Below, piece by piece: positions 1 to 64,000 of a stretch of DNA of 64,000 nt. The notes beneath the pieces were generated by a model. The model had not been told where the DNA came from, did not search any database, and saw nothing but the letters and a program-made list of their open reading frames with translations. Numbering within the stretch: the first letter of the stretch is position 1; each line of letters starts with the position of its first letter. Source of the DNA: Candidatus Dormiibacterota bacterium (lineage in GTDB: Bacteria > Chloroflexota > Dormibacteria > Dormibacterales > Dormibacteraceae). The translations under genes and the position numbers were made by a program. The stretch covers positions 264,411-328,410 of the forward strand of contig CAWBPD010000026.1 in NCBI GenBank assembly GCA_963790575.1. Reading direction: 5' to 3'.

Positions 1-1800
1 GCGCATGCAGCCCTCGATGACACTTCGCGCCACCGTCTCGGCGCCGGCCCCGCAGTCGTAGCGCCGCAGCCCGTGGGCGATGATCGAGTTGTCGTGGGGC
101 CATACCGACCCGTTGTGGTAGCTCATCGGGTTGTAGAAGGGGCTTTCCTTGGAGAGCGTCCGCACCCCCCAGCCGCTGAACAGCTCGGGGGCGACAAGGC
201 GGGCGGCGACGCGCGCCCCCTTCTCCGGGTCCACGATCCCCGACCACAGGCAGTGACCGGGGTTGCTGGTGACCGACGGCACCTGCCGCTTGTCCCCGTC
301 CAGCGCCTGCGCGAAGTAGCCGGCCTCGGCCATCCAGAACCGCTGATTGAACCGCTCCCGCAGGAGCCCGGCCTCGGCCTCCAGGCGCTGGGCGAGGGCG
401 GCACGGCCGGTGCGCAGGCACCATCGGGAGAGCCCGACTTTGGCCTGGTACACATAGCCCTGCACCTCGACCAGGGCGGCGGGAAGCTTGGCCGGGTGCC
501 CGTCGGGTGACATCAGCGATTGGGCGGAGTCCTTCCAGCCCTGGTTGCGGACGCCCCAGCCGCGGTCATACTTGCGCTCAGGCGCGTGCTCGGCGTACTC
601 CACGAAGCCGTCGCCGTCCTGGTCACCGTAGCGATCGATCCACTCCAGCGCCGCCTCCACGTGCGGCCACAGCTCGGTGAGCAGCTCGACGTCGCCGGTC
701 CAGTCGAGCAGCTCGACCAGGAGCACCAGGAAGAGCGGGGTGGCGTCGACGCTGCCGTAGTACGGGGTGTGGGGCACCTGGTGGAGGTGCGCGAGCTCCC
801 CGAAGCGGATCTCGTGCATGATCTTGCCCGGCTCCTCCTCCCGGTCCGGATCGGTGGCCGTCCCCTGCTCCTGCGCCAGGTAGCGGAGGCTGCCGCGAGC
901 CAGCTCGGGATTCAAGCTCAGCGTCTGCAGGGAGGTGATCAGGGCGTCGCGGCCGAAGGGGACGGCGTACCAGGGGATCCCGGCGGTCGGCAGCAGCCCG
1001 GTGGGACGCTCGTCGGCGAGGACCCGCAGGTCCTGCTGATTGCGCCACAGCAACGCCCTGTCGAAGAGCTCGTTGTCGGTGTGGATACGGGTCGACTGCT
1101 GGTTCCAGCGGTCGTAGGTGTCCTCCAGCCCGGCCAGCGCCCGGTCGAAATCGGCGATGCGGGCGAAGTCGCCGTCGAGGACGGCGTGGATGCCGACCAC
1201 GCAGACGAAGACCTCGTGCGGGTCGAGCGTGATGCGGACCGAGATCCGGTCCTCGTGAACCGTGGGCTCGGGCCTGACCACGATCCGGGTCTGGCGCCGG
1301 ACGCGGTCCAGGCCCTCGTAGCCGAAGATCAGCTGGCCCCGCTCGCGGCGCGGCTGGGAAAGGGACCCGAGCGCCTGCGGCGTGACGTACTTGCGGACCG
1401 CGAAGATGTCCTGGAAGTCGGCCCCGAAGCGCAGCTCCAGCTCCAGCTGCATGGTGCGCGCGGTGCAGTTCTGGAGCCCGATCCGGTCGTGCAGCCCGTC
1501 GTGGACGAAGCGACTGCGCCGGATGCTGAGCGTCTGCTGAGCGATCGTCTGACCGTCGAGCCCGACCAGCTCCGGGTTGACCATCTGGAATGTGGCCACG
1601 TAGGCGCGGTCGACGCTGTGGCTGAGGAGGATCGGCGTCTCTCCGTTGAGCCGGAGCTCGTAGGTGCTCAGAAAGCGGCAATCCTGGCGGTAGAGACCGA
1701 AGCCGCGCTCGTCGTCCTGGGGGAAATCACCATGGTCGTCGGAGGCGCAAAAGGTGTCGTTCTCCTTCAGGACCACGCGGCTCTCGAGCACGCCTGTCAT
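1..1800 (-). CDS. Glycogen debranching enzyme, amylo-alpha-1,6-glucosidase (GDE_C) family. The ATG is at 1800..1798; the C-terminus runs off the window start.
   Basis: A manual reverse-complement translation from 1800 gives a continuous frame: MTGVLESRVVLKEND...GYFAQALDGDKRQVPSVTSNPGHCLWSGIVD...SPFYNPMSYHNGSVWPHDNSIIAHGL. These motifs are typical of bacterial and archaeal GDE_C debranching enzymes. It is absent from the ORF track only because it is truncated by the window edge. Confidence 0.75.
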   Translation of the reverse strand, partial: MTGVLESRVVLKENDTFCASDDHGDFPQDDERGFGLYRQDCRFLSTYELRLNGETPILLSHSVDRAYVATFQMVNPELVGLDGQTIAQQTLSIRRSRFVHDGLHDRIGLQNCTARTMQLELELRFGADFQDIFAVRKYVTPQALGSLSQPRRERGQLIFGYEGLDRVRRQTRIVVRPEPTVHEDRISVRITLDPHEVFVCVVGIHAVLDGDFARIADFDRALAGLEDTYDRWNQQSTRIHTDNELFDRALLWRNQQDLRVLADERPTGLLPTAGIPWYAVPFGRDALITSLQTLSLNPELARGSLRYLAQEQGTATDPDREEEPGKIMHEIRFGELAHLHQVPHTPYYGSVDATPLFLVLLVELLDWTGDVELLTELWPHVEAALEWIDRYGDQDGDGFVEYAEHAPERKYDRGWGVRNQGWKDSAQSLMSPDGHPAKLPAALVEVQGYVYQAKVGLSRWCLRTGRAALAQRLEAEAGLLRERFNQRFWMAEAGYFAQALDGDKRQVPSVTSNPGHCLWSGIVDPEKGARVAARLVAPELFSGWGVRTLSKESPFYNPMSYHNGSVWPHDNSIIAHGLRRYDCGAGAETVARSVIEGCMR

Positions 1801-1839
1801 TGTGCGCGACTCGTCATCGGGGGCCGGGAAGCAGGGACA

Positions 1840-3189
1840 ATGGCCGTCATGGCCCGTCCCCTGGTTGCCCTGGTGGGGCGGCCCAACACCGGCAAGTCGA
1901 CCCTCTTCAACCGCCTCGTCGGCTGGCGCCAGGCGATCGTCGACAAGGAGCCGGGCCTGACCCGCGACCGCCTCTACGGCACCACCGACTGGGAAGGGCG
2001 GGAGATGACGGTGATCGACACCGCGGGCCTCGACGTGCTGGAGGGCCTGCGGTCTTCCGATCCGGCCGAGCAGACGCGACTGGCCATCGATGAGGCGGAC
2101 GTGATCGTGCTGCTGCTCGACGCTCGGGAGGGCCTGACTCCGATCGACCGCGACATCGGCGAGATGCTGCGACGCTCCGGACGCCCGGTGGTGGTCGGGG
2201 CCAACAAGGCCGACCACCATGGGACGCCGTATCTGCGGCACGAGCTGTACGAGCTGGGCCTCGAACCCGTCGTCTCTTTGTCCGGCCAGCACGGGATCGG
2301 CGTCGACGATCTGCTGGACGCCATCGTCGAGCGCCTGCCACCGGCTCCGCCCGAGGAGGAGGAGCCGGAGGAGGTCGCCCGGCTCGCGATCATGGGGCGC
2401 CCGAACGTCGGGAAGTCATCGCTGCTGAACCGGCTGCTGGGCGACGAGCGGGCGCTGGTCGCGGATACGCCGGGCACCACGCGTGACCCGGTCGACACCC
2501 AGGTCATGTTCGACGGCCTGCCCATGACGCTGATCGACACCGCCGGGATCCGCCGCCGGGCCGCCGCTCGGGACCGTGCCGAACACTTCTCCCTGCTGCG
2601 CGGGATCAACGCGATGGAGCGGTCCGACTGTGTGCTGCTGGTCCTCGACGGTCCCGAGGGCGTGCTGCGGCAGGACCAGCACGTCGCCTCCTACGCGCTG
2701 GAGGCGGGCAAGGGGCTGGTCGTGGTCGTCAACAAAGTGGACCTGCTGGAGGGAGAGGACAGCCAGCGGCGCCACTGGCAGGAGGTGGTCCAGCGCGAGC
2801 TGCGGTTCGCGCCGCACGTGCCGGTGGTGATCGCCTCGGCGCGCACCGGCCGCGGGACCCAGCAGATCCTGCCCACGGCGCTCGAGGTGGTGGGGCAGCG
2901 CCACGTCCGGGTGCCGACCAGCCGGCTCAACCAGGTGCTTCGGGAGGCCTTCCTGGAGCATCCCCCGCCGTCCTTCCGGAACAAGCGGTTGAACCTCAAG
3001 TACGCGACCCAGGCACGCTCGGAAACGCCGACCATGGTGCTGTTCGTGAACGACACCGAACTCCTGCACTTCTCCTACCGGCGCTACCTGGAGAACCGGC
3101 TGCGGGCTGAGTTCGGGTTCGCCGGCAACCCGCTGCGGCTGGTCCTGCGGGCGTCGGCGCGGGAGGGCGAGCGGGCGGGCCGCCACTGA
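1840..3189 (+). CDS. der: Ribosome-associated GTPase Der/EngA, with two tandem GTPase domains.
   Basis: The sequence from 1840 reads MAVMARPLVALVGRPNTGKSTLFNRL...DTAG. A second G domain follows (IMGRPNVGKSSLLNRLLG...DTAGIRRR...NKVDL), then a C-terminal KH-like domain. The upstream part of ORF 520..3189 is antisense to the debranching enzyme gene and was discarded. Confidence 0.9.
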   Translation: MAVMARPLVALVGRPNTGKSTLFNRLVGWRQAIVDKEPGLTRDRLYGTTDWEGREMTVIDTAGLDVLEGLRSSDPAEQTRLAIDEADVIVLLLDAREGLTPIDRDIGEMLRRSGRPVVVGANKADHHGTPYLRHELYELGLEPVVSLSGQHGIGVDDLLDAIVERLPPAPPEEEEPEEVARLAIMGRPNVGKSSLLNRLLGDERALVADTPGTTRDPVDTQVMFDGLPMTLIDTAGIRRRAAARDRAEHFSLLRGINAMERSDCVLLVLDGPEGVLRQDQHVASYALEAGKGLVVVVNKVDLLEGEDSQRRHWQEVVQRELRFAPHVPVVIASARTGRGTQQILPTALEVVGQRHVRVPTSRLNQVLREAFLEHPPPSFRNKRLNLKYATQARSETPTMVLFVNDTELLHFSYRRYLENRLRAEFGFAGNPLRLVLRASAREGERAGRH

Positions 3190-3195
3190 CCCCAG

Positions 3196-4125
3196 TCAGC
3201 CGAGGACCTGGGCGGTGCGGCGGGCCGTGGCCTCGAGGTTGGGCAGGTCCCTCCGCCAGGCGTTGTAGATGAGGTGCGAGACCCCGATGCGGACCTCGTA
3301 GCAGCGCAGGCGGAGGTCGAAGTCCGTGAGGTCGACCCCGGCGGCGCGCCAGTGGTCCAGCGCCCGCTCGCGCAGACCGGCGGCGGCGATACCGCGGTGC
3401 CAGGGACCCCAGAACGTGAACCAGGCGAGCTCGTAGAGGTGGTCGCCGTAGAGCGCGCACTGCCAGTCGATCAGCGCCGAGACGCGGGCCCCGGAGACGA
3501 ACACGTTGCGGTTGAGCAGGTCCGAGTGGAGGAGATCGCGCCGGTTCGGGCAGCGGCCGGACAGCGCCTCCAACTCATCCATGCCCCGGCGGAAGGTCCG
3601 GTCGGCTAGGTCGGAGGCGGCCAGGTCACCGCGCCAGGTGGAGCGGAAGGCCTCCGGCGTCCCACCGTCCACGGCGAGCAGGAACTCCCGCCAGTCGCGG
3701 TGGCGGCCGTTTCCCCGCGCGTCCCAAGGGCCGAGGCCGGTCGACCCTGAGGTGTCGGCCGTGCGCAGCGCGTCCAAGGTGGCCAGGACCGAAGGCGCCG
3801 CCGCCTCCATCCGCTCCGGCGGCAGATCCTCCAGGAAGTCACCGAAGGCACGCTCCGAGATCGCGTAGTAGGCGCCTTCCGCCTCGCCCACCTCGAAGAC
3901 AGCCGGGATCGGGAGCGCCGGCGACGCGAAACGGAGGGCCAGCAGGTCGACGTCGAAGGTGTGACGGTCGGGGTTGAACCGCACCACCAGCTCGCGTCCC
4001 GCGTGCCGGAACGCGTAGGCGCGCGACCACTCCCCCTGCGGGAGGTCGGGTCCCACCTCGACGTCGCCGCCAAACCGCCCGCGCAGGAAGCGCTGCGCGG
4101 CCGCGACATCCACCTGTTCACCCAA
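3196..4125 (-). CDS. Phosphotransferase enzyme family protein (aminoglycoside/antibiotic kinase APH-like).
   Basis: HSDLLNRNVFV...IDWQCALYGDHLYELA matches the APH/choline-kinase catalytic loop (HxDxxxxN) and Mg-binding (IDW..D) motifs. It is convergent with der. Confidence 0.75.
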   Translation of the reverse strand: MGEQVDVAAAQRFLRGRFGGDVEVGPDLPQGEWSRAYAFRHAGRELVVRFNPDRHTFDVDLLALRFASPALPIPAVFEVGEAEGAYYAISERAFGDFLEDLPPERMEAAAPSVLATLDALRTADTSGSTGLGPWDARGNGRHRDWREFLLAVDGGTPEAFRSTWRGDLAASDLADRTFRRGMDELEALSGRCPNRRDLLHSDLLNRNVFVSGARVSALIDWQCALYGDHLYELAWFTFWGPWHRGIAAAGLRERALDHWRAAGVDLTDFDLRLRCYEVRIGVSHLIYNAWRRDLPNLEATARRTAQVLG

Positions 4126-4270
4126 GAACCGTGCTATGGGCCCATCATGAGCCAGCTTTCACTCGAAGACGGCGAACGCGGTGGCGGCAACCAGGGCCGC
4201 GGCCAAGGGCCCACTGTCCGCACCGGGACCTCAAAACGCGCGGGGTAAGGTCTCAGTGCGGACAGTCGGC

Positions 4271-5977
4271 CCTTAACCCAGATTTTTCATGAAGGTTTCC
4301 GGAGGGTGCGCAGTCAAGGACGGAGAGGGCTGAGGTTGACATTCGCGCCCGACTGATGGGTTCGTCGCGTTGGGTTCATGGCTTTCGCCAGGGTCGAGAG
4401 TCCGGAGCGGATGCCGTCGGGGGCCCGGACATGGGGCGCGCGCGAGCTCGAGAGGCGTGCCGACCTCGCCCCCTGCGGTGATCGGTCGAGGCGGCCGGGT
4501 GGTGGTGGGCCGGGATCAGGTCTCCGGGATCTGTCGGATGCGGGTGAAGGCGGTGGCCAGCAACTCGCTCCAGCGCCAGTTGGACTGCAGGCGCAGGAGG
4601 AGGCGGCGGCCGCCATGGACCAGGCGCCCGGCGGTGTGCAGGAGACGGTAACGCAGGGTGCGCGGTTCCCAGAGTTGGGCCGCGCCGCGCAGCGCGATGC
4701 GGCGGAAGTGGCAGAGCAGGTCGTGAGCGGCAAGCACCAGTTCCAGCCAGATCTGGTTGGGCAGAAAGTCGCGGAAGGGGAAGGCGCGGAGCCCGGTCTC
4801 CTTGGCACAGCGGATCTGGTCCTCGCAGCGGGCGCGGGCACGATGGCGTGCCTCCAGGAGGGCGAGATCGGACCCCTCCTGGTCGGTGATGAAGACCTGG
4901 AAGCGCCAGCCCTGGTGGTCGGTGAAGGAGAGCTGGGCACCGGGGTGGGGACGCTCACGGCGGCAGATGGCGCGGGTGCCTGAGGGCCAGGCGGAGAGAT
5001 CGAGGTCGACGAGCTCGCAGACGTCCGCCCCCTCGCGCTCCTCGGCGTCCTGGCGGATGGCCGGGGTCCAGCTCTCCTCGGGAACACAGAGGATGGCCTC
5101 GCGGACGTCCTCGCGGAGATCGAAGCCGACCGAGAACTTGGTGTGCTCGCGAGCGCGCACCGCCTTCCAGGAATTTGTGGGTGGCGCCGGCGCTGTCGCA
5201 GCGCACCAGCAGGGGGGCGTCGCGCACCCACTCCGGGAGCTGCCGGCAGGCCAGCTCGAAGACCTCGAGGTGATCGGTGACGGTGTTGGAGCCGGCGCTG
5301 CCCGGGCGCAGGACGGCGGCCATCGCCTCGCCGGTGGCCTCCAGGAAGCCAGTCAAAGGATGGTAGCCGAAGCCGTGCTTGTAGTTGCCCGAGGCCTGCT
5401 CCTTTTCGGAATGCGCGGTGACCAGGGTGGCGTCGATGTCGAGGACCAGCAGCTCGGGTGTGCCGGCGCTCTGCCAGGCTCGCCGGCGCATCTGCCCTCG
5501 CGCCTCGCGCAGGCGCTCCAGGTCGGCTTCATGAAGGCGCTCGATGACGCGCCAGGCGGTCGGGACGGAGGCGACGTGGCCGAAGAGGTCGGGCTGATCG
5601 CGGAGCGTGGAGATATCGCTCAGACAGTCACCGCCGTCGGCAATGCTGACGACGAGATCGGTGAGGACGAGGCCTGGGTGATGGACGGCGCGAGGCGAAT
5701 GGCGCGGGTCGAGACCGTGGCAGAGGGCCTGCGTGTAGCCGAGTCGATCGGCCATTTCGCGGAGTGCGGCGGCGCCCGCGTGATTGACGAGCCCGGAGCC
5801 GTCGGCGCTGACTGCGAAGGAAGGGCGACGAATGCTGCTACGCTTCACCTGAAAGGTGCCTCCTCGGCTGGACGAATCGGAAGTGAGCAACCGCATTCTC
5901 CCAGTTCTGGACAGGCACCTTTCCTGCCTCTACGCTGCCCTCGCTCAGCGCCCCACGTGAAATATCGGGGTTAATGA
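4271..5977 (-). mobile_element. IS1380-family insertion sequence, about 1.7 kb, with imperfect terminal inverted repeats.
   Basis: The right end (4274..4296) reads TTAACCCAGATTTTTCATGAAGG. The reverse complement of the left end (5953..5974) reads TTAACCCCGATATTTCACGTGG, matching at about 17 of 22 positions. The 1701 bp length fits IS1380-family elements. The transposase gene fills the interior. The boundaries are uncertain by a few bp and no clear target-site duplication was seen. Confidence 0.7.
4516..5896 (-). pseudogene. IS1380-family DDE transposase, split by a -1/+1 frameshift near 5165.
   Basis: The N-terminal part (ORF 4955..5896) reads VSADGSGLVNHAGAAALRE...LVLDIDATLVTAHSEKEQASGNYKHGFGYHPL...CDSAGATHKFLE. 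The C-terminal part (ORF 4516..5160, a different frame) reads REHTKFSVGFDLRED...FITDQEGSDLALLEARHRARARCEDQIRCAKETGLRAFPFRDFLPNQIWLELVLAAHDLL. Together they make a single IS1380-type transposase of about 460 aa. The frame switches between THKFLE and AVRAREHTKF at 5160..5170. This may be a real frameshift or a sequencing error. Confidence 0.7.
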
Positions 5978-6018
5978 GCGCGCGCCCTCACGCCGAACCG
6001 TGCGTTGTACGCTCAGCC

Positions 6019-6711
6019 ATGATGGCGCAGAAGGTCCTGGTGGTGGACGACGAGGACCACATCGTGGAGTTGGCCCGGCTGTACCTGGCACGGGAGGGCT
6101 TCGAGTGTGTGGGCGTCCAGGACGGGGCCGCCGCGGTGGAGCGGTTCGCCGACGTCCGTCCCGACCTGGTCGTGCTCGACGTCATGCTTCCCAACAAGGA
6201 TGGCCTCACCATCTGCAAGGAGATCCGTCGCCAGAGCCAGGTCCCGATCATCATGCTCACGGCCCGCGACGAGGTGACCGACAAGGTGGTCGGCCTCGAG
6301 CTGGGGGCGGACGACTACCTGACCAAGCCCTTTCACCCGCAGGAGCTGGTGGCGCGGACCAAAGCTCTGCTGCGGCGCGCGCAGGTCGAGCCGGATGAGC
6401 CCAAGGTCGTGCGCACGGGCGGCCTCGAGATCGACATCGAGCGTCACGAGGTGCGGTACGGCGAGGCGCGCATCCAGCTCCGCCCCAAGGAATTCGACCT
6501 CCTCACCATGCTCGCCCGCCATCCGGGCCGGGTCTTCCAGCGCTCGGAGCTGCTCGACCTGGTGTGGGGGTACGACTTCTCCGGCTACACGCGCACGGTG
6601 GACGTGCACGTGCAGCAGCTCCGCGACAAGCTGGCTCGCGCGGGGGTGGATCGGGTCGCGATCACCACCGTCTGGGGCGTCGGCTACAAGTTCGAGACCA
6701 AGGACACCTGA
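6019..6711 (+). CDS. OmpR/PhoB-family two-component response regulator (receiver plus winged-helix domains).
   Basis: MMAQKVLVVDDEDHIVELARLYL...DLVVLDVMLPNKDGL...LTARDEVTDKVVGLELGADDYLTKPF is followed by a C-terminal trans_reg_C domain (VWGYDFSGYTRTVDVHVQQLRDKL). The likely start at 6019 lies 42 bp from the IS1380 end. Confidence 0.9.
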   Translation: MMAQKVLVVDDEDHIVELARLYLAREGFECVGVQDGAAAVERFADVRPDLVVLDVMLPNKDGLTICKEIRRQSQVPIIMLTARDEVTDKVVGLELGADDYLTKPFHPQELVARTKALLRRAQVEPDEPKVVRTGGLEIDIERHEVRYGEARIQLRPKEFDLLTMLARHPGRVFQRSELLDLVWGYDFSGYTRTVDVHVQQLRDKLARAGVDRVAITTVWGVGYKFETKDT

Positions 6712-6720
6712 GGTCCGGCG

Positions 6721-8328
6721 ATGGGGAGCCTGCGAGTCCGGCTGCTGATGGCGTCGATCGGGCTGGTGCTGGTCGCGTTGGTGGTGAGCGGCATCATCTC
6801 GGTCCTGCTGGTGACTCGCCTGGAGCTGACCAGCACCCAGGATTCCCTCACCAACGCGGTCGGCAATATCGGAACACAGGTGGTGACCGCGGACACCGCC
6901 GCGGCCGCCGCCCAGACCGGGTGCGGCTCCGACAACTCCAGCAGCGTGGGACCACCGAGCGCGCACATCTCCAACCTCTACCTGTGCCAGCTGGCGGACC
7001 GGATGCAGAATCTATCGCTCACCGGAGACCAGCAGCTGATCGTCCTTTCCGGCGACCTCACCGTCCTCTACTCCTCTCAGGCCTACCTCTACCAGACGCA
7101 GGTGCTGCCGCATGGGACGCTCGGATTCCCGCACCCCGCCAAAGTGGGCGACCCCTCTCTCTCCGGGACCGGGTACATCGACGGCCAGGCTTTCCTCTTC
7201 GCGGCCACACCGGTGGAAGGCGTGCACGTGGCGTGGGTGGTCCTTACCGTCCCCCGGGGTAGTGTCTATAACCAGGCCGCCCGCATCGTCATCCCGCCGG
7301 TCCTGGAGGCGGCCGGCGCCGCGCTGATCCTGGCGATCGCGGTCAGCCTCCTGCTGAGCCGGGCGCTCACCCGCCCGCTGACGGAGTTGGAGCGGGCCGC
7401 CGGAGACATCGCGGCCGGCAACTACAGCCGGCGTGCCAAGGTGGAGGGACCGCGTGAGGTGTCGGTGGTCACCGAGGCCTTCAACCGGATGGCGGAGGCG
7501 GTGGAGACCTCGCGCGCCCAGCAGCGCAACTTCCTCGCCGACGTCTCGCACGAGTTGAAGACGCCGCTGACCAGCCTGATCGGTTTCAGCCAGGCGATGA
7601 CCGACGGCAGCCTGCCGGAAGGCGAGCCCCAGCGGCGGGCGGCCGCCATCGTCAACGAGGAAGCGCAGCGGGTGCTGGCGCTCTCGCAAGCGCTGCTGGA
7701 CCTGGCTCGGGCGGAATCCGGCCAGTTGGAGTATCACCTGGGACCGGTGGACCTGGGAGCGATGCTGCAGCAGGCGGTCACCATCGTGCATCCCCGCGCG
7801 GCCGCCCGCGACCTGCAGATCCAGCTCCGGCTGCCGGCGCTACCGCCAGTGGCCGCCGACCACGATCGCCTGGTGCAGGTGATCGAGAACCTGGTCGACA
7901 ACGCGGTCCGGTACGCGCCCCCGGAGGCACGGATCGAGATCGCCGCCAGCGCGACGGCCGATCAGGTAGTGGTCGACATCTCGAACCCGATCGGGGAGCA
8001 CCGGCCGGACCTGGACCGGATCTTCGACCGCTTCTATCGCGCCGACCCCGCCCGCTCCTCGACCCGGCGCGGAGCCGGCCTCGGGCTCGCGATCAGCCGC
8101 CGGCTGGTGCGCGGCCAGCGCGGGGACCTGACGGCGTGGATCGACCGCTGGGACCGCATCCACCTGACGCTGGTGCTCGACCGCAGCACCGGGAATCGCC
8201 TCACCATCGAGGCGCCGAACCCACTGCCGGATGAGGCGGAGGAATCGGCCACCGCCGCGGCGGCTCGAGCCTCCTACGCGGAAGCGCCCGCCACCGCCAG
8301 CAGCCAGTTGACAGAGCCCTTGAGGTAG
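6721..8328 (+). CDS. Sensor histidine kinase (two transmembrane segments, HAMP, HisKA, HATPase_c).
   Basis: There are N-terminal transmembrane helices, then a HAMP-like region, then an H-box (ADVSHELKTPLTSLIGFSQAM) and N/G boxes (ENLVDNAVRYAP...GLGLAISRRLV). It lies 10 bp downstream of the response regulator. Confidence 0.9.
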   Translation: MGSLRVRLLMASIGLVLVALVVSGIISVLLVTRLELTSTQDSLTNAVGNIGTQVVTADTAAAAAQTGCGSDNSSSVGPPSAHISNLYLCQLADRMQNLSLTGDQQLIVLSGDLTVLYSSQAYLYQTQVLPHGTLGFPHPAKVGDPSLSGTGYIDGQAFLFAATPVEGVHVAWVVLTVPRGSVYNQAARIVIPPVLEAAGAALILAIAVSLLLSRALTRPLTELERAAGDIAAGNYSRRAKVEGPREVSVVTEAFNRMAEAVETSRAQQRNFLADVSHELKTPLTSLIGFSQAMTDGSLPEGEPQRRAAAIVNEEAQRVLALSQALLDLARAESGQLEYHLGPVDLGAMLQQAVTIVHPRAAARDLQIQLRLPALPPVAADHDRLVQVIENLVDNAVRYAPPEARIEIAASATADQVVVDISNPIGEHRPDLDRIFDRFYRADPARSSTRRGAGLGLAISRRLVRGQRGDLTAWIDRWDRIHLTLVLDRSTGNRLTIEAPNPLPDEAEESATAAAARASYAEAPATASSQLTEPLR

Positions 8329-8708
8329 GGGTCCGAGAGCGGCAGCAGCCGCACCCGGAGGTGGGTCTCGTCGACGACTTCGGCGCCCCACCACCGCCAC
8401 TGCCGCTGGTCCGGCTGCAGCCAGTGCAGCCAGGCCCGGAGTGACCATCGATCGAGGACGCAGTCCCGCACCTGGCGATCGTCGACACAGGCCGCCACGA
8501 ACCAGGCCGGGAGCAGCGTCTTCCACTCGTCCAGCGACGGCCAGGCGCCTTCCTGGTGGTCGAGCACGGGGGCCAGCGCCTCGCGTACACGTCCCAGGGC
8601 GCGCCCGGCGCCCCCCTCGGCCTCAACCTCGATGACATCCAGCGCCCCTGGCGGGACCTCGGCACCGGCGCCCTCGGCCAGATGCCGCCGCTCGTCGGCC
8701 GGCGTCAC
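8274..8708 (-). CDS. Hypothetical protein, translationally coupled to the E2 gene. Its GTG start overlaps the E2 stop codon.
   Basis: This 144 aa ORF starts at a GTG in a GTGA overlap with the pdh E2 stop at 8705..8708. It has a Trp-rich C-terminal half (AWLHWLQPDQRQWRWWGAEVVDETHL). It is convergent with the histidine kinase 3' end, overlapping it by about 55 nt. No recognisable domain was found. Confidence 0.4.
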   Translation of the reverse strand: MTPADERRHLAEGAGAEVPPGALDVIEVEAEGGAGRALGRVREALAPVLDHQEGAWPSLDEWKTLLPAWFVAACVDDRQVRDCVLDRWSLRAWLHWLQPDQRQWRWWGAEVVDETHLRVRLLPLSDPYLKGSVNWLLAVAGASA

Positions 8709-10060
8709 CCGGGCGGAGCGGGGGGGAGTGCCAGGATGAGGGGCTTCTCGAGCAGCGAGCGGACCTCGCCCAGGAACTGCGCCGCCGTCTGCCCGTAGAA
8801 GACCCGATGATCACAGGAGAGCGTCATCCGCATCCCGGAGCCGATCGCGACCTGGCCGTTCTCGACCAGCGGGACCTGCTTGATCTGGCCCACCGCCAGG
8901 ATCGCCGACTCCGGCGGGTTGATGATCGCCTCGAACTCGTCCACCCCGTACATGCCGAGGTTGGAGATGCTGAAGGTGCCGCCCGAAAGGTCGGCGTCGG
9001 AGGGTCGTCCGGCGCGGGATCGCTCGATCGCCTGGCGGGTGTCGAGCGAGATCTGGATCACGTCCTTCTGGTCGCAGTCGTGGACCACCGGCACCAGCAG
9101 GCCCATGCCCTCGGCCGGAGGCACCGCGATGCCGATGTTGACGGCCCGCTTCCGCTCGAAGTGGTCCTCCACCCAGCTGGCGTTGACCTCCGGGAACCGG
9201 GTCAACGCGATCGCGACCGCGCGCGTCACGAAGTCGGTGACCGTCACACGCTCCGCCGCCGGGACCGAGTCCTTGAGCTGACGGCGAAGCGCGACCAGCT
9301 CGTCGACCCGTGCCTCCACCGTGACATAGAAGCTGGGCACGGTGCTGCGGCTGAGCGCCATGCGCTTGGCGATCGTCGCCTGCATCCGGGTCGGCCGCAC
9401 CACCTCGGCGGGCTCGGTGGGTCGGGGAGGGGCGGTCCGGGCCGGCGCCCCCGCGGCCGCCGGAGCCGGGGCCTGGGCCGGAGCACCCTGCGCCGCCTCC
9501 GCCGCCCGCTGGACATCCTCTTTCACGATCCGGCCGCCCGGGCCGCTGCCCCTCACGCGGGACAGGTCGACCCCGTTCTCGCGCGCCAGGCGCCGGGCCA
9601 GCGGCGAGGCGCGCACGCCCTCCGGAAGGCGCTCCTCGCCGGCGCCGCCCCCGGCCGCTGCCGGCGCCGGTGCGGCCTCGGTGGTTGCCGGGTGCTGTGT
9701 CTCCTCACCCGCGGGCTCGGGTTCCTGAGCCGGAGCCGCCTCCACCTTCGGCTCCTCCGCCGCCTCCGCAGTCGACTCCTCCGCCTTCGGTTGCTCCGCC
9801 GGTGGTGCCTCCTCCTGCGGCGCCTCTTTGGCGTCCCCGATGCGGGCGATGAGGTCTCCCACCGGGACCGGTTTCCCCTGGTCGACGACGATGTGCAGGT
9901 ACCCCGAAGCCTCCGCCTCGAGGTCGAAGCTCGCCTTGTCCGACTCCACCTCGGCGAGCACGTCGCCCCGCTTCACCTGGTCGCCCTCTTGGACCTTCCA
10001 GGTGAGCACTGTGCCCTCCTCCATGGTGTCGGAGAGCTTGGGCATGTTCACATCGGCCAT
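8705..10060 (-). CDS. Dihydrolipoamide acyltransferase E2 of a 2-oxoacid dehydrogenase complex, with one lipoyl domain.
   Basis: MADVNMPKLSDTMEEGTVLTWKVQEGDQVKRGDVLAEVESDKASFDLEA is a lipoyl-Lys motif. A Pro/Ala-rich linker follows, then a PSBD (LARRLARENGVDLSRVRGSGPGGRIVKEDV) and a catalytic domain ending ...LSCDHRVFYG. The true start at 10060 is internal to ORF 8705..10267. Confidence 0.9.
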   Translation of the reverse strand: MADVNMPKLSDTMEEGTVLTWKVQEGDQVKRGDVLAEVESDKASFDLEAEASGYLHIVVDQGKPVPVGDLIARIGDAKEAPQEEAPPAEQPKAEESTAEAAEEPKVEAAPAQEPEPAGEETQHPATTEAAPAPAAAGGGAGEERLPEGVRASPLARRLARENGVDLSRVRGSGPGGRIVKEDVQRAAEAAQGAPAQAPAPAAAGAPARTAPPRPTEPAEVVRPTRMQATIAKRMALSRSTVPSFYVTVEARVDELVALRRQLKDSVPAAERVTVTDFVTRAVAIALTRFPEVNASWVEDHFERKRAVNIGIAVPPAEGMGLLVPVVHDCDQKDVIQISLDTRQAIERSRAGRPSDADLSGGTFSISNLGMYGVDEFEAIINPPESAILAVGQIKQVPLVENGQVAIGSGMRMTLSCDHRVFYGQTAAQFLGEVRSLLEKPLILALPPAPPG

Positions 10061-10088
10061 CGACTGTCTCCCAACTGCAGGGTGCGGC

Positions 10089-11063
10089 TCAGCGCAGCGC
10101 CCGCTTGCAGAGCTCCACGATCCCGTCCACCGAGGGGATCGCCGCCTTCTCCAGGTACTGGTTGTAGGGCATCGGCACTTCCGCGCCGCCGAGGCGAAGG
10201 ATGGGGGCGTCCAGGTGGTCGAAGCACCGCTCCTGGAGCCCGGCCGCCAGCTCCGCGCTGACGCCATAGGTCGCCCAGCCCTCTTCGGCGATGACGCACC
10301 GGTTGGTCCGGCGCACCGACTCCTCCAGCGTCTCCCAATCGATGGGGCGCACGCTGCGGAGGTCGATCACCTCCAGGTCGTAGTCGTCTTCGGCCAGCCT
10401 CTCCGCCGCCTGCACCGCCTGCACCGCCTGGCGCGACACCCCGATGACGGTCAGGTCGCTGCCCCGACGCCTGGTCTCGGCCTTGCCCAACGGCGTTGTG
10501 TGGTCTCCCTCGGGCACCTCACCGCGGGTGTTGTAGAGCGACATCGACTCCAGGAAGATCACCGGGTTGTCGTCGCGGATCGATGCCTTGAGCAGCCCCT
10601 TGGCGTCGGCCGGCGTGGTGGGCGCCACCACCACCAGGCCCGGGATCGAGCCGTAGAGGTTCTCGAAGCTGTGCGAGTGCTGGCTCGAGAGCTGATGGCC
10701 GGCGCCGCCGGGCATGCGCAGGACGAGCGGGATCGTCACCTTGCCGCCGAACATGTAGCGGGCCTTGGCCGCGTTCTGCACGATCTGGTCGAACGCGACC
10801 AGTGAGAAGTTGACCGTCATCAGCTCGGTGACCGGGCGCAACCCGCACATCGCGGACCCGATCGACGCGCCGACGAAGCCCTCCTCCGAGATCGGGGTGT
10901 CGACCACACGCATGGGCCCGTACTTGGCGAGCAGGCCCTCGGTGACGCGGTAGGAGCCGCCGAAGGTGCCGATCTCCTCCCCGATCAGGTAGACGCGGTC
11001 GTCGCGCGCCAGCTCCTCATCGAGGGCCTCGCGGAGAGCGACCCGGTAGAGCGTCTCAGGCAC
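10089..11063 (-). CDS. 2-oxoacid (pyruvate/branched-chain) dehydrogenase E1 beta subunit.
   Basis: Transketolase-like pyrimidine-binding and C-terminal domains are present (YRVALREALDEEL...GEEIGTFGGSYRVTEGL...VVDTPISEEGFVG). Confidence 0.9.
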   Translation of the reverse strand: MPETLYRVALREALDEELARDDRVYLIGEEIGTFGGSYRVTEGLLAKYGPMRVVDTPISEEGFVGASIGSAMCGLRPVTELMTVNFSLVAFDQIVQNAAKARYMFGGKVTIPLVLRMPGGAGHQLSSQHSHSFENLYGSIPGLVVVAPTTPADAKGLLKASIRDDNPVIFLESMSLYNTRGEVPEGDHTTPLGKAETRRRGSDLTVIGVSRQAVQAVQAAERLAEDDYDLEVIDLRSVRPIDWETLEESVRRTNRCVIAEEGWATYGVSAELAAGLQERCFDHLDAPILRLGGAEVPMPYNQYLEKAAIPSVDGIVELCKRALR

Positions 11064-12168
11064 GGCGGCCCTCCTGGTCCTCGAACTGCCCGGCGTAGAG
11101 GAAGCGGTAGAGCTCCTCGACCTTCGGGTTCTCGCTCTGGTCCGCGAAGCGCACCACCTCGTCGATCTCGGCCTGGACGTCGTCGTCGACGCGCTCCAGC
11201 TCCTCGCGGCTGGCGATGCGGGCCTTCTCCAGCCGGTGCTCGAACGAGATCACCGGGTCGGCCTCCCGCCACTTCGCCTTCTCTTCGTCCGAGCGGTACC
11301 GGTCGGGGTCGATCACCGAGTGGCCGAGGTAGCGGTAGGCCACCGCCTCGATCAGGCGCGGCTGGGAGTCCTCGCGGGTCTTGCGGACCATCTCGGCGGT
11401 CTTGTGCAGCACCTCCAGGACGTCCATCCCGTCGACGCGAACCGACTCCATCCGGTAGGCGCAGGCGCGCTTGTAGATCTCCGGCTCCGCCGACGCACGG
11501 TCGACCGGGGTGCCCATCCCGTACTGGTTGTTGACGCAGAACCAGACCACCGGAAGGTCGAGGACCTTGGCCATGTTGAGCGACTCGGAGAAGGCGCCGA
11601 TGTTGGTCGCCCCGTCGCCGAACATGCAGAACACGATGTCCTGGCCGCCCTCGGGTGGCTCCTGCCCCAGCACCTGCTGCTGGTACTTGAGCGCGAAGCC
11701 GGCGCCCACCGCCAGCGGAAGGTGGCCACCCACGATCCCATACCCGCCCATGAAGCGACGCTCGTAGTCGAACATGTGCATCGAGCCGCCACGCCCGTGC
11801 GAGGTGCCGTCGACGCGGCCGAACAGTTCCGCCATCACGGCTCGCACCTCGACGCCGCGGGCGATCGCGTGCCCGTGCTCGCGATACCCGGTGTAGAAGT
11901 AGTCGCTCTGCCGCAGTGGCAGTATGCCGCCCGCGACCGTGGCCTCCTCACCCAGGTTGAGGTGGCAGTAGCCACCGATCTTGGCGTGCGTGTACTCGAC
12001 CTTGGCACGCTCCTCGAACCGCCGCACCAGCAGCATCAGCCGGTAGAGCCGGAGCAGATCATCGCGGTCCTCGGATCGCAGCTCGATCTCCTCCGGCGGC
12101 CGCTGAAGGCGGATCTGGCCGTCCACCAATGGGGACGCGCCGTCTCGCTCTCGCACCTCATGTGCCAC
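11056..12168 (-). CDS. 2-oxoacid dehydrogenase E1 alpha subunit (TPP-dependent).
   Basis: A TPP-binding motif is present (GDGATNIGAFSESLNMAKVLDLPVVWFCVNNQYGMG). There is a GTG start with the RBS AGAAGGAGAG six nt upstream. The gene overlaps the nadE stop by 2 nt. Confidence 0.9.
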   Translation of the reverse strand: MAHEVRERDGASPLVDGQIRLQRPPEEIELRSEDRDDLLRLYRLMLLVRRFEERAKVEYTHAKIGGYCHLNLGEEATVAGGILPLRQSDYFYTGYREHGHAIARGVEVRAVMAELFGRVDGTSHGRGGSMHMFDYERRFMGGYGIVGGHLPLAVGAGFALKYQQQVLGQEPPEGGQDIVFCMFGDGATNIGAFSESLNMAKVLDLPVVWFCVNNQYGMGTPVDRASAEPEIYKRACAYRMESVRVDGMDVLEVLHKTAEMVRKTREDSQPRLIEAVAYRYLGHSVIDPDRYRSDEEKAKWREADPVISFEHRLEKARIASREELERVDDDVQAEIDEVVRFADQSENPKVEELYRFLYAGQFEDQEGRRA

Positions 12169-12169
12169 G

Positions 12170-14074
12170 TCAGGCTCTCCTTCTAGTGGCGCGCGCCACT
12201 CCGCGGTCGTCGCTCCCCGGGTCGCGCCGTCCAGCCGACGCGTTGTCGTTCTCGGGTGGGTTGACTCCGGGGTCTCTGCGGGACCGGGCCGGCGGAGTCA
12301 GGTGGGGTATAAGACGCAACCCGTCAGGACGATACCGGTTCACGATCGGCATCCGGCGGTCACGGCCGAATGCCCGCGGCGTGACCTTGATGCCGGGAGC
12401 CCCCTGGCGTCGCTTGTATTCGCTGTGGTCCACGAGAGCGATCACGCGGCGGACCTGGTCGGGATCGTGCCCGGCGGCGATCAGCTCCTCGGGCGAACGG
12501 TCCTCCTCCACGTAGCCCTGGAGGATGGGATCGAGCTGCGCATAGGGCGGGAGGCTGTCCTCGTCGCGCTGGTCCGGGCGCAGCTCCGCCGAGGGTGCCT
12601 TGACCAGAACGTTGGCGGGAATGACGGGAACCGGGGGCAGGGCGTTGCGATAGCGGCTGAGCTCGAAGACCAGGGTCTTGGGGATATCCTTCAAGACCGC
12701 GAATCCGCCCACCATGTCGCCGTAGAGGGTGCTGTAGCCGGTCGCCAGCTCGGATTTGTTGCCGGTGGTCAGGACCAGCCAGTCGAACTTGTTGGAGAGG
12801 GTCATCATCAGCGTGCCCCGGATCCGGGCCTGCAGATTCTCCTCCGCGAGGCCCGGCTTTTGGCCCCGGAAGGTCTCAGCCAGGGTCTGCGTCAACGCCT
12901 CGCGCCCGGGCTCGATGGGCAGCTCGAGGGTCTCGATGCCGAGGGCCCGGGCCAGCTCGAGCGCATCGTCGTTGCTCGACCGCGACGTGTAGACGGACGG
13001 GAGCAGGACGCCGACCACCCGCTCGGGGCCGAGCGCGTCCACCGCCACCGCCGCCGTCAGCGAGGAATCGATCCCACCGGAGAGCGCGATCAGGACCTTC
13101 TCGAAGATCCCGGTCTTGCGCACGTAGTCGCCGGTGCCGAGGACGAGCGCCTGGTAGACCTCGGCCGCCCCCTCCAGCGGCGTGGCAAGCGGCCGGCGCG
13201 GCGGGCCCGCCGGCCGCGAGCGCGGGTGCTCGGTGACCAGAACCTCGTCGGGGTCGAGGTCGATCTGCACCGGCCCCACCGTCTCGCTGCGGAGCCGGGT
13301 GTCACGCAGGCGCTCGCCGAACACCGCGCCCACGTCGATGTCCGCCACCAGCAGCTCCTCTGCCATCGAGGGCGCGCGGGCGACGACCGCGCCCGAGGGA
13401 TCGAAGACGCAGCTGTTGCCATCGAAGATCAGCTCGTCCTGACCGCCCACCGTGTTGACCCAGACCATGAAGGCGCGCGCGTCCATCGCACGGGTGGCGA
13501 TCATCTGCTCGCGCGAGAGCCGCTTGCGGGCATAAAACGGGGAACCGTTGATGTTGACCAGGACCTCGGCGCCCAGCTCCGCCTGCAGGGAGACGGGCCC
13601 CGCCGGGTACCAGGCGTCCTCGCAGATCGACACGCCCACGCGAACGCCGTCGATGATGAAGATCGGGCAGCGCCGGCCGGCGCGGAAGTAGCGCTGCTCG
13701 TCGAAGACGCCGTAGTTCGGCAGGTAGATCTTGTGGTACACGCCGCGCAGCTCTCCGTCCCGGGCCACAAACGCGGCGTTGTGAATGTCGAGCTCGAGGT
13801 CGACGAAACCGCCGATCACCGTGATGCCGTGGGAGGCCGCCACCAGCCGGTCCCGATGCCGGAGGTTGTCACGGACGAAGGACGGTTTCAGGACCAGGTC
13901 CTCGGGGGGATAACCGGTGACCGCCAGCTCGGGGAAAACGACCAGGTCGGCACGCTCACCCCGCGCCCGCTCGATCCACTCGAGCATGCGGTCGGTGTTC
14001 CCGTGGAGGTCACCCACGGTGGCGTTGAACTGCGCCAGCGCCACTCGCAAGGTCCGCGGTACGTCGGTTTCCAC
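12170..14074 (-). CDS. nadE: Glutamine-dependent NAD+ synthetase, with an N-terminal CN-hydrolase domain and a C-terminal NAD synthetase domain.
   Basis: The N-terminus carries the nitrilase motif LVVFPELAVTGYPPEDL. The C-terminus carries the PP-loop LIALSGGIDSS. The last 50 aa (RPDGLRLIPHLTPPARSRRDPG...) look like a low-complexity extension beyond the usual NadE end. Confidence 0.85.
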   Translation of the reverse strand: METDVPRTLRVALAQFNATVGDLHGNTDRMLEWIERARGERADLVVFPELAVTGYPPEDLVLKPSFVRDNLRHRDRLVAASHGITVIGGFVDLELDIHNAAFVARDGELRGVYHKIYLPNYGVFDEQRYFRAGRRCPIFIIDGVRVGVSICEDAWYPAGPVSLQAELGAEVLVNINGSPFYARKRLSREQMIATRAMDARAFMVWVNTVGGQDELIFDGNSCVFDPSGAVVARAPSMAEELLVADIDVGAVFGERLRDTRLRSETVGPVQIDLDPDEVLVTEHPRSRPAGPPRRPLATPLEGAAEVYQALVLGTGDYVRKTGIFEKVLIALSGGIDSSLTAAVAVDALGPERVVGVLLPSVYTSRSSNDDALELARALGIETLELPIEPGREALTQTLAETFRGQKPGLAEENLQARIRGTLMMTLSNKFDWLVLTTGNKSELATGYSTLYGDMVGGFAVLKDIPKTLVFELSRYRNALPPVPVIPANVLVKAPSAELRPDQRDEDSLPPYAQLDPILQGYVEEDRSPEELIAAGHDPDQVRRVIALVDHSEYKRRQGAPGIKVTPRAFGRDRRMPIVNRYRPDGLRLIPHLTPPARSRRDPGVNPPENDNASAGRRDPGSDDRGVARATRRRA

Positions 14075-14129
14075 GGACCTCTATTCTGCGCCCGCCCCTG
14101 CGTCCGGTGAGGAGCGGCCAGCGGCGGCG

Positions 14130-14927
14130 TCAGCGGATCGGAAAGGCGACGTCGCAGACCTCCTCATCCGGCGCCGCGCCTTCCGGGGTGGCGCCGTCGC
14201 GGTAGACCTCTCGGGGCGGCCCCAGGCTGACCCGGCCGCGAGCGTCGATCCACCGCTCGACCGCGTCGTACGCCGACAGGATGTGGGGCCACTGCAGGTG
14301 CGCCGCCGTGACCTTGACGTAGGCCTCCCGGTGCGCGGGTTCAAGCCGCGTCTGCGCCGAGGCGGTCGCGACCGGCAAGCACACCTCGACGGGACCGTCG
14401 CTGTCCTCGTTGACTTCCCCGTGGAATGCCACGAACAGCTCACCGGCGGCTCCCCCGTGCGCTCCGGCCGACCTCCGGAGCAACGTCTTGGCGCCGATGA
14501 TCGTGGCCGGCAGCCCCTGCAGATAGGTCGCCCGCTGCTCGGTGAGGACGGTCTGCCCGGGCACGGTGCGCTCTCGCACGTCGAAGGCCTCGAGCGATGC
14601 CTCGCCGCAGGCCAGGCTCTGCCGCACCCGTCTTGCGAGCTCGCGCTGGGAGGCAAGGCGCCGTTCGACCTCCTCCCAGTAGGCCCCGATCAGGCGGGCA
14701 CCGTCGTCGCCCGGGGTGACCACCACCCTCGACACCTCGGACAGGGGCATGTCGAGCCGCCGCAGCGCGACGATCAGCCGCGCCGTGAACAGTTGCTCCT
14801 CCCGATACCAGCGGTAGCCGTTCTCGGGGTCCACCCGGGCCGGGGACAAGAGACCCAGCCGCTCGTACAGCCGCAGCGCCTTCATCGAGAGCCGCGACCG
14901 CCGGGCGAAGGTGCCGATCGCGAGCAT
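14130..14927 (-). CDS. MerR-family transcriptional regulator with a C-terminal GyrI-like effector-binding domain (BmrR type).
   Basis: An N-terminal HTH is present (MLAIGTFARRSRLSMKALRLYERLGLLSPARVDPENGYRWY), followed by a coiled-coil linker and a C-terminal ligand-binding domain. The preferred start is the internal Met at 14927. Confidence 0.75.
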   Translation of the reverse strand: MLAIGTFARRSRLSMKALRLYERLGLLSPARVDPENGYRWYREEQLFTARLIVALRRLDMPLSEVSRVVVTPGDDGARLIGAYWEEVERRLASQRELARRVRQSLACGEASLEAFDVRERTVPGQTVLTEQRATYLQGLPATIIGAKTLLRRSAGAHGGAAGELFVAFHGEVNEDSDGPVEVCLPVATASAQTRLEPAHREAYVKVTAAHLQWPHILSAYDAVERWIDARGRVSLGPPREVYRDGATPEGAAPDEEVCDVAFPIR

Positions 14928-14955
14928 TCGCTCGCCAGGCTCGCTCACACGTCCG

Positions 14956-15468
14956 TCACGTGGGGCCACTGGGGTCGGCGAGCCGGAACGCGAGCTCGGT
15001 CTCCCACGCGTTCATATCCGGCTGCTCGCGCGGGTCGGTCAGATACAGCTCCAGCCGTGCCCCCCAGCGCTCGCCCTCCGGCGACTGGGACACGTCCCAT
15101 GTGAGTCCGTGCTCATCGGCCCAGCGCAGGAGCCTGGCCGTCGCGTCCATCAGCGTGCTGGGATGACCGACGTGCCGCAGCGTCGCGTACCGGCCCGCCG
15201 GCAGCACGCCGGCATGCACGCGTTCGTCACCCTCGACCGGCTGTGTCGTCGCCACGCCCGCCTCGACCTCGAGCCCGCGCTCCATGTCGATGACGTTGTA
15301 CTTCCAGAACGGCGGCCCGGCCGGCTGGCCGCCATGCCGGCCGAGCCACCCGAAGACCTCCTGATTCAATGGCGGCACCACCTCGCCGAGGTTCTGCATC
15401 GTGACCTTCGCCGTGATCGCGGCGTAGGGCTGGGCCGAGCGTTCGGTGATCGTCGGTTCCGTGCTCAT
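14956..15468 (-). CDS. GyrI-like small-molecule-binding domain protein.
   Basis: This 170 aa protein (FWKYNVIDMERGLEVEAGVAT...ARLELYLTDPRE) resembles GyrI/SbmC-like effector-binding proteins. It lies directly upstream of the MerR gene. Confidence 0.6.
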   Translation of the reverse strand: MSTEPTITERSAQPYAAITAKVTMQNLGEVVPPLNQEVFGWLGRHGGQPAGPPFWKYNVIDMERGLEVEAGVATTQPVEGDERVHAGVLPAGRYATLRHVGHPSTLMDATARLLRWADEHGLTWDVSQSPEGERWGARLELYLTDPREQPDMNAWETELAFRLADPSGPT

Positions 15469-15501
15469 GCCGACAGCGTGAAGCCTGCCCTTGGGACAAG
15501 G

Positions 15502-16185
15502 TCAAGCGGTGTTTTGCCGGCGCCGTCCGGGGAGCGACGACCAGCCGCTGCTGGTGAGCGCGTAGAAGACGGCGATCGCGAGATACAGGAACGCGGCCAG
15601 GTAGGGGGAGAGCAGGCCCAGCGCCGCGCAGCCCGCGTAGGCGAAGACCCCGACCCAGGCGCGGACCCCCTCCCGGCGGGCGAAGGGTGCGTCGAAGGGG
15701 GCGAGGAAGAGGTGGGGGACTCGCACCAGGTGCCTCCAGAGCCCCACCCAGGGGAGGGTCATGAGGACGCCCGTGAGCCCGTAGAGCACCGCCGCCACCC
15801 GCCCGTTCCACCCCGGATCGTGGAGATGGGCGGCGAGGATCGCGGTCGGGAAGGGGAGGAAGGCGACGAACAGGAGCAGGGAAAGGTTCCCCCACTGCAG
15901 GGTGCGGTCGGTGGCCCGCAGCCGCTCGAAGAAGGCGTGGTGGTTGAGCCAGATGATGCCGATGGTGAGGAAGCTGGTCAGGTAGGCCAGGTAGGCCGCC
16001 CACTGATGGACCAGCGTCAGAAAGAGGGATCCGTGGGCCGGCACGTCGGCGTGAAGGTCGAGCACCAGCAGCGTGATCGCGATCGCGAGGACGCCGTCGC
16101 TGAACGCCTCGGTGCGCGAGGTCGCGGAGAGGCGGAGGCCCTCGTCGGTGACGGCGGCCGGCCGGCTGGAGTCGTCGTCGCCCAT
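15502..16185 (-). CDS. DUF1211 / TMEM175-family membrane protein (putative K+ channel).
   Basis: The signature RTEAFSDGVLAIAITLLVLDL is present and a second repeat follows. There are multiple transmembrane helices. Confidence 0.7.
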   Translation of the reverse strand: MGDDDSSRPAAVTDEGLRLSATSRTEAFSDGVLAIAITLLVLDLHADVPAHGSLFLTLVHQWAAYLAYLTSFLTIGIIWLNHHAFFERLRATDRTLQWGNLSLLLFVAFLPFPTAILAAHLHDPGWNGRVAAVLYGLTGVLMTLPWVGLWRHLVRVPHLFLAPFDAPFARREGVRAWVGVFAYAGCAALGLLSPYLAAFLYLAIAVFYALTSSGWSSLPGRRRQNTA

Positions 16186-16363
16186 GATCCTGGGTCCAGG
16201 ATCGTACGCCGGAAACTGCGGTCTCCCGCCCTCGGCTCATCCCTCCGCCCCCAGCTGGTAGGCGGTGACCGTCGGATGCATCACATTAGCGCCGGCTCGT
16301 GCACGACCCGCACCCTCCAGGACCCTGGCCTAGCGACCGCGCACCGTCGGCTTCTGAAGCCGA

Positions 16364-16861
16364 ATGTGGCAATGTGATCCAGCGCGACTCCAGGACGGGT
16401 CGCGACGCCCTGCGGGAGATGAAGTTGAGATGCCATGGTGGGGAACGGTCCTGATCGCGTTGGGTGCTGCCCTCATCGGGGTCTTCTGGCGAGCTGGTTT
16501 TGAGGAGTGGCGTGACTTCCGCGGTGCCCGTCGCGTCGTGGCCGGCGAGCTGTCACGAGCGGCTGCGGCGCTGCGCGCCATCGAGCGCGAGGGGGCAGCG
16601 GGCGTGCATCTCCCCACGGTGCTGAGCACCGAGGCGTATCGGGAAACCAGGCTGGTTCTGGCGCGATACCTGCCCGGTCCTCTTTGGACCGATCTCGAGC
16701 ATGTCTACGACCGCGTCCAGGCGCTGGAGCACGAGCTTGGAGGCCCCCTTCCGGACGCCGAGATCGAGGACCTGTGGCGCCAGGCTGACACCGTCGCGCA
16801 GAAGCTGCGCCATCAGCGGGTGTTCGGGGCATGGAGCCCGAGGCGGCGACTCCGTGGATAG
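16364..16861 (+). CDS. Hypothetical small membrane protein. The start is more likely the MPWWGT at about 16430.
   Basis: There is a single N-terminal transmembrane helix (WWGTVLIALGAALIGVFW), then a soluble region. No known domain was found. Confidence 0.4.
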   Translation: MWQCDPARLQDGSRRPAGDEVEMPWWGTVLIALGAALIGVFWRAGFEEWRDFRGARRVVAGELSRAAAALRAIEREGAAGVHLPTVLSTEAYRETRLVLARYLPGPLWTDLEHVYDRVQALEHELGGPLPDAEIEDLWRQADTVAQKLRHQRVFGAWSPRRRLRG

Positions 16862-17180
16862 GACGGTGGCCATCGTCGCTCATCCGACGTTCACGAGGGC
16901 TGTTCTCAGGCTCTCGATCGCTCGGCGAAAGGAGGTCTATATCGCTTTGCGAGCCATCGAGCGTGGAGACGAGCTGCTCGAGCGAGACCAGGGCAACATC
17001 TACCATTTCGATCTCGCGTGGGAACCCGGTCGCCGGCTGCGGCTGCTCCTGGCCCGAGGTGTGAAGGGGGACCGGGAGGTCGCCCTGGCGGTCAACGCCT
17101 TCTGGATTGACGCTGGAGGCATGACCTCAGCCACCCGGATCACCGCAGCCAGGCGTGCCTGGGAAACGTGGGCCCCTTGA
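16854..17180 (+). CDS. Putative type II toxin of the RelE/ParE-superfamily (HigB/gp49-like), with a GTG start.
   Basis: This is about 109 aa (...IALRAIERGDELLERDQGNIYHFDLAWEPGRRLRLLLARGVKGDREVALAVNAFWID). It lies immediately upstream of, and overlaps by 13 nt, an XRE-HTH gene, which is the HigB-HigA gene order. The family assignment comes from pattern and context only. Confidence 0.45.
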   Translation: MDRTVAIVAHPTFTRAVLRLSIARRKEVYIALRAIERGDELLERDQGNIYHFDLAWEPGRRLRLLLARGVKGDREVALAVNAFWIDAGGMTSATRITAARRAWETWAP

Positions 17181-17548
17181 TCCGGATGCCGGCTTGCTCG
17201 TATAACATGCATGGTATGGCGGGGCTGAATCACGGGGCTGTGCCCGAGAGGGCCATCTCGCTGGATGAATTGATCGATCGTGAGAACGAGCAGCATCCAG
17301 GGCTACGGGACGCGGTTGAGCTCGGCGTCCAGCGGCGGCGCTTCCTGAGCAACCTGGCGAGCCTGCGTGAGGCGCATGGTTTCAGTCAGCAACAGGTCGC
17401 CGTGCGGATGGGCACAGGGCAGCCGGCGGTGGCCAGGCTCGAGAGTGGTGCCATCGATCCGAAATTCTCCACGCTTCAGAAGTACGCGGGCGCCATTGGT
17501 CTGCGGATCGAGCTGATGGACGGGGCGGCGCCTTCGAGAACGGATTAG
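17168..17548 (+). CDS. XRE-family HTH protein, putative HigA-like antitoxin.
   Basis: The HTH_XRE motif is LREAHGFSQQQVAVRMGTGQPAVARLESGAIDPKFSTLQKYAGAIGLRIEL. Confidence 0.7.
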   Translation: MGPLIRMPACSYNMHGMAGLNHGAVPERAISLDELIDRENEQHPGLRDAVELGVQRRRFLSNLASLREAHGFSQQQVAVRMGTGQPAVARLESGAIDPKFSTLQKYAGAIGLRIELMDGAAPSRTD

Positions 17549-17577
17549 CCTCTGGATCCGATTCACGATCCGCGCCG

Positions 17578-17703
17578 GCGTGCACCGACTGCCGGCACTC
17601 GGGCGGGGCAGGGTCACCGGGGTGCACCGACTGCCGGCACTCGGGTGGGGCAGGGGCACCGGCGTGCACCGAGTGCCGGCACTCGGGCGGGGCAGGGTCG
17701 GTC
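17578..17703. repeat. Three tandem units of about 41 bp each, carrying the palindromic core CCGA(G/C)TGCCGGCACTCGG. This is a REP-like element lying between convergent genes.
   Basis: The units read gtgcaccgactgccggcactcgggcggggcagggtcaccgg, ggtgcaccgactgccggcactcgggtggggcaggggcaccgg, and cgtgcaccgagtgccggcactcgggcggggcagggtcggtc. The same core recurs at 48150..48225. Confidence 0.8.
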
Positions 17704-18694
17704 AGTCGAGGTGGGAGGGCAGCCCGAAGGCTCCGAACGCGGTCCCATCAAGGAACGAGGTGATCTCGTGGATCTGCCCACCCCGGAACCCGAACACGTT
17801 GATCGACCACGCCCGATACGCGCCGGCGCCCTCGGGACGGAGGTAGAGGGCGGCAGCCGGCTGCCCGTTGGCGCTGGTCGAGAGGTGGCGCCAGGCCCCG
17901 CAGCTTCCGAGCGGGACCCGCACGGCGAAGTCCATCACCGCCGCCCGTCCGCGATACCAGTGTGGGAGCGGCGGCATCGACCAGGTGGCGTCCTCGGTCA
18001 GCAGCGAGGTCAGGAGGGCCGCGTCGCCTCGCTCGAGTGCGGCGCAGTAGCGGTTCACGACCTCGCGCAGGCGGGCGTCGTCCAGCCGCCGCGGCGTCGG
18101 CTGCAGGCTGTGCTCGGGGGCGCGGGCGGCGAGTGCTTTGCGCGCCCGCTCCAGCGCGCTGTTGACGGCGCCCACCGAGGTGCCCAGCATGGTGGCGATC
18201 TCGGCCGCTGAGAGCCCGACCACCTCGAAGAGGAGCAGCGCGGCACGCTGGTTCCCGGTCAGATGCTGGAGTGCGGCCACGAACGCGAGTTCCACCGCCT
18301 CTCGCTGTTCGTAGCGGGCTTCGGGGCTGAGCTGGCCCGCGGCCGCCTCAGCATCCGGGTAGGGGCCGAGCCAGGCGACTCCCTCCAGCGCGGTGTCGTC
18401 CACCACGGCGTGGTCGCTCGGAGGGCCCAGGTCGGCCGGCAGTACGTGCGGCTTGCGGGTCCTGATCGCGTCGAGGCAGGTGCGAGTGGCGACGGCGTAC
18501 AGCCAGGAGCGCCAGGATCCGCGCCCCTCGAACCGATGCCGGCCCCGCCAGGCGCGGAGCAACGTCTCCTGCACCGCGTCTTCGGCGTCGTGTATCGAGC
18601 CCAGCATCCGGTAGCAATGGGCACGCAACTGCGGCCGCAGGGGCTCCACCAGTCGCTCGAACACGGTCGCGTCGCCCAGGTCCGTTCCGACCAT
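17702..18694 (-). CDS. ECF41-type RNA polymerase sigma factor (SigJ-like) with a C-terminal SnoaL-like extension.
   Basis: Sigma region 2 is present (LLRAWRGRHRFEGRGSWRSWLYAVATRTCLD). Region 4 is present (LTGNQRAALLLFEVVGLSAAEIATMLGTSVGAVNSALERARKAL). A C-terminal extension of about 100 aa follows (YCAALERGDAALLTSLL...). The internal Met at 18694 was chosen as the start. Confidence 0.8.
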   Translation of the reverse strand: MVGTDLGDATVFERLVEPLRPQLRAHCYRMLGSIHDAEDAVQETLLRAWRGRHRFEGRGSWRSWLYAVATRTCLDAIRTRKPHVLPADLGPPSDHAVVDDTALEGVAWLGPYPDAEAAAGQLSPEARYEQREAVELAFVAALQHLTGNQRAALLLFEVVGLSAAEIATMLGTSVGAVNSALERARKALAARAPEHSLQPTPRRLDDARLREVVNRYCAALERGDAALLTSLLTEDATWSMPPLPHWYRGRAAVMDFAVRVPLGSCGAWRHLSTSANGQPAAALYLRPEGAGAYRAWSINVFGFRGGQIHEITSFLDGTAFGAFGLPSHLD

Positions 18695-18754
18695 CAGCGG
18701 GGAAAGTTCACTCACCGCGATGAGTATGGGGGCGCGGCGCCGTCTTGTCCTTCG

Positions 18755-19279
18755 ATGGCACTCCATGACCGTGACTACAGCTACGATCCCGAGCGGGCAG
18801 CGCTGCTCGAATTCCTCTCCGCGCAGCGGCAGAGCGTGCTCGCCATCCTTGACGGACTGGCGGAGGCGGCGTTGCGCATCTCCGTGATCCCTTCCGGCTG
18901 GACCCCGCTCGGTCTCGTCGAGCACCTGACGGGAGCCGAATTCTTCTGGATCCAGGTTGTCCTGCTCGGCACGCGTGGCCCCATCCCTCCCCTCGACGAC
19001 TCGGCCGAGGTCGGGGAGTGGGGTCCCTTCCTCACCGATCGCCCGGTTTCCGAGGTGATCGATGAATACCGCCGGCAGTGCGCCGAGAATGACGCTGCAC
19101 TCCGTGACCTACCACTCGAGACTGCTCCCCGCTTCCGGCCCCCGTGGGCGGGACCGGGGGAGGCCACCGACCTGCGGTGGATTCTGCTCCACCTGATCGA
19201 GGAGACGGCTCGGCACGCCGGTCACCTGGACATCGCCCGGGAACTGCTCGACGGGCGGACCGGCCTGGGTCCGCGGTAG
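18755..19279 (+). CDS. DinB-like / DUF664 (mycothiol-dependent transferase-like) four-helix-bundle protein.
   Basis: MALHDRDYSYDPERAALLEFLSAQRQSVLAILDGL...LEHLTGAEFFW...ARHAGHLDIARELLDG is typical of the DinB_2/DUF664 family. It is divergent from the ECF41 gene. Confidence 0.7.
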   Translation: MALHDRDYSYDPERAALLEFLSAQRQSVLAILDGLAEAALRISVIPSGWTPLGLVEHLTGAEFFWIQVVLLGTRGPIPPLDDSAEVGEWGPFLTDRPVSEVIDEYRRQCAENDAALRDLPLETAPRFRPPWAGPGEATDLRWILLHLIEETARHAGHLDIARELLDGRTGLGPR

Positions 19280-19380
19280 TCCACCCGTCTGACTTCCGCT
19301 TTCGCGTGAAAGTGGGCTCATCGGCCCCGCCATGGTGCCCCTCTCGCGTGAAAGCGGGGTTATTGGTCGCGCCTCGGATA

Positions 19381-19590
19381 ATGGAGCGCATGGTCACGGT
19401 CACCATCCTCCCCGACCGCGCGGTGCGCGAAGTCGAGGCGGGAACCGTTGCCGAGACGCTGCGCCGTCTCGGGCTGCACCAGGACGCCCACCTCGTCGTG
19501 CGCGGCGAGGACATCTTGACCGGGGACACCCGCCTGCGCGACGACGATCGGGTGGACGTGCTCCCCGTGATCTCGGGAGGGCGCCGCTGA
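19381..19590 (+). CDS. ThiS/MoaD-like ubiquitin-fold sulfur-carrier protein whose C-terminus is ...VISGGRR.
   Basis: This is about 69 aa (MERMVTVTILPDRAVREVEAGTVAETLRRLGLHQDAHLVVRGEDILTGDTRLRDDDRVDVLPVISGGRR). Its stop overlaps the ATG of the downstream PP-loop thiolase gene (TGATG). Confidence 0.65.
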   Translation: MERMVTVTILPDRAVREVEAGTVAETLRRLGLHQDAHLVVRGEDILTGDTRLRDDDRVDVLPVISGGRR

Positions 19591-20543
19591 TGTACTGCCA
19601 CACCTGCCGCAAGCCCGCCAACGTAGAGATCCGGCGCAGCCGGATCGCCTTCTGCGCCGGCTGCTACCCCGATTGGTTCCGCAAGCAGGTCCAGGAGCGC
19701 ATCGATCACGACCGCATGTTCCGGCGCGCCGACAAAGTGCTGGTCGCGGTCTCGGGCGGTAAGGACAGCCTCGCCCTCTGGCATGCCTTGACGGAGCTCG
19801 GCTACCAGGCCGACGGCATGTACATCCGGCTCGGGATCGGCGCCTACTCCCGGCGCTCGCAGGAGAAGTCGGAGGCGTTCGCGGCTCAGCACGGCCTCAC
19901 GCTCCACCAGGTCGATCTGGAGCGCGAGGAGGGCTTCGACGTGCCGGATCTGCGCGACGCGCGGAGTCACAAGCCCTGCGCCGCGTGCGGTGCCGTGAAG
20001 CGGTACCACTTCAACAAGCTGGCCTTCGACCTCGGCTACGACGTGGTCGCCACCGGCCACAACCTGGACGACGAGGCAGCCACCCTGTTCGGCAACATCG
20101 TCCACTGGAACATCGACTACCTGGGCCGCCAAGGGCCGGTACTGGAGAGCACCCACCCGGGCCTGGTGCGCAAGGTGAAGCCGCTCTACCGCCTCTCGGA
20201 GCGGGAGACCGCCGCCTACAGCGTGATCTCACGCATCGACTACATCCTGGAGGAGTGCCCGATGGCCAAGGGCGCGAAGTCGCTGGCCTACAAAGACCTG
20301 CTCAACGGTCTCGAGGAGCAGCAGCCGGGCGCCAAGCATCGCTTCCTGGTCGGGTACCTGAAGGGCGGCCGCAACGCCGTCGCCCAGGGTACGTTCGATC
20401 CCTCCACCGAGCTGCACCCGTGCGAGCGCTGCGGCCAGCCCGCCACCGGCAGGATTTGCTCCTACTGCCGCCTCGCCGAGCGCGGCCGGCAGACGCGCGA
20501 GCGGCTGGCCGGCAAGTACGCGGCGATCCCGATGGCGAAGTAG
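19590..20543 (+). CDS. ttuA: TtuA/TtcA-family tRNA 2-thiolation PP-loop ATPase (with N- and C-terminal CxxC zinc fingers).
   Basis: MYCHTCRKPANVEIRRSRIAFCAGCY is zinc finger 1. The PP-loop is VAVSGGKDS. Central cysteines are present (PCAACGAVKRYHF ... ECPMAKGAKS). The C-terminal zinc finger is HPCERCGQPATGRICSYCRL. Confidence 0.85.
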   Translation: MYCHTCRKPANVEIRRSRIAFCAGCYPDWFRKQVQERIDHDRMFRRADKVLVAVSGGKDSLALWHALTELGYQADGMYIRLGIGAYSRRSQEKSEAFAAQHGLTLHQVDLEREEGFDVPDLRDARSHKPCAACGAVKRYHFNKLAFDLGYDVVATGHNLDDEAATLFGNIVHWNIDYLGRQGPVLESTHPGLVRKVKPLYRLSERETAAYSVISRIDYILEECPMAKGAKSLAYKDLLNGLEEQQPGAKHRFLVGYLKGGRNAVAQGTFDPSTELHPCERCGQPATGRICSYCRLAERGRQTRERLAGKYAAIPMAK

Positions 20544-20544
20544 C

Positions 20545-21324
20545 TTGACCTACTTCGAGCGGCTGCGAGCCGGGATCGCGCGCACCGGCTCGCACCTCTG
20601 CGTAGGCCTGGACCCGGATCAGGATCGGATCCCCGGCGGCGCCGAGGGTGCCTACCGCCACTGCTCGCGGGTGATCCGGGAGACGCTCGCGCACACCTGT
20701 TGCTACAAGCCCAACTCGGCGTTCTGGGAGCAGTACGGGCCGAACGGCCTGGCCGCGCTGCGCCGGCTGCGCGAGGAGGCACCGCCGGAAGTGCCGTTTC
20801 TGTACGACGCCAAGCGCTCGGACGTCCCCAACACGATGGCGCGCTACGCCGAGGCGGCGTTCGGGGCGCTGGGCATGGATGCGATCACCTGCCAGGCGTA
20901 TCACGGAGCCGACTCGCTGCGCAAGCTGACTCGATACGCCGACCGGGGCGTGTACGTCGTCTGCCGGAGCTCGAACCCCGGCGCCTCCGACCTCCAGTAC
21001 AAGGAAGCGGACGGAGCCCCCTTCTATCAGCGCGTGGCCGAGCTGGCCGCCTCTGTCGACGAGGCTCACAACGTCGGTCTTGTCATGGGGGCCACGGCGC
21101 CGCCCGAGATCGAGGAGGTGCGGCGGCGGTCGGAGCTCCCGTTCCTGATTCCCGGCGTGGGGGCGCAGGGGGGAGACCTGGAAGCCTCGGTCCGCGCCGC
21201 GCTGTCCGACGATCTGACCTCTTGTCTGATCTCCGCCAGCAGGTCGGTGCTGTACGCCGACTCGCCAGGAGCGGCGGCGGCCGAGCTGGCGGCCGCCATC
21301 CGGGCCGCGCTGACACCGGCGTGA
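20545..21324 (+). CDS. pyrF: Orotidine 5'-phosphate decarboxylase (type 2), with a TTG start.
   Basis: SHLCVGLDPD...FLYDAKRSDVPNTMARYAE... and the overall length fit the long-form PyrF family. Confidence 0.8.
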   Translation: MTYFERLRAGIARTGSHLCVGLDPDQDRIPGGAEGAYRHCSRVIRETLAHTCCYKPNSAFWEQYGPNGLAALRRLREEAPPEVPFLYDAKRSDVPNTMARYAEAAFGALGMDAITCQAYHGADSLRKLTRYADRGVYVVCRSSNPGASDLQYKEADGAPFYQRVAELAASVDEAHNVGLVMGATAPPEIEEVRRRSELPFLIPGVGAQGGDLEASVRAALSDDLTSCLISASRSVLYADSPGAAAAELAAAIRAALTPA

Positions 21325-21794
21325 GAGCGGCGGTCCGCGCGCTGCTGCTCGACCCCACCGACCGCCTCCTGTTGCTCTGCGGGCACGACCCCTCGCGTCC
21401 CGAGCGGGGCCGGTTCTGGTTCACCGTCGGCGGGGGGCTGGATCCGGGGGAGGTGCCGGAGACGGCGCTGCGACGGGAGGTCGTCGAGGAGGTGGGAATC
21501 CAAGACCTCGAGGTCGGGCCCCCGGTCTGGCTGCTCCGCAACCGTTTTGTCTTCAACGGGCGAGCGGTCGACCAGGAGAACACCTTCTACCTGGTGCGGA
21601 CCGGGGAGACCGCCGTCGACCGCAGCGGGCAGGACGAGGTGGAGCAGGAGTCGATCGTGGGCGCGCGCTGGTGGACGCTGGCCGAGCTGCGCACGACCCC
21701 GGACCGGCTCTACCCGGTGCCGCTGGCCTCAGCGCTGACGGCGTTGCTCCATGAGGGCCCGCCGTCCGCGCCGATCCGCCTGCCCGACGAGTAG
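21321..21794 (+). CDS. NUDIX hydrolase. Its GTG start overlaps the pyrF stop.
   Basis: The Nudix box is GGGLDPGEVPETALRREVVEEVGI. The upstream part of ORF 20700..21794 lies inside pyrF and was discarded. Confidence 0.75.
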   Translation: MRAAVRALLLDPTDRLLLLCGHDPSRPERGRFWFTVGGGLDPGEVPETALRREVVEEVGIQDLEVGPPVWLLRNRFVFNGRAVDQENTFYLVRTGETAVDRSGQDEVEQESIVGARWWTLAELRTTPDRLYPVPLASALTALLHEGPPSAPIRLPDE

Positions 21795-21809
21795 ATCCGG
21801 GAGCGCGGG

Positions 21810-22151
21810 TCAGGCGATGGCCGGGTTGTCGACCACCCAGCGCCAGGTCCCGTCCGGCTGGCGCCGCGCGATCTCAGCCGTCGTGCCGGTCGCGACCACG
21901 CTGGAGGTAAGGGCAAGGTCGCCGGCGCGCACCGTCTCCTGCGGGCGGCCCGGCTCAAAGTGCGGCCGCGACCCCAGCAGCTCCGCGTACACGGCCCGGA
22001 TCGCGGTGTGACCGCGCGCCACCCGCCCGGGCCCGACCCGCAACACCGCGTCCGGCTCGTAGAGCGCGACCAGCCCCTCGAGGTCGCCGGCGTTGGCCCG
22101 CTCGACGAAGAGCCGTGCCAGGTCCTCTGGTTCGCGTGCGGTTTCCGTCAT
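21810..22151 (-). CDS. NTF2-like (SnoaL/DUF4440-like) small protein, paralog A.
   Basis: It is 113 aa (LFVERANAGDLEGLVALYEPDAVL...RRQPDGTWRWVVDNPAIA). It is about 60% identical to the adjacent paralog. Confidence 0.65.
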   Translation of the reverse strand: MTETAREPEDLARLFVERANAGDLEGLVALYEPDAVLRVGPGRVARGHTAIRAVYAELLGSRPHFEPGRPQETVRAGDLALTSSVVATGTTAEIARRQPDGTWRWVVDNPAIA

Positions 22152-22171
22152 CCGTCTCCCTCGCGTCAGAT

Positions 22172-22510
22172 TCAGTAAGCGATCGCCGGGTCATCGACGA
22201 CCCAGCGCCAGGTGCCGTCGGGCTGGCGGCGGGCGACCTCGGCTGCGGTCCCGGTGGGCAGCACCGTCGCGGTGAGAGCCACGTCGCCGGCGATCAGGGT
22301 GGGGCGGGCGACGCCGGGCGAAAATCGCGGCTGCACGGCGAACAGCTCGGCGTAGGCGCGGCGGATCTGATCGTGCCCGAGGGCACGCAGCCCGCTCGGG
22401 AAGGCGACCACCGCGCCCGGCTCGTAAAGCTCGAGGACGCCCTCCACGTCGCCGGCGTTGGCACGGTCCAGGAAGAGGAGCGAGAGGGATTCCGGAGTGT
22501 GGTCGAACAT
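22172..22510 (-). CDS. NTF2-like (SnoaL/DUF4440-like) small protein, paralog B. Its ATG abuts the IS1595 end.
   Basis: It is 112 aa (LFLDRANAGDVEGVLELYEPGAVV...RRQPDGTWRWVVDDPAIAY). The start codon lies in the sequence CATATG, which is part of the IS target site. Confidence 0.65.
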   Translation of the reverse strand: MFDHTPESLSLLFLDRANAGDVEGVLELYEPGAVVAFPSGLRALGHDQIRRAYAELFAVQPRFSPGVARPTLIAGDVALTATVLPTGTAAEVARRQPDGTWRWVVDDPAIAY

Positions 22511-22515
22511 ATGTT

Positions 22516-23572
22516 ATGGGGTATCCATTTGAGTGCAGCGCCCCCAAGATCTAGTAATCGCTCCGGGGCGCGATGAGCTCGTAGTACGGATGAGGATCGG
22601 TGGCAACGGCCTGCTCCACGAGCCGGTACCAGAGCAGCCCGCGAGCCTTGGAGGCTCGACGGTTGAAGCGGAACGTGTACTCGTCGAGGTAGTACCCGAG
22701 CTGACGGGCGTCCAGGCCGTTCTGGATGGTTCCGGCGAGCCAGCGTTTGAGCAGCGACGCGACTCGGTGGACACCCGGCAGCAGTTCGTGCGCCAACGAG
22801 CCGGAGTGCTCGATGGTCCGCTGATCGACGGTCACTCCGACCTTCTCGCCGAAGTCCTGGTAAAGGGGGTCGCCATCCGTCTGCAGGATCGATCCCGGGG
22901 CCACGTTCGTTTTCGCGAAGCTCACCAGGTCGAGCTTTCGACGCGTCCGGTCGATGACCGACATCCGAATGCGACCCAGCCCTCGCATCTGAGCCGCGGC
23001 ATGCTCGACCGCGATCACGACCTCGGCCTTGTTGTAGTACCGCGGCGTATTCATTCCGGGCGTCCGGCCACCGATGAAGGTGCAGTCCATCTCGACCACT
23101 CGGCCTGGACCTCCGAGCTTCTCGCGGTCCGGACGCACCATGGCGCGGCGCAGTTTGTGCATCCAGGCCCAGGCGGTCTGGTACGAGCCGAACCCGAGGA
23201 CGCGCTGCAGACCCAGGGCCGAGACGCCGTTCTTCTGGGCGCAGATGAACCACATAGCCGCGAACCAGGTCGGGAGCGGCAGGTGCGAACGGTGGAAGAT
23301 CGTGCCCGCGGTTGCCGACGTCTTGCGCCCACAGCGCCGGCACATCCATCGGGGCCCGGCCACTTTCCAGGCGTCCCCGTGCCCACATGCCGGACACACG
23401 AAGCCAGCCTTCCACCGCACACGGGCCAGGAACTCGACGCAACTGCCCTCGTCCGGAAACCATCGCTCGAATGCCTGCCAGCCTCCGGGGTAGTCGCGAC
23501 CGGCTTGAGGGTGATCTTCATCTGCCACGAGCACAAGATACTGGGGCTACTGCATTCAAGCAGATACCCCAT
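22516..23572 (-). mobile_element. IS1595-family insertion sequence, copy 1 (1057 bp).
   Basis: The ends are ATGGGGTATCCATTTGAGTGCAG and CTGCATTCAAGCAGATACCCCAT, which are imperfect inverted repeats. It is flanked by ACATATGT(T). It contains transposase ORF 22551..23534 on the minus strand (327 aa, GTG start), which has an N-terminal zinc finger (FVCPACGHGDAWKVAGPRWMCRRCGRK) and an IS1595 DDE domain. Confidence 0.85.
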
Positions 23573-23580
23573 ACATATGT

Positions 23581-24637
23581 ATGGGGTATCCATTTGAGTG
23601 CAGCGCCCCCAAGATCTAGTAATCGCTCCGGGGCGCGATGAGCTCGTAGTACGGATGAGGATCGGTGGCAACGGCCTGCTCCACGAGCCGGTACCAGAGC
23701 AGCCCGCGAGCCTTGGAGGCTCGACGGTTGAAGCGGAACGTGTACTCGTCGAGGTAGTACCCGAGCTGACGGGCGTCCAGGCCGTTCTGGATGGTTCCGG
23801 CGAGCCAGCGTTTGAGCAGCGACGCGACTCGGTGGACACCCGGCAGCAGTTCGTGCGCCAACGAGCCGGAGTGCTCGATGGTCCGCTGATCGACGGTCAC
23901 TCCGACCTTCTCGCCGAAGTCCTGGTAAAGGGGGTCGCCATCCGTCTGCAGGATCGATCCCGGGGCCACGTTCGTTTTCGCGAAGCTCACCAGGTCGAGC
24001 TTTCGACGCGTCCGGTCGATGACCGACATCCGAATGCGACCCAGCCCTCGCATCTGAGCCGCGGCATGCTCGACCGCGATCACGACCTCGGCCTTGTTGT
24101 AGTACCGCGGCGTATTCATTCCGGGCGTCCGGCCACCGATGAAGGTGCAGTCCATCTCGACCACTCGGCCTGGACCTCCGAGCTTCTCGCGGTCCGGACG
24201 CACCATGGCGCGGCGCAGTTTGTGCATCCAGGCCCAGGCGGTCTGGTACGAGCCGAACCCGAGGACGCGCTGCAGACCCAGGGCCGAGACGCCGTTCTTC
24301 TGGGCGCAGATGAACCACATAGCCGCGAACCAGGTCGGGAGCGGCAGGTGCGAACGGTGGAAGATCGTGCCCGCGGTTGCCGACGTCTTGCGCCCACAGC
24401 GCCGGCACATCCATCGGGGCCCGGCCACTTTCCAGGCGTCCCCGTGCCCACATGCCGGACACACGAAGCCAGCCTTCCACCGCACACGGGCCAGGAACTC
24501 GACGCAACTGCCCTCGTCCGGAAACCATCGCTCGAATGCCTGCCAGCCTCCGGGGTAGTCGCGACCGGCTTGAGGGTGATCTTCATCTGCCACGAGCACA
24601 AGATACTGGGGCTACTGCATTCAAGCAGATACCCCAT
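23581..24637 (-). mobile_element. IS1595-family insertion sequence, copy 2. It is 100% identical to copy 1 and lies in direct tandem with it.
   Basis: It is base-for-base identical to 22516..23572 and contains transposase ORF 23616..24599 (minus strand). It is separated from copy 1 by the 8 bp ACATATGT and followed by ACATATGTT. Confidence 0.85.
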
Positions 24638-24731
24638 ACATATGTTCCATTCTGGCCACAGGCGGCGATCCGCCGCAACCCTCCGGACCCGCGCCGGCGC
24701 CGCAACCCTGCCGCCCGGTTAGCATCCGGCG

Positions 24732-25193
24732 GTGGACGTACTGGAGTTCCGCCCGCGGCAGCGACGGACGTACCTGATCTGGGCGGCCGTCAGCGTTTTT
24801 CTGGTTCTGCTCGGCGTCCTGGGTGTGGCCGTGGCGCCTCACGTTGCCGGCGGGTGGACGGGGTTGCTCGTGCTCCCGGGTGGAGTCGGTCTCGTCCTCG
24901 CGCCGCTGACGCTCAACGGCGCCATCGCTCGCACCGTGTTCTCGGAGCATGGGATCCGGACCGGAGGGATCGTCAAGCGCCGGGCACGCTGGTCAGAGGT
25001 GTCCGCGATCCAGACCACGCGGGCCCAGGCCAGGAGCGCGCACGGCACCCGGGTCCGGGTGCAGCTCTCGTCGGGGAAGTCGTTCCGGCTCTCGGCGCCC
25101 TCCGACCTCCCCGACGGGGAGGACTCGGAATTCCTGGCCAAGCTCGGCCGCATCGAGGCCTACTGGCACGCCCGGCGGAACCGGTCAGGTTGA
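24732..25193 (+). CDS. Hypothetical membrane protein with a bacterial PH-like C-terminal region.
   Basis: There are two N-terminal transmembrane helices, then a soluble beta-rich region (GIRTGGIVKRRARWSEVSAIQTT...VRVQLSSGKSFRLSAP). No firm family assignment could be made. Confidence 0.45.
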   Translation: MDVLEFRPRQRRTYLIWAAVSVFLVLLGVLGVAVAPHVAGGWTGLLVLPGGVGLVLAPLTLNGAIARTVFSEHGIRTGGIVKRRARWSEVSAIQTTRAQARSAHGTRVRVQLSSGKSFRLSAPSDLPDGEDSEFLAKLGRIEAYWHARRNRSG

Positions 25194-25311
25194 CCGGCCG
25201 CCCGGCATCGGTCGGAGGACGGACGCAATCCGCGGGCTGCGATTGGCACGATAGAGACATGCGATCCACCTTCAGCGCCGCGCCACCCGCGGCCAGGCTC
25301 GGGAGCGGCCG

Positions 25312-26235
25312 GTGAGCGACTCCCGCCGGCTCCGTCTCCTCTGTGTCCACGCCCATCCCGACGACGAGTCGAGCAAGGGGGCGGCGACCATGGCCAAATA
25401 CGCCCGCGAGGGCGTCCGGGTCATGGTCGTCACCTGCACCGGAGGGGAGCGGGGGAGCATCCTCAACCCGGCGCTGGAGGGCGACGAGACGCTGGCCGCC
25501 AACATGGGGGAGGTACGGCGTCGCGAGATGGAGCGGGCCGCGGCGATCCTCGGCGTCGAACATCGCTGGCTCGGCTTCGTCGATTCCGGTTTCACCCGCG
25601 ATGGCCCCGAGCCGGTGGCGCTGCCCGAGGGCTGCTTCGCGCTGCAGCCGCTGGAGGTGACGGCGGGGGCGTTGGTGCGGATCCTCCGCGAGTTCCGGCC
25701 GCAGGTCATGACGACCTACGACGAGAGCGGCGGCTACCCCCATCCCGACCACCTGATGACCCACCAGGTCTCGATGGCGGCGCTGAGGGCGGCCGCCGAC
25801 GCCGAGCAGTACCCGGACGCCGGGGAGCCCTGGCAGGTCTCGAAGCTCTACTACAACGGCGGGATGTGGCGGGGTGGCCTGCTCAAGATCCACCAGGCGA
25901 TGCTCGACCGCGGCCTCGAATCGCCGTTCGCGGAGATGCTGGAGTGGTTCGCGAAGATGCCGGTGCGTCTGCGGCCGCCCACTACCACCTACATCGACTG
26001 CGCCCGGTACTTCCCGATTCGCGACGCCGCCCTCAAGGCGCACGAGAGCCAGGTCGACCCCGAGGGTCGGTGGTTCAAGGCGCCGATGGACCTGCAACAG
26101 GAGATGGCACCCAACGAGGAGTTCACGCTCGCCGGCACCACCATCCCCGCCACGCTCCCGGAGACCGACCTGTTCGCCGGTCTGCGGGACCCCTCTCAGG
26201 CCTCAGCGGAGCGCGAGGCGGTCCAGGCTTCATAG
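25312..26235 (+). CDS. mca: Mycothiol S-conjugate amidase / LmbE-like (PIG-L) zinc deacetylase.
   Basis: LCVHAHPDDESSKGAATMAKYAREGVRVMVVTCTGGERGSILNP closely matches the N-terminus of the Mca/MshB family, including the HxDDE zinc motif. Confidence 0.8.
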   Translation: MSDSRRLRLLCVHAHPDDESSKGAATMAKYAREGVRVMVVTCTGGERGSILNPALEGDETLAANMGEVRRREMERAAAILGVEHRWLGFVDSGFTRDGPEPVALPEGCFALQPLEVTAGALVRILREFRPQVMTTYDESGGYPHPDHLMTHQVSMAALRAAADAEQYPDAGEPWQVSKLYYNGGMWRGGLLKIHQAMLDRGLESPFAEMLEWFAKMPVRLRPPTTTYIDCARYFPIRDAALKAHESQVDPEGRWFKAPMDLQQEMAPNEEFTLAGTTIPATLPETDLFAGLRDPSQASAEREAVQAS

Positions 26236-26777
26236 GCGCGACGCCAGTCGGCACGCGTCACGTCGAACAGCTGCTCGTCGATGTACCGGCCACCCTTGAC
26301 GTCCACCCACTTGCGCACACCCGCCCTCCGGTAACCCTGCTTCAGGAGCGCCGCCGCCGAGCGAGTGTTGGTCTCCGCCACCTCGGAGCGCAGCACGTGG
26401 AGCCCGATCCTCTCGAAGCAGTACCCGAGCAAGAGGTGCTTGGCCTCGGTGCCGTACCCCTGGCCCCGGATGACGGCCGGGCCCACGCCGCTGAACGTTT
26501 CTCCGTTCCGGTGCACCCAGTCGAGGTCGAACACGCCGACCACGCCGACGAGGCTGTCGTCCTGGCGGAGGCAGACGGCGAACGCGATGCTGTCCGGCGG
26601 GCGCGTCCGGTACTCCTGCTCGATCCCGGCCACGCGTTGGAGAGGGCTCGTCGGGACCCGCTCGCGGTACATGAACGTGTCTTCCTCGACCGCATCAAGC
26701 CACGCCAGTCGGTCCGCGTCGGAGAGTTCGAGCGCGCGCAGGTACACACGCTCGCCGATCAGGAGCGGATTACGCAT
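26196..26777 (-). CDS. GNAT-family N-acetyltransferase (RimJ/RimL-like), copy 1.
   Basis: 193 aa (...GVVGVFDLDWVHRNGETFSGVGPAVIRGQGYGTEAKHLLLGYCFERIGLHVLRSEVAETNTRSAALL). Confidence 0.8.
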   Translation of the reverse strand: MRNPLLIGERVYLRALELSDADRLAWLDAVEEDTFMYRERVPTSPLQRVAGIEQEYRTRPPDSIAFAVCLRQDDSLVGVVGVFDLDWVHRNGETFSGVGPAVIRGQGYGTEAKHLLLGYCFERIGLHVLRSEVAETNTRSAAALLKQGYRRAGVRKWVDVKGGRYIDEQLFDVTRADWRRAYEAWTASRSAEA

Positions 26778-27351
26778 CGCGGACCGAGGAGGCTCGCCCG
26801 GACTCGTGAGCCCGGCGCCAGTCGTCGCGCGTGAGGTCGAAGAGGTGCTCGTCGATGTACCGGCCGCCCTTCACGTCGTGCCACTTGCGCGCGCCCGCCC
26901 TCCGGTATCCCTGCTTCAGCAGCGCCGCCGCTGAGCGGGTGTTGGTCTCTGCCACCTCGGAGCGAAGGACGTGGAGGCCGATGCGATCGAAGCAGTACCC
27001 CAGCAGCAGGTGCTTGGCTTCGGTGCCGTACCCCTGGCCGCGGATCCCGGCCGGGCCCAGCCAGCTGAACGTCTCTCCGGTCCGGTGCAGCCAGTCGATG
27101 CTGTCCACACCCACCATGCCCAGCAGGGTGTCATCCTCGCGACGGCAGACCGCGAAGGCGATCTCGTGCGGCGGTCGCACTTTGTAGGCACCCTGAGTCC
27201 GGGCGAGATGATCGAGCGGGCTGGTGGGGAAGCGCTCGCGGTACATGAACGTGTCTTCCTCGACCGCGTCCAGCCGGGCCAAGAGCTCGGCGTCGGAGGT
27301 CTCCACCGCGCGCAGGTAGATCCGCTCGGCGACCAGGACCGGGTTACGCAT
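26770..27351 (-). CDS. GNAT-family N-acetyltransferase (RimJ/RimL-like), copy 2. It is a tandem paralog of copy 1.
   Basis: 193 aa, about 70% identical to copy 1. It overlaps copy 1 by 8 nt. Confidence 0.8.
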   Translation of the reverse strand: MRNPVLVAERIYLRAVETSDAELLARLDAVEEDTFMYRERFPTSPLDHLARTQGAYKVRPPHEIAFAVCRREDDTLLGMVGVDSIDWLHRTGETFSWLGPAGIRGQGYGTEAKHLLLGYCFDRIGLHVLRSEVAETNTRSAAALLKQGYRRAGARKWHDVKGGRYIDEHLFDLTRDDWRRAHESGRASSVRDA

Positions 27352-27886
27352 CGCGCACCACCCAGTTCGGGTTCAAAGCCTCGTAGACGAGGGCGTCGAC
27401 GCGGCCACCGGGCCGCAGGAACCACTCCCGCAGCGTCGCGTGCTGCTGCATCCCGATCTCTTCCGCTGCCCGCACCGTCTCCACCTGGTCGGCGGGAAGC
27501 GTCACACCCACCACCATCGCCTCCCACTCGTCGCGGAGCCAGCGGACCGCGATCCGGAGCGCCGCGGCACGCAGCGAATCCTGGTCCGGTTCCCAGCCGG
27601 CCATCGAGAACTCGAGACGGCACCGCCGCACCTCCGAGCCCCAGGAGACCCGGATCCCGCCCACCACCGTGTCGCCCTCCGCTCGCACGATGATCAGGCG
27701 CAGGTTGGGACGCTCCCAGAAGGGCGCCTTGTGCTCGTCCTTGAGGACCGCCTCCGCCGCCGGGGCGTTGGTGGGGAAGGTCGCGTCGAGCCAGGCCGCC
27801 GCGTGCTCCTTGTCGCTCTCGACCGGCGCGCGCAAGTAGACCATGGGGCCGCTCAGGTAGATCGCGCGCAGGCTGGATGGTTCCAC
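27344..27886 (-). CDS. GNAT-family acetyltransferase, a third and more divergent copy.
   Basis: 180 aa (...TVVGGIRVSWGSEVRRCRLEFSMAGWEPDQDSLRAAALRIAVRWL). It overlaps copy 2 by 8 nt. Confidence 0.65.
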   Translation of the reverse strand: MEPSSLRAIYLSGPMVYLRAPVESDKEHAAAWLDATFPTNAPAAEAVLKDEHKAPFWERPNLRLIIVRAEGDTVVGGIRVSWGSEVRRCRLEFSMAGWEPDQDSLRAAALRIAVRWLRDEWEAMVVGVTLPADQVETVRAAEEIGMQQHATLREWFLRPGGRVDALVYEALNPNWVVRDA

Positions 27887-27983
27887 GGCGTCGCAGCGTA
27901 GGCCTCACGCGCGCGCCGTGGCGGGGACATCCGAACGCCGTCTTCCCCGATCATTTCGAACAGGCGTTTGGTATGATGTAAGC

Positions 27984-28379
27984 ATGCGGACCCTGATGAC
28001 GCAGATGCGGGTACTGCGGCTGGTGCGGCTGCACGCCGCCGAACTGGCACGTCTGCGGGACCGGCCGTTCGACCGTACACCGCGTGAGGCGGCGGTCCGC
28101 AAGCTGCTGGAGCAGGCCCGCAACATCCGCCGCGGCTGGGCCGCCGAGCTGGCCGCGGAGGGACCGACGGCGCCGGGTCCCGCCGTGGAGCGCCAGGTCG
28201 TGCGCCGGATCGTCGCGCTGGAGGCCGCGATCGCGCTGCTGGCGCAGCCGAGCGTGGATGTGGACCGCGCCCGCGCCGAGTTCGAGGACGCCGCGCTGCC
28301 GCTGCTGCTGATGCTGCGCGGCCTGGACGGCTTCTCCGAACCGGCCCTCCTCGGCACCGGTCTCGCCCGCAGCGCCTAG
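27984..28379 (+). CDS. Hypothetical alpha-helical protein.
   Basis: This is the internal Met start of ORF 27918..28379 (MRTLMTQMRVLRLVRLHAAELARLRDRPFDRTPREAAVRKLLEQARNIRRGWAAELAA...). No known domain was found. Confidence 0.35.
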   Translation: MRTLMTQMRVLRLVRLHAAELARLRDRPFDRTPREAAVRKLLEQARNIRRGWAAELAAEGPTAPGPAVERQVVRRIVALEAAIALLAQPSVDVDRARAEFEDAALPLLLMLRGLDGFSEPALLGTGLARSA

Positions 28380-29404
28380 GCGGCGCCGTTCGACTCGTCC
28401 CGCCGCGCCCAGTCGAGCAGCGGCGAGATGTCGAACGCCGCTTCGTCGATCCCGCGGTGGAGGTCGCCGAGCGCGGCCACCCGGGCCGGCATGGTCGCGA
28501 TCGTGAAGTCGTCGGGCGCGATATCGTCGATCTCTTCCCAGCGAACCGGCGACGACACCGTGGCCCGCGGGTTGCCGCGAACGGAGTAGGCGGCCGCCAT
28601 GGTGTGATCGCGCGCGTTCTGGTTGTAGTCCAGGAACAGCTTGCGCGGGTCGCGATCCCGACGCCACCAGCTGGTCGTGACCGCGGCCGGGGCCCGCCGC
28701 TCGACCTCCCGAGCGAAGGCGAGCGCGGCGCGCCGCACGTCCGCGAAGGGGTACTCGGGCCGGATGCGCACGTAGACGTGCATCCCGTTGCCACCCGACG
28801 TTTTGGGCCAGCCCCTGGCGCCAAGCTCGAGCAGGACCTGGTGGACCACGTGGGCGGCGCGCCGCACGGTTGCGAACGTACATTCGGGCATCGGGTCGAG
28901 ATCGATGCGCCACTCGTCGGGTCGCTCGGTGTCGGCCCGGCGAACGTTCCAGGGGTGGAACTCGATGGTCGACATCTGGACCGCCCAGAGGACAGCCGCG
29001 GGCTCGGTGACGCAGAGCTCGTCGGCGGTGCGGCCGAAGCGCGGAAACCGGATCTGGACCGTCTCGACCCAGGGGGGCGCGCCCGCCGGCAGTCGCTTCT
29101 GGTGGACCTTGTCGCCGCCGGTCCCGGCCGGATACCGGTGCAGCATGGTCGGCCGCTCGAACAGCGCCCGCGTGATCTCGCCGGCGACGCTCAGGTAGTA
29201 GCGCGCCAGATCCAGCTTGGTTTCGCCGCGATCGGCGAAGTAGACGCGATCGGGATTGGTGAGCCGGATCGTGCGCGTGCCCACCGCCAGCTCGACCGAC
29301 GGAACGGAGCCCGCCATGCCCACGAGGCTACCCGCGGCGCCGAAGCGTACCAGTGTCCGCAGTAGAACGCCAAACCCTGCCGGTTGACGTCCGAGTGCGG
29401 ACAC
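28376..29404 (-). CDS. LigD-type NHEJ primase-polymerase domain protein (standalone PolDom). The start is uncertain and may be 29404 or about 29317.
   Basis: TIRLTNPDRVYFADRGETKLDLARYYLSVAGEI...IEFHPWN...KTSGGNGMHVYVRI match LigD polymerase (AEP primase) domain motifs. No ligase or Ku gene lies adjacent in this window. Confidence 0.8.
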   Translation of the reverse strand: MSALGRQPAGFGVLLRTLVRFGAAGSLVGMAGSVPSVELAVGTRTIRLTNPDRVYFADRGETKLDLARYYLSVAGEITRALFERPTMLHRYPAGTGGDKVHQKRLPAGAPPWVETVQIRFPRFGRTADELCVTEPAAVLWAVQMSTIEFHPWNVRRADTERPDEWRIDLDPMPECTFATVRRAAHVVHQVLLELGARGWPKTSGGNGMHVYVRIRPEYPFADVRRAALAFAREVERRAPAAVTTSWWRRDRDPRKLFLDYNQNARDHTMAAAYSVRGNPRATVSSPVRWEEIDDIAPDDFTIATMPARVAALGDLHRGIDEAAFDISPLLDWARRDESNGAA

Positions 29405-29424
29405 TCGGCCCTCTTTCGATGGCT

Positions 29425-29456
29425 ATGCTATCGTAAAGGGTCATTATCGATAGCAT
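29425..29456. promoter_or_regulatory. AT-rich inverted repeat ATGCTATCG-N14-CGATAGCAT, lying between the divergent LigD-Pol and P-loop kinase genes.
   Basis: Perfect 9 bp arms sit in the only low-GC patch of this intergenic region (29405..29491). This is operator-like. Confidence 0.5.
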
Positions 29457-29491
29457 CATGTAGCCACGGACAACTGCTACCGTCCCTTCGA

Positions 29492-30028
29492 ATGCCTGAG
29501 CGCATCCTGCTGTACGGGGTCACGGGCTCCGGCAAGACGACGTACGCGGCCCGGCTGGCCGACCAGACGGCCCTGCCCTGGTACTCCGTCGACGACCTCA
29601 CCTGGGATCGGAACTGGGTGCCGGTCCCGCCGGAGGAACAACGAAGACGGATCGCTGAGATCTGCGGTCGCGAGCGGTGGATCCTCGACACCGCCTACGG
29701 CCAGTGGCTCGACATTCCGCTGGCTCGGGCCCAGCTGATCGTCGCGCTCGACTTTCCGCGCTGGGTGTCCCTCACTCGCCTGCTGCGGCGGACCGCGGCG
29801 CGCATCGTTGACCGCCGCCAGATCTGCAATGGCAATCGAGAAAGCCTGCGGACCGCGCTCTCGCGCGACTCCATCATCGTCTGGCACTTCCGTTCGTTCC
29901 CGCGCAAGCGGGCCCGGATCCGCGCCTGGTCAGCCGACCCCGGCGGCCCGGAGGTGGCACGCTTCACCTCGCCGCGGAGGCTCGAGGGGTGGCTCGACGC
30001 GATCGCCCCTACGCTTCCGGCGGAGTAG
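29492..30028 (+). CDS. P-loop NTPase of the adenylate-kinase-like / topology-modulation (FlaR-like) family.
   Basis: The Walker A motif is MPERILLYGVTGSGKTTYAARLA, and a Walker B-like ILDTAYG is present. The start was chosen at the internal Met. Confidence 0.65.
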   Translation: MPERILLYGVTGSGKTTYAARLADQTALPWYSVDDLTWDRNWVPVPPEEQRRRIAEICGRERWILDTAYGQWLDIPLARAQLIVALDFPRWVSLTRLLRRTAARIVDRRQICNGNRESLRTALSRDSIIVWHFRSFPRKRARIRAWSADPGGPEVARFTSPRRLEGWLDAIAPTLPAE

Positions 30029-30305
30029 CGGGCACCTCGAAACCCCGGCGCGTAGAACTGTGTGGTCCCGGGCAGGGACTCTGGGGCGGCCTGGGCACCC
30101 ACCGTCGAACAGAGGATGCCCACGACCCGATCGCCGTCGCGCCCGCGACCCATCGCGTGATCCGCGCCCCCATCATGGTCGATCTCCTCGCATGTGCCCG
30201 GCGCCCTACCACGGAGCTGATCCCCGCACGGGTACTTCTTTCGCGCGCCCTCCGTCAAGCTCCCGGACGCCGCTCCCCTCCCCTCTCGGGAACGCTCGCG
30301 TGCGG

Positions 30306-31130
30306 TCAAACCGGCACCAGCAGCCGGCCGCAGTTGTCGCAGGTGAGCAGCGCGCCGTGCCGCAGCGCCTGGCGGCCGCTCGAGGTGACCGCCACGTGGC
30401 AGGCCCCGCAAAGTCCGTCGCTCATCTCGGCCACGGCGTCGGCATGGTGGTCGTGGATCCGTTCGATGGCCCGCTGCCACTCAGGCGGTAGGTCTTCCCA
30501 GGTGGACCGGACCTCGGCCTCCACGCGCTCCAACTCCGCGTTCGCCGCCTCCAGCCGCTCTCGGAGTTGAGGCGAGGCGCCGGCGACTTCGGCACGCCGG
30601 TGCTCGAACGTCTCCTCCAGGGTTCGCATCTCCGCGTCCTGCCGGTCCACATCCTCGAGCAGGGCCAGCTCCCGGTCCTCGGCCTCCCCGAGCGCCTGCT
30701 GCAGGTGCTCCACCTCCTGGCGCAGCTTCATCAGGCCGGCCGGGCTCCCGATGTGCCCGCTCATCAGCTCGCGCTCCCGCGCCGCCGTCCGGGCGCGCCG
30801 GTCTTCCGTATCGCGATCCACCTCGCGCACCCGGCGCTCCAACTCTTGCTTGCGGGCCCGCGCCTCGTCGAGGCGGGCCCGCAGCCGCTCGGTCTCGCGG
30901 TCGCCGGCGACCTGGTGCTGGAGGCGGGCGATCTCAGTCCGCAATCGGATGGCGTGCTGAGCCGAATGCTCGTGCTGGAGCGCGGTTCCGTAGGTGGTCA
31001 CAACCTGGCCGCCACACTTTACGATGCGCGCGCCGACCCCGCTTCCGCCGCCGTGCGTTGTGCGGTTGGAGATGCTCGAGCTGAGATCTACGACCCGACC
31101 GGGACCCAGGAGGGGTAGGGTCTCGGTCAT
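30306..31130 (-). CDS. COG1579-type zinc-ribbon protein with a long coiled coil and a C-terminal C4 ribbon. The N-terminal start is uncertain.
   Basis: A coiled coil (RLRARLDEARARKQELERRVREVDRDTEDRRARTAARERE...) is followed by LPPEWQRAIERI...DGLCGACHVAVTSSGRQALRHGALLTCDNCGRLLVPV. The same architecture is seen in COG1579 proteins. Confidence 0.7.
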   Translation of the reverse strand: MTETLPLLGPGRVVDLSSSISNRTTHGGGSGVGARIVKCGGQVVTTYGTALQHEHSAQHAIRLRTEIARLQHQVAGDRETERLRARLDEARARKQELERRVREVDRDTEDRRARTAARERELMSGHIGSPAGLMKLRQEVEHLQQALGEAEDRELALLEDVDRQDAEMRTLEETFEHRRAEVAGASPQLRERLEAANAELERVEAEVRSTWEDLPPEWQRAIERIHDHHADAVAEMSDGLCGACHVAVTSSGRQALRHGALLTCDNCGRLLVPV

Positions 31131-31389
31131 GGCTTCCTGGCCCGAGGACGAAGCGGGATCGGCCCAATCGCCGGTTGGCCTTCAGGGTGTGATGGTGACC
31201 GCGTCCCGGGGTGGGGAGGGCCCCGGGGAGGTCGAGATCGAGATCCGCGGCGGGTCCGAGGTCTTCATCGCCCGGTCCGCGCAGCCCGTCGGCAAGGGCG
31301 TTTCCGTTCTCTGCGTCCAGAGCCTGGGGCCCCGCACGGTGTTCGTCGCGCCCTGGGATGAGCCCGAGCCCGCTCTCGGCACGACCTAA
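31129..31389 (+). CDS. NfeD-like OB-fold domain protein (short, with no transmembrane segment).
   Basis: About 87 aa (MASWPEDEAGSAQSPVGLQGVMVTASRGGEGPGEVEIEIRGGSEVFIARSAQPVGKGVSVLCVQSLGPRTVFVAPW). This resembles the C-terminal beta-barrel of NfeD/YuaF proteins that partner with SPFH proteins. Its ATG overlaps the ATG of the divergent COG1579 ORF, so one of the two starts is probably wrong. Confidence 0.5.
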   Translation: MASWPEDEAGSAQSPVGLQGVMVTASRGGEGPGEVEIEIRGGSEVFIARSAQPVGKGVSVLCVQSLGPRTVFVAPWDEPEPALGTT

Positions 31390-31403
31390 AGGAGAAGTTT
31401 GTA

Positions 31404-32597
31404 ATGCTCGGCTATCGCGTTCCGCCGCCCGACCAGGCGATGTTGGTCTCCGGAGGGCGCGGCTCGGGCGCCATGCCGTTCCGCGTGGTGACCGGGCACG
31501 GCGCCTTTGTGCTGCCGTTCTTCCGAAAGGTGCGATTCCTGACGCTATCCATGTTCGAGGCCGAGGTGGACGAGCCCTGCGTCACCCGGCAGGGCATCGC
31601 GCTGATAGTCAAGGCCGTGATCGCGTCAAAGGTGGGGAACGACCAGGCCAGCATCGTCAACGCCGCCCAACGGTTCCTGTCCGATCAGAGTCAGATGCCG
31701 ACGCTGACCGGTCGCATCTTCGCCGGGCACCTGCGCTCCATCATCGGATCGATGACGGTGGAAGAGATCATCACTCAGCGGCAGGCACTGGCTACCCAGG
31801 TGCTCGACGCCTCCAAGGAAGAGATGGCGCGCATGGGTCTGATCGTCGACGCCCTCCAGATCCAGTCCATCGACGACGGCAACCTCGGCTACATCCGGGC
31901 CTTCGCGGCGCCCCACAACGCCGCCATCCAGCAGGCGGCGCAGATCGCCCAGGCGCAGGCGGCGCAGAACGCGGCCAAGGCGCAGCAGGAGTCGCTGCGG
32001 CAGCAGGCGCAGTACGAGCGCGACACCGCGATCGCGCGGGCCGGGTTCCAGGCTGAGACCCAGAGCGCCCAGCAGAAGGCGGCGCAGGCGGGACCCCTGG
32101 CTCAGGCGCAGGCTCAGCAGGACGTGATCCGGGAGCAGACGGCCCTCGCCCAGCGGCAGGCGGAGCTTCGCCAGCAACAGCTGGTGGCAGAGGTCATCAA
32201 GCCCGCCCAGGCCGACGCCGAGAAGATCCAGATCATGGCCGAGGCCGAGGCCAACAGCACCGAGGTGAGGGCCGCGGCCGCCGCCTCCAGCAACCGGGTC
32301 ACCCTCGACCAGGCACTGATCCAACAGCTCCCGACGATCGTGGAGAAAGCCGCGCAGGGGCTGTCCCAATCGAACCTCACGGTGCTCAACGGCTCGGAGG
32401 GTCTGACCGACCTGGTGGCTTCGCTGGTGAGCCAGGGTCTGGCGGTCTACAAGTCGGTTCGCGACAACGTCGGCGGCGGGAGCGAGAGCGACAGCGTGGC
32501 GAACGGAACCGGTCCGGTGGCCAACCGCCCGCAGCTGCCCGAGCAGCCTCCGGCGGTGCAGCCGCCGCCTCGCGTGGCGCCCCCCGCGCGCAGGTAG
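31404..32597 (+). CDS. Flotillin-like SPFH/band-7 protein.
   Basis: An N-terminal membrane hairpin is followed by an SPFH domain (IVKAVIASKVGND...MTVEEIITQRQALATQVLDASKEEMARMGL). A long Ala/Gln-rich coiled coil and a C-terminal tail follow. Confidence 0.85.
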   Translation: MLGYRVPPPDQAMLVSGGRGSGAMPFRVVTGHGAFVLPFFRKVRFLTLSMFEAEVDEPCVTRQGIALIVKAVIASKVGNDQASIVNAAQRFLSDQSQMPTLTGRIFAGHLRSIIGSMTVEEIITQRQALATQVLDASKEEMARMGLIVDALQIQSIDDGNLGYIRAFAAPHNAAIQQAAQIAQAQAAQNAAKAQQESLRQQAQYERDTAIARAGFQAETQSAQQKAAQAGPLAQAQAQQDVIREQTALAQRQAELRQQQLVAEVIKPAQADAEKIQIMAEAEANSTEVRAAAAASSNRVTLDQALIQQLPTIVEKAAQGLSQSNLTVLNGSEGLTDLVASLVSQGLAVYKSVRDNVGGGSESDSVANGTGPVANRPQLPEQPPAVQPPPRVAPPARR

Positions 32598-32663
32598 AGC
32601 GGTTTCAGCGGGTGGCGGCGGCCGGACACCGCCGCCACCCTGCGAACGTCGAGGTCAGCAGCT

Positions 32664-34430
32664 CTAGGCTGTGGCCTTCATCGCCCACTGCTGGTCGTTC
32701 CAGGGCAGGCCATCGCTCGCGTCGGGCACGATGTTGGCGTACTTGGTCGACCACGCGTCGTAGTCGGGCTGCTGGAAGAGCGGCAGCGACACCATGTCCT
32801 TCCAGAGCAGAGCGTCCGCCTGATTCATGTACTTGGCCTCTTGGGTCAAGTTCGAGGAGTTGACGCCCTCCTGGAGCAGCTTGTCGACCTGCGGGTTCGC
32901 GTAGTGGTCATTGTTGGAGCCGCAGAGGTTGGGGTTGGTGTAGGAGCAGAAGATGGCCTGGGTCCCGGAAGCGAACGGGGACTGAACCCACTCGAACTCG
33001 TTGATGTCGAACTCCCCCTTCGGGATCACGGTCCCGAACAGGGTGCTGGCGGGGTAGTTCTGGATGTTGATCTTGATGCCCAGGTCCTTCATCTCAGACT
33101 GGAACAGCTCCTCGATCTGCGCCCGGACCGCGTTGTTCGAGGTGGAGCTGATGGTGAAGGTGAGGTCCTGACCCGCGAGGGGGCCGGAGCTGGGGTGAAG
33201 GTAGCCGTCCGACCCCATCGACATGCCCGCCTGCTGGAGCAGCTGCTTCGCCTTCGCGGGATCGTAGTTGCCATAGGAACCACTCGTGTTCTGGTACTGC
33301 GGCTGGGTCGACATGTAGATTCGGTTTTGGAGCGGCCGGACGCTGGAGTCGATCTCGTCGGCGGTCCGCTGGACGATCTCGTTGCGGTTGGTGCCGTACG
33401 CGATCGCATGCCGGATGTCGGGGTTCGAGAGGTAGTAGTTCGCCTCGTTGAAGTCGATGTGCTGGTATCCGAGCCCGGGCAGCACCCGGCTGGTGAAGTT
33501 GGAGATGCTCTTGATGGAGCCCATGAACGGGATGGTGGCGATGACGGGGTTCACGATCTGGACCTCGCCGTTCTGCGCCGCCGCCGGCTGCTGGCTGTCG
33601 TCGAGGATGAAGCGGAAGACGAGCTTGCCCAGCTTTGGTTTGGGACCCCAGTAGTGCGGGTTGGGGACCTCGACCAGGTCCTGACCCTTGCTGTAGCTCT
33701 GGATCATGTAGGGGCCGCCGGAGACCTGGGCCTCGGGGCCGAAGTTCGCGAAACCGGTGTTGAACCCAACCTTCTTCGCGATGTGCGCCGGGACCACGGG
33801 CCGGAACAGGTTCTGCCAGTCCGCGAACGGCGATGAGAAGACCACGGTGACGGTCTTGCCGTTGTTGGAGCCGGTCACCGACTTGATCGAGCTGTAACCC
33901 GTCGTGGTCGCAGGCTGGTAGGGCTGACCGCCCACGTCCGTGTACTTCGGGTCGCCGCTCTGCGCCTGCCAGTTGTAGATGAAGTCTGCGGCGTTGATGG
34001 GCACGCCGTCCGACCAGGTGGCCTTGGGGTTGATCTGATAGACGAGCGTCTGTGGATTGGTGCTGGTCATCTTGACGCTGGTCACGAAGTCGGTCTGGAG
34101 ATGTGGCTTGAGATCGGGATTGATGGTGTAGGCCTGCGGCCAGACGTGGGTCAGCATCTCGCCCAAGACCGCTTCATTCTCGGCTGCGTTCAGCACGTTG
34201 AAGCCGGCGACATCCTCATCCAGGGCGAACGTGAGGGTGGCGCCGCTCTTGGTGCCCGAGCCGCTCCCGTTGGTGGTACCGCAGGCCGCTATCAGCAACG
34301 CCGCCGCGATGGCGGCCCCTGCGCGCGCCGCCCAGGGTTTCGCCCCCAACCCGGGGGCCCGGCCTTTGGGCGCGGTCACCTCCCTTGCTCGCGCGAACAC
34401 GCGACGAAGACGCCAAACGATTCCGTGCAT
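32664..34430 (-). CDS. ABC transporter substrate-binding lipoprotein, family 5 (peptide/nickel type). It is an orphan.
   Basis: A lipobox is present (AALLIAACGTT). SBP_bac_5 motifs follow (TLTFALDEDVAGFNVL..., ...YTINPDLKPHLQTDFV...). No permease or ATPase genes are adjacent. Confidence 0.8.
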   Translation of the reverse strand: MHGIVWRLRRVFARAREVTAPKGRAPGLGAKPWAARAGAAIAAALLIAACGTTNGSGSGTKSGATLTFALDEDVAGFNVLNAAENEAVLGEMLTHVWPQAYTINPDLKPHLQTDFVTSVKMTSTNPQTLVYQINPKATWSDGVPINAADFIYNWQAQSGDPKYTDVGGQPYQPATTTGYSSIKSVTGSNNGKTVTVVFSSPFADWQNLFRPVVPAHIAKKVGFNTGFANFGPEAQVSGGPYMIQSYSKGQDLVEVPNPHYWGPKPKLGKLVFRFILDDSQQPAAAQNGEVQIVNPVIATIPFMGSIKSISNFTSRVLPGLGYQHIDFNEANYYLSNPDIRHAIAYGTNRNEIVQRTADEIDSSVRPLQNRIYMSTQPQYQNTSGSYGNYDPAKAKQLLQQAGMSMGSDGYLHPSSGPLAGQDLTFTISSTSNNAVRAQIEELFQSEMKDLGIKINIQNYPASTLFGTVIPKGEFDINEFEWVQSPFASGTQAIFCSYTNPNLCGSNNDHYANPQVDKLLQEGVNSSNLTQEAKYMNQADALLWKDMVSLPLFQQPDYDAWSTKYANIVPDASDGLPWNDQQWAMKATA

Positions 34431-34602
34431 GCTTTCTTGGCCCCCCAAAGGGAAGAGTTCTTCCGCCCGGCAGCGGGCCCGGGCCGGCCAGCACGCGGCC
34501 ACAGGGCACCTACCCCCGGTGTCATAGCACCGGCCATCGTAGACGCCAATCGCGCTGCGGTAAAGACTGACAGTCAGTGCCCGGCGCGGTGCGGGGCGCT
34601 GA

Positions 34603-35463
34603 CTACTCGATCAACGCTTCGGCCAGCGCCCTCCACTGGGTGACCGGAAATGCCTGCGGCGAGTCGGTGAGCACCTGGATGGTGACGTGCGAGGCGCCCG
34701 CCTCCAGGTGCGCTCGCACCCGCCGCGCGACCGCCGTCAGGTCGCCCCAGCCCACCAGGGCGTCGATCAGCCGGTCGCTACCCCGGTTCTCGAAGTCCCG
34801 GTCCTCGAAGCCAAGCCACCTGAAGCTGTTCAGATAGTTGGTCAGCTGGAAGTAGCGCTCGAGGTTGGCGCGAGCGGTCGCCCGCGCCCGGCCGGCATCA
34901 GTCTCCAGCACCACCCCCTGCTCCGGTGCCAGCAGCGCCTGGGGACCAAGGATCTCACGAGCCCGCGCCGTGTGCTCGGGCGTGGTCAGGTACGGGTGAG
35001 CACCCAGCGAGCGGTCGCGTGACAGGCGCAGCATCCCGGGCCGCAGCGCCGCCAGAGCCCGCCGCCCGGGCGGCACCGGGTGCGCGGCCCCATCGAGACC
35101 GTCGAGGTAACGGCGCATGGTCTCGAGCGGCGGCCCGTACTGCCCGGGCGCCAGGGCCTGCGGGTGCCCGACGCCGAGGCCGAGCAGGAAGCGCTCGGGA
35201 CCGGCAGCGTCGATCTCGTGGAAGACCTGCGCCGTGCGCTCGGGGTCGGTCTCGCGGTAGACGTTGAGGATCCCGGTCGCGACCCGCAGCGTGGTCGTGC
35301 CCGCGACCAGGGCGCGCACCCGCTCCAGCTGGCCCACCTCGCCGCTCGGCAGCCAGGCGGTGGTGAACCCGAGCGCCTCGACCTGCCTCGCCGCGTCGAC
35401 CGCCTCTTGCTCCGGCGAGTTGCGGAGGAGGCTGCTCCAGATCCCGAAGGTGCCGATATCCAT
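34603..35463 (-). CDS. LLM-class (luciferase-like) F420/flavin-dependent oxidoreductase.
   Basis: MDIGTFGIWSS...AARQVEALGFTTAWLPS... is typical of the LLM TIM-barrel family. The internal Met start is at 35463. Confidence 0.75.
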   Translation of the reverse strand: MDIGTFGIWSSLLRNSPEQEAVDAARQVEALGFTTAWLPSGEVGQLERVRALVAGTTTLRVATGILNVYRETDPERTAQVFHEIDAAGPERFLLGLGVGHPQALAPGQYGPPLETMRRYLDGLDGAAHPVPPGRRALAALRPGMLRLSRDRSLGAHPYLTTPEHTARAREILGPQALLAPEQGVVLETDAGRARATARANLERYFQLTNYLNSFRWLGFEDRDFENRGSDRLIDALVGWGDLTAVARRVRAHLEAGASHVTIQVLTDSPQAFPVTQWRALAEALIE

Positions 35464-35606
35464 GCCGGCTGGAACCCACCCCGCGCACACGGACATTCCG
35501 GCCCGTTTCCCGGCGGCGGGACCCAATTTCGCGCGCGAAGTGGGACGTTTCCTGGCAATGAGCGTCGCGCCCACGCGAAACTAGTCCCAAAGGAGGCTGC
35601 GAACGG

Positions 35607-37199
35607 ATGGCAACCGGGCGGGCGGTGCCGCTACCCAGCGCCGATCAGGAGCTGTCGCGTCGGCGGATCAACCTCATCTTCGGCGCGCTGATGCTGGCGA
35701 TGCTAATGGCGGTCCTCGACCAGTCGATCGTGAGCCCGGCCCTCCCCACCATCGTGGGCGACCTGCACGGCTTGGAAGAGATGCAGTGGGTCATCACCGG
35801 CTACCTGCTGACCTCGACCATCGCGCTGCCGATCTACGGCAAGCTCGGGGATCTGATCGGCCGCAAGGGCCTGTTCCTGTTCGCGATCTCGGTCTTCGTC
35901 CTCGGGTCGGTCCTCAGCGGGGCGAGTCAGAACATGGCCGAGCTGATCGCGTTTCGCTCCCTGCAGGGGGTCGGCGGCGGCGGCCTCATGATCTCGGCTC
36001 AGGCGGTCCTGGGCGACATCGTCAGCCCGCGCGAGCGCGGCCGCTACATGGGACCCATGATGGGCGTGCTGGGGGTCGGCACCTTCCTCGGCCCGCTGGT
36101 GGGTGGCTTCTTCACCGACACGGCGAGCTGGCGCTGGTGCTTCTACGTCAACGTGCCGATCGGCATCGCGGCGCTGGCCGTCGTCTTCGTAGTGCTCCAG
36201 GCGCGCACCCGGCAGGGCGACCGACCGCGCCTCGATGTCCTCGGTGCCCTCCTCATCGCCTGCATCTCCACCCTGCTCGTGTTCCTCACCAGCTGGGCGG
36301 GCACCAAGTACCACTGGGCCTCGTGGCAGATCGGGCTGCTCGCGCTTGGATTCCTGGTCGCGGCCGGCCTCTTCATCTGGGCCGAGCGAGAGGCGGCGGA
36401 ACCGCTGATGCCGCTCCGACTGTTCGCCATCCCCACCTTCAGCATCTCGGTCGTGATCGGGCTCTTCGCCGGCTTCGCGATGTTCGGCGCCCTCGCCTAC
36501 CTGCCCACCTTCATGCAGATGGTGAAAGGGGTCTCCGCCACCGCCTCCGGATTGCTCCTGCTGCCTTTGGTGGTCGGGATGATGATCACGTCGGTCACCG
36601 CCGGGGCGCTGACCGCCTCCCTCGGCCGCTACAAGATCTTCGCCATCGTGGGGACCGCCGTGGCGGCCTTCGGGATGGTGCTGATGTCGCGGATGAACGA
36701 GCACACCGGGTTCCTCGAGAACAGCCTCTTCATGTTGATCTTTGGAGCCGGCCTCGGACTCTTGATGAACGTGCTCACGCTGGCGGTGCAGAACGCGGCC
36801 CCGGTCCGCGACCTGGGCACCGCGACCTCCTCGGCCAACTACTTCCGGCAGATCGGGTCGTCGGTCGGCGGCGCGGTCGTCGGCTCGCTCTTCGCCAACC
36901 GTCTCACGGCCAACATCGCAGCCAACATTCCGCCTGCGCTGGCTGCGCACGTGCCCGCCACCAGCGGCCTCACCCCGGCCCTGGTGCGCAGCCTGCCCGG
37001 GGCGCTGCAGACGGTATTCATCCACGCCTACGCAAGTGCGCTCACCCCCCTCTTCCTCTACCTCGCGCCTGTCCTCGGAGTCGGCTTCCTGCTCGCTCTC
37101 GCACTGCCCGAGCTCCCGCTGCGGACCGCCAGGGAGACCCGCGCTCAGGTGGCGCAGCAAGGGGCCGAGCCGCCGCCGGCGGAGGTGGCCGCCCCCTAG
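35607..37199 (+). CDS. MFS transporter of the DHA2 (14-TMS drug:H+ antiporter, EmrB/QacA) family.
   Basis: FGALMLAMLMAVLDQSIVSPALPTIVGDLHG...LPIYGKLGDLIGRKGLFLFAI... are DHA2 signature motifs. The protein is 530 aa. Confidence 0.85.
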   Translation: MATGRAVPLPSADQELSRRRINLIFGALMLAMLMAVLDQSIVSPALPTIVGDLHGLEEMQWVITGYLLTSTIALPIYGKLGDLIGRKGLFLFAISVFVLGSVLSGASQNMAELIAFRSLQGVGGGGLMISAQAVLGDIVSPRERGRYMGPMMGVLGVGTFLGPLVGGFFTDTASWRWCFYVNVPIGIAALAVVFVVLQARTRQGDRPRLDVLGALLIACISTLLVFLTSWAGTKYHWASWQIGLLALGFLVAAGLFIWAEREAAEPLMPLRLFAIPTFSISVVIGLFAGFAMFGALAYLPTFMQMVKGVSATASGLLLLPLVVGMMITSVTAGALTASLGRYKIFAIVGTAVAAFGMVLMSRMNEHTGFLENSLFMLIFGAGLGLLMNVLTLAVQNAAPVRDLGTATSSANYFRQIGSSVGGAVVGSLFANRLTANIAANIPPALAAHVPATSGLTPALVRSLPGALQTVFIHAYASALTPLFLYLAPVLGVGFLLALALPELPLRTARETRAQVAQQGAEPPPAEVAAP

Positions 37200-37345
37200 A
37201 TGAGTTATTCCGAATTGCCGACGTCGGCAACTGGAGTTCGGCGGTGGAAGGCCTGGGCTTCAACCATCGCGAGCACGGGGTCAACTCCCACCTGAGACCA
37301 CTGATGGTTTGGATAAACTCATCTAGCAGGAGCCGCCCGATCGAC

Positions 37346-38140
37346 TCAGGCGGCTTCCGTGGCCGCCGGCCGGCACACCGAACAAGGCCGGTAGCCGACC
37401 GCACGGGCCTCGTGCTCCGAGCGGAAACGCACCTCGTGGGAGGGTCGGATCCGGCGGGCGGCGGCGCAGGAGGGTGTGCAGAAGACGTGGGTGGTGTCAT
37501 TCCCCAGGTAGCGCACACCGGCGGCGGCCAGGCGCTCCAGGCGATCGACGTCGAGACCCTCGGACGCCAGGGCCTGGCGCTTCTGCTCGGGGCCGCCACA
37601 GCTGTAGCTGCCGAGGTGGAGGTCGGACGGGACCACCCGATGACACGGTATCGCCAGTGGCACCGGGTTGCGGGCGAGCGCCGTTCCCACCGCCCGCACC
37701 GCGGCCGGGTGCCCGATCTCGCGCGCCACCCAACCGTAGGTCCGGACCTGGCCCCGGGGGATGGTCTCCGCGGCGCGCAGCACCGACTGCTGGAAGGGCG
37801 TGCGCCCGCCCAGATCGAGGGGGACCACCACCCGCCGGCCCGCCAGACAAGCCTCCCAGACTTGCCGGATCGCGTCCGGCAGGGCCCGCTCGGGCCGGAT
37901 GGTGGCGCCATGCTCGGCACGGAACCAGGCCTCGAACACCTGGTGCCCGTCCGCCGCCCGCCGGACCCCGGCGATCCCGCGCGGGCCGTGACCGACCAGC
38001 ACCGGCCCGAGCGGGCTCTCGGCCGGGGCGTACCAGTAGCCCGAGCCGGCCCGCTGGAGCACCGCCTCCAGGACGCCACGTGGCGCCGGCGTGCGCCCCA
38101 GGGCGGCCAGCCGCTCCAAGGCGCGGTCAGGTTCGGCCAT
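37346..38140 (-). CDS. ogt: O6-alkylguanine-DNA alkyltransferase (Ogt/MGMT) fused to a C-terminal Ada-type Zn-Cys4 methylphosphotriester acceptor domain.
   Basis: An MGMT N-domain and C-domain are present with the active site PCHRVV and ...GSYSCGGPEQKRQALASEG. A C-terminal 60 aa then reads THVFCTPSCAAARRIRPSHEVRFRSEHEARAVGYRPCSVCRP, which matches the Ada_Zn_binding pattern (FCRPSC...RPCxxCxP). The start lies 4 nt after the ECF sigma stop. Confidence 0.8.
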   Translation of the reverse strand: MAEPDRALERLAALGRTPAPRGVLEAVLQRAGSGYWYAPAESPLGPVLVGHGPRGIAGVRRAADGHQVFEAWFRAEHGATIRPERALPDAIRQVWEACLAGRRVVVPLDLGGRTPFQQSVLRAAETIPRGQVRTYGWVAREIGHPAAVRAVGTALARNPVPLAIPCHRVVPSDLHLGSYSCGGPEQKRQALASEGLDVDRLERLAAAGVRYLGNDTTHVFCTPSCAAARRIRPSHEVRFRSEHEARAVGYRPCSVCRPAATEAA

Positions 38141-38143
38141 GGA

Positions 38144-38761
38144 TCAGATCTCCTCCTCTTGCAGCACCCGGCGCAGACGTGCCAGGCCGCGGTGGACGTG
38201 TGACTTGACGGTGCCCTCGGGCAGGCGCAGGATCGCCGCCACCTCTTCGACCGGCCGGTCCTCGGCGTGCCGGAGCAGGATCGCCGCCCGCGCCGGCCCG
38301 GCGATGCCCGCCAGCGCACGCAGCAGCTGCTCCTGCTCCTCGCGTCGAAGGGTGACCACTTCGGGGTTCCGGTCGGGGGTGGGATCGGCGCTCGGGGGCG
38401 GATCCGCGGCCACGACCTGCTCGCGATGCCGGCCCCGCACCGCGTTGCGCAGCGTGTTGAGCGCGATCCGGCGCAGCCACGGCCCTAAGCGCAGCTCCGC
38501 CACCCGCGCCGCGGGATACCGTCGAAGGGCCCGGTACGCCTTCCACAACGTGTCCTGGGCGAGGTCCTCCGCCTGGCCCCCATCCCCCGTCATACCGAGC
38601 AGGAAGGCGTAGAGCCGGTCCTGATGGGTTACGACCAACTCCTCGAAGCTGCTGTCGAGGTCCGCCGCCAGGCGGGTCGCGAGGGCGACTTCGGCGGCCG
38701 GGCGGGCGGGCGCGGGGGCTCGGCGGTCCGGGGGCGCGGGCTCGATCACGGGCACTGCCAC
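38144..38761 (-). CDS. ECF-subfamily RNA polymerase sigma-70 factor.
   Basis: Region 2 is present (ELVVTHQDRLYAFLLGMTGDGGQAEDLAQDTLWKAYRAL). Region 4 is present (RAAILLRHAEDRPVEEVAAILRLPEGTVKSHVHRGLARLRRVL). It is 205 aa. Confidence 0.85.
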   Translation of the reverse strand: MAVPVIEPAPPDRRAPAPARPAAEVALATRLAADLDSSFEELVVTHQDRLYAFLLGMTGDGGQAEDLAQDTLWKAYRALRRYPAARVAELRLGPWLRRIALNTLRNAVRGRHREQVVAADPPPSADPTPDRNPEVVTLRREEQEQLLRALAGIAGPARAAILLRHAEDRPVEEVAAILRLPEGTVKSHVHRGLARLRRVLQEEEI

Positions 38762-38812
38762 ACCCCATCAACACCCCGCGGGTCGGTTCGGGTTGCAGGC
38801 CAGGGGGCTGAG

Positions 38813-38942
38813 GGGCCCGTTGATGCACCAGCGGGTCCTAACACCCTGGTATAGCCCCCCGTTGGTGCACCAGCGGGGCACTCGGGGCGGGGATGGCACC
38901 CGTTGGTGCACCTCCGGGTCTTAACAACCCCTCTTGACACGG
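38813..38942. promoter_or_regulatory. Three direct repeats of about 41 bp, each carrying the palindrome TGGTGCACCA (or a near-palindrome). They lie upstream of the sigma-ogt operon.
   Basis: The units read cccgttgATGCACCAgcgggtcctaacaccc, cccgttgGTGCACCAgcggggcactcgggg, and cccgttgGTGCACCTccgggtcttaacaaccc. The spacing equals four helical turns. A TTGACA hexamer on the plus strand lies at 38931..38936, facing the FTR1 gene. Confidence 0.6.
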
Positions 38943-39069
38943 CCCCTCCGAAATGCCACTTTGGGCCCGCCCCCCTTGGGAGGGTGGGGGCAGGGTGTGT
39001 GAGAGGGGCTGGGCTCTCGGGCGTTAGCCGCAACTAACTCGACGGTTAACGTAAGCTACGCAAGAGCAC

Positions 39070-40107
39070 ATGGCGCTGGACACGTTAGGGGTCAGGACGT
39101 CCCGAGCCGTCTGGGGAAGGGTAGGCCTGGTCGCGGTCGGGCTGTCGGTGTTCCTGGTCTTGGCGGCCTTGACCTGGGCCGCGGTGGCCTTCGCCGGCAA
39201 TCCGGATCCAACCGTCCCGGGCGCGGCGCGCCGGATGTCGGGTGGCGCCGTGGTCATCGGCGCCGGCATCCTCGTCTTCCGCGAAGGCCTGGAGACGATC
39301 CTGGTGCTGGCCGCCGTCACGGCCAGCATGCTGGGCGCCCACGCGGGCCAGCGGCGGCCGGTCGCCACCGGTGGCCTCATCGGCTTCGCCGCCTCGGTCG
39401 CCACCTGGTTCGTGGTGGTCGCCATCCTCAACTCGGTGAACGCGCCCGAGCTGCAGGTCCAGGCGGTGACCGGGCTGGTCGCGGTCGTGGTCCTGCTCGT
39501 GGTCATGAATTGGTTCTTCCACAAGTTCTACTGGACGGGGTGGATCCAGACCCACAACCGCGCCAAGCGCCGCCTCTCACTTCCGGGTTCGCCCCGCCGG
39601 CGCCTGCTCTTCGGTCTCGGCCTGGTCGGCTTCGCCTCCGTCTATCGCGAGGGCGTCGAGGTGGTGCTGTTCTTGCAGACGCTGCGCCTGCAGTCGAGCA
39701 CCTGGACCGTGTTCCTGGGTGTCCTGATCGGCCTCTACCTGACGGCCGCGGTTGGAACGCTCACCTTCGTCATCCATCGCCGGCTGCCTTACAAGCGGAT
39801 GCTCACGCTGACCGGGGTGATGCTCGGCGCGGTGCTGCTGGTCATGGTCGGCGAGGAGATCAACGAGCTGCAGCTGGCCGGTTGGATGCCGGCCACCGCA
39901 CTCCCCTTCGGGATCCAGTTTCCGGCCTGGACGGGCACCTGGCTGTCGCTCTTCGCCAACTGGGAGACGCTGGCGGGGATGGCACTGGCCGCCGCCTTCG
40001 TGATCGGCTCCTACTATCTCGCCAACTACCGCAAGGTGAGGCGGCCGCGACGTCAGGGTGAACGACCCGCCGTCCGGCCGGCGGCAGCCCCCGTGCGCGA
40101 GTCCTGA
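39070..40107 (+). CDS. FTR1-family high-affinity iron permease (EfeU-like).
   Basis: Two REGLE motifs are present (FREGLETILV and YREGVEVVLF) and there are seven transmembrane segments. Confidence 0.85.
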   Translation: MALDTLGVRTSRAVWGRVGLVAVGLSVFLVLAALTWAAVAFAGNPDPTVPGAARRMSGGAVVIGAGILVFREGLETILVLAAVTASMLGAHAGQRRPVATGGLIGFAASVATWFVVVAILNSVNAPELQVQAVTGLVAVVVLLVVMNWFFHKFYWTGWIQTHNRAKRRLSLPGSPRRRLLFGLGLVGFASVYREGVEVVLFLQTLRLQSSTWTVFLGVLIGLYLTAAVGTLTFVIHRRLPYKRMLTLTGVMLGAVLLVMVGEEINELQLAGWMPATALPFGIQFPAWTGTWLSLFANWETLAGMALAAAFVIGSYYLANYRKVRRPRRQGERPAVRPAAAPVRES

Positions 40108-40146
40108 GGGCCGGCGGTCGAGTTCGCGTCGCGTACGGTTGAGGGG

Positions 40147-41025
40147 ATGCGCCGGACGCAGCTTCTCACCCACACCGACCTGGACGGCGCCGGCTGCGCA
40201 GTGCTGGTCCAGGGAGCGGTCGAGAACGCGGCGCCGGCCCGGCTGGTCGACAACGGAAGCATCGACGAGCAGGTCCGCGCCACCATCACCGAACGCCTGG
40301 CGGAGGCGCCGCAGCACCGGGTCCTGATCACCGACCACGGGGTCGACGGCGGCACCGCCTCCTTGATCGATGAGTGGCTGGCGGCGGGCGGCGAGCTGCA
40401 CCTCCTCGACCACCACCGCAGCTCGGACCACCTGACGGGAAAGCCGTGGGCGACGATCGACGAGACGCACAGCGCCACCGGGTTGCTGTTCGCGTACCTG
40501 GGCAGCCCCGCGCGCTTCCATGACTTCGCGGCACTGGTCGAGGACCACGACCTCTGGCACCACCAAGACCCCCGCTCCCAACGCCTCGCGATGCTCCTCG
40601 GGCTCCTCGGCACGCAGCGATTCCTGAGCCGGTTCGTTGCCGACCCCATCGTTGAGTTCACGGAGGGCGAGCGACTGGTGCTCGAACTGGAGGAGTCCCG
40701 GCGCGAGGGCTACCTGGCCCGCAAGACCGAACAGGCCATCCTGCGCGACCTGCGAGGGGTCACGTGGGCCATCTGCTACGCCGAGTCCTTTCAGTCCGAG
40801 GTCTCAGAACGCCTGATGGCGCGGTTCGGCGCCGACGCGACCGCGGTCGTGAACCCGAGCAAGCGAACGGTCTCGTTGCGCGGTCGAGGGGTCGACGTGG
40901 CGGCGATCGCCCAGCGTCAGGGCGGAGGCGGCCACGCCCGGGCGGCGGCGTTCAGCTTCCGGGGCGCCCTGCTGGAGGTGACCCTGGAGCGGTTCGAGGA
41001 GGAGTTGCAGGATCTTTTCGGGTGA
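40147..41025 (+). CDS. DHH/DHHA1-family phosphoesterase (NrnA-like oligoribonuclease / pAp phosphatase).
   Basis: A DHH motif (HLLDHHRS) and a DHHA1 GGGH motif (RQGGGGHARAAAF) are present. Confidence 0.75.
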   Translation: MRRTQLLTHTDLDGAGCAVLVQGAVENAAPARLVDNGSIDEQVRATITERLAEAPQHRVLITDHGVDGGTASLIDEWLAAGGELHLLDHHRSSDHLTGKPWATIDETHSATGLLFAYLGSPARFHDFAALVEDHDLWHHQDPRSQRLAMLLGLLGTQRFLSRFVADPIVEFTEGERLVLELEESRREGYLARKTEQAILRDLRGVTWAICYAESFQSEVSERLMARFGADATAVVNPSKRTVSLRGRGVDVAAIAQRQGGGGHARAAAFSFRGALLEVTLERFEEELQDLFG

Positions 41026-41436
41026 GTCCGGCATCATCTCGGGTGAGTCCGGGATCATCCACCTCCACGTCGAGGCGCACCACGGCCCCGACTCCCAGCA
41101 CGTTGAGGGCCGACCCCAACAGGCCAAAGCTGAGCGAGGCGATCACGCCCCAGAAGATCGCCATCGCAATCCCGGACGCCGGCACCACCAGCGGCCAGTC
41201 GCTGCTCAGCTGCGAGAGGAGCGGACCCTGATCGCCGAATGGCAGCAGGTCGGGAGACACGCCCAGCGTGAAGCCGAGCTGCCGTTGCCAGTACACGATG
41301 GCTCCGCTCGCCCAGCTCACGAAGGCACCCAGCAGGCAGCCCACGAACAGCCCGGGTACCACGCCCGCCACGGCTCCGGTCAGCATCGCCGCCCGCACCG
41401 GGATCCGCGCCAGGCGGGCCCGTGTCCCCCTTGTCA
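40952..41436 (-). CDS. Small hypothetical membrane protein, translationally coupled to the GH2 gene.
   Basis: This is the internal Met of ORF 40952..41986 (MTRGTRARLARIPVRAAMLTGAVAGVVPGLFVGCLLGAFVSW...). Its ATG overlaps the GH2 stop (TGATGA). There are 3 to 4 transmembrane helices. The C-terminal tail overlaps the convergent DHH gene. Confidence 0.4.
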
Positions 41437-43680
41437 TCACGTGCCCATCTTCCGTGGCCGGCGTACGTGTCCCAGGCCCACCAAGAGCGCGATCAGGGCG
41501 AGGACCGTGAGCGCGGGCAGGGCCACGGCGTAGCCCGCCGAGAGCGCGACCGTCCAGCCGGGAGTGGCCTGAGGAGCCGGCTGTCCGGCTCCCCCACTTG
41601 TGACCGCCGCCGGCGGCCCGCCCCCGGGTGACGTCCGATACGCGTCCTGGAGCACCTTCCCGGCCGGGCGCAGCGAGCCGTCGGGCCGGAAGAGGCCGAA
41701 GTTCTCGACGCCGATGTTGGGGCGCTCCGTCCAGTAGTCGTCCAGCGACCACCACACGGCAGCGCCCAGATAACCGCCGCGCTCGGTGTCGAACGACCGG
41801 CGCATCGCGGCGTAGGTGGTCCGGGCGAGGAAGGCCTGATACGCTTCGCCGCCTGGAGAGTCCGCCCAGTACCCGAACTCCATGACCATGATCGGTTTGT
41901 TGGGGTTGGCCCGGTGGGCGCGCGCCAGCTCCCGGGCGATCAGCTGCTCGCTGAGCGGGCCGCCATAGAAGACGCCCCAGTACCACGTGAACCCGGCCAC
42001 ATCGAGCGGGGACTGCGTGGGGTCGGCCGGATCCGAGCCAAGCGCCGCTTGGCCGGTGAGGCGGGTGCCGTCGACCTGCCGGTCGAGGTCCCGCAGGGTG
42101 CTCAGCACGCTCTCTCGCTCGCCGGTCCCGGTCGACTCGTTGGTGAAGCCATGGAAGAGGACCGAGGGGCGGTCCAGGTCGCGCAGGTCCATCTCGACCA
42201 GCATCTGTTGGGGAATCCCCCGGTTCATCGCGATCGAGAAAGTCTTCGGGGTCTCGTGATAGAGCGGGATCTCCTCCCAGAGCGCCACCCCCAGCCGGTC
42301 CGCCAGCAGCGGCAGCCAGTGCACGGGTGGCTGGTGGCCGGCCCGGATCAAGTCGGCGCCCACCTCCTGTGCCTGCCGCAGGATGCTGAGCGCTTGCTCG
42401 GCAGTCGTCACAGGGCCGCCCTGCGGGGCGCCGTTCGACACCGGCTGCTGTTGCTGCTCTTGCAGGTCGACGCCGTGGAAGGCCACCGGCTCACCGTTGA
42501 GCAGGAGCCGGGAGCGGCTGGAGTCGACCTTGATCTGGCGGAGCCCGAAGCTGTCCGCCCACTGGTCCACCGTGTCCTGTGCCACCGTGATCGTCACCTC
42601 GACCACGTACAGCGCGGGTGTCGAGGGCGTCCAGTAGTCGACCTTCCGCAGCACGAACGAGGCGTCCCCGCGGTAATAGCTGCCCGGATCGAGAGCGGGC
42701 AGCTGCTGGGTCCGCTGCACGAGGGGCGTGGCCCCGGTGGGCACCAGGCTGAGGGCGTCCGGATTGAGGAGGTTGGCGGGCGTGGTGGCGGCGGGCAGGA
42801 TCGCGACCGTGACCTCGGGCGCCATCGACCGGTGCTGTTGGTTGGCGATCACGAACCCCACGTCCGCCCCGTCCAGGTGGGGCGTGACGTCGGCGCGGAC
42901 CACGTGCACCGGGTTCGAGGCCTCCAGCCACACGTCGGACAGGATGCCCCCGTAGTTCCACCAGTCGGCCAGTCCCCAGGGCACGATGTCGTCACGGGTG
43001 CCCCAGGGCGGATTGTCGACCCGGACCGCGAGGGTGTTCTGGGCCCCCACCTTGAGCCGCCGCGAGACGTCGAACGCGAACGGGGTGGATCCGCCTTCGT
43101 GGTAGCCCAGGTAATGGCCGTTGAGCCACAGATCCGCGACGTAGTTGACCGCCTCCAGGTTCAGCGTCGTCGAGAGCCCGCTCCAGCTCGCCGGGACCTC
43201 GAACGTCCGCCGGTACCAGCCACCGTTGACGACGCTCTGCGGGGGGTTGTTGAAGCTGCTCGGGACCGCCACCGATGCCCAGCTCTGATCGTCGTAGGCG
43301 ACGCGCTGACGGCCGGCGGCGCCGCGCTCGATGAGGGGGAGCGTCCGAGAGCGAGCACCCAGCGAGAGTGCGTCGTCCATCGACCCCGCCTGCCATCTCC
43401 AGCTCCCGTCGAGGTCGAGGGTGGGCCGCGCCTGGCGCTGGAAGCCCGGCACCGGGACGCCGTTCTGGAAGGCCACGGTGGTGCCGTTCAGCGTCCGGAG
43501 GCTCAGCGTCGGGGCCAGGTCCGCCAGCGTCGTGGCGGTGGACGCGCACCCGGTCGCGAACAGCGGCAGGACGACCGCCAGCAAAAGCGGAAGCAGCAGC
43601 GAGCGCTTCAGGAACCGGCGCCGGTCAGGCCCCCCGCCGGAGCCTTGAACGGACGCTGGCCGAGGCGCGCGAACCCGCAC
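41437..43680 (-). CDS. Glycoside hydrolase family 2 (beta-galactosidase/beta-mannosidase-like) lipoprotein with a C-terminal transmembrane anchor.
   Basis: A signal/lipobox is present (LLLAVVLPLFATGCAS). The GH2 sugar-binding domain is present (TFEVPASW...LNLEAVNYVADLWLNGHYLGYHEGGSTPFAFDVS). A TIM-barrel region follows. The C-terminal hydrophobic anchor is ALPALTVLALIALLVGL. Confidence 0.75.
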   Translation of the reverse strand: MRVRAPRPASVQGSGGGPDRRRFLKRSLLLPLLLAVVLPLFATGCASTATTLADLAPTLSLRTLNGTTVAFQNGVPVPGFQRQARPTLDLDGSWRWQAGSMDDALSLGARSRTLPLIERGAAGRQRVAYDDQSWASVAVPSSFNNPPQSVVNGGWYRRTFEVPASWSGLSTTLNLEAVNYVADLWLNGHYLGYHEGGSTPFAFDVSRRLKVGAQNTLAVRVDNPPWGTRDDIVPWGLADWWNYGGILSDVWLEASNPVHVVRADVTPHLDGADVGFVIANQQHRSMAPEVTVAILPAATTPANLLNPDALSLVPTGATPLVQRTQQLPALDPGSYYRGDASFVLRKVDYWTPSTPALYVVEVTITVAQDTVDQWADSFGLRQIKVDSSRSRLLLNGEPVAFHGVDLQEQQQQPVSNGAPQGGPVTTAEQALSILRQAQEVGADLIRAGHQPPVHWLPLLADRLGVALWEEIPLYHETPKTFSIAMNRGIPQQMLVEMDLRDLDRPSVLFHGFTNESTGTGERESVLSTLRDLDRQVDGTRLTGQAALGSDPADPTQSPLDVAGFTWYWGVFYGGPLSEQLIARELARAHRANPNKPIMVMEFGYWADSPGGEAYQAFLARTTYAAMRRSFDTERGGYLGAAVWWSLDDYWTERPNIGVENFGLFRPDGSLRPAGKVLQDAYRTSPGGGPPAAVTSGGAGQPAPQATPGWTVALSAGYAVALPALTVLALIALLVGLGHVRRPRKMGT

Positions 43681-43704
43681 CGGTCACTACCTTCGTCTTC
43701 GAGC

Positions 43705-45585
43705 TCAGGAGGGCGCGGTGCCGGCCGCGATCGCCCGGCGCCGGGCACGGGCCCGGTCCACCTCGGTCAGATGCCGCTTGCGCAGGCGCAGGTGGGACGG
43801 CGTGACCTCCAGGAGCTCGTCGTCGACCAGGAAGTCCAGGGACTGCTCGAGGCTGAGGCGGGTGGCCGGCACAAGCCGGACCGCGATGTCCGCGGTCGAG
43901 CTGCGCACGTTGGACTGCTTCTTCTCCCGGCACACGTTCACCTGCATGTCCCCGGCGCGCCGCTGGAGACCGACGATCATGCCCTCGTACACCTGCTCAC
44001 CGGGCTCGATGAAGGTCTCGCCACGTTCCTGCGCGTTGGCCAGCCCGTAGGTCAGCGCGGTCCCGGCGGAGGACGCGACCAGCGCCCCGTTGCGCGGGTT
44101 GCGCAGCCCGCCCGCCCAGGGCCGGTAGCCATCGGCGAGCGACGCGATCAGGCCGGTCCCCCCAGTCAGGGTGAGGAACTGGTTGCGGAAGCCGATCAGG
44201 CCCCGGGTCGGGATCGTGTACTGGAGGCGGACCTGCCCCTCCCCGTCGTAGTCGATCGAGGTCATCTCGCCGCGCCGGGCGCCCAGGGCCTCCGAGGTCG
44301 CGCCCAGATAGTCATGGGCGACCTCGATGGTCACGCGTTCGAACGGCTCCAGCAGGCGTCCGCCGGCGTCGCGACGGACGATCGCCTCCGGTTTCGAGAC
44401 CTCCAGCTCATACCCCTCGCGCCGCATGGTCTCGATCAAGACCGAGAGGTGCAGCTCGCCCCGCCCACTGACCAGCCAGCGCTCGGAGGTGTCGGTGTCC
44501 TCCAGCCGCAGCCCCAGGTTGGTGTCGAGCTCCCGCCAGAGCCGCGCCCGCAACTGCCGGGAGGTGGTGTACCTGCCCTCGCGGCCTCCCACCGGCGACG
44601 TGTTGACGCCGAACGTCATGCGCACGGTGGGCTCGTCGATCTCGATCCGCGGAAGGGGCTGGTGGTGATCGGGGTCGCTCAGCGTGTCGCCGATCGCCAC
44701 CTCGTCAAGGCCGGTCAGCAGGACGATGTCCCCCGCCCGCGCCTCCTCCGCCGGGACCCGGGCCAGCCCCTGATAGCGCAGCACCTGCCCCACCCGTGCG
44801 GGCTGGATCCCTTCGATCCCGAGCACGCTGATGGCCTGGCCGGGAGCCACCGACCCGCGGGTGATCCGGCCGATGGCGAGCGTCCCCGTGAAGTCGTCAT
44901 GCCCTCGGTTGGCGACCAGCATCTGGAAGGGTCCGTCAAGCGCGAGCGGCGCCGGCACGTGGTCCAGGATGGTGGTGAAGAGCGGCTCCAGCGATGCCTC
45001 CAGACGCTCCGGAGCGAACCCCGCACGTCCCTCCTTGGCGATCGTGTACACGACCGGGATGTCGAGTTGGTCCTCGGTGCGTGCCAGCTCCAGGAACAGG
45101 TCGTGGACGGCCTCCAGGGCGCGCGCCGCATCCGCGTGCGGCCGGTCCAGCTTGTTGATCACCACGATCGGTCGGAGACCCGCCTCGAACGCCTTGTCGA
45201 GAACGAACCGGGTCTGCGGCATCGGACCCTCCGCGGCGTCCACCAGCAACAGGCAGCCGTCCGCCATGTTGAGGACGCGCTCGACCTCGCCACCGAAGTC
45301 GGCATGCCCGGGGGTGTCGATGATGTTGATCGTGACCTCCCCATGCCGCACCGCCGTGTTCTTGGCCAGGATGGTGATGCCCTTCTCGCGCTCCAGGGCG
45401 TTGGAGTCGAGGATCAGCGTTCCCACCTCCTGATTGGCGCGGAAGGTGTTGCTCTGCTTGAGCAGCGCGTCGACCAAGGTCGTCTTCCCATGGTCGACAT
45501 GGGCGATGATCGCCAGGTTGCGGAGATCGGCGCGGCGATGCACGTCGGTCGCGGGCGCGCGGCCTGGGGCTTGTGTGTCGCTCAT
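43705..45585 (-). CDS. typA: Translational GTPase TypA/BipA.
   Basis: [20 protein letters not shown]...[16 protein letters not shown]...VVINKLDRP is followed by EF-G-like domains. The true start is at 45585; the first 140 codons of ORF 43705..46005 are spurious. Confidence 0.9.
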
Positions 45586-45812
45586 GGGTACTTCGGGCAG
45601 CAGAAAACCAGCGGGTAGGGCATTCACTTTGTTTATACCCAAGAGTCCCAAGGAACAATCCAAACCAGTGCGCGCCAAGCCGCGTACTCCGCTAGACTCG
45701 GCACCAAGCCCTCGTTGGGGAGGGCCCGCAATACAAAGACATCCTCCCTCCCTCCGGGCCGTCGGGGCTTTGCCTCGGCGGCCCTTCCTGTTGCAACGCC
45801 GCGCGACTCCGC

Positions 45813-46034
45813 TCACCCGGCGAGCGCGCGCAGGATCGACGCCGCGTGCAATCGGCCCTCCGCCCGGACACGTCCATCCACCAGCAACACCGGCACCCGG
45901 TCCGTGAACTGCCGGTGGAGGTTCGGGTCGGCGTCCACATCGCGCTCCTCGAACTCGACGCCCAGCGCGCGCAGTGTCGCGCCGGCTTCGTCGCAGAGCC
46001 CGCATCCGGATCGTCCGACCAGTTCGACCGCCAT
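45813..46034 (-). CDS. Glutaredoxin-like small redox protein (CGLC active site).
   Basis: It is 73 aa (MAVELVGRSGCGLCDEAGATLRALGVEFEERDVDADPNLHRQFTDRVPVLLVDG) and has a thioredoxin fold with a CxxC motif. Confidence 0.6.
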   Translation of the reverse strand: MAVELVGRSGCGLCDEAGATLRALGVEFEERDVDADPNLHRQFTDRVPVLLVDGRVRAEGRLHAASILRALAG

Positions 46035-46070
46035 CGCCTCGAGCCTACGAGACGCGGCCGCGGACGCCCT

Positions 46071-46437
46071 TCAGGCGGCCGGCAGCCGTAGGCGCTCACC
46101 CGGGTATACAACGCCTCCATGCAGATGGTTGGCGCGGTCGATCTCGTCCACCGTCTGGCGGGGATCCTGGTTCGGGAACCGGGCCTCCGCGATCGACCAC
46201 ACGGTCTGGCCGGGCTGCACCACCACCACCTGGGCCGGCCGGGGCGGCGTCGCCCCCATCACCCGGCTGGTGAAGATCAGGAACAGCAGCGCCAGTACGG
46301 CGACGCCGATCGCGAGATTGCGAACCGTGCGCCTCCACCGTGCCACCCGACGCCGTGGGCGCGGCACCGTCAGCCGGCTGTAGCCGAACCGGCGGGCTCG
46401 TGCAACACCGGGAACACCATTGACTCGCTCGTACATC
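46071..46437 (-). CDS. LysM-domain membrane protein, ChiZ-like, divergent from lexA.
   Basis: A transmembrane anchor (NLAIGVAVLALLFLIF) is followed by LysM (VVVQPGQTVWSIAEARFPNQDPRQTVDEIDRANHL..GGVVYPGERLRLP). It has the same divergent arrangement as mycobacterial chiZ-lexA. Confidence 0.7.
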
Positions 46438-46466
46438 CGTTCGCCTCCTCCTCGTCCCGGACCATA

Positions 46467-46482
46467 CGGAACAGACGTTCGA
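46467..46482. promoter_or_regulatory. LexA (SOS) box CGGAAC-AGAC-GTTCGA. Further degenerate boxes lie at 46493..46506 and about 46552..46567.
   Basis: This matches the Gram-positive/actinobacterial consensus TCGAAC-N4-GTTCGA at 11 of 12 positions. Additional GAAC-N4-GTT(T/C)G-like sites lie in the same chiZ-lexA intergenic region. Confidence 0.7.
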
Positions 46483-46643
46483 ATGTCAAGGGCGAACAAG
46501 AGTTTGCCGAACAGACGCTTTCTTTGCTAGGATGAGCCGAAGCCCGCGGGCCTCCCGGCGAGCAGACGTTCTGTTCTCAGGCGGTGCTCGGCGAGGTCCG
46601 CGTGACGTCCCAGCATTCCGATTGCCAAGCGAGGCGCAGATCG

Positions 46644-47255
46644 ATGAAACGACAGGTATCCGGACGGCAGGAGCAGATCCTGGACTACATCCGCGAGGTC
46701 ACGCGTGAGCGGAACTACCCGCCCAGCGTCCGCGAGATCGGCGAGGCGGTGGGGCTCTCCTCCAGCTCCACCGTGCACAACCACCTGAACCAGCTCGAGC
46801 GGCTGGGCCTGATCCGCCGCGATCCGACCAAATCGCGCACCGTACAGCTGGTCGAGCAGGTGGACACCGCCCGCATGCGGCGTCAAGCGGTGGCGGTCCC
46901 GGTGGTCGGCAACGTGGCCGCCGGCACCCCGATCCTGGCCGAGGAGCACATCGAGGACCACCTGCTGCTGTCCCCGGAGATCGCCCAGGAGGGCTGGTTC
47001 GGGCTCCGGGTGCGCGGCGACTCCATGGTCGGCGCCGGGATCCTCGACGGCGACATGGTCATCGTGCGGCCACAGAAGGACGCGCCGGACGGGACCATCG
47101 TGGTGGCGCTGGTGGGCGACGAGGCGACCGTCAAGCGCCTGGACCGGCAGCGGGGCCACGTCCGGCTGCTCTCGGAGAACCCTGACTACGCGCCGATCGA
47201 GCCCGAGCAGGTGGACATGGTGGGCGCGGTCCGCGGCGTGCTCAGGACCTACTGA
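46644..47255 (+). CDS. lexA: LexA repressor.
   Basis: A winged HTH is present (LSGRQEQILDYIREVTRERNYPPSVREIGEAVGLSSSSTVHNHLNQLERLGLI). The Ala-Gly cleavage site is present (VPVVGNVAAGTPI). The S24 peptidase Ser/Lys signature is present (VRGDSMVGAGI...ATVKRL). Confidence 0.9.
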   Translation: MKRQVSGRQEQILDYIREVTRERNYPPSVREIGEAVGLSSSSTVHNHLNQLERLGLIRRDPTKSRTVQLVEQVDTARMRRQAVAVPVVGNVAAGTPILAEEHIEDHLLLSPEIAQEGWFGLRVRGDSMVGAGILDGDMVIVRPQKDAPDGTIVVALVGDEATVKRLDRQRGHVRLLSENPDYAPIEPEQVDMVGAVRGVLRTY

Positions 47256-47269
47256 CAACGGCCGGTCGC

Positions 47270-48127
47270 GTGCGCTACGGGTTCGTCGTCCCGGCCGCCG
47301 ACGCCGCCGAGTTCGCCGAGGTGGCGGCGCTTGGTGAAGAGCATGGCTGGGATGCCGTGTTCACCTGGGAGTCGGTGTTCGGGGTCGACGCCTGGGTGAC
47401 GTTGGGAGCCGCCGCGGTGCGCACCCGGAGGATCCGGCTGGGCACGCTTCTGACCCCCGCCTCGCGCATTCGGCCCTGGGACCTGGCCTCGCGGGTCGGG
47501 ACCGTCGACCGGCTCAGCGGCGGACGCGTGATCCTGAGCGTCGGCCTCGGGGCGCTGAACGAGAACTGGCTCGCCTTCGAGCCCGACGAAGGGCGCCGGA
47601 CGCGGGCACAGAAGCTGGACGAGTCGCTCGCCATCTTCGCGGCTCTCTGCGCCGGCGGCCCCCTTACGTTCGAAGGCAGGCACTACTCCGCCCACCTCCC
47701 GGCCGAGGTCAGCCCGGCGGCGCCCCCTCCGACCGTGCAGCGGCCCCACCCGCCGGTATGGGTCGTCGGACTGCGCGTGCCGGACCATGCCCGCCAGCGA
47801 TCGCTGGAGCGCGCCGCGCGCTGGAACGGACTGCTCCCGGCCAGCGTCGACGGGCGGGGGAGGTGGCAGACGCTCACCCCCGCCACGCTGCGCGAGATCG
47901 CCGGCGAGGTGAGCCGCCTGCGCGAGGCGGAGGGCCGTGCTGCCGAGCCCTACGACGTGGTGGTGGAGGGAGACACCTGGGGCGGCTTCATTCAGCGCCG
48001 GGAGCGGCCGGCCGACTTCGAGGACGCCGGCGCCACCTGGTGGATCGAGAGCTGGTGGGACCTGCCGCGCGATGCCAAGGGCCAGGCGGAGGTGCGCCGT
48101 CGCGTGGAGGTAGGTCCTAGAAGCTGA
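47270..48127 (+). CDS. LLM-class F420/flavin-dependent oxidoreductase (short variant).
   Basis: FAEVAALGEEHGWDAVFTWES...RIRLGTLLTPASRIRPW... indicates a luciferase-like TIM barrel. Confidence 0.7.
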   Translation: MRYGFVVPAADAAEFAEVAALGEEHGWDAVFTWESVFGVDAWVTLGAAAVRTRRIRLGTLLTPASRIRPWDLASRVGTVDRLSGGRVILSVGLGALNENWLAFEPDEGRRTRAQKLDESLAIFAALCAGGPLTFEGRHYSAHLPAEVSPAAPPPTVQRPHPPVWVVGLRVPDHARQRSLERAARWNGLLPASVDGRGRWQTLTPATLREIAGEVSRLREAEGRAAEPYDVVVEGDTWGGFIQRRERPADFEDAGATWWIESWWDLPRDAKGQAEVRRRVEVGPRS

Positions 48128-48149
48128 GCGGTTGCGCTGCTCTCGGAAT

Positions 48150-48225
48150 CCCCGAATGCCGGCACTCAGGTCCTCTGGCGGCCGCCCCAACCCCCGAGTG
48201 CCGGCACTCGGGTGGCATTCGGGCA
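48150..48225. repeat. A second locus of the palindromic REP-like element: GAATGCCGGCACTCAGG ... CCGAGTGCCGGCACTCGGGTGGCATTCGGG.
   Basis: It carries the same CCGAGTGCCGGCACTCGG core as the triple repeat at 17578..17703. It likewise sits between convergent 3' ends (the LLM oxidoreductase and dapD). Confidence 0.75.
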
Positions 48226-48233
48226 CCAGCAGG

Positions 48234-49049
48234 TCAGGTGGCGACGCCCAGTTCCCGCAGCTGGTCGTTGAGCGTGAGCTTGCGATCGGTGGCGTCGCTC
48301 CGCCACCCGATGATGAGCCCGCACGCCAGCTGGTACTCGCCCGCCGGGAAGGTGCGCGTACGTGTCCCCGGGACCACGATCGCGCCTGGCGGGACCTCAC
48401 CCCGGTGCTCGACCGGAGAGGGTCCGGTGACGTCGATGACGGGAGTGGAGCCGGTGAGGACGACGTTGGCGCCCAGCACCGCCCATTCCCCCACCACCAC
48501 GCCTTCCGTGACCACCGCGCGCGAACCAATGAAACAGCCGTCCTCGATGACCACCGGCCGCGCCTGCACGGGCTCCAGCACGCCCCCGATGCCCACCCCG
48601 CCTGCCAGGTGGACGCCGCTGCCGACCTGCGCGCAGGACCCGACGGTGGCCCAGGTGTCGACCATGGTGCCGGCGCCCACGCGGGCTCCGACGTTGACGT
48701 AGGACGGCATCAAGATCACGCCGCGTTCCAAGTGTGAGCCGTAGCGCGCCACCGCCGGGGGCACCACCCGCACGCCGGCGCCCTCGTAGTCGTGCTTGAG
48801 CGGGATGCGGTCCCGGTACTCGAAGGGCCCGGTCTCGATGGTCTCGATCTCGTAGAGCTTGAAGTAGAGGAGGATCGCCTTCTTCACCCATTCGTTGGCC
48901 ACCCACCGGCCAGCATGCTTCTGGGCGCTGCGCAGGCTCCCGTCATCGAGGCCGGCGATCGTCCACTCCACCGCCTCCTTGTCCTGCCCGCCCTGGGCAT
49001 AGGCGGCTTCGATACGAGCCTGGAGTTCGTCCGGGTCGGGGTCAGTCAT
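48234..49049 (-). CDS. dapD: 2,3,4,5-tetrahydropyridine-2,6-dicarboxylate N-succinyltransferase.
   Basis: Left-handed beta-helix hexapeptide repeats are present (VGAGTMVDTWATVGSCAQVGSGVHLAGGVGIGGVLEP...), with a DapD-like N-terminal domain. Confidence 0.8.
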   Translation of the reverse strand: MTDPDPDELQARIEAAYAQGGQDKEAVEWTIAGLDDGSLRSAQKHAGRWVANEWVKKAILLYFKLYEIETIETGPFEYRDRIPLKHDYEGAGVRVVPPAVARYGSHLERGVILMPSYVNVGARVGAGTMVDTWATVGSCAQVGSGVHLAGGVGIGGVLEPVQARPVVIEDGCFIGSRAVVTEGVVVGEWAVLGANVVLTGSTPVIDVTGPSPVEHRGEVPPGAIVVPGTRTRTFPAGEYQLACGLIIGWRSDATDRKLTLNDQLRELGVAT

Positions 49050-50343
49050 CTCCGACGAGCCTATCCGGTCGGTCCACCGCGAGCTCCCGGTAGCGGTACA
49101 CCGCCTGCTCGGGCGCGCGGGCCAGCGTCAACGTGCCGCGGTCGGTGTATTCGGTGTCCTCCACCACGCCCTCGCGCCGCAGCTCCTCGATCACCCCCTC
49201 GCGACCGTAGGGGACGAGCAGGCGCACCGGTACCAGCGCGCGCTGATCCGCTTCTGCCAGCGCCGTGTCCAGCTCGTCGAGGCCGGCGCCCGTCTGCGCC
49301 GAGATGGGGACGACCGTGCCGTACCGGACCCGGAACCCGGGCAGTACCCGGCGCAGGCCGGCCACCCCGAGGAGGTCGATCTTGTTGAGCGCGACCACGC
49401 GCGGTACCTCCCCCGCGCCCAGCTCCTGAAGCACCTGGTCGACGGTCGCCGCCTGATCGAGGGCGGAAGCGGCGCTCGCATCGACCACGTGGAGCACGAC
49501 ATCGGCTTCCGTCACCTCCTCCAAGGTGGAGCGGAACGCCGCGACCAGGTCGGTGGGCAGGTTCTGGATGAAGCCGACGGTGTCGCTCAACAGCAGCTCG
49601 CGGCCGCTCGCGGTCCGGTGCCGGCGCGTGGTCGGGTCGAGGGTGGCGAACAGCTGGTGCGCGGCGGGCACGCCGGCACCGGTCATGGTGTTGAGCAGCG
49701 TGGACTTCCCGGCGTTGGTGTAGCCCACGATGGCGACCGTGATCAGGTCGGCCCGGTGGCGGCCCTGGCGCTGCTGTTCGCGGCGGGCCCGCACCTGCTC
49801 CAGCTCGCGCTCCAGGTCCCGGACCTGACGCCGGACGCGGCGGCGCTCGATCTCGGTCTGCTGCTCGCCGGGGCCACCGCGGGTTCCGCGGCCACCCATC
49901 TGTCGGTTGACGTCGTAGGCGCCCACCAGTCGCGGGAGCCAGTGGCGCAGCCGTGCCACCTCGACCTGCAGGCGACCGTCACGGGTGCGCGCGTGCAGCG
50001 CGAAGATCTCGAGAATGATCTCGGTCCGGTCCAGCACCGGCACCGCCAGCTCCCGCTCCAGGTTCCGCTGCTGGCGTGGGGAGAGGTCCTCGTTGCAGAC
50101 CAGCAGATCGAATTCCAACTCGCCGCGCCGGGTGCGGATCTCCTCGACCTTGCCCCGACCGCAGAATAGTGCCGGGTCGATCGCCGCCCGCCGCTGGAGG
50201 TCGGTGCAGACAGGATCCGCACCCGCGGTGCGCACCAGCTCGGCGAGCTCTGTCATCTGCTCCTCAAGCCGGGCCGGCTCGGTGCCGGGCAGCAGGACGC
50301 CCAGCAGGTAGGCGCGGTCGCGCCGCTCGGCGGTGTTCAGCAA
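49042..50343 (-). CDS. hflX: GTPase HflX.
   Basis: An HflX N-domain is present (AYLLGVLLPG...ELVRTAGA). The G domain is VAIVGYTNAGKSTLLN...DTVGFI...NKID. Confidence 0.9.
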   Translation of the reverse strand: MLNTAERRDRAYLLGVLLPGTEPARLEEQMTELAELVRTAGADPVCTDLQRRAAIDPALFCGRGKVEEIRTRRGELEFDLLVCNEDLSPRQQRNLERELAVPVLDRTEIILEIFALHARTRDGRLQVEVARLRHWLPRLVGAYDVNRQMGGRGTRGGPGEQQTEIERRRVRRQVRDLERELEQVRARREQQRQGRHRADLITVAIVGYTNAGKSTLLNTMTGAGVPAAHQLFATLDPTTRRHRTASGRELLLSDTVGFIQNLPTDLVAAFRSTLEEVTEADVVLHVVDASAASALDQAATVDQVLQELGAGEVPRVVALNKIDLLGVAGLRRVLPGFRVRYGTVVPISAQTGAGLDELDTALAEADQRALVPVRLLVPYGREGVIEELRREGVVEDTEYTDRGTLTLARAPEQAVYRYRELAVDRPDRLVGDD

Positions 50344-51371
50344 AGCCTCGGGCCCCCACGAAACGGAGCTTGCGGAGTTTCGCGGGGTGGGCTATCGAGG
50401 AACTGCGGAGCGGTCATGGAAAGGAGCTTGAGAATACGACCGCTGGGATCATCCGTTGCATCCACCCAGCGGATACGCGGATCTCGGCGCAGCCACCGCA
50501 GCTGGCGCCGCGCGTACCGGCCGTTGGCCCGCGCCATCGCGGCCAGGAGCTCCTTCGGGGCCAGCTCGCCCTGCAGGAACGCCAGTGCCTCGGCGTACCC
50601 GATCCCGGACAGGACCGGTGCCGAGGCGGGCACCCCGCGCTCCAGCGCCTGCCGCGTCTCCTCCACCAGGCCGCGTGCCACCTGCCGGGCCGACCTCCGG
50701 CGCAGCCGGCGGTCGAGGTCCGCCAGGGGCACCTCGAGGCCCAACCGCAGGACGTCCCAGTCGGGCGGCGTGCGTTCCCGGTGCCGGGCGAGCGGACCAC
50801 CCAGCTCGTCCAGGATCTCGATCGCCCGCACCAGCCGGCGGGGATTCTGCCAGTCCACCTCCGCCCGGGGGTCCAGCCGGCGGAGCCGGTCCTGCAGCTC
50901 GGGCAGCGGCAAGGTCGCGAGCTCCGCGCGCCGTTCCTCGCCAGGTGCGCCGCCGGGCAACGCGTAGCCGTCGAGCAAGGCGTCGGCCCACAGCCCAGAC
51001 CCCCCCTCGAGGACCGCCACCCGTCCTCGCGCCGTGATCTCCCCCACGGCCGGGGTGGCCAGCCGCTGGAAGTCGTGGACGGTGAAGGTGTCCCGTGGAT
51101 CGGCCACGCCCACCAGGTGATGAGGCACACGCGCCAGCTGGTCGGGGGGCGGCTTGTTGGTCGCGATGTCGAGCTCCCGGTAGACCTGGCGGGAGTCGCA
51201 GACCACGATCTCCGCGTTGAGCCGGGTGGCGATGGCGTACGCGGCGTCGCTCTTGCCGGCGCCGGTCGGCCCCAGGATGGCGAGCACCCGCGGACGCGTC
51301 GCCAGGGGCCGTTTCCCGGGAAGCGGCCCCTCGGACGTCCCTTCCCCGGGAAACGGCGGGTGCGTGGTCAC
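50337..51371 (-). CDS. miaA: tRNA dimethylallyltransferase MiaA. The N-terminal roughly 25 codons may be spurious.
   Basis: The P-loop is ILGPTGAGKSDAAYAIA, followed by VCDSRQVYRELDIATNKP. The upstream Gly/Pro-rich codons coincide with a short direct repeat in the DNA. Confidence 0.85.
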   Translation of the reverse strand: MTTHPPFPGEGTSEGPLPGKRPLATRPRVLAILGPTGAGKSDAAYAIATRLNAEIVVCDSRQVYRELDIATNKPPPDQLARVPHHLVGVADPRDTFTVHDFQRLATPAVGEITARGRVAVLEGGSGLWADALLDGYALPGGAPGEERRAELATLPLPELQDRLRRLDPRAEVDWQNPRRLVRAIEILDELGGPLARHRERTPPDWDVLRLGLEVPLADLDRRLRRRSARQVARGLVEETRQALERGVPASAPVLSGIGYAEALAFLQGELAPKELLAAMARANGRYARRQLRWLRRDPRIRWVDATDDPSGRILKLLSMTAPQFLDSPPRETPQAPFRGGPRLC

Positions 51372-51380
51372 GAAAGGGGT

Positions 51381-53051
51381 TCAGTAGTTGCGGCGGAAGT
51401 GGCGGCGGAGCTCAGGCCAGGAGAGCACGAGCCGGGTCGGACGCCCGTGGGGACAAGTGGTTGAGTTGCGGGTGGCCGTCAGCTCCTCCAGCAGCCGGCG
51501 CTGCTCGGCGAGCTCCAGCCGGTCGCCGAACCGGACCGCGGAGTGGCAGGCGACCGACGCCGCCGCCGCCTCCCAGCTGCCGTCGTGTCGCTGCTCCGTC
51601 AGCACCGCCAGCAGGTCGAGCAGGGCTTCGGCGAGACGGCCCGGTGGGGTCGCCGCGGGGCCTGCGAGCAGGCGCAGCTGTCCGGGGCCGAACGCCTCCA
51701 CCTCGAAGCCCAGCGCGCGCACGCGATCGCCCTGGTCCTCGGCGGTCGCCACCAGCGATGGCTCCACGTCCACCACCTGGGCCAGCAAGAGCGGTTGGGT
51801 GACCGGCGTCCCACCCGCCAGGTCGGACAGGATCCGGTTGTAGAGGACCCGCTCGTGGGCGGCGTGTTGGTCGACCAGCACCACCCCGTCCTCGCCCTCG
51901 CAGATGAGGTACGCATCGTCGACCTGCCCCAGCGCGCGCAGCACACCCGGGCCGGCGTCCGCGGCGTCGGGCACCGGGGCGGAGAACGTGACAGCGGCCT
52001 CGTGGAGCGTGGGTGAACGCATCGCCGGCGATGGCTGGGGGCGGCCGGTGACGTCCGGCTCCGGTTCCGGTTCCGGCGGCAGCCGCAGGCTGAAGGGACG
52101 GCTGTCCGTGAGCACGTCCCGGACCGCGCGCTGCAGCCGTCCGAAGACTTCGCGCTCGTCGTGAAAACGGACCTCGCGCTTGGTGGGGTGGACGTTGACG
52201 TCGACAGCATCGCGAGGCAGCTCGAGATCGAGGACGCACACCGGGTGGCGGCCCCGCTCCAGCGCACCCAGATAGCACTCCTCTACCGCGTAGGCGAGCG
52301 AGCGCGAGGCGATGGGCCTGCGGTTGACGGCGAGCAGGAGAGCGTCCCGGGTCCCGCGGGAGAGCCGCGGTTCCGAGACCAGGCCCGAGATCCCGTCGCC
52401 GGCCACCTCGAGCAGAGCACTCCCCACCCCCTCGCCGTGCACCGCCGTCATCGCCCCGCGCCGATCGCCGGCCCCCACCGTACGGAGCGCCGTCCGCCCA
52501 TCGGCCGTGACGGTGAAGCGGACCTCCGGGTAGAGGATGGCGTACGGCTGCACGGCACGCAGGCAGAGCGACTGCTCGGTCGCCTCCGACTTCAAGAAAC
52601 GCAGCCGGGCGGGGGTGGCGCCGAACAGGTCCCGGACCTCGATGACGGTGCCCGGGGTCGGCATCGAGACCCCCTCCTCCACCAGCGCACCGCCGCGCAG
52701 GCGTACCCGTGCGGCTTGGCTCCGGCACTCGACGTCGGCCACCGCCGCGATCGACGCCAGCGCCTCGCCGCGGAAGCCCAGCGTCGCGATCGCCCGCAGG
52801 TCCTCCAGGTCGTGGACCTTGCTGGTGGCGTGACGCTGGAAGGCGAGTGCCAGCTCGTCGGGCTCGATCCCGCCGCCGTCGTCGGCGACCCGGATCAAGG
52901 TGCGGCCCGCGCCCCGCACGTCCACCTGGATCTGGCGGGCGCCCGCGTCGAGCGCGTTCTCGACCAGCTCCTTCACCACCGCGGCCGGCCGCTCGATCAC
53001 CTCCCCGGCGGCGATCGCGTCCGCGACCGGGGGCGGCAGGATGGTGATCAC
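51381..53051 (-). CDS. mutL: DNA mismatch repair protein MutL. Its GTG start overlaps the mutS stop.
   Basis: VITILPPPVADAIAAGEVIERPAAVVKELVENALDAGARQIQVDV...DDGGGI is the GHKL ATPase signature. The first 250 codons of ORF 51381..53798 are a spurious Arg/Pro-rich extension over mutS. Confidence 0.85.
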   Translation of the reverse strand: MITILPPPVADAIAAGEVIERPAAVVKELVENALDAGARQIQVDVRGAGRTLIRVADDGGGIEPDELALAFQRHATSKVHDLEDLRAIATLGFRGEALASIAAVADVECRSQAARVRLRGGALVEEGVSMPTPGTVIEVRDLFGATPARLRFLKSEATEQSLCLRAVQPYAILYPEVRFTVTADGRTALRTVGAGDRRGAMTAVHGEGVGSALLEVAGDGISGLVSEPRLSRGTRDALLLAVNRRPIASRSLAYAVEECYLGALERGRHPVCVLDLELPRDAVDVNVHPTKREVRFHDEREVFGRLQRAVRDVLTDSRPFSLRLPPEPEPEPDVTGRPQPSPAMRSPTLHEAAVTFSAPVPDAADAGPGVLRALGQVDDAYLICEGEDGVVLVDQHAAHERVLYNRILSDLAGGTPVTQPLLLAQVVDVEPSLVATAEDQGDRVRALGFEVEAFGPGQLRLLAGPAATPPGRLAEALLDLLAVLTEQRHDGSWEAAAASVACHSAVRFGDRLELAEQRRLLEELTATRNSTTCPHGRPTRLVLSWPELRRHFRRNY

Positions 53052-55528
53052 TCTTCGACCTCCTGGTGCAGGTCGAACAGCGTCTGCAGCGCGTCGAGCG
53101 GGGTGAGCCGGTTCGGGTCCACGTCCCGCAGGCGCTTCCGCAGCGGATCCTCGGCGGCGATCAGGGGCAGCCCCAGCTGCTGCTCGGGCGGCTCCAGCGG
53201 CCGCTCGCTCTCCAACTGTGCCAGCAGCTGTCGCGCCCGCGCGATGAGAGGTCCGGGAAGTCCCGCCAGCGCCGCCACGTGGATACCGTAGGAGCGGTCG
53301 GCACCCCCTGGCACCACCCGGTGCAGGAAGCGGATGGTGTCGCCCTCCTCCTGGACTTCCACGCGCTGATTGCGCACGCGAGGCAGACGGTCGGCAAGTG
53401 CGGTCAGCTCGTGGAAATGGGTCGCGAACAGGGTCCGGCAGCCGAGCCGCGGCGAGTCGTGGATCGTCTCCACCACCGCCTGCGCGATCGAGAGTCCGTC
53501 GTAAGTGGAGGTGCCCCGGCCCACCTCGTCGAAGACCACCAGCGAGCTGCGGGTGGCGTGGTTCAGGATGTTCGCCGTCTCCGCCATCTCGACCATGAAG
53601 GTGGACATGCCGGCGGCCAGGTCGTCGTGGGCGCCGACGCGTGTGAAGACCCGGTCCGTGAGGCCGATCGAGGCCTGCTCGGCGGGGACGAAGCTGCCGC
53701 ACTGGGCGAGCAGGACGATCAGCGCCACCTGCCGCAGATACGTCGACTTGCCGGCCATGTTGGGGCCGGTCAGGATCACGATCTGGTCCCGATCGCAAGC
53801 CAGGTGGGTGTCGTTGGCGACGAACTCACCCAGCGCCACCGCCTGCTCCACGATCGGATGCCGGCCGCCCCGGATGGAGAGCTCAAGCCCCTGCGAGATC
53901 TCGGGCCGGCTCCATCCGTAGTCGACGGCGGCGGCCGCGAAGGCGCTCAGCGCATCCAGCTCGCCCACCGCCTCCGCCGCCCGCAGCAGCTGGGGCGCCG
54001 CCTCCTGGACCCGGCGGGAGAGCTGGGCCAGCAGCTCCTGCTCCCGGCGCAGGCAGTCCTGCTGAGCGCCCAGCACCAGCGCCTCGTGGGTCTTCAGCTC
54101 CGGCGTCAGGTAGCGCTCCCCGGTGCTCAGCGTCTGCTTCCGCTCATAGTCGTCGGGCACCGCCTGGCGATTGGCGTGGGAGATCTCGAGGTAATAGCCG
54201 AAGACGCGGTTGTAGCCCACCTTGAGACTCTTGATCCCGGTCCGCTCCCGCTCACGGGCCTCCAGCGCCGTCAGCCACTCCCGGGACCCCCGCGACGCCT
54301 CCTTGATGCGATCCAGATCGGCGTCGTAGCCGTCACGGATGGCGCCGCCACCTTCCCGCAGGATGGCGGGCGGCTCATCGACCAGCGCCCGGCGCAGCTC
54401 ATCGGCCACCTCCGGCGCTCCCTCGACGGCCGCCGCCCGCCGCCGCACCGCCAGCGACGACGCCGCTTCCGCCTCCTGGCGCACCTCGGGGAGCGCCTCC
54501 AGGCTCCTCCTCAGCGCCGCCAGCTCCCGCGGTCCCGAGAGGCCCTGTGCGGCCCGCGTCACCAGCCGCTCCAGGTCCGCGACCCCGCGCAGCGCCTCTC
54601 GGAGAATGGAGCCGATGGGCCCCCCCAACTCCTCGGTGGCGCCCAGCCGGAGCTCGATCTCTTCTGTCTCGCGCAGCGGCGCCCGCAGCCAGCGCCGGAT
54701 CCTCCGCGCCCCGATCGGCGTCGTCGAGCGGTCGACGAGGCGGATCAGCTGGTCGAGCTCCAGGTTGCGGACGGTCGCCTCGTCCAGCTGCATGGTGGTC
54801 TCCGGCCAGTAGCTGGCGACGCGGAGAAGGCCGGGGACGACCTGCACCTGGTTCTCGCGCAGATAGTCGAGGACCACCCCGGCGGCGCCGATCGCGAGCG
54901 GCGCCGCCTCCGCGCCGATCGACTCGACCACCGTGATGCCGAGGAGGTCGCGCAGGCGCTGGCGCCCCCGCTCGGGGTCGAAGCGGTAGGCCTCGAGGGG
55001 CGGCGTGGTGAGCAGCTCGGCCGGGCGCAGGCGCGACAGCTCCGCGGGCAGCCGCTCCGCCGGCAGCTGACAGAGCTGAAGCTCGCCGGTGGAGATGTCG
55101 CAGGAGGCGAGCCCGGCCTCGGCCCCCCGCGAGACCGCCGCCACCAGCCAGTTGGACCGATCGGGCTCCAGGTATGCGTCCTCCAGGACCGTGCCCGGGG
55201 TGAGCACGCGGGTCACCTCGCGGCGGACCACGGTGCGCCCGTTCGGCTGCTCCATCTGGTCGCAGAGGACCACCTTCTTGCCCGCGCGCAGCAGCTTGCC
55301 GACGTACGACTCCCACGCGTGATGCGGCACGCCGCACATCGGCTGACGGCCGCCCTGCATGGGACGGGAGGTGAGCGCGACGCCCATGATCGGCGCCGCC
55401 TCGCGAGCATCGTCGAAAAAGACCTCGAAGAAGTCGCCCATGCGAAAGAGCAGGAGGGCGTCCGGGTGCTGCCGCTTGGCCTCCCAGTACTGCCGCATGG
55501 CGGGCGTCTCCCCGCCCGCCCGGGCCAT
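53048..55528 (-). CDS. mutS: DNA mismatch repair protein MutS.
   Basis: A mismatch-binding N-domain is present (TPAMRQYWEAKRQHPDALLLFRMGDFFEVF). The Walker A motif is GPNMAGKSTYLRQVALIV. It also reads ...STFMVEMAETANIL...DEVGRGTSTYDGLSIA. Confidence 0.9.
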   Translation of the reverse strand: MARAGGETPAMRQYWEAKRQHPDALLLFRMGDFFEVFFDDAREAAPIMGVALTSRPMQGGRQPMCGVPHHAWESYVGKLLRAGKKVVLCDQMEQPNGRTVVRREVTRVLTPGTVLEDAYLEPDRSNWLVAAVSRGAEAGLASCDISTGELQLCQLPAERLPAELSRLRPAELLTTPPLEAYRFDPERGRQRLRDLLGITVVESIGAEAAPLAIGAAGVVLDYLRENQVQVVPGLLRVASYWPETTMQLDEATVRNLELDQLIRLVDRSTTPIGARRIRRWLRAPLRETEEIELRLGATEELGGPIGSILREALRGVADLERLVTRAAQGLSGPRELAALRRSLEALPEVRQEAEAASSLAVRRRAAAVEGAPEVADELRRALVDEPPAILREGGGAIRDGYDADLDRIKEASRGSREWLTALEARERERTGIKSLKVGYNRVFGYYLEISHANRQAVPDDYERKQTLSTGERYLTPELKTHEALVLGAQQDCLRREQELLAQLSRRVQEAAPQLLRAAEAVGELDALSAFAAAAVDYGWSRPEISQGLELSIRGGRHPIVEQAVALGEFVANDTHLACDRDQIVILTGPNMAGKSTYLRQVALIVLLAQCGSFVPAEQASIGLTDRVFTRVGAHDDLAAGMSTFMVEMAETANILNHATRSSLVVFDEVGRGTSTYDGLSIAQAVVETIHDSPRLGCRTLFATHFHELTALADRLPRVRNQRVEVQEEGDTIRFLHRVVPGGADRSYGIHVAALAGLPGPLIARARQLLAQLESERPLEPPEQQLGLPLIAAEDPLRKRLRDVDPNRLTPLDALQTLFDLHQEVEE

Positions 55529-56904
55529 CAGACCAGCTGTGGAGTGCCTACCGGCTGCCGGGCGCCTACCGGGCGGCCGGCCAGCTGGCCCGCCGTCGCC
55601 TGCTCGATCCGGACCCCGACCAGCTCCCCCGGCTCGAGGGGGGTGCGCGGCTCCTGACCCACGAGCGCCAGCGGCACCCGGCCGCCCGGCGCCAGGCAGG
55701 CACCGAGCACGGCCGTGCGCTTGCCCTGCCGCGAGCGTCCGAAGGGCCGGCCAAGCTCGTCGGCGCCCTCCACCAGCACCTCCACGGTGCGCCCGATCCA
55801 GCGCTCGGCTCGCCGGCGGGCGATCCCTCGCTGGAGCTCGAGCAGGTCGTTGATCCGCCGTCGCTTCTCCTCCGCCGGCACGTCGTCGGGCCAGTGATCG
55901 GCGGCGTAGGTGCCGCCCCGCGTCGAGTACTGGGCCAGGTGCACGACGTCGAACTCCAGCTCCGAGAGCAGCCCGCGGGTGTGCTCGAACATCTCCCCGG
56001 TCTCGCCGCTGAAGCCCACGATCACGTCGGTGTAGAGGCCCAGGTCGGGCATCAGGCGGCGCGCGTGGTCGATCAGCGCCCGGTAGTGGCGCACCTGGTA
56101 GCCGCGGGCCATCCGCTTCAGCATGTAGTCGTCGCCGGACTGGATCGGGAGCTGGAGCTCGTGCGCGATCTTGGGGTGCTCGGCCATCACCCGCAGCAGG
56201 CGGGGCTCCAGGTCCTGGGGATGCGAGGTCATGAAACGCACCCGCCGGAGGCCCTCGATCCCGGCCACCGCCTCCACCAGGTGGCTCAGTCCCTCACCGC
56301 TTTCGGGGTCGCGATAGTCGTCGACGTTCTGTCCCAGCAGGACGATCTCGCGCGCGCCCTCGGCCACCGCCAGACGGCATTCTTCCAGCACCGCCGGCCG
56401 CGGCTTCATCACCTCTCGTCCGCGGACCTTGGGAACGATGCAGAAGGTGCAGTTGTGATCGCAGCCCTGGATCACGTTGACGAAGTGGCTGACGCCGGTC
56501 CGACCCGCCGCTGGCAGCGGCTCGCCCTGCGTCAGGTCGTAGCGCGCCTCCAGGTCGGCGACGAAGCGGGCCCCGTCGCCAATCGGAACCACCGCGTCGA
56601 GGTGCGGGAACCGGCTCTGCAGGCGGTCCCCCTCCTTCCCCACCAGGCAGCCGGTGACCGCGATGGTGCGCTCGGGCCGCTTCCAGCTGCGCAGTTCACC
56701 CAGCTTCGAGTAGACCTTGTCCTCACTGGCCTGGCGCACCACGCAGGTGTTGAGGACCGCGATGTCCGCGCGCTCCAGGTCTGGCTCCTCCGCGAAACCG
56801 GCGGCGAGCAGCTGACGCGACAGCGCCTCCGAGTCGGCGAGATTCATCTGGCACCCGATGGTCCAGACATGGAAGCTACGACCTCGGGGCCACCGCGAAA
56901 CCAT
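55528..56904 (-). CDS. miaB: tRNA-i6A37 methylthiotransferase MiaB (radical SAM).
   Basis: An MTTase N-domain is present (FHVWTIGCQMNLADSE...NTCVVRQ). The radical-SAM motif is CDHNCTFC. A TRAM domain is also present. Confidence 0.9.
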   Translation of the reverse strand: MVSRWPRGRSFHVWTIGCQMNLADSEALSRQLLAAGFAEEPDLERADIAVLNTCVVRQASEDKVYSKLGELRSWKRPERTIAVTGCLVGKEGDRLQSRFPHLDAVVPIGDGARFVADLEARYDLTQGEPLPAAGRTGVSHFVNVIQGCDHNCTFCIVPKVRGREVMKPRPAVLEECRLAVAEGAREIVLLGQNVDDYRDPESGEGLSHLVEAVAGIEGLRRVRFMTSHPQDLEPRLLRVMAEHPKIAHELQLPIQSGDDYMLKRMARGYQVRHYRALIDHARRLMPDLGLYTDVIVGFSGETGEMFEHTRGLLSELEFDVVHLAQYSTRGGTYAADHWPDDVPAEEKRRRINDLLELQRGIARRRAERWIGRTVEVLVEGADELGRPFGRSRQGKRTAVLGACLAPGGRVPLALVGQEPRTPLEPGELVGVRIEQATAGQLAGRPVGARQPVGTPQLV

Positions 56905-56999
56905 CCCGGGTGGGGAGCCTGCGGAGTTTCGTGGGGTGGGGCTCGGCATCGCTGCGGCCACTTTACCCGGCCGGGGTTGGGCGCCCGGCGACGACGCGC

Positions 57000-57293
57000 T
57001 CAGACGGGGTGCCGCACCTCGACCAGCAAACGGATCCCGGTGCGCTCCTCACCATCGATCGAAATGTCGATGAACGAAGGGATGCAGACGATCTCGATCC
57101 CCCCCGGCGCCACATACCCCCGAGAGATGGCAATCGCCTTGACCGCCTGATTGATCGCCCCCGCGCCGATGGCCTGTACCTCCACCCTGCCTTGGGTGCG
57201 GATGACGCCCGCGATCGCACCCGCGACGGCGACCGGCTTCGAGGAGGCCGACACTTTCAGCACCTCGACCGCAGGCCGGCCGTTCTGTGTCAT
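57000..57293 (-). CDS. spoVS: SpoVS-family protein.
   Basis: It is 97 aa (MTQNGRPAVEVLKVSASSKPVAVAGAIAGVIRTQGRVEVQAIGAGAINQAVKAIAISRGY...) with strong SpoVS similarity. The RBS is GGAGAAG. Confidence 0.85.
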   Translation of the reverse strand: MTQNGRPAVEVLKVSASSKPVAVAGAIAGVIRTQGRVEVQAIGAGAINQAVKAIAISRGYVAPGGIEIVCIPSFIDISIDGEERTGIRLLVEVRHPV

Positions 57294-57310
57294 TGCTGCA
57301 ACTTCTCCCA

Positions 57311-58099
57311 TCATGCGTTTTCTCTGTCGACGCGCGTGATCGTTGTGGCTTGTCCTTGTGGCCCCCACATCGTAACGAGTACTGAGTTGAAAGTCACGGG
57401 ACCCGACGCGACCAGGTTGCGCTGTGGCATCCCGGTGAGGAAGCGCGCCAGCGATGCTTGCGGGACCACCCCGATCACACTGTCGCGCGGGCCGACCATT
57501 CCGACGTCGGTCACGTAGGCGGTCCCCCCGGGAAGTATGCGCTGGTCGGCGGTGGGCACGTGGGTATGGGTTCCGGCCACCAGCGAGGCCCGCGCGTCCA
57601 GGTGCCAGCCCATCGCCACCTTCTCCGCCGTCGCCTCCGCGTGCATGTCGACGATCACGCAGTCGGCGCCCACATGGTCGGTCAGGATCGCGTCGACGGT
57701 CCGGAAGGGGTCGTCGAGCGCCGTCATGAACGTGCGGCCCTGGAGATTGACGACCAGGACGGTCTTTCCCCGCACCTCGATCTCCAGCGCGCCGCGCCCC
57801 GGCGCCCCGCGCGGGTAGTTGGCGGGACGGAGGACGCGGTCCTCGTGCTCGATCTCCGCCAGGAACTGCTTGTGGTCCCAGACGTGATTGCCGGTCGTGA
57901 CCACGTCGGCTCCCGCCTCTCGCAGCTCGCGCGCGGTGGCGGCCGTGATCCCGAATCCGCCGGCGGAGTTCTCCCCGTTGACGACCAGCAGGTCGAGCGC
58001 CAGCTCCTCCCGCAGCCGCGGCACCAGCTGGGCGAACGAGTGGCGGCCCGGCCGGCCGATCACGTCGCCCACGAACAGCACCCGCAGCTCGTCCGGCAT
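57311..58099 (-). CDS. ymdB: YmdB-like metallophosphoesterase (2',3'-cyclic-nucleotide phosphodiesterase family, TIGR00282).
   Basis: LRVLFVGDVIGRPGR...VVNGENSAGGFGIT...GNHVWD...MHAEATAEK...GTHTHVPTAD matches the calcineurin-like YmdB family. Confidence 0.85.
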   Translation of the reverse strand: MPDELRVLFVGDVIGRPGRHSFAQLVPRLREELALDLLVVNGENSAGGFGITAATARELREAGADVVTTGNHVWDHKQFLAEIEHEDRVLRPANYPRGAPGRGALEIEVRGKTVLVVNLQGRTFMTALDDPFRTVDAILTDHVGADCVIVDMHAEATAEKVAMGWHLDARASLVAGTHTHVPTADQRILPGGTAYVTDVGMVGPRDSVIGVVPQASLARFLTGMPQRNLVASGPVTFNSVLVTMWGPQGQATTITRVDRENA

Positions 58100-58123
58100 C
58101 GAGCGGTGAGTATGGAGCAAGCC

Positions 58124-60061
58124 TCAAGCGTCGGCCGGAGCTGCGACGCCGAGGCTGGCTCGAATCCGCGCCAGCTTGACCGCCTGGGTCAGGGTCGGCA
58201 GGTCATAGGCCGCGCGGTACCGCTGGCCGTTGATGAAGAAGGATGGGGTGCCGGTGACGCCGCTGAGCTCCGCGCTCTCGCGGTCGTCGGCCACCTGGGC
58301 GGCCCCGGCGCCTTCTTCCAGGTCCCGCTCAAAGCGCTCCCTGTCCAGCCCCAGCTGCTCGGCGTACCCGATCAGGTCGGAAAGTGCCAGATGGTCCTGG
58401 TGGTCGATCAGGAGGTCGTGCATGGGCCAGAACGCACCCTGGTTGGACGCCGCCTCGGCCGCCTCGGCCGCCAGCTGGGCGCGCGGGTGGACGTCGTCGA
58501 GCGGGAGGTGGCGCCAGACATACCGGAGATCCCCGGCCTCGGCCAGAAGCTCGCGGACGGACGGCTCGGCCCGCCCACAGTAGGGGCACTCGAAGTCTCC
58601 GTACTCGACGAGCGTGACCGGCGCGTCGGTCGGTCCACGCACATGATCCCGCCCCAGGTCGACCGGGCTGCCCAGGTCGGTGATGGACGCCGTGGTGCCG
58701 AGCACGAACCGGGCCCTGAGCCGCTTGGGAAGCAGCTTGAGAGCACGAAAGAGACCCCAGCTGATGACGCCGCCCAGCACGATGGTGGTCAGCAGGCCGA
58801 CCTTGGCCTGCTGCAGTTCCTCGCCGCGGAGCACGATCGAAGCCACGAGCAGCGAGACCGTGAACCCGGTGCCGGCCAGCGTACCCGTCCCCAGTACGGC
58901 ACCCCACCCGACCGGCGGCCGCAGCCGTCCCAAGGAGAGGCGGTTCGTCAACCAGGACGCGACGAAGACGCCGACCGGCTTGCCGATCACGTAGCCGGCC
59001 ATGATCCCGAGCGTCACCCGGGAGGTATAGGCGCCCACCAGGAACGGCCCACTCAACGCGATCCCCGCATTGGCGAGCGCGAACAGCGGCACGATGACGT
59101 AGCCGGTCCACTTCTGCAGGCTCTCCTGGAGGATCTCGTTCGGTGATACGGCCGCCCGCACCGCACCTCCCGCGAGGCGGGCCAGCTCGGGCGTCGGCTG
59201 TTCGCGAAAGCCGCGGAACAGGACCGAGGCCCGTTCGAGGTCGGCCCGTGCCGGTGGACGCGCGTAGGTGAGCAGGCCCATCGCGAGCCCCACGATCAGC
59301 GGGTCGATCCCGGCCTCCCTGAGTGCGGTCCAGACGGCGGCCGCGCCGGCCAGATAGACCCACCCCTGGCGCAGCCGCAGACGCACCGCCAGGACGATGA
59401 GGCCGAACAGGAGGATCGCAACCACCAGAGCCGCCACGTTCGGCCGCCCGGCGTATACCACGGTGATGACGGCCAGGGTGAGCGCGTCATCGACGACCAG
59501 CACCGTGACCAGGAACGCACGCAGCCGCTGGGGGTAGAGGGGTCCGGCGAGCGCCAGGGCGCCCAGGGCGAACGCGGTGTCGGTCGACATCGCCGCGCCC
59601 CAGCCCCGCGCTGCCACATGCCCGGCATTGAAGGCCAGGTAGAGCGCGACAGCGATCGCCATACCGCCCAGACCCGCCGCCAGGGGCAGGACCGCCCGGC
59701 GGCGCTCGCGCAGATCGCCGACGTCGAACTCTCGCCGGGCCTCCAGCCCGACCACGAAGAAGAAAAACGTCATGAGCCCGCTGTCGACCCAGTCCACCAG
59801 GCTCATCGACAGGCCCCGTCCGCCGATGCCGATCGACAGTGGCGTCCCCCACAGGCCGGTGTAGCTGGCGGCATCGACGTTGGCCCACACCAGCGAGGCC
59901 ACCACGGCGGCGGCGAGCACGATCGCGCTCGCGCTCTCGCTGCCCGCGATCTTCCGCTTCGGCGTGGCCAGTCGCGGGCGCCAGGGCAGCCGCCGCCCAA
60001 CCGTATCGGCGAGGTCCGCGATCGCGCCTGCGGGTCTGGCGAGCGCCTGCGGGTCACCCAT
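58124..60061 (-). CDS. nhaA: Na+/H+ antiporter NhaA fused to a C-terminal DsbA-like thioredoxin domain.
   Basis: An NhaA core is present (LMTFFFFVVGLEARREF...) with about 11 transmembrane segments. A C-terminal DSBA domain follows with the CPYC active site (VTLVEYGDFECPYCGRAEP...GTPSFFINGQRY). The start is uncertain, at 60061 or 60133. Confidence 0.8.
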   Translation of the reverse strand: MGDPQALARPAGAIADLADTVGRRLPWRPRLATPKRKIAGSESASAIVLAAAVVASLVWANVDAASYTGLWGTPLSIGIGGRGLSMSLVDWVDSGLMTFFFFVVGLEARREFDVGDLRERRRAVLPLAAGLGGMAIAVALYLAFNAGHVAARGWGAAMSTDTAFALGALALAGPLYPQRLRAFLVTVLVVDDALTLAVITVVYAGRPNVAALVVAILLFGLIVLAVRLRLRQGWVYLAGAAAVWTALREAGIDPLIVGLAMGLLTYARPPARADLERASVLFRGFREQPTPELARLAGGAVRAAVSPNEILQESLQKWTGYVIVPLFALANAGIALSGPFLVGAYTSRVTLGIMAGYVIGKPVGVFVASWLTNRLSLGRLRPPVGWGAVLGTGTLAGTGFTVSLLVASIVLRGEELQQAKVGLLTTIVLGGVISWGLFRALKLLPKRLRARFVLGTTASITDLGSPVDLGRDHVRGPTDAPVTLVEYGDFECPYCGRAEPSVRELLAEAGDLRYVWRHLPLDDVHPRAQLAAEAAEAASNQGAFWPMHDLLIDHQDHLALSDLIGYAEQLGLDRERFERDLEEGAGAAQVADDRESAELSGVTGTPSFFINGQRYRAAYDLPTLTQAVKLARIRASLGVAAPADA

Positions 60062-60131
60062 CACCACGATTATCGAGGGGCCGGCGGCTCCACCCCGCAG
60101 TAGCTCACGCCTGTGAGAGGATGCGGCCGTC

Positions 60132-60719
60132 ATGAGCGACCAAGCATCACCCCTGAGTACCTTCGATCGCGTCGTCAGCTCGGTCCGGCATCTGGTCGAG
60201 GGGGTTCGGCCCGACCAGTGGTCGGATTCCACGCCCTGCACCGAGTGGAACGTCGGTCAACTGGTGGACCACCTCATCGAGGGCAACCGCCGGGTCGCCT
60301 CTCGGGTCAGGGAGGAAGGTGGCGGACCGGCCGGCGCGCCGGCGGATTCGGGGGCGGCGGCGGACCGAGCGGGCGCGTACCGGGCCTCCACTCAGAGCCT
60401 GCGAGAGGCGTTCTCGCCGGAGGGGGCGATGGAGCGTACCTACAACTCCCCGTTCGGCCCGATTCCAGGACCTGCCCTGGTGCAGCTCCGGTGCACCGAG
60501 GAGCTGATCCACGGCTGGGACCTGGCGCGGGCCACGGGCCAGTCCACAGAGGGCCTGCCGGCCGACCTGGCGGAGGCGGCGCTGGCGGGCGTCCGTCACC
60601 AGCTGGGCGATCGTCCGCGCGAAGGACTTCCCTTCGCTCCCGCGCAGCCGGTCTCAGAGGACGCGCCGGCGATCGACCGACTGGCAGCCTTTTGCGGTCG
60701 CGCCGTGGAGCGAGGCTAG
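60132..60719 (+). CDS. TIGR03086-like / MDMPI_N (DinB-like) actinobacterial protein.
   Basis: TFDRVVSSVRHLVEGVRPDQWSDSTPCTEWNVGQLVDHLIEGN...ELIHGWDLARATG matches the mycothiol-dependent maleylpyruvate isomerase N-terminal-like family. Confidence 0.7.
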   Translation: MSDQASPLSTFDRVVSSVRHLVEGVRPDQWSDSTPCTEWNVGQLVDHLIEGNRRVASRVREEGGGPAGAPADSGAAADRAGAYRASTQSLREAFSPEGAMERTYNSPFGPIPGPALVQLRCTEELIHGWDLARATGQSTEGLPADLAEAALAGVRHQLGDRPREGLPFAPAQPVSEDAPAIDRLAAFCGRAVERG

Positions 60720-60759
60720 CGACCCCCTGACCGATGTGCGTCCTGGCCGCTGCGCATGC

Positions 60760-61731
60760 TCAGGCGGCCAGCACGGCCGGCTCGATCTGGTGGACCCGGT
60801 CCACGACCGGAGCCAGCGCCTCCAGCGTCTTTTGGTCCCACGGCCGCCCTCCACCGGGTCCGCCCAGGATCGCGTGCTGAATGCCAAGCCCGGCCAGTCT
60901 CTGCAGGTGCTCGACCAGTTGGTCGCCGGCGCAGACGTCGATGTCGCCCACTGCCACCGTCTTCTCGATCTCCCGGTGGTCGCGACCGATGGCACGGCAG
61001 TGCTCGCGCAACACCTCCAGCTTGTGCGGCAGCTCCTCCTGGAACCGCTCGGGATTGTCGAAGAGGTTGCAGGCGTCCGCGTACCGGGCCACCAAGGGCA
61101 GCGTCCGGCGCTCGCCGGCGCCGCCGATCAGGATCGGCGGGTGAGGCCGCTGGACACTGTTGGGGGAGTTCAGGGTCCGGTTGAGCCGGTAGTAGGTGCC
61201 CTCGAAGGGACTGTCGTCGTCCCGCCACATTTGGTGCGCGATCTGCAACAGCTCCTCGAGCTGGCCGAAGCGTTTGCCGAGTGACAGAAACGGGATGCCG
61301 AGACCACCGACCTCGTGCTGCTCCATCATGCTGGGCTCGCGCGAGGGGTCAGGATGCAGCGGATCGAAGTCGGGAGCCGAGAAGGGCGCACCCGCCCCCA
61401 CGCCGAGCACCATCCGTCCACCCGACAGCACGTCGAGCGAGGTGACCAGCTTGATCAGCGGACCCGGGTGACGGTAGGAGACGGAGGTGACCAGCGCGCC
61501 GAGGCGAATCCGACGTGTGCGAGCCGCCATGAACCCCAGCGTCGCGTACGCCTCCAGCATCGGGGACTCGGGCGGCAGGCCGGTCATGCGGATCTGGAAG
61601 AAGTGGTCCATCGTCCAGAGGCTGTCGACACCGACCTCGTCGGCGGCCTCGGCGATGCCGGCCACCATGGGGCCGATCTCAGACCTGGGTAGGTCCCATG
61701 AGAATGTGGCGACGTTGATCCCAAGCTTCAC
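60760..61731 (-). CDS. LLM-class F420-dependent oxidoreductase.
   Basis: MKLGINVATFSW...GVDSLWTMDHFFQI...GALVTSVSYRHPGPLIKLVTSLDVLSGGRMVLGVGAG is the luciferase-like signature. Confidence 0.85.
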   Translation of the reverse strand: MKLGINVATFSWDLPRSEIGPMVAGIAEAADEVGVDSLWTMDHFFQIRMTGLPPESPMLEAYATLGFMAARTRRIRLGALVTSVSYRHPGPLIKLVTSLDVLSGGRMVLGVGAGAPFSAPDFDPLHPDPSREPSMMEQHEVGGLGIPFLSLGKRFGQLEELLQIAHQMWRDDDSPFEGTYYRLNRTLNSPNSVQRPHPPILIGGAGERRTLPLVARYADACNLFDNPERFQEELPHKLEVLREHCRAIGRDHREIEKTVAVGDIDVCAGDQLVEHLQRLAGLGIQHAILGGPGGGRPWDQKTLEALAPVVDRVHQIEPAVLAA

Positions 61732-61733
61732 GG

Positions 61734-61812
61734 TGCCTCCTTTTAGGAACGATCGATAGTCTTAGGAACGATCGATAGTCGGCTCACAATTTACGTGAGC
61801 CGACTAACGATG
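61734..61812. promoter_or_regulatory. A MarR-type operator/promoter region. It has a tandem 19 bp direct repeat, the perfect inverted repeat GTCGGCTCAC-N7-GTGAGCCGAC, and a minus-strand TTGACA-N17-TAAATT promoter.
   Basis: The direct repeat ttaggaacgatcgatagtc occurs twice (61734..61771). The inverted repeat is at 61769..61795. On the minus strand, TTGACA (61810..61805) and TAAATT (61787..61782) overlap the inverted repeat and would drive the LLM gene. Confidence 0.6.
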
Positions 61813-61838
61813 TCAATCGCTTACCCTGAGATACGAAC

Positions 61839-62264
61839 GTGGCAGAGGATCCGACGCACGACTTCCAACCCGTCTTCTGGGCCGCCAAGCGCGCGCTCGC
61901 CCAGGCCTCTGCCCGCGCCTTCTCGCGGCACGGCGTCCACAACGGGCAGCAATACGTCCTCCAGTGCCTGTGGGAGGAGGACGGCCTCACACCAGGTGAG
62001 CTGGCCCGCCGGCTGGAGCTGGCCACGCCGACCGTGACCCGGGCGGCGCGCCGGATGGAGGCCTCGGGTCTGCTCTCCCGCCGTCCCCACGAGCGCGATG
62101 GCCGCCTGGTGCGGCTGTTCCTGACCGACCGTGGCCGGGGGCTGGAGCGTGTGATCGAGGAGGAGCGAGAGCGCCTGACCGAGCGGGCCCTGGCGTCGCT
62201 GGACTCCTCCGAGCGGGCGACCCTGGTGCGAGCGCTCGCGACCGTCCGCCGGAACCTGGACTGA
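61839..62264 (+). CDS. MarR-family transcriptional regulator.
   Basis: The winged HTH is QYVLQCLWEEDGLTPGELARRLELATPTVTRAARRMEASGLLSRRPHERDGRLVRLFLTDRG. Confidence 0.85.
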   Translation: MAEDPTHDFQPVFWAAKRALAQASARAFSRHGVHNGQQYVLQCLWEEDGLTPGELARRLELATPTVTRAARRMEASGLLSRRPHERDGRLVRLFLTDRGRGLERVIEEERERLTERALASLDSSERATLVRALATVRRNLD

Positions 62265-62271
62265 GGCCGGC

Positions 62272-62685
62272 ATGACAAGGTACGTCATCACTCCTGACGT
62301 GGCGATGGAGCTGGCACGGACCCGGACCGTGGTTGCGGACGACCACAAGTTGGTGGCGCCGACCCTGCTGCGTTCCCAGATGCTCGCGCTGCTCTACGGG
62401 GCGGTACGGCGGGGTGAGCTGCGCCGGCAGGAGGCCGCGGCCCAGCTCGACCACGTTCGCAGCCTGCGGATCCGTCTGCTCGGCGACCGTCACCTTCAGG
62501 GCGTGGCGTGGAGGGTCGCAGCGCAGTTGGGCTGGGCGGATACCTTCACCGCGGAGTACGTGGCACTGACCCAGATCCAGGCGGATGCTCTGATCACCCT
62601 CGACGCCCAGCTCGCGGGTGCGGTGCGGCCCCTGGTGAAAGTCGCCACTATCGACCAGCTCAGCCGGCAGGTCCCTGGCCGCTAA
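62272..62685 (+). CDS. PIN-domain protein (VapC-like). This assignment is tentative.
   Basis: It is 137 aa (MTRYVITPDVAMELART...AEYVALTQIQADALITLDAQL) with PIN-like acidic positions. It lies 8 bp downstream of marR. Confidence 0.45.
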   Translation: MTRYVITPDVAMELARTRTVVADDHKLVAPTLLRSQMLALLYGAVRRGELRRQEAAAQLDHVRSLRIRLLGDRHLQGVAWRVAAQLGWADTFTAEYVALTQIQADALITLDAQLAGAVRPLVKVATIDQLSRQVPGR

Positions 62686-62687
62686 AG

Positions 62688-62727
62688 AAAAAAAGGCCCC
62701 GCCGGATGGCGGAGCCTCTTTTGATCA
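62688..62727. terminator. Bidirectional Rho-independent terminator (GGCCCCGCCggatGGCGGAGCC, flanked by A7 and TCTTTT).
   Basis: The GC-rich hairpin has an A-run upstream and a T-run downstream. It would therefore terminate both the marR-PIN transcript and the convergent rny transcript. Confidence 0.7.
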
Positions 62728-64000
62728 GCGAGCGTATTCGATGGCGCGGGTCTCGCGGACCACGGTCACCCGGATCTGCCCGGGATAGCTCATCTCCCCC
62801 TCGATACGAAGGGCGATGTCCCGTGCCAGCAGCTGCGACTGGGCGTCGTCGATCTGATCCGGTCTGACCAGGATGCGGACCTCCCGTCCGGCCTGGATGG
62901 CGAAGGACTGCTGGACGCCGCCGAACGAGTTGGCGATCTCCTCCAGCTTGGCGAGCCGCTTGACGTACGCGTCGAGCGTCTCCCGGCGCGCACCCGGGCG
63001 GGCGGCCGAGATGGCGTCGGCAGCGATCAAGAGCAGCGCCTCGATCGTGCGCGGCTCCTCCTCGTAGTGGTGGGACCGCACGGCGTGGACCACCGGCTGC
63101 GGGACGCCGTGGCGCTGGACCAGGTCGGCGCCGATCACCGCGTGGGATCCCTCGACCTCGTGGTCGATGGATTTCCCGATGTCGTGCAGGAGACCGGCCA
63201 GCCGGGCGGTCCGGACGTCGGCACCGATCTCCGACGCCATCATCCCGGCCATGTAGGCCACCTCCTTGGAGTGGTTCAGCACCTGTTGGCCGTAGCTGGT
63301 GCGGAAGCGGAGCATGCCCAGGTGCCGTACGACCTCCGGGTGCAGTCCCTGGAGGCCGAGTTCCAGCACCGCCGCCTCGCCTTCCTCCTTGATCCGCCGG
63401 TCGACTTCCTCGCGCGCCTTCTGGACCGTTTCCTCGATGCGCGCGGGGTGAATGCGACCGTCGACGATCAACTTGTTGAGCGCGACCCGGGCCACCTCGC
63501 GGCGGATCGGATCGAACCCGGAGATGACGACCGCCTCGGGCGTGTCGTCGACGATGAGGTCGATTCCGGTCGCTTGCTGGAGCGCACGGATGTTGCGCCC
63601 CTCACGACCGATGATCCGGCCTTTGATCTCTTCGTTCGGCAGCGGCAGCACGGAGACCGAGCTTTCCGCCGTCTGATCGGCAGCCACACGCTGGATCGCC
63701 TCGGTGACGATTGCGCGTGCACGCCTCTCCCCCTCGTCTCGAGCCTGCAACTCGGCCTCGCGCACTTTGCGCGCGATCTCGTTGCGCAGGTCTTGCTCGA
63801 CCTGCCCCATGACGATGCCTTGCGCTTCCTGACGGGTCATATTGGCGACCCGTTCCAGCTCACGCAGCTGGGCCGTCAGCGTTTCGTCGACCTGAGCGCG
63901 CAGGTCGTCGATCGACCGTTCGCGGGTAACCAGCTCCCGCTCCCGGTCCTGCATCTGCTCGGTGCGGCGCTCCAGGTGTTCTTCACGGTTCTGGAGGCGG
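62725..64000 (-). CDS. rny: Ribonuclease Y (partial; the N-terminus lies beyond the window end).
   Basis: A KH domain is present ([26 protein letters not shown]). An HD domain is present ([26 protein letters not shown]). The C-terminus reads ...[16 protein letters not shown]. Confidence 0.85.

Follow-up and report, generated by a model that had tools for sequence, protein, structure and literature searches.

A dispersed palindromic repeat family with a 42-bp geometry in Dormibacterota

Dormibacterota carry a real, dispersed family of palindromic repeats, described here from a 64,000-nucleotide (64-kb) stretch of a Candidatus Dormiibacterota chromosome, hereafter the window, and from related DNA. 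The family behaves like the REP and BIME elements of E. coli and is a new example of such elements with its own sequences, not a new kind of element. The main idea of an earlier, sequence-only reading of the window, that of a dispersed REP/BIME-like palindromic family with a sequence of its own, therefore holds. We think it probable that the family is a REP/BIME/REPIN-like, non-coding component of the Dormibacterota chromosome, in which a hairpin module has been copied into the 3′ ends of transcripts. The proposed module would comprise two, sometimes three, near-perfect palindromes of 18–22 bp with centers 42 bp apart, separated by a fast-evolving 24-bp spacer. It is copied among intergenic sites and turns over at them. 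At mRNA 3′ ends it may act as RNA, as its position and predicted folding suggest.

Results

Two convergent gene gaps are occupied by 42-bp palindromic units

The window is an ordinary chromosomal region. A Pfam scan of about 58 ORFs recovered Der, pyruvate dehydrogenase, NadE, LexA, DapD, HflX, MiaA, MutL, MutS, MiaB, YmdB and RNase Y, and the nearest named relatives of the window DapD are from Candidatus Dormibacterota MAGs. Locus a (17575-17700; this and all other repeat loci of the window are given without a strand) consists of three tandem 42-bp units and fills the gap between two convergent genes. On one side is an XRE-family HTH gene (HTH_3; 17168-17548, plus strand), whose stop codon lies 36 bp before the first core, and on the other a gene for an ECF sigma factor with a C-terminal SnoaL_2 domain (ECF41-like; 17702-18925, minus strand, start codon uncertain), whose stop lies 15 bp past the last core. 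The triple tandem repeat proposed for this site by the sequence-only reading was recovered both by Tandem Repeats Finder (period 42, 3.0 copies, 91% matches, score 222 over 17575-17699) and by core matches. The 18-bp palindromic cores of that proposal are also present, at 17585-17602, 17627-17644 and 17669-17686. The units, put at about 41 bp, measure 42 bp, and of the supposedly perfect palindromes only the third, CCGAGTGCCGGCACTCGG at 17669, is perfect; the cores at 17585 and 17627 both read CCGACTGCCGGCACTCGG, an imperfect palindrome with one C-C mismatch.

Locus b (48152-48230) is a doublet located between the stop codons of a luciferase-like monooxygenase gene (LLM; 47270-48127, plus strand), 24 bp before the first core, and of dapD, encoding tetrahydrodipicolinate N-succinyltransferase (48234-49049, minus strand), 22 bp after the second core. 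Two cores had correctly been placed in this gap, with a spacer of 23 bp. The cores (48152-48169 and 48194-48211) are separated by 24 bp (48170-48193), so that the period is again 42, as in locus a. The core at 48152, CCGAATGCCGGCACTCAG, has two mismatches, while that at 48194 is perfect. An inverted orientation, which had been claimed for the pair, cannot be established for a core that equals its own reverse complement, and flank homology places the second unit direct to locus a: 37 nt of it, comprising the core and 3′ flank, have 81% identity to locus a units in direct orientation, and homology to a locus a unit extends through the 3′ flank to 48230. Gene calls with Pfam domains confirmed that both sites are convergent gene gaps. 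Six core matches with at most three mismatches occur in the window against 0.27 expected, a number that none of 100 shuffles reached.

Further loci in the window

In total the window contains five to six loci with about 13 units in its 64 kb, all of them intergenic. Three related loci, at 29349-29408, 4210-4269 and 38817-38917, are additional to those of the sequence-only reading. Locus c (29349-29408) is a variant doublet in which a degenerate arm, ACCAGTGTCCGCAGTAGA (29349-29366), is paired with CCGAGTGCGGACACTCGG (29391-29408), with mutually inverted arms and centers 42 bp apart. It sits in the divergent gap between a LigD-polymerase-like gene (minus strand; a sequence-based call with no Pfam hit) and a gene for a P-loop protein (plus strand). 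The same variant forms the inverted pair of locus d (4207-4272), with CCCACTGTCCGCACCGGG at 4210-4227 and CTCAGTGCGGACAGTCGG at 4252-4269, again offset by 42 bp, with a DDE transposase fragment on one side and an APH gene on the other, both on the minus strand. Locus e (38817-38917), which separates a divergent ECF sigma gene from FTR1, has three copies of CCGTTGGTGCACCAGCGG, starting at 38817, 38859 and 38900 with periods of 42 and 41. Its middle unit is homologous to a locus a unit, with a local alignment score of 36 against 17.4 ± 2.9 for shuffles. At the mutL-miaA junction, locus f (51309-51356) pairs CCGTTTCCCGGGAAGCGG with CCTTCCCCGGGAAACGG; as the spacing differs, with centers 30 bp apart, its membership is tentative. 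Near-palindromes of 18 bp are only modestly enriched in the window overall (32 against 22 ± 4.5 in shuffles), so that only specific families stand out.

Two neighboring features of these loci were also recorded. Beside locus c, an A+T-rich inverted repeat at 29425-29456, ATGCTATCG-N14-CGATAGCAT, lies upstream of the P-loop gene at 29492 and is possibly an operator or promoter element. Beside locus d, at 4519-5352, is a DDE_Tnp_1_4 transposase gene fragment, in which only the C-terminal part of the profile was matched.

The family extends beyond the source genome

The sequence-only reading took the repeat to be genome-specific. However, the same core with the 42-bp geometry is found in Dormibacterota MAGs and in soil metagenome contigs. 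Among 596 Gb of species-representative genomes, the perfect 18-mer has nine matches, approximately the number expected by chance. Three of the nine have a second core 42 bp away (43 bp in one case), and these are from L005 and L007, both Dormibacterota MAGs, and L001, labelled Chloroflexi; the other six, lone matches in unrelated phyla, were rejected. A metagenome scan with the pattern CCGASTGCCGGCASTCGG yielded 96 stretches, about 21 of which have a partner at exactly ±42 bp, all with 64–73% G+C. The paired stretches include several copies of the same locus from different samples. In MAGs and soil metagenome contigs together, the family has about 20 further loci. The remainder are singletons and one conserved coding sequence with a GGDEF-type reading. 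To the latter belong seven matches with a partner at 111 bp, which were set aside as chance matches because they lie inside an apparent GGDEF-type gene (...AECRHSD...).

For the ClpP encoded beside one metagenome locus, the nearest named relatives are from Dormibacteraeota, and in L113, an unbiased relative found via that ClpP, a doublet fills the 72-bp gap between two convergent genes. The main core appears to be low-copy in most genomes, since one metagenome contig of 1.1 Mb has only two stretches matching the core pattern and L001, L005 and L007 have a single perfect core per MAG. L007 has three loci within 8 kb. REP and BIME elements number tens to thousands of dispersed copies in a genome.

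Several core variants carry symmetric changes in both arms. In the variant cores CCGTTTGCCGGCAAACGG, CCGTTTCTGCAGAAACGG and CGGTTTCGCGCGAAACCG, both the symmetry and the 42-bp period are kept. The same geometry is seen with CCGTTTGCCGGCAAACGG in L031 and L099, with GCGTTTCTGCACAGTCCG paired with CGGTTTCTGCAGAAACGG in L010, with an inverted pair straight after the dapD stop codon in L112 and with CCCGGTTTCGCGCGAAACCGGG, which is present twice in L007. As these variants share the 42-bp geometry, the core first noted is one branch of a larger set of the form [18–22 bp palindrome]-N24-[palindrome]. The literature searched held no account of this motif, of Dormibacterota palindromes or of their repeats.

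Two of the related loci have unusual surroundings. In L033 (7040-7125) and L054, a family doublet is directly beside an apparent tRNA gene, whose sequence ends in CCA. In L032 (metagenome contig Ga0207684_10000001), a minus-strand gene at 3005-4103 is flanked on both sides by palindrome modules with identical spacers. Its product, judged by eye, is AbiEi/DUF559-type endonuclease-like, and the ORF continues in frame through three 42-bp units, of 14 codons each, before its stop codon.

The module is copied and turns over between relatives

Spacing is the most constant property of the family. In the window and family loci together, 36 core pairs were counted at offsets of 41–43 bp, against zero to two at every control offset between 30 and 62 bp; the five pairs at offsets of 83–85 bp come from the outer cores of triplets. 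Different loci have unrelated flanks. Spacers are often unrelated too, yet some are homologous between loci (15–17 of 24 positions identical, against a shuffled maximum of 14), which identifies the doublet as the repeated unit, and L032a and L032b, 1 kb apart, have identical spacers. The triplets of locus a and of L026/L032 have near-identical spacers, which points to tandem duplication of a 42-bp unit. The sequence-only reading had stated that a motif confined to one place in the genome, or shared only as part of a larger duplicated segment, would speak against a repeat family. What we found instead is unrelated flanks and about 20 further loci in other contigs.

Comparison of orthologous sites revealed gain or loss of the module. 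The stop-to-stop gap between dapD and LLM is 23 bp in L111, where DapD is 88% identical and the gene order is the same, compared with 106 bp in the window. The gap between clpP and an MBL-fold gene is 22 bp in L114-L123 but 103 bp in L031, which has a doublet there. Alignment likewise showed that L012 lacks the locus e array (38817) in its orthologous region, and the sequence downstream of dapD has differing hairpins, or none, across relatives. The module has thus been copied to many unrelated intergenic sites, and at orthologous sites in close relatives it may be present or absent.

Most loci follow stop codons

Most loci are positioned 3–30 bp from a stop codon, in gaps that are convergent or that are co-directional and ahead of the next ribosome-binding site. 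Members had been described as always lying between convergent genes; they are also found in co-directional gaps (L005, L007, L031b, L053, L106 and window 4210), and three more occupy promoter regions of divergent genes (window 29349, window 38817 and L032b). The position of the family matches the description of REPs by Di Nocera et al. 2013 (PMC3733652), in which convergent REPs are less than 20 bp from both ORF ends and dimers are common, with spacers of 20–100 bp that have similar lengths and may differ in sequence.

An unrelated palindrome, ATTGCCGACGTCGGCAAC, is present at 37214-37231 in the window, 15 bp past the stop codon of an MFS transporter gene in a convergent gap with an Ada gene. 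Other convergent gene ends in the source genome therefore carry different hairpins.

Core symmetry, folding and protein binding

In an analysis of 49 units, pairing was found in 82% of cells, and both sides have changed in seven pairs. The covariation score of these units is 0.143 compared to 0.100 ± 0.013 for shuffles, none of 500 of which reached it. Core palindromic symmetry is thus kept by paired, compensatory changes. Position 5/14 of the core is the exception, being unpaired in 19 of 49 units.

At minimum energy, a doublet is predicted to form a single long hairpin by pairing of core 1 with core 2 (−27 to −48 kcal/mol). The z-scores of the whole arrays are modest, −1.7 and −2.8, against the G+C-rich background. 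A single-stranded doublet, in mRNA or in DNA during replication, may fold in this way or as separate core hairpins. Because doublets follow stop codons by 3–30 bp, they would end up in transcript 3′ ends, and there a hairpin would be expected to block 3′ exonucleases or read-through. REPs of E. coli have been shown to act as a barrier to 3′ exonucleases or read-through. At loci a and b, for which the sequence-only reading had suggested a putative role as bidirectional terminators or mRNA stabilizers, we found no U-tract and no terminator-like site, the G+C-rich hairpin being devoid of a T run, and mismatches show no strand bias of G·T versus A·C, the signature expected of wobble pairing. These two results leave action at the RNA level without support. 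In addition, the self-complementarity of six of seven core variants includes the central four bases, which leaves no loop. REPs seldom have such loop-less cores, and sites recognized as double-stranded DNA have them more typically, which counts against a hairpin module as the explanation.

The palindromes could instead be double-stranded binding sites for a dimeric host protein, that is, binding platforms that have spread, rather than RNA hairpins. The binder could be a nucleoid, roadblock or boundary protein or a domesticated transposase. We regard this reading as rather unlikely, even though several details of the cores would fit it. Self-complementarity at the central four bases is needless for a hairpin loop. 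In L007, core positions 8 and 11 change together (CGCGCG to CACGTG), the uncompensated changes at position 5/14 would be expected of independent half-sites, and the wobble pairs are without strand bias. The geometry also fits, as two loop-less perfect palindromes with 42-bp centers are maintained across at least five core sequences and unrelated spacers, and 42 bp corresponds to four turns of 10.5 bp, which would place two dimers on the same face of the helix. Against these points, presence or absence in close relatives and homologous spacers at unrelated loci indicate copying of whole modules and not conservation of binding sites. The cores (CCGAGTG..., CCGTTTC... and CCGTTGG...) differ too much to be bound by a single protein. 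Spacing is not invariant either, with periods of 41 and 43 bp in some members and 30 bp in one possible member, and no candidate protein is linked to the loci. There is a similarly small chance that the selected feature is the geometry itself, as a double-stranded docking platform for a dedicated dimer-of-dimers protein in Dormibacterota. Such a protein could be a mobilizing enzyme other than RAYT or a host factor marking gene ends, and the mechanism, if true, would be one not described for REPs.

A second alternative is that each doublet represents a structured RNA, as a small RNA gene or a 3′-UTR regulatory motif, present in several copies and under selection at the RNA level. Stable predicted folds, positions right after stop codons and compensatory changes, which occur in the cores and also in a spacer stem of two L007 doublets, are all compatible with such RNAs, yet we consider them very unlikely. 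Rfam gave no match at the gathering score, and a permissive scan produced nothing beyond sub-threshold, miRNA-like hairpin noise. Spacers taken by themselves are no more stable than shuffled sequence (mean z = 0.01), wobble pairing could not rescue 28 of 55 mismatches, loci a and b have no promoter-like sites beside them and the elements are not conserved at orthologous positions. With no U-tract, Rfam match, strand bias or spacer structure, constraint at the RNA level is not separated from constraint at the DNA level. The reading that we prefer, a copied hairpin module of REP/BIME/REPIN type, draws on the 42-bp geometry and the copying of the doublet, its place after stop codons, the symmetry of the cores and the predicted long hairpins.

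Tags, transposases and mobility

We looked for signs of the machinery that copies the module. No invariant GTAG or CGTC tag is present in the flanks of 49 units, and ACGT precedes the core only in a subset. The Pfam scan of about 58 ORFs found no RAYT (Y1) transposase in the 64-kb window, and there is none among the genes called in loci found by protein look-up. A tblastn search with E. coli RayT returned nothing below E = 0.3. The link to a RAYT transposase and a terminal tag, by which REPs are defined, was thus sought in this DNA without being found.

That the elements are classical MITEs, for which a DDE transposase would act on short terminal inverted repeats and generate target-site duplications, is highly improbable. 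Inverted-pair doublets (window 4210, window 29349 and L112) and insertion/empty-site polymorphisms are what MITEs would show, and the window has transposase genes, namely two IS1595 copies and the DDE_Tnp_1_4 fragment. However, no target-site duplication was found, the longest substring shared by the flanks averaging 3.0 nt compared with 2.99 nt in controls, and in many doublets the two copies are direct, not inverted. IS1595 was rejected as a parent element, as its terminal repeats, TATGGGGTATC, are unrelated to the cores.

The two IS1595-family copies, at 22515-24644, are head-to-tail and 100% identical, each 1065 bp long, and abut at a CATATG junction. Both have TATGGGGTATC as terminal repeats and encode a transposase with Zn_ribbon_IS1595 and DDE_Tnp_IS1595 domains. 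Their arrangement suggests a tandem insertion that is very recent, or else a dimer intermediate.

It is hardly credible that the pattern is a chance palindrome, a segmental duplication or a degenerate mini-CRISPR array, and this reading is refuted by core excess over shuffles, unrelated flanks and strict 42-bp pairing: although the bare 18-mer occurs at chance frequency across all genomes and an 18-bp repeat with a constant 24-bp spacer is superficially CRISPR-like, the 18-bp repeat is outside the 23–55 bp of CRISPR repeats, the arrays have at most three units, spacers within an array are duplicates and no cas genes were found in the window by Pfam.

Discussion

Relation to known repeat systems

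The family shares several properties with REP/BIME elements, being a short extragenic palindrome located downstream of ORFs and forming dimers with fixed linkers. It does not conform to an intrinsic terminator, a CRISPR array, a DDE-type MITE or an Rfam family, and it has no general GTAG or CGTC tag. A place among the REP families mobilized by RAYT would be tentative. Like the family, E. coli REP/BIME elements are short extragenic palindromes that form clusters with fixed-length linkers. They too are found mostly past gene 3′ ends, in convergent or co-directional gaps, vary in copy number at a site and are absent from the same site in relatives. The family differs in its unrelated sequence, its perfect, loop-less cores of 18–22 bp and its phylum. 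It is without a GTAG tag, and the DNA examined yielded no RAYT gene. Its period is a uniform 42 bp, whereas BIMEs are alternating Y and Z units with several linker types.

In the REPINs of Pseudomonas fluorescens SBW25, which are moved by RAYT, the repeated unit is a doublet and not a single palindrome, as it is here. Several family doublets, at window 4210, window 29349 and L112, are also inverted pairs, which can fold only as one long hairpin. In contrast to REPINs, many family doublets are direct or cannot be oriented, the core being its own reverse complement, and tandem triplets occur; some doublets fit a direct arrangement better, and self-complementary cores have no defined orientation. 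No RAYT gene flanked by family repeats was found in the DNA examined.

Another comparison is with the uptake sequences DUS of Neisseria and USS of Haemophilus, which are 10–12 bp long, non-palindromic, present in more than 1000 copies per genome and tied to natural competence. Paired DUS/USS resemble the family as conserved short sequences that occur in pairs downstream of genes. They differ in abundance, as the three MAGs with a perfect family core have just one such core each.

A further parallel is the CGTC-tagged REP super-family (Di Nocera et al. 2013, PMC3733652), which shares with the family stems of 8–9 bp, a predominance of dimers, a location near ORF 3′ ends and the lack of a known dedicated transposase. 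The subset of family units preceded by ACGT has a CGTC that overlaps the first C of the core. The tag is, however, confined to a minority of family units, the first stem positions are G/C instead of an A/T pair and the center is self-complementary instead of a 4–5 nt loop (PMC3733652). The CGTC families described are mainly from Alphaproteobacteria, and none from Dormibacterota was reported (PMC3733652).

Dormibacterota are abundant in soil and have no cultured representatives, and a REP-like family in them extends the phylogenetic range of such elements. Within the window, the family explains two odd intergenic regions, and the same explanation covers at least three more. As the elements vary between close relatives, they could be used as markers in strain typing and in the assembly and curation of MAGs. 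Perfect palindromes with one spacing and several cores also provide a clean test case for distinguishing among RNA hairpins, protein-binding DNA and selfish DNA.

Other observations in the window

Several features of the window are independent of the repeat family. Two adjacent GNAT acetyltransferase genes at 26199-27372, with 79–84% DNA identity and a 574-bp period, are a tandem gene duplication. At 61743-61780, a perfect tandem repeat of two copies of TTAGGAACGATCGATAGTC, unusually A+T-rich for the source genome, is located in the gap where a luciferase-like monooxygenase gene and a MarR gene diverge, and probably serves as the MarR operator. Upstream of the FTR1 iron permease gene, GTTAGCCGCAACTAAC (39023-39038) presumably resembles an IdeR/DtxR-type iron box, and it is kept in L012, around 15590-15605, as GTTAGCTGCCACTAAC.

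Follow-up and report, generated by a model that had tools for sequence, protein, structure and literature searches.

Within the window, the 64,000-nucleotide (64-kb) stretch of DNA that was analysed, the locus is a known two-gene tRNA sulfur-insertion system, made up of the carrier TtuB and the enzyme TtuA, in a precursor-type variant. The features of the locus and of the genes that follow it are listed below.

19296-19331 and 19338-19373, + strand: tandem duplication of a 42-bp unit, the copies 78% identical (repeat search)
19377..19382, + strand: GATAAT, a -10-like promoter hexamer, 7 nt 5' of ATG 19390
19390..19590, + strand: ttuB, ThiS/MoaD-family ubiquitin-like sulfur carrier, 66 aa, stop codon TGA
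19576..19587, + strand: GGA GGG (Gly-Gly codons) followed by CGC CGC (RR tail), read from the sequence
19588..19592, + strand: TGATG, overlap of the ttuB stop and ttuA start codons, with one shared base (the A of TGA)
19590..20543, + strand: ttuA, PP-loop, [4Fe-4S]-type tRNA 2-thiouridine synthetase, 317 aa
20545..21324, + strand: pyrF, orotidine-5'-phosphate decarboxylase subfamily 2 (NCBIfam TIGR02127, 213 bits; Pfam OMPdecase)
about 21324..21794, + strand: Nudix hydrolase gene (Pfam NUDIX, E = 9e-19)

The product of the small ORF on the + strand ends ...VLPVISGGRR, with Gly-Gly at residues 63-64, RR as its tail and the TGA stop codon at 19588-19590. It matched Pfam ThiS (PF02597; E = 2e-7; 31.9 bits, cut-off 22.5), and the ThiS profile stopped exactly at the second Gly, leaving RR outside. 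A profile of its homologues matched T. thermophilus TtuB best (5ztb_E, E = 4.9e-9) and P. furiosus SAMP2 (5lda_B) second best; Thermus TtuB ends ISGG, and its alignment with the profile ran to that end. The small ORF encodes an orthologue of Thermus thermophilus TtuB.

The PDB match of the large ORF to T. thermophilus TtuA (5gha_A) had an E value of 3.6e-91 and a score of 309 bits; the other scores were 244 bits for P. horikoshii TtuA, 92 bits for NcsA (E = 2.9e-25) and 26 for MnmA. Against the NCBIfam models the scores were 272 bits for TtuA (Pyrococcus), 122 for NcsA and 57 for TtcA. The 272 bits lie below the equivalog cut-off (450 bits) of the Pyrococcus-type model NF049949, which was built on archaeal-type TtuA, the bacterial Thermus enzyme being the better match. 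The protein carries a PP-loop, S55-GGKDS (Pfam PP-loop PF01171, E = 2.2e-9), and two zinc fingers (C3, C6, C22 and C25; C278, C281, C290 and C293); the Pfam match to TtuA_LIM_N was weak in the window protein (E = 0.005) and clear in the relative L084. The predicted [4Fe-4S] cluster cysteines, C130, C133 and C223, aligned with those of T. thermophilus TtuA at identical numbering, and K137 was in place. The zinc fingers, the PP-loop and K137 are shared with the T. thermophilus TtuA/TtuB system (with TtuC and TtuD; 2-thioribothymidine at tRNA position 54; 5GHA, 5ZTB, 5B4E). The alignment with the Thermus enzyme (321 aa) ran the full length of the 317-aa protein, which had no extra domain. The catalytic and zinc-finger residues are all present, and the large ORF likewise encodes an orthologue of Thermus thermophilus TtuA. 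The first-pass annotation had described a ThiS-like carrier ending GG-RR, coupled by TGATG to a TtuA-type gene, and had assigned the pair to the TtuB/TtuA system; the ORFs and the Pfam and PDB matches agree with this description, and the closest matches are the Thermus proteins 5gha_A and 5ztb_E. A search of the contig database gave no record of the exact window TtuA protein, and the genomic context was taken from relatives.

From orthology alone, the tRNA uridine targeted by TtuA would be U54. The modified nucleoside s2T54 has been described as a thermophile trait, and this description sits against a U54 target in the present hosts: Thermus is a thermophile, whereas the record titles of these loci name soil, lake and permafrost, which are cold or temperate habitats. 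Whether non-thermophiles thiolate U54 is a question that these TtuA/TtuB orthologues raise and that can be tested; if such bacteria do, 2-thiolated U54 would not be restricted to thermophiles.

The gene 5' of the locus is an MST/DinB gene whose stop codon lies at 19277-19279. ttuB adjoins ttuA, the gene for its sulfur-accepting enzyme, and of 80 related loci nearly all had the same layout; the order ttuB then ttuA is also that of Thermus. pyrF starts 1 nt past the ttuA stop codon, and the order ttuB-ttuA-pyrF is kept in the Dormibacterota (seen in L001-L005). The Nudix gene, which abuts pyrF, is probably the final gene of the ttuB-ttuA-pyrF transcription unit. A riboswitch or known leader RNA at the locus was rejected, as no Rfam family matched either the whole window at gathering thresholds or positions 19150-19700 at E <= 1.

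The 69-aa length given for the carrier in the first-pass annotation presumes that translation starts at an in-frame ATG at 19381. This length was revised to 66 aa: the start codon is most likely ATG 19390, because the homologues and the conserved -10-like GATAAT box point there, and 19390 is probably the start to be annotated. A -10-like hexamer was present 6-8 nt before the ttuB start in approximately 28 of 30 Dormibacterota-like loci, in the versions GATAAT, AATAAT, TAGCAT, CACAAT and TAGGAT. The sequence GCGCCTC(A/G)GATAATG was unchanged in the window, in L086 (like L087, a contig of the window's own species) and in L006 and L007, the closest sister species. A generic sigma-70 scan found no -35/-10 pair near ttuB. 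The position of the conserved box, 6-8 nt before the start codon, suggests that the ttuB-ttuA mRNA is leaderless from ATG 19390.

At the junction of the two genes, the Gly-Gly codons GGAGGG form a GGAGG-type Shine-Dalgarno-like run 9 nt ahead of the ttuA ATG. When the junctions of 78 loci were compared, the commonest form in Dormibacterota was GGN GGN, 8 nt and ATG. Longer ttuB tails have a GGAGG-like run of their own close to the ttuA start, and in several relatives the Gly-Gly codons are GGC GGC or GGT GGC, which are poor Shine-Dalgarno matches. The ttuB stop codon fell between -25 and +12 nt from the ttuA start in all 31 of the Dormibacterota-like loci compared (31/31), and TGATG was kept in L086 and L006 despite their different tails. 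It is proposed that ttuA is translated by termination-reinitiation at TGATG, and that GGAGGG would act as its Shine-Dalgarno-like element. Since ttuB almost always stops where ttuA begins, its tail can be read as a translated spacer between the two genes, and we infer that it has no function of its own.

The sequence PVISGG was invariant in 32 homologues (33 sequences), where it was followed by 0-40 variable residues, and P(V/A)ISGG was strictly conserved across four phyla. Unconserved residues, numbering 1-65, followed PVISGG in 31 of 32 Dormibacterota-like loci; the tail was absent in one locus, 1-2 aa long in 18 and 3-65 aa long in 13. Tails were also present in about two-thirds of the Nitrospirota loci (24/36) and, with a single residue, in L039, the one locus from Thermaerobacter-like Bacillota. 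Near-identical strains differed in nothing but the tail: RR in the window, TQTPRNG in L086, R in L006 and GDVLSHLP in L007. In an Actinomycetota clade, in-frame PVISGG-linker-TtuA fusions made up 119 of 120 clusters among the matches listed; some of them had no internal Met, and the first residue of the fusion linkers was nearly always small (A, S or G). The first-pass annotation had asked whether homologues uniformly end in Gly-Gly; the tails and fusions show that they do not. Tails are the rule in the TtuB family, and the sequence and length of what follows Gly-Gly are unconstrained. A programmed frameshift giving a TtuB-TtuA fusion in the window, an idea prompted by the natural fusions and by the ttuA frame being open upstream, was set aside, there being no evident slippery heptamer at the junction.

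As encoded, then, the Gly-Gly of window TtuB is not C-terminal, since RR follows it. Thermus TtuB, in contrast, stops at Gly-Gly, whereas the relatives carry 0-65 further residues or the whole of TtuA. Processing after Gly-Gly is strongly implied by the frequency of tails, the existence of fusions and the invariance of PVISGG, and the original proposal that the Gly-Gly of the carrier must be exposed by removal of RR is upheld to the same extent by the tailed homologues and the fusions.

Known carriers with a masked Gly-Gly provide a framework for such processing. M. tuberculosis MoaX is a fused MoaD-MoaE molybdopterin synthase. In MoaD-MoaE proteins the carrier is fused toward its partner enzyme, as it is with the extended TtuB proteins, and the protein becomes active only once a protease whose gene lies elsewhere in the genome has cut it after Gly-Gly; in D. 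radiodurans the unlinked JAMM protease DR0402 cleaves the MoaD-MoaE fusion DR2607 (PMC8832034). The Actinomycetota TtuB-TtuA fusions are directly analogous, although the MoaD partner and pathway are different and the window has two separate overlapping genes and no fusion. Like window TtuB, QbsE (GG-CF) and CxnE (GG followed by the 10 aa SEAARAEESR) are ThiS/MoaD-fold carriers in which Gly-Gly is masked by extra C-terminal residues; these must go before adenylation, and the JAMM proteases QbsD and CxnF act in the synthesis of thioquinolobactin and chuangxinmycin, respectively (PMC5925218). QbsD and CxnF are cluster-encoded, whereas neither the window nor any of 85 related loci has such a protease linked to ttuB; furthermore, QbsE and CxnE serve secondary metabolism, while the window system serves tRNA modification and its tail appears to be an unconserved translated spacer. 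The archaeal SAMP2/JAMM1 (P. furiosus 5LDA; HvJAMM1 of Haloferax) and eukaryotic Urm1-Ncs6 systems also have a ubiquitin-like carrier with a ...VSGG end that serves a thiolase of the TtuA/Ncs6 family, with JAMM enzymes acting on the carrier C-terminus, but window TtuA is far nearer to bacterial TtuA than to NcsA/Ncs6 (309 versus 92 bits).

Searches were carried out for linked processing and activating enzymes. No JAMM protease was found in any six-frame ORF of the window with a local JAMM HMM, a motif scan found no H-x-H...S-x-x-D motif in the window, and Pfam found no JAMM protease among the neighbouring genes, in agreement with the earlier statement that no protease is encoded nearby. Across the window and the 85 related loci (1.28 Mb in total), the same HMM, run together with a JAMM motif regex over all six-frame ORFs, detected no JAMM/MPN+ protein, the sole yield being weak RadC-like matches in two Nitrospira loci, 5 kb away; a linked JAMM protease was rejected on this basis. 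A linked E1 was also rejected: phmmer with the E. coli MoeB probe, validated against 1JW9_B, gave no E1/ThiF-like match in the window or the 85 loci. Pfam analysis of the neighbours in one Nitrospira locus and one Actinomycetota fusion locus identified GH57, GalT, DnaJ, MTHFR and the proteasomal ATPase ARC/Mpa, and neither a protease nor an E1. In Thermus, too, the E1 and JAMM genes are not known to be linked to ttuB-ttuA.

On balance, it is probable that the locus is a ttuB-ttuA(-pyrF-nudix) operon of a Candidatus Dormibacterota bacterium in which the carrier tail is a translated spacer and Gly-Gly is exposed by a protease encoded elsewhere. TtuB would first be cut after Gly-Gly by this protease, most likely a JAMM/MPN+ enzyme with a housekeeping role and a specificity for the ubiquitin-like fold, by comparison with DR0402 and QbsD. 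An unlinked E1-like enzyme of the TtuC/MoeZ type would adenylate and thiocarboxylate the exposed Gly, and TtuB-COSH would pass its sulfur to the TtuA cluster, at the free iron, for transfer to the target tRNA uridine. Both the protease and the E1 are postulated partners, since neither is encoded in the window or the 85 loci. In Thermus, a JAMM mutant had altered TtuB conjugates and lowered tRNA thiolation (PMC3980101).

The tail could instead stay in place. TtuB would then work without a C-terminal thiocarboxylate, either as a partner with a structural or regulatory role or as a domain fused to TtuA, and TtuA would obtain its sulfur from free sulfide or persulfide at the [4Fe-4S] cluster. TtuA enzymes use free sulfide in vitro, a source also proposed for organisms that lack TtuB (PMC6225789), so a TtuB-independent route is possible in principle, and the lack of a linked protease or E1 in all 85 loci (0/85), the tails of up to 65 aa and the existence of stable in-frame TtuA fusions also fit this reading. 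It is nevertheless unlikely. The strictly kept P(V/A)ISGG of the four phyla is the same end through which Thermus TtuB does its chemistry, and strict conservation up to Gly-Gly followed by free variation is what marks a site of cleavage or activation and not an internal linker. The small residues at which fusion linkers nearly always start also count against a retained tail, as does the need for cleavage in MoaD-MoaE fusions of the same architecture (PMC8832034).

Alternatively, the tail may be removed by something other than a JAMM enzyme. A general carboxypeptidase, a general endopeptidase or a hydrolase of the cysteine-protease type could do this, or the E1 or TtuA itself could assist in the processing. 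A JAMM gene was missing from every locus examined, and most Dormibacterota tails, at 1-2 residues, are within reach of an exopeptidase. Fusions and tails of 20-65 aa, however, need endoproteolysis exactly after Gly-Gly whatever the downstream sequence, the characterised prokaryotic cases cited here (DR0402, QbsD, CxnF) are all JAMM/MPN+ enzymes, and window TtuA, which aligns end to end with the Thermus enzyme, has no extra domain. A non-JAMM activity is therefore considered doubtful.

The favoured reading, cleavage by an unlinked protease, matters beyond this locus. TtuA/TtuB has been described as a thermophile system whose carrier has a free Gly-Gly end, and among uncultured bacteria of soil and fresh water, large groups have an orthologous carrier with a disposable tail or fused to TtuA. 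A trans-acting, fold-specific C-terminal hydrolase would be a required part of tRNA thiolation in these bacteria, and the tails and fusions offer many natural substrates for finding the hydrolase that cuts TtuB. A wider proposal, which is speculative and improbable as it stands, is that at least four phyla (Dormibacterota, Nitrospirota, Actinomycetota and Thermaerobacter-like Bacillota) routinely make precursor TtuB, ranging from a tail of 1-65 residues to a full TtuB-TtuA polyprotein, with no linked protease gene. If this were true, a general hydrolase in these bacteria would recognise the ubiquitin-like fold and cut after Gly-Gly regardless of what follows, as a bacterial equivalent of the processing enzymes for ubiquitin-fusion gene products, and the release of TtuB from TtuA could serve as a control point of tRNA thiolation. 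In a bolder form of this proposal, TtuA or the E1 itself would make the cut.

The region between the MST/DinB stop codon and the ttuB promoter was also analysed. The first-pass annotation had reported two direct repeats 44 bp apart, a related motif at 35527 and, from these, a hint of a shared regulator site. The repeats are real and were resolved as a two-copy tandem duplication of a 42-bp palindromic unit; the computed period is 42 bp, not 44. Each unit has the palindromic core TTTCGCGTGAAA, and the two copies can therefore also pair with each other. The duplication (19296..19373), which lies just 5' of the ttuB promoter, forms a long hairpin followed by TTATT, with a predicted RNA folding energy of -55.6 kcal/mol (z = -4.06); none of 200 shuffled sequences was equally stable. 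A terminator scan matched 19342-19359 plus TTATTGGT, with a U-run that is short and interrupted. The duplication was present in L086 and absent from the sister species, its place being taken by a short, unrelated spacer in L006 and by a different two-copy hairpin in L007. The 42-bp unit had no match in the 85 related loci (L001-L085).

That the repeats are transcription-factor sites co-regulating ttuB-ttuA and the LLM/MFS pair at 35.5 kb is very unlikely. Two palindromic copies 42 bp (four helical turns) apart, directly 5' of the promoter, would suit such sites, and the look-alike TTTCGCGCGCGAAGTGGGA is indeed present at 35527-35545, in a divergent intergenic region. A pattern made from both sites had zero expected chance matches, but this result was discounted because the pattern was designed after both sites had been seen. 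The likeness at 35527 did not exceed chance: when the unit was aligned locally, with gaps, to the rest of the window, the best score was 21, at 31620, and 78 of 100 dinucleotide shuffles reached this score. An ungapped search allowing up to 3 mismatches gave two unrelated matches (0.73 expected). A shared regulator motif was rejected on the basis of this shuffle test and of the absence of the unit from L006, L007 and L001-L085; the very stable hairpin and T-rich run right behind a stop codon also argue against one. We infer that the duplication is a terminator-like hairpin of the MST/DinB gene, and it should not be labelled an operator.

Finally, that the RR tail is an artefact of sequencing, assembly or stop-codon calling and that the true protein ends in Gly-Gly, a caveat raised in the earlier annotation, has in its favour only that a Gly-Gly end is expected of ThiS-family proteins, and its probability is negligible, as tailed ttuB genes occur in independent assemblies of dozens of species and L086, L087 and the two sister species each have an intact tailed ORF with the same overlap logic. 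For annotation, a tail after Gly-Gly is no sign of a pseudogene or an error.

The window has a G+C content of 70% and is most closely related to metagenome-assembled genomes from Candidatus Dormibacterota. Two of its genes form the subject of this analysis:

19390-19590, + strand: ttuB (probable start ATG 19390), ThiS-family sulfur carrier, C-terminal end ...DVLPVISGGRR, stop TGA 19588-19590
19590-20543, + strand: ttuA, tRNA 2-thiouridine synthetase, 317 aa from ATG 19590

The GG-RR ending and TGATG overlap described in the first-pass annotation were borne out by the ORF sequences, the A of the ttuB stop being the same base as the A of the ttuA ATG. The small protein was assigned to the ThiS family (PF02597, 31.9 bits; Pfam) and, since this profile terminates exactly at the second Gly of TtuB, the RR lies outside the ThiS domain. 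The top match of a TtuB profile, constructed from the small protein and 32 homologues, was T. thermophilus TtuB (5ztb_E; E = 4.9e-9, aligned up to the final ...ISGG); the second was P. furiosus SAMP2. The solved structure of T. thermophilus TtuA matched the window TtuA with 309 bits (E = 3.6e-91, residues 1-298). For P. horikoshii TtuA the score was 244 bits, and for NcsA, a U34 thiolase, only 92 bits. The NCBIfam ranking was in agreement (TtuA 272, NcsA 122, TtcA 57 bits); 272 bits is below the equivalog cut-off (450 bits) of this Pyrococcus-type, archaeal-type TtuA model. The Zn-finger landmarks (C3/C6/C22/C25 and C278/C281/C290/C293), S55-GGKDS, C130/C133/C223 and K137 were all in place by Thermus numbering. 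Judged by sequence, the gene pair is a TtuB/TtuA orthologue pair.

In 32 database homologues (62-100% identical) the P-V-I-S-G-G motif was invariant and was followed by 0 to approximately 40 unconserved residues, Gly-Gly being the C-terminus in one of the 32. Eighty loci with TtuA relatives were then taken from species-representative genomes, nearly all with a ThiS-like ORF immediately 5' of ttuA, and the tail encoded after Gly-Gly was measured from the first ISGG. Among 32 Dormibacterota-like loci, including the window, the tail was 0 aa in one, 1-2 aa in 18 and 3-65 aa in 13; Nitrospirota had a GG-stop in 12/36 loci and a tail of 1-32 aa in 24/36. Near-identical genomes differed in the tail while the TtuB core was unchanged: a same-species contig (L086) encoded TQTPRNG despite a 100% identical core, and the sister species L006 and L007 encoded R and GDVLSHLP, respectively. 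The proposal that TtuB is matured by removal of its last residues therefore stood, as the stop was not misplaced and tails were so widespread that homologues did not uniformly end in GG. By these alignments, a tail after Gly-Gly is the rule in relatives and no sequencing error.

The ttuB stop was located -25 to +12 nt from the ttuA start in 31/31 Dormibacterota-like loci. The commonest layout, GGN GGN, 8 nt and then ATG with the TGATG overlap, accounts for a two-residue tail. The Gly-Gly codons of the window (GGAGGG) form a Shine-Dalgarno-like run 9 nt 5' of the ttuA ATG, and long-tailed relatives had a further GGAGG-like run within the tail, near the ttuA start. Based on the stop/start layout and the placement of these runs, the tail may be the translated ttuB-ttuA spacer. 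Its translation would follow from a stop that stays at the site of reinitiation and from the scarcity of in-frame stops in GC-rich sequence; the amino acids of the tail (R, G, A, P, S) are in keeping with such an origin. The hexamer GATAAT (or AATAAT, TAGCAT, CACAAT) was found 6-8 nt 5' of the ttuB start in approximately 28/30 Dormibacterota-like loci and was unchanged among the four closest sequences. It would represent a putative -10 box for a leaderless mRNA beginning at ATG 19390, so that TtuB would comprise 66 aa and not the 69 aa first claimed. A leaderless ttuB-ttuA mRNA would also account for the reliance of ttuA on stop-start coupling. The -10 box, leaderless mRNA, reinitiation and Shine-Dalgarno role are transcriptional and translational features that we infer.

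At two "Actinomycetes" MAG loci, L046 and L084 (9791-11044 in the latter), ThiS and TtuA were encoded in a single reading frame. The predicted protein was 417 aa (Pfam: ThiS 9-64, TtuA_LIM_N 72-96 and PP-loop), and a database search with it gave 119 fusions among the 120 matches listed (clusters P0034-P0152). The fusions consisted of PVISGG, a variable linker of 2-12 residues, mostly beginning with A, S or G, and M(K/R)CRRC. Since the internal Met is missing from a few, they are not mis-joined gene pairs. The clusters belonged to an Actinomycetota clade, on contigs of up to 3.45 Mb. Near the fusion C-terminus was a conserved ...S(D/E)EV(M/L)P(V/A)E(I/L)YG, loosely like the TtuB end LPVISGG and absent from the window TtuA, followed by a few variable residues. 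In L084 a proteasomal ATPase gene (ARC/Mpa) was located approximately 0.9 kb 3' of the fusion gene, with one unannotated ORF between them.

While its Gly-Gly is joined by a peptide bond to its own enzyme, a carrier can be neither adenylated nor thiocarboxylated. A fixed Gly-Gly with unrestricted variation behind it is, in sequence terms, a cleavage-site pattern, and processing after Gly-Gly is implied. Precursor sulfur carriers as such are already known: QbsD trims QbsE (GG-CF) and CxnF trims CxnE (GG + 10 aa) (PMC5925218), and the D. radiodurans JAMM protein DR0402 cuts the MoaD-MoaE fusion DR2607 (PMC8832034). In a Thermus JAMM mutant, TtuB conjugates were aberrant and thiouridine was approximately 50% lower (PMC3980101). 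The literature searched contained no mention of a precursor or fused TtuB.

No JAMM protein was found in the window or 85 loci (1.28 Mb) using a local HMM derived from a probe verified against solved JAMM structures, which gave only weak RadC matches; nor was an E1-like protein found there with E. coli MoeB (confirmed identical to 1JW9_B) as the probe. The window genes, assessed by Pfam and, at 1-12 kb and 26-41 kb, by eye from translations, included no E1 and no protease plausible for TtuB, their sole peptidase domain being a LexA S24 self-cleavage domain at 46.5 kb. The HMM and Pfam results agreed with the earlier statement that no protease is encoded nearby. Maturation of TtuB by a trans-encoded JAMM/MPN+ hydrolase would be the likeliest mechanism. 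The main rival, in which TtuB stays uncut and sulfide serves TtuA, draws on the ability of TtuA to use sulfide in vitro (PMC6225789), but is poorly matched by the strict conservation of Gly-Gly. Maturation in trans has its closest logic in the unlinked-JAMM processing of MoaD-MoaE fusions; QbsE/CxnE-type precursors share the need for trimming, whereas the window lacks their cluster-linked JAMM. By every sequence feature tested the window pair belongs with Thermus TtuA/TtuB and would work like it, with two exceptions: the carrier as encoded does not end in Gly-Gly, and the score against the archaeal-type NCBIfam model stays below the cut-off. Reviews portray TtuA/TtuB as a thermophile system; in contrast, record titles place the present hosts in soil, lake and permafrost samples.

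A repeat search identified one family upstream of ttuB:

19296-19331 and 19338-19373: 42-bp unit present twice in tandem, copies 78% identical

The two repeats reported initially were therefore present, but as tandem 42-bp units and not at a 44-bp spacing. The unit core is self-complementary, which makes the pair of copies an inverted repeat as well. As RNA, the region gave a long hairpin fold (-55.6 kcal/mol, z = -4.06) that stops just short of TTATTGG, and a consensus scan gave a terminator-like site at 19342-19359. The hairpin element starts 17 nt past the stop of an MST/DinB gene (PF04978, E = 5e-38; Pfam) and ends shortly before the putative -10 box. The unit was found in the same-species contig and was absent from L006, which has a short unrelated spacer. 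At the place of the window duplication, approximately 100 nt 5' of ttuB, L007 has a different two-copy tandem palindromic unit, CCCCGCTGGTGCACCA(C/A)CGGGGCC, forming a hairpin; the hairpin-forming repeat is thus replaced there, not conserved. A motif search found the repeat motif in 0/85 loci (L001-L085). The look-alike motif was present at 35527-35545, but outside the repeats the unit aligned best, with gaps allowed, at 31620 of the window (score 21) and not at 35527, and since 78/100 shuffles attained this score the resemblance at 35527 is at chance level. On these grounds, and because the unit is absent from both sister species, the suggested shared regulator site was rejected. The hairpin, its gene-end position, its absence in relatives and the chance-level similarity argue for a putative hairpin of the terminator or insulator type that evolves fast, and against a shared operator.

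The order ttuB-ttuA-pyrF was kept in Dormibacterota, with a Nudix gene next in the window. In several relatives (L001-L004) nadE is directly 5' of ttuB, and relative to these the window has approximately 5 kb of extra genes between the two:

14130-19279: MerR, GyrI-like, TMEM175, unknown gene, XRE, ECF sigma factor with SnoaL domain, MST/DinB

As a serine recombinase and phage-like genes occupy the corresponding spot in L005, the stretch 5' of ttuB is apparently a hot spot for insertions. In Nitrospirota (e.g. L063, L070, L080 and L085 at about 9957-10000) the ttuB-ttuA spacer or tail-coding stretch contained short tandem repeats, with CACGTTTCACGCCT present about twice, and in many species was translated into a tail resembling SPRFTPHVSRLTSQE; GG-stop species had a spacer of approximately 95 nt with inverted repeats (ggtttgttt...aaacaaacc). 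An element acting at the level of DNA or RNA may be present here.

Other features of the window were as follows:

22551-23534 and 23616-24599, - strand: two identical tandem IS1595-family transposase genes, 327 aa each, zinc-ribbon and DDE domains, period 1065 bp
51465-53291, + strand: two adjoining ORFs, 183 and 424 aa, strong GC3 coding signal, no Pfam match
50340-51380, - strand: miaA, tRNA-modification gene
55531-57048, - strand: MiaB-type radical-SAM methylthiotransferase, tRNA-modification gene
18746-19279: MST/DinB mycothiol S-transferase (E = 5e-38)
25312-26235: PIG-L/LmbE deacetylase (MshB/Mca-like)
60117-60719: MDMPI_N/DinB

The two tRNA-modification genes lie within 49045-57048 (- strand), flanked by hflX and mutS. 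The last three entries are mycothiol-associated families, a set that hints at a mycothiol-like low-molecular-weight thiol in this Dormibacterota genome.

Follow-up and report, generated by a model that had tools for sequence, protein, structure and literature searches.

Within a 64,000-nucleotide window of a Candidatus Dormiibacterota contig, two copies of one insertion sequence (IS) lie head to tail beside a gene for an NTF2-like protein, raising the question of how two identical elements came to occupy a single site and what that site is. Exact self-comparison of the window confirmed the pair as an earlier note had described it: positions 22515–23580 and 23580–24645 are the same sequence (1,066 nt, with a period of 1,065), and the two 1,057-bp elements, whose ends we set from independent copies (L001, L081–L084), are base-identical. 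The 8 to 9 bp said to recur between and around the copies resolve into an 8-bp spacer, ACATATGT, and 9-bp outer flanks, both ACATATGTT (22507–22515 and 24638–24646).

22503..22515: left-hand half of the interrupted target, TCGA and the 9-bp duplication ACATATGTT, containing the ATG at 22510..22508 (minus strand) that now serves as the NTF2-B start
22516..23572, minus strand: IS copy 1, proximal to the NTF2-like gene (1,057 bp, ATGGGG...CCCCAT)
23573..23580: spacer between the IS copies, 8 bp, ACATATGT, the central core of a putative LexA box
23581..24637, minus strand: IS copy 2, proximal to the putative native promoter, 100% identical to copy 1
24638..24649: right-hand half of the interrupted target, the 9-bp duplication ACATATGTT and CCA

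The junction palindrome is perfect, as had been claimed, and longer than the 20 bp given for it: it spans 28 bp (23563–23590, GATACCCCATACATATGTATGGGGTATC), a trivial outcome of identical 10-bp inverted-repeat (IR) tips meeting across a palindromic duplication. Beyond this perfect tip, ATGGGGTATC, the terminal IRs are imperfect (30 of 40 positions match). Each copy carries one transposase gene.

22551..23534, minus strand: transposase ORF of copy 1, encoding 327 aa when read from the first GTG, with an N-terminal zinc ribbon and an IS1595 DDE domain
23616..24599, minus strand: transposase ORF of copy 2, with the same domains

Pfam and NCBIfam profiles bore out the proposed IS1595 family, matching a DDE domain of IS1595 type (PF12762, DDE_Tnp_IS1595; 53 bits, cutoff 27), a zinc ribbon (PF12760, Zn_ribbon_IS1595; 43.4 bits, cutoff 25.4; residues 27–70) and the transposase as such (NF033547; 159.6 bits, cutoff 75). 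At 1,057 bp, with a single ORF and terminal IRs, the element lies within the ~0.7–1.2 kb of the family, and its 8-bp spacer and 9-bp outer repeats agree with target duplications of 8 bp (7–9 bp); a perfect 8-bp duplication is present in more than 35 relatives, and 8-bp repeats stand on either side of the copies at L001 (ACATGTGT) and L084 (GCGCATGT). Common to the family and the window element are thus a size of ~1 kb, a single Zn-ribbon/DDE transposase, an 8-bp duplication and terminal IRs ending ...GGGnTATC, ends that we take to resemble the ISSod11-group consensus (nnnGcnTATC). The named relatives ISRama1 and ISCsp2 share ~42–44% transposase identity with it, and because identity is 64% or lower everywhere outside the element's own near-identical copies, we regard it as a new, unnamed IS. 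GTDB representatives alone hold 473 relatives. Exact-sequence look-ups of the transposase, in two start variants, and of the window's PIG-L protein and NTF2-like paralog B matched no protein on record. L001 was considered as the window's own locus and rejected, BLAST finding the IS alone to be shared (99.4–99.6%) and the flanks to differ. Scanning metagenomes for the ends of the element returned only four contigs; on the metagenome contigs L081 and L083 the flanks are not direct repeats, possibly through recombination between copies or chimeric assembly.

Deletion of 22516–24646 in silico restores tCGAACATATGTTCcA, a GAAC-N4-GTTC palindrome of the LexA/SOS-box type, as at IS-free orthologous sites. 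In the reconstructed pre-insertion site, ...CAGAAT GGAACATATGTTCGA..., the target, TCGAACATATGTTCCA, matches the Gram-positive/actinobacterial-type SOS box (T)CGAAC-N4-GTTCG(A) at 11 of 12 positions. The comparison with empty sites in relatives that the earlier note had proposed yielded seven IS-free orthologous loci, where the GAAC-N4-GTTC box is kept in the uninterrupted sequence GGAAC(A/G)TATGTTCGA (L085, the syntenic locus of a related Dormibacteraeota MAG at ~84–86% nucleotide identity, and six Logan contigs, L086–L092). Across eight aligned sites the box lies just 3' of a conserved TTGCGN-N17/18-CA(G/A)AAT, and sequence farther upstream diverges. The host's LexA motif can be calibrated inside the window, since boxes of the GAAC-N4-GTTC type precede its own lexA:

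46430..46572: four GAAC-N4-GTTC-type boxes in the lexA/yneA-like divergent promoter region
46584..47255, plus strand: lexA (TIGR00498; 201.6 bits, cutoff 110.95)

These boxes comprise GGAACAGACGTTCG and three similar sequences, and the divergent gene is yneA/LysM-like. From the conservation of the box at the orthologous loci we infer that LexA binds the target at the NTF2-like locus, which we treat as a putative LexA operator. It is this palindrome, here as in relatives, and not a start codon as had been supposed, that the element targets. The ATG at 22510 does fall within the duplication, but the annotated start codon is not hit: orthologs are annotated with a start three codons earlier (MEHMF/MERMF), so the duplicated 9 bp correspond to codons 2–5 (ATG GA|A CAT ATG TT|C), and the ATG at 22510 is internal to that annotation and probably the true, leaderless start.

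Specificity for LexA-box sequences is clade-wide. In a survey of about 100 relatives in all, with targets mapped for a subset, every one of the 30 insertions mapped for the Gram-positive-type clade falls within TCGA|AC-N4-GT|TCGA, matching TCGAAC-N4-GTTCGA at at least 9 of 12 positions, and 27 of the 30 match at at least 10, a score with a background frequency of 1.3e-4. The mapped betaproteobacterial and gammaproteobacterial relatives lie in CTGT|N8|ACAG, the proteobacterial LexA box, and gammaproteobacterial insertions score at least 7/8 against CTGT-N8-ACAG in eight of eight cases (background 2.4e-4). Among plasmids of an independent set, perfect CTGT|N8|ACAG sites are occupied by ISRama1 (L094) and L099, and CTGG|N8|ACAG (7/8) by L093 and L100, while L098, L101 and L104 keep both half-sites. 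Some insertions lie immediately upstream of SOS genes, namely umuD-umuC (L079), imuA (L098) and an SOS-response-associated peptidase gene (L101), or of DUF222/HNH genes of the 13E12 type, which are neighbours at eight loci. The target sequences match LexA motifs defined experimentally in M. tuberculosis and S. venezuelae; LexA directly controls most genes of the 13E12 type (PMC3381160, PMC9380542). No LexA-like target was seen among seven mapped targets of the delta-proteobacterial/PVC clade or at single plasmid copies of Methylocella, Methylomagnum and Legionella, so that either the specificity is clade-limited or these hosts' motifs went unrecognised; the mapped relatives include no case of the alphaproteobacterial GTTC-N7-GTTC. 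Among other known LexA motifs is the verrucomicrobial TGTTC-N4-GAACA.

Two other readings of the flanks were set aside. The TCGA...TCGA half-sites might have been long IRs of the element itself, a reading rejected on the intact box of IS-free orthologous sites and on the 8-mers, which at more than 35 loci form direct rather than inverted repeats; a 12-bp duplication fails on asymmetric targets such as L013 (TCGT|ACGCATGT|TCGA). A study of the IS1595 family reports A/T-rich 8-bp repeats as the sole target feature (PMC12561309), and the LexA-operator specificity of the window clade and of the ISRama1/ISCsp2/Marinomonas clade goes without mention in the IS1595 literature searched. In the literature that we searched, no IS is described as targeting SOS boxes, and LexA-operator targeting that tracks the host motif appears to be undescribed.

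The box that was split belongs to the control region of two NTF2-like genes, 60% identical to each other, whose products both match the SnoaL_2 domain (PF12680; 33.8 and 40.1 bits, cutoff 27).

21810..22151, minus strand: NTF2-like paralog A, the downstream gene of the operon, preceded by a GAGGGAG ribosome-binding site of its own
22172..22510, minus strand: NTF2-like (SnoaL_2) paralog B, separated from the putative promoter and LexA box
24649..24678, minus strand: putative native NTF2-B/A promoter (-35 TTGCGG at 24678–24673, 18-nt spacer, -10 CAGAAT at 24654–24649)

Its conservation suggests that the TTGCGN-N17/18-CA(G/A)AAT pair is a promoter; a sigma-70 consensus scan did not call it, TTGCGG matching at three of six positions. 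In the empty sites the conserved -10 lies seven nt upstream of the ATG, and NTF2-B looks leaderless there. In the window the putative promoter instead faces IS copy 2, in the sense direction of the transposase. As the earlier note had stated, both transposase genes point at the NTF2-like gene, and the native upstream region has been displaced by the IS pair. Its further suggestion, that the IS drives expression of paralog B, is doubtful for a gene of leaderless type, which now lies behind 2.1 kb of IS with no Shine-Dalgarno sequence for internal initiation. NTF2-A could still be expressed by read-through, since it has its own ribosome-binding site and the terminator scan predicted none at the locus.

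We favour, at a probability of roughly 0.6, a real tandem of a LexA-operator-specific IS1595-family element, produced when transposase acted twice at one preferred site. The original box would have lain over the transcription and translation start of the probably leaderless SnoaL_2 two-gene operon. One copy would have inserted symmetrically about the box dyad, creating the 9-bp duplication ACATATGTT, and an identical copy, oriented like the first, would then have inserted into the regenerated core ACATATGT at the promoter-proximal end, with an 8-bp duplication; equivalent routes for this second step would be inter-sister dimerisation and the re-integration of a circle that had been excised with an 8-bp junction. 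The outcome would be flank-9bp-IS-8bp-IS-9bp-flank, with a period of 1,065. Two such events require one 9-bp and one 8-bp duplication, or else a 1-bp assembly error. The site of the second event, CCAT|ACATATGT|TCCA, matches the box at 8 of 12 positions, below all 30 primary targets. With the LexA box split, an SOS-type promoter would now lie 2.1 kb away from the NTF2-like operon and would transcribe both transposase genes in sense from behind a weakened operator, and NTF2-B, out of its leaderless context, would probably be poorly translated.

That one IS copy, or a variable number, was written as two by the assembler would fit the 100% identity of the copies and their only asymmetry, a single T within a TT run, where long-read indels typically fall. 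We consider such an artefact unlikely: faced with a perfect 1-kb tandem, a short-read assembler collapses the repeat or breaks the contig and does not place exactly two copies in a contig of more than 64 kb, long-read assembly easily covers 2.1 kb, and the joint fits transposition exactly, with duplication of the 8-bp core and not an arbitrary breakpoint, in a 9/8/9 pattern that differs from simple duplication of one repeat-bounded assembly unit. A second transposition would not be needed if one IS had been duplicated in tandem when replication slipped, or crossing-over was unequal, between the direct repeats on its two sides; a single IS between 8–9-bp direct repeats is a suitable substrate, and the product would run repeat-IS-repeat-IS-repeat. 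In-register exchange between 9-bp repeats, however, predicts a period of 1,066 and a 9-bp spacer, not the 1,065 and 8 bp observed, and would need an extra 1-bp deletion or sequencing error; because a period of 1,065 leaves 1 bp of homology, slippage between the 9-bp repeats is a very improbable source of the second copy.

The pair also recalls the dimers of IS30, IS21, IS2/IS911 and IS256, which are likewise head to tail with a spacer of a few target-derived base pairs, and its right and left ends abut across a short spacer (23573–23580) as in (IS)2 structures. The (IS)2 junctions of those elements carry a strong promoter and are proven intermediates. The earlier note saw a highly active intermediate of this kind (IS30, IS21, IS2, IS911 type), with a reactive junction and a strong hybrid promoter at the abutted ends driving the transposase and the NTF2-like gene. 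The head-to-tail order and a spacer of the family's duplication length speak for it, as do two transposase genes facing the NTF2-like gene with no terminator predicted between, and the 9/8/9 pattern is exactly what would result if a circle carrying an 8-bp junction recombined into a resident copy. Unlike junctions of the IS30/IS21/IS911 type, however, that of the window has no detectable promoter: a sigma-70-like consensus scan found no promoter-like site in 22100–24900, and inspection of the junction found no -35/-10 combination and no TANNNT hexamer across it, the sole such hexamer, TATCTT, lying wholly within the left end. NTF2-B, moreover, has no ribosome-binding site for an internal start. 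The literature searched held no circle or dimer pathway for IS1595, and a second copy, sought at 84 related loci, was seen in no other tandem, which argues that re-insertion beside a resident copy is not frequent. We regard this explanation, and with it an active (IS)2 intermediate in the IS1595 family, as quite improbable.

P-element tandem dimers, which have an 8-nt junction, are documented to arise when two copies insert at a preferred site, and in bacterial IS30 and IS256 dimers the duplication is also present between the copies (PMC5932611). P-element and R1 dimers resemble the window pair in that the junction is exactly one target duplication, and they form preferentially where the target match is best (PMC5932611); they differ in being eukaryotic, in belonging to another transposase superfamily and in targeting a degenerate 8-mer or rDNA rather than a repressor operator.

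Attraction to a short, repeated, palindromic genomic motif is a trait that the window clade shares with several bacterial elements. IS30 favours palindromic hot spots as well as its own ends; IS1397/ISKpn1 and IS110-type elements home to REP sequences, and IS1111 to attC. Unlike those of the REP- and attC-targeting elements, the motif of the window clade is a transcription-factor operator, and it differs by transposase clade, GAAC-N4-GTTC as against CTGT-N8-ACAG, in step with the LexA motif of the hosts. Integron integrases, ISCR and temperate phages (GIL01) couple mobility to LexA and the SOS response through a LexA box in their own promoter; the window element, by contrast, has no LexA box of its own and lands in those of its host. 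Since IS orientation relative to the neighbouring SOS gene varies across relatives, capture of an SOS promoter is not a general reason for the specificity.

A tentative explanation is that host LexA itself directs the choice of target, the transposase recognising operator-bound LexA or a DNA shape that LexA imposes. Such guidance would explain why insertions follow GAAC-N4-GTTC in Actinomycetota, Acidimicrobiia and Dormibacteraeota and CTGT-N8-ACAG in Beta- and Gammaproteobacteria, as well as an 8-bp staggered cut always centred on the operator dyad. If so, a bacterial IS would be guided by a host transcription factor and would rewire the SOS regulon, the transposase could be placed behind SOS promoters, and the tandem would have arisen incidentally, through more than one recruitment to a single operator.

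Taken alone, two tandem copies of an ordinary IS would hold little interest; the importance here lies in the insertion site. In the window, the IS pair has severed a Dormibacteraeota NTF2-like operon, apparently under SOS control, from its control region, and the wider evidence points to whole IS1595 clades integrating into LexA operators, with the motif switching with host phylum. If confirmed, these elements would form a new class of site-specific IS aimed at the operators of a global repressor, and a natural experiment on protein-guided versus sequence-encoded target choice. They would systematically de-repress, silence or rewire SOS genes such as umuDC, imuA-imuB-dnaE2 and 13E12-type elements, and could link their own expression to DNA damage. 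Their flanks could be used to read the LexA motifs of uncultured phyla, and where regulon predictions report 'LexA boxes next to transposase genes', these may prove to be insertion scars.

Across the window as a whole, a box scan allowing up to two mismatches gave 60 matches where 41 were expected, a mild enrichment; matches such as that at 28873 lie inside a LigD-like coding region and are probably due to chance.

The two IS copies form a perfect tandem. On reading 21900-25100 and testing the repeat directly, we found 22515-23580 to be identical to 23580-24645 (period 1065), and both units encode a transposase with matches to two Pfam domains, DDE_Tnp_IS1595 and Zn_ribbon_IS1595, and to the NCBIfam family NF033547 ('IS1595 family transposase'):

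22551..23534, minus strand: transposase ORF of copy 1, 327 aa, sole ORF of its unit
23616..24599, minus strand: transposase ORF of copy 2, 327 aa, sole ORF of its unit

The exact repeat and these domains bear out the tandem of identical IS1595-family elements described in an earlier note, and the element, which shows every family feature tested, is a new IS1595 member. Because the flanks are themselves palindromic, the window by itself leaves the element's ends ambiguous; they were set from two independent copies, L001, in another genomic context on a Dormibacteraeota MAG contig (99.6% identical to the window IS; ATGGGG...CCCCAT with ACATGTGT on either side), and L084 (GCGCATGT on either side), whose matching 8-mers define an element of 1057 bp with 8-bp duplications. 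The plus strand of the window reads TCGA-ACATATGTT-[IS 22516-23572]-ACATATGT-[IS 23581-24637]-ACATATGTT-CCA; the palindrome reported earlier at the IS-IS junction is indeed perfect but spans 28 bp rather than 20, a simple product of identical 10-bp inverted-repeat tips and a palindromic duplication.

Deleting the pair and one duplication copy in silico regains, on the minus strand, CCAGAATGGAACATATGTTCGACC. A search for homologs of NTF2-B, the SnoaL_2/NTF2-like gene beside the pair, returned orthologs 88-92% identical and annotated three codons longer (MEHMF/MERMF), in syntenic loci (PIG-L, two SnoaL_2 genes, NUDIX, OMP decarboxylase) without the IS. Across the IS-free sites aligned (L085, from the same MAG as L001, and six Logan contigs), GGAAC(A/G)TATGTTCGA is kept in every locus, with a conserved TTGCGN-N17/18-CA(G/A)AAT immediately 5' of the box and divergent sequence farther upstream. 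We infer a -35/-10 pair whose start site is overlain by a GAAC-N4-GTTC operator, and the second ATG, 7 nt past the -10, suggests a leaderless start; a sigma-70 consensus scan gives no promoter call here, and the -35 is weak. Adjoining the IS pair, at 24646-25311, the window is ~514 bp longer than the orthologous intergenic region of L085 and the IS-free locus L086 (136-152 bp), the extra DNA holding a 153-aa membrane-protein-like ORF (24732-25193; no match in Pfam or NCBIfam) and a -35-like motif, GGGTTGCGGCG, duplicated with 27-bp spacing at 24671 and 24698.

The window also contains lexA (46584-47255, plus strand; TIGR00498, 201.6 bits), separated from a yneA/LysM-like gene by GGAACAGACGTTCG and three similar boxes:

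46071-46499, minus strand: LysM/YneA-like gene, divergent from lexA
46430, 46468, 46493, 46559: GAAC-N4-GTTC-type boxes in and around the lexA intergenic region

The layout, here in a probable Dormibacteraeota host, is that of Bacillus lexA/yneA and M. tuberculosis lexA/Rv2719c, and the motif type of the interrupted target is, judging from these boxes, the type used by this host. LexA sites have been defined experimentally as TCGAAC-N4-GTTCGA in M. tuberculosis (PMC3381160) and tCGAAC-N4-GNNCGa, with TCGTAC variants, in S. venezuelae (PMC9380542). A further box, CGAACGTACATTCG at 28873, lies within the coding sequence of a LigD-like (polymerase/primase domain) gene (28376-29404) and is probably a chance match.

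A scan of the GTDB representative genomes, guided by protein similarity, yielded, besides L001, at least 80 loci whose transposases are 44-64% identical; ends were mapped by inverted repeat and perfect 8-bp direct repeat, flanking information not being used. In the Gram-positive-type clade (Actinomycetes, Acidimicrobiia, Dormibacteraeota), TCGA/AC-N4-GT/TCGA (slashes bounding the 8-mer) was the target in 30/30 mapped insertions, with scores against TCGAAC-N4-GTTCGA of at least 9/12 in all 30 and at least 10/12 in 27; among all 16-mers of those loci, the fraction at 10/12 or better is only 1.3e-4. All eight insertions of the gammaproteobacterial clade (Marinomonas, Psychromonas, Pseudomonadales) lie in CTGT/N8/ACAG (at least 7/8; background 2.4e-4), several matching in full TACTGTATATATATACAGTA, the consensus of the E. 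coli-type LexA box. The two target classes fall in two separate monophyletic transposase clades of an NJ tree, between which lies a third (delta-proteobacterial, PVC and archaeal MAGs) with no LexA-box motif in 7 mapped targets. Annotated plasmid copies formed an independent set, which agrees: CTGT/N8/ACAG and the duplications are perfect in ISRama1 (L094) and in the copy on a Ralstonia nicotianae megaplasmid (L099); the site is CTGG/N8/ACAG for the copies on R. solanacearum p71.9 (L100) and on an Enterobacter IncC plasmid (L093); in Burkholderia (L098), Achromobacter (L101) and R. syzygii (L104) both half-sites persist around 8-mers that no longer match; and ISCsp2 (L095) keeps N8+ACAGT on its intact side. 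The window element's clade shows a host-matched specificity for SOS boxes that is apparently undescribed; the full-text literature and IS1595-related papers searched hold no report of an IS targeting LexA operators, and an earlier mention in the founding IS1595 paper or ISfinder notes is possible.

The genes beside the insertions are of the kind expected next to genuine SOS boxes. The L079 insertion is followed directly by umuD-umuC, and that at L098 directly by imuA; topB follows those at L058 and L061, and an SOS-response-associated peptidase gene faces L101. The commonest neighbours among actinobacterial insertions are DUF222(+HNH), 13E12-type genes, which face eight of them (L013, L025, L031, L033, L036, L037, L038, L047) and are mostly LexA-controlled in M. 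tuberculosis (PMC3381160); multicopy, LexA-controlled and possibly mobile, they may be the main target reservoir and vehicle of spread. Orientation relative to the adjacent SOS gene differs from relative to relative, so promoter capture is not a general rule. Two gammaproteobacterial insertions (L054 2861-3949 and L076 2644-3975) occupy CTGT-N8-(C)CAG boxes at the 5' end of TnpB (IS605 OrfB/Cas12f-like) genes, suggesting that some tnpB genes start with LexA-type boxes.

LexA protein may guide the choice of target, or each transposase clade may read the sequence itself. For guidance speaks the co-variation of target motif with host LexA motif across two clades with a transposase identity of only 44-47%; against it, the GAAC-N4-GTTC class is cut inside the half-sites contacted by LexA, specificity is absent from the third clade, and the mapped relatives include no alphaproteobacterial direct-repeat case.

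The tandem itself would most simply be a double hit on one SOS box. With one 1065-bp unit taken out, a single IS remains between 9-bp ACATATGTT repeats. The observed structure is exactly that expected if a second event, with the usual 8-bp stagger, then hit the core ACATATGT of the promoter-proximal junction; recombination of a circle carrying an 8-bp junction into the resident copy would yield the same product, the two routes being indistinguishable by sequence. The pair resembles P-element, IS30 and IS256 dimers in its target duplication between copies: P-element dimers with an 8-nt junction have a documented origin in double insertion at a strongly preferred site, and bacterial IS30 and IS256 dimers retain the duplication between copies (PMC5932611). 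Against double insertion, the second target has one half-site only (8/12), and no tandem was seen at any of 84 other loci searched for a further copy. Slippage or unequal crossing-over between the flanking repeats does not fit, since homology at the duplication joint is 1 bp only and in-register exchange between the 9-bp repeats predicts a period of 1066 rather than the observed 1065, unless an extra 1-bp error is assumed. That an assembly artefact lies behind the tandem has about one chance in six.

The pair would split the operator, leaving the putative SOS-type promoter (24649-24678, minus strand) with GAACATATGTAT only and 2.1 kb from NTF2-B (22172..22510, minus strand); that promoter would read first through copy 2 and then through copy 1, in the sense direction of the transposase genes. 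The interval 22100-24900 contains neither a terminator-like site nor a new sigma-70-like promoter. The abutted ends create no -35/-10 pair, contrary to the hybrid promoter envisaged in the earlier note, and the pair shares the geometry of the (IS)2 'active junction' class without its junction promoter. The sole good -10-like hexamer, TATCTT, sits inside the left end, 6 nt ahead of the second GTG, a position consistent with a leaderless mRNA for the transposase, made from the element's own weak promoter. NTF2-B starts in the context ...GGATACCCCATAACAT-ATG, without a Shine-Dalgarno sequence, and would be a poorly translated internal cistron; its paralog NTF2-A (21810..22151, minus strand, same operon; 60% identical) retains a GAGGGAG site. 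The earlier note's interpretation is partly supported overall: IS-driven transcription of NTF2-B is possible, but the net effect on this paralog is more likely loss of function.

Several related copies are unusual. The IS flanks in L081 (1-126 and 1187-1312) mirror each other as ~85% inverted repeats for 126 bp or more, half-box and 8-mer included; this may reflect an inversion produced when two copies in paralogous SOS-box loci recombined, or an assembly that is chimeric or a hairpin. In L083 (Ga0209737_10484167, 26-1082; 95% identical to the window IS), both half-boxes (TCGA...TCGA) are present and the 8-mers, ACGGATGT and ACATCTGT, are closer to reverse complements than to direct repeats, as are ATATATGT and ACATATAT in the R. 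syzygii copy, a sign that copies in different SOS boxes may have recombined. One Pseudomonadales MAG has the same IS at the same position inside another multicopy IS (L066 3963-5346, L067 3963-5002), interrupting the host IS's DDE transposase gene; in one of these copies, part of the transposase 3' region is duplicated internally (344 bp). The R. nicotianae copy (L099 1724-3416), in a perfect CTGT/ATAAATAT/ACAG, measures ~1.7 kb, ~0.6 kb above its relatives, and may carry extra sequence or a passenger. The sole near-identical copy, L001 (1661-3814), adjoins a tyrosine recombinase/integrase gene and small toxin-antitoxin-like ORFs and so probably lies inside an integrated mobile element; in the same MAG the NTF2 site is empty (L085).
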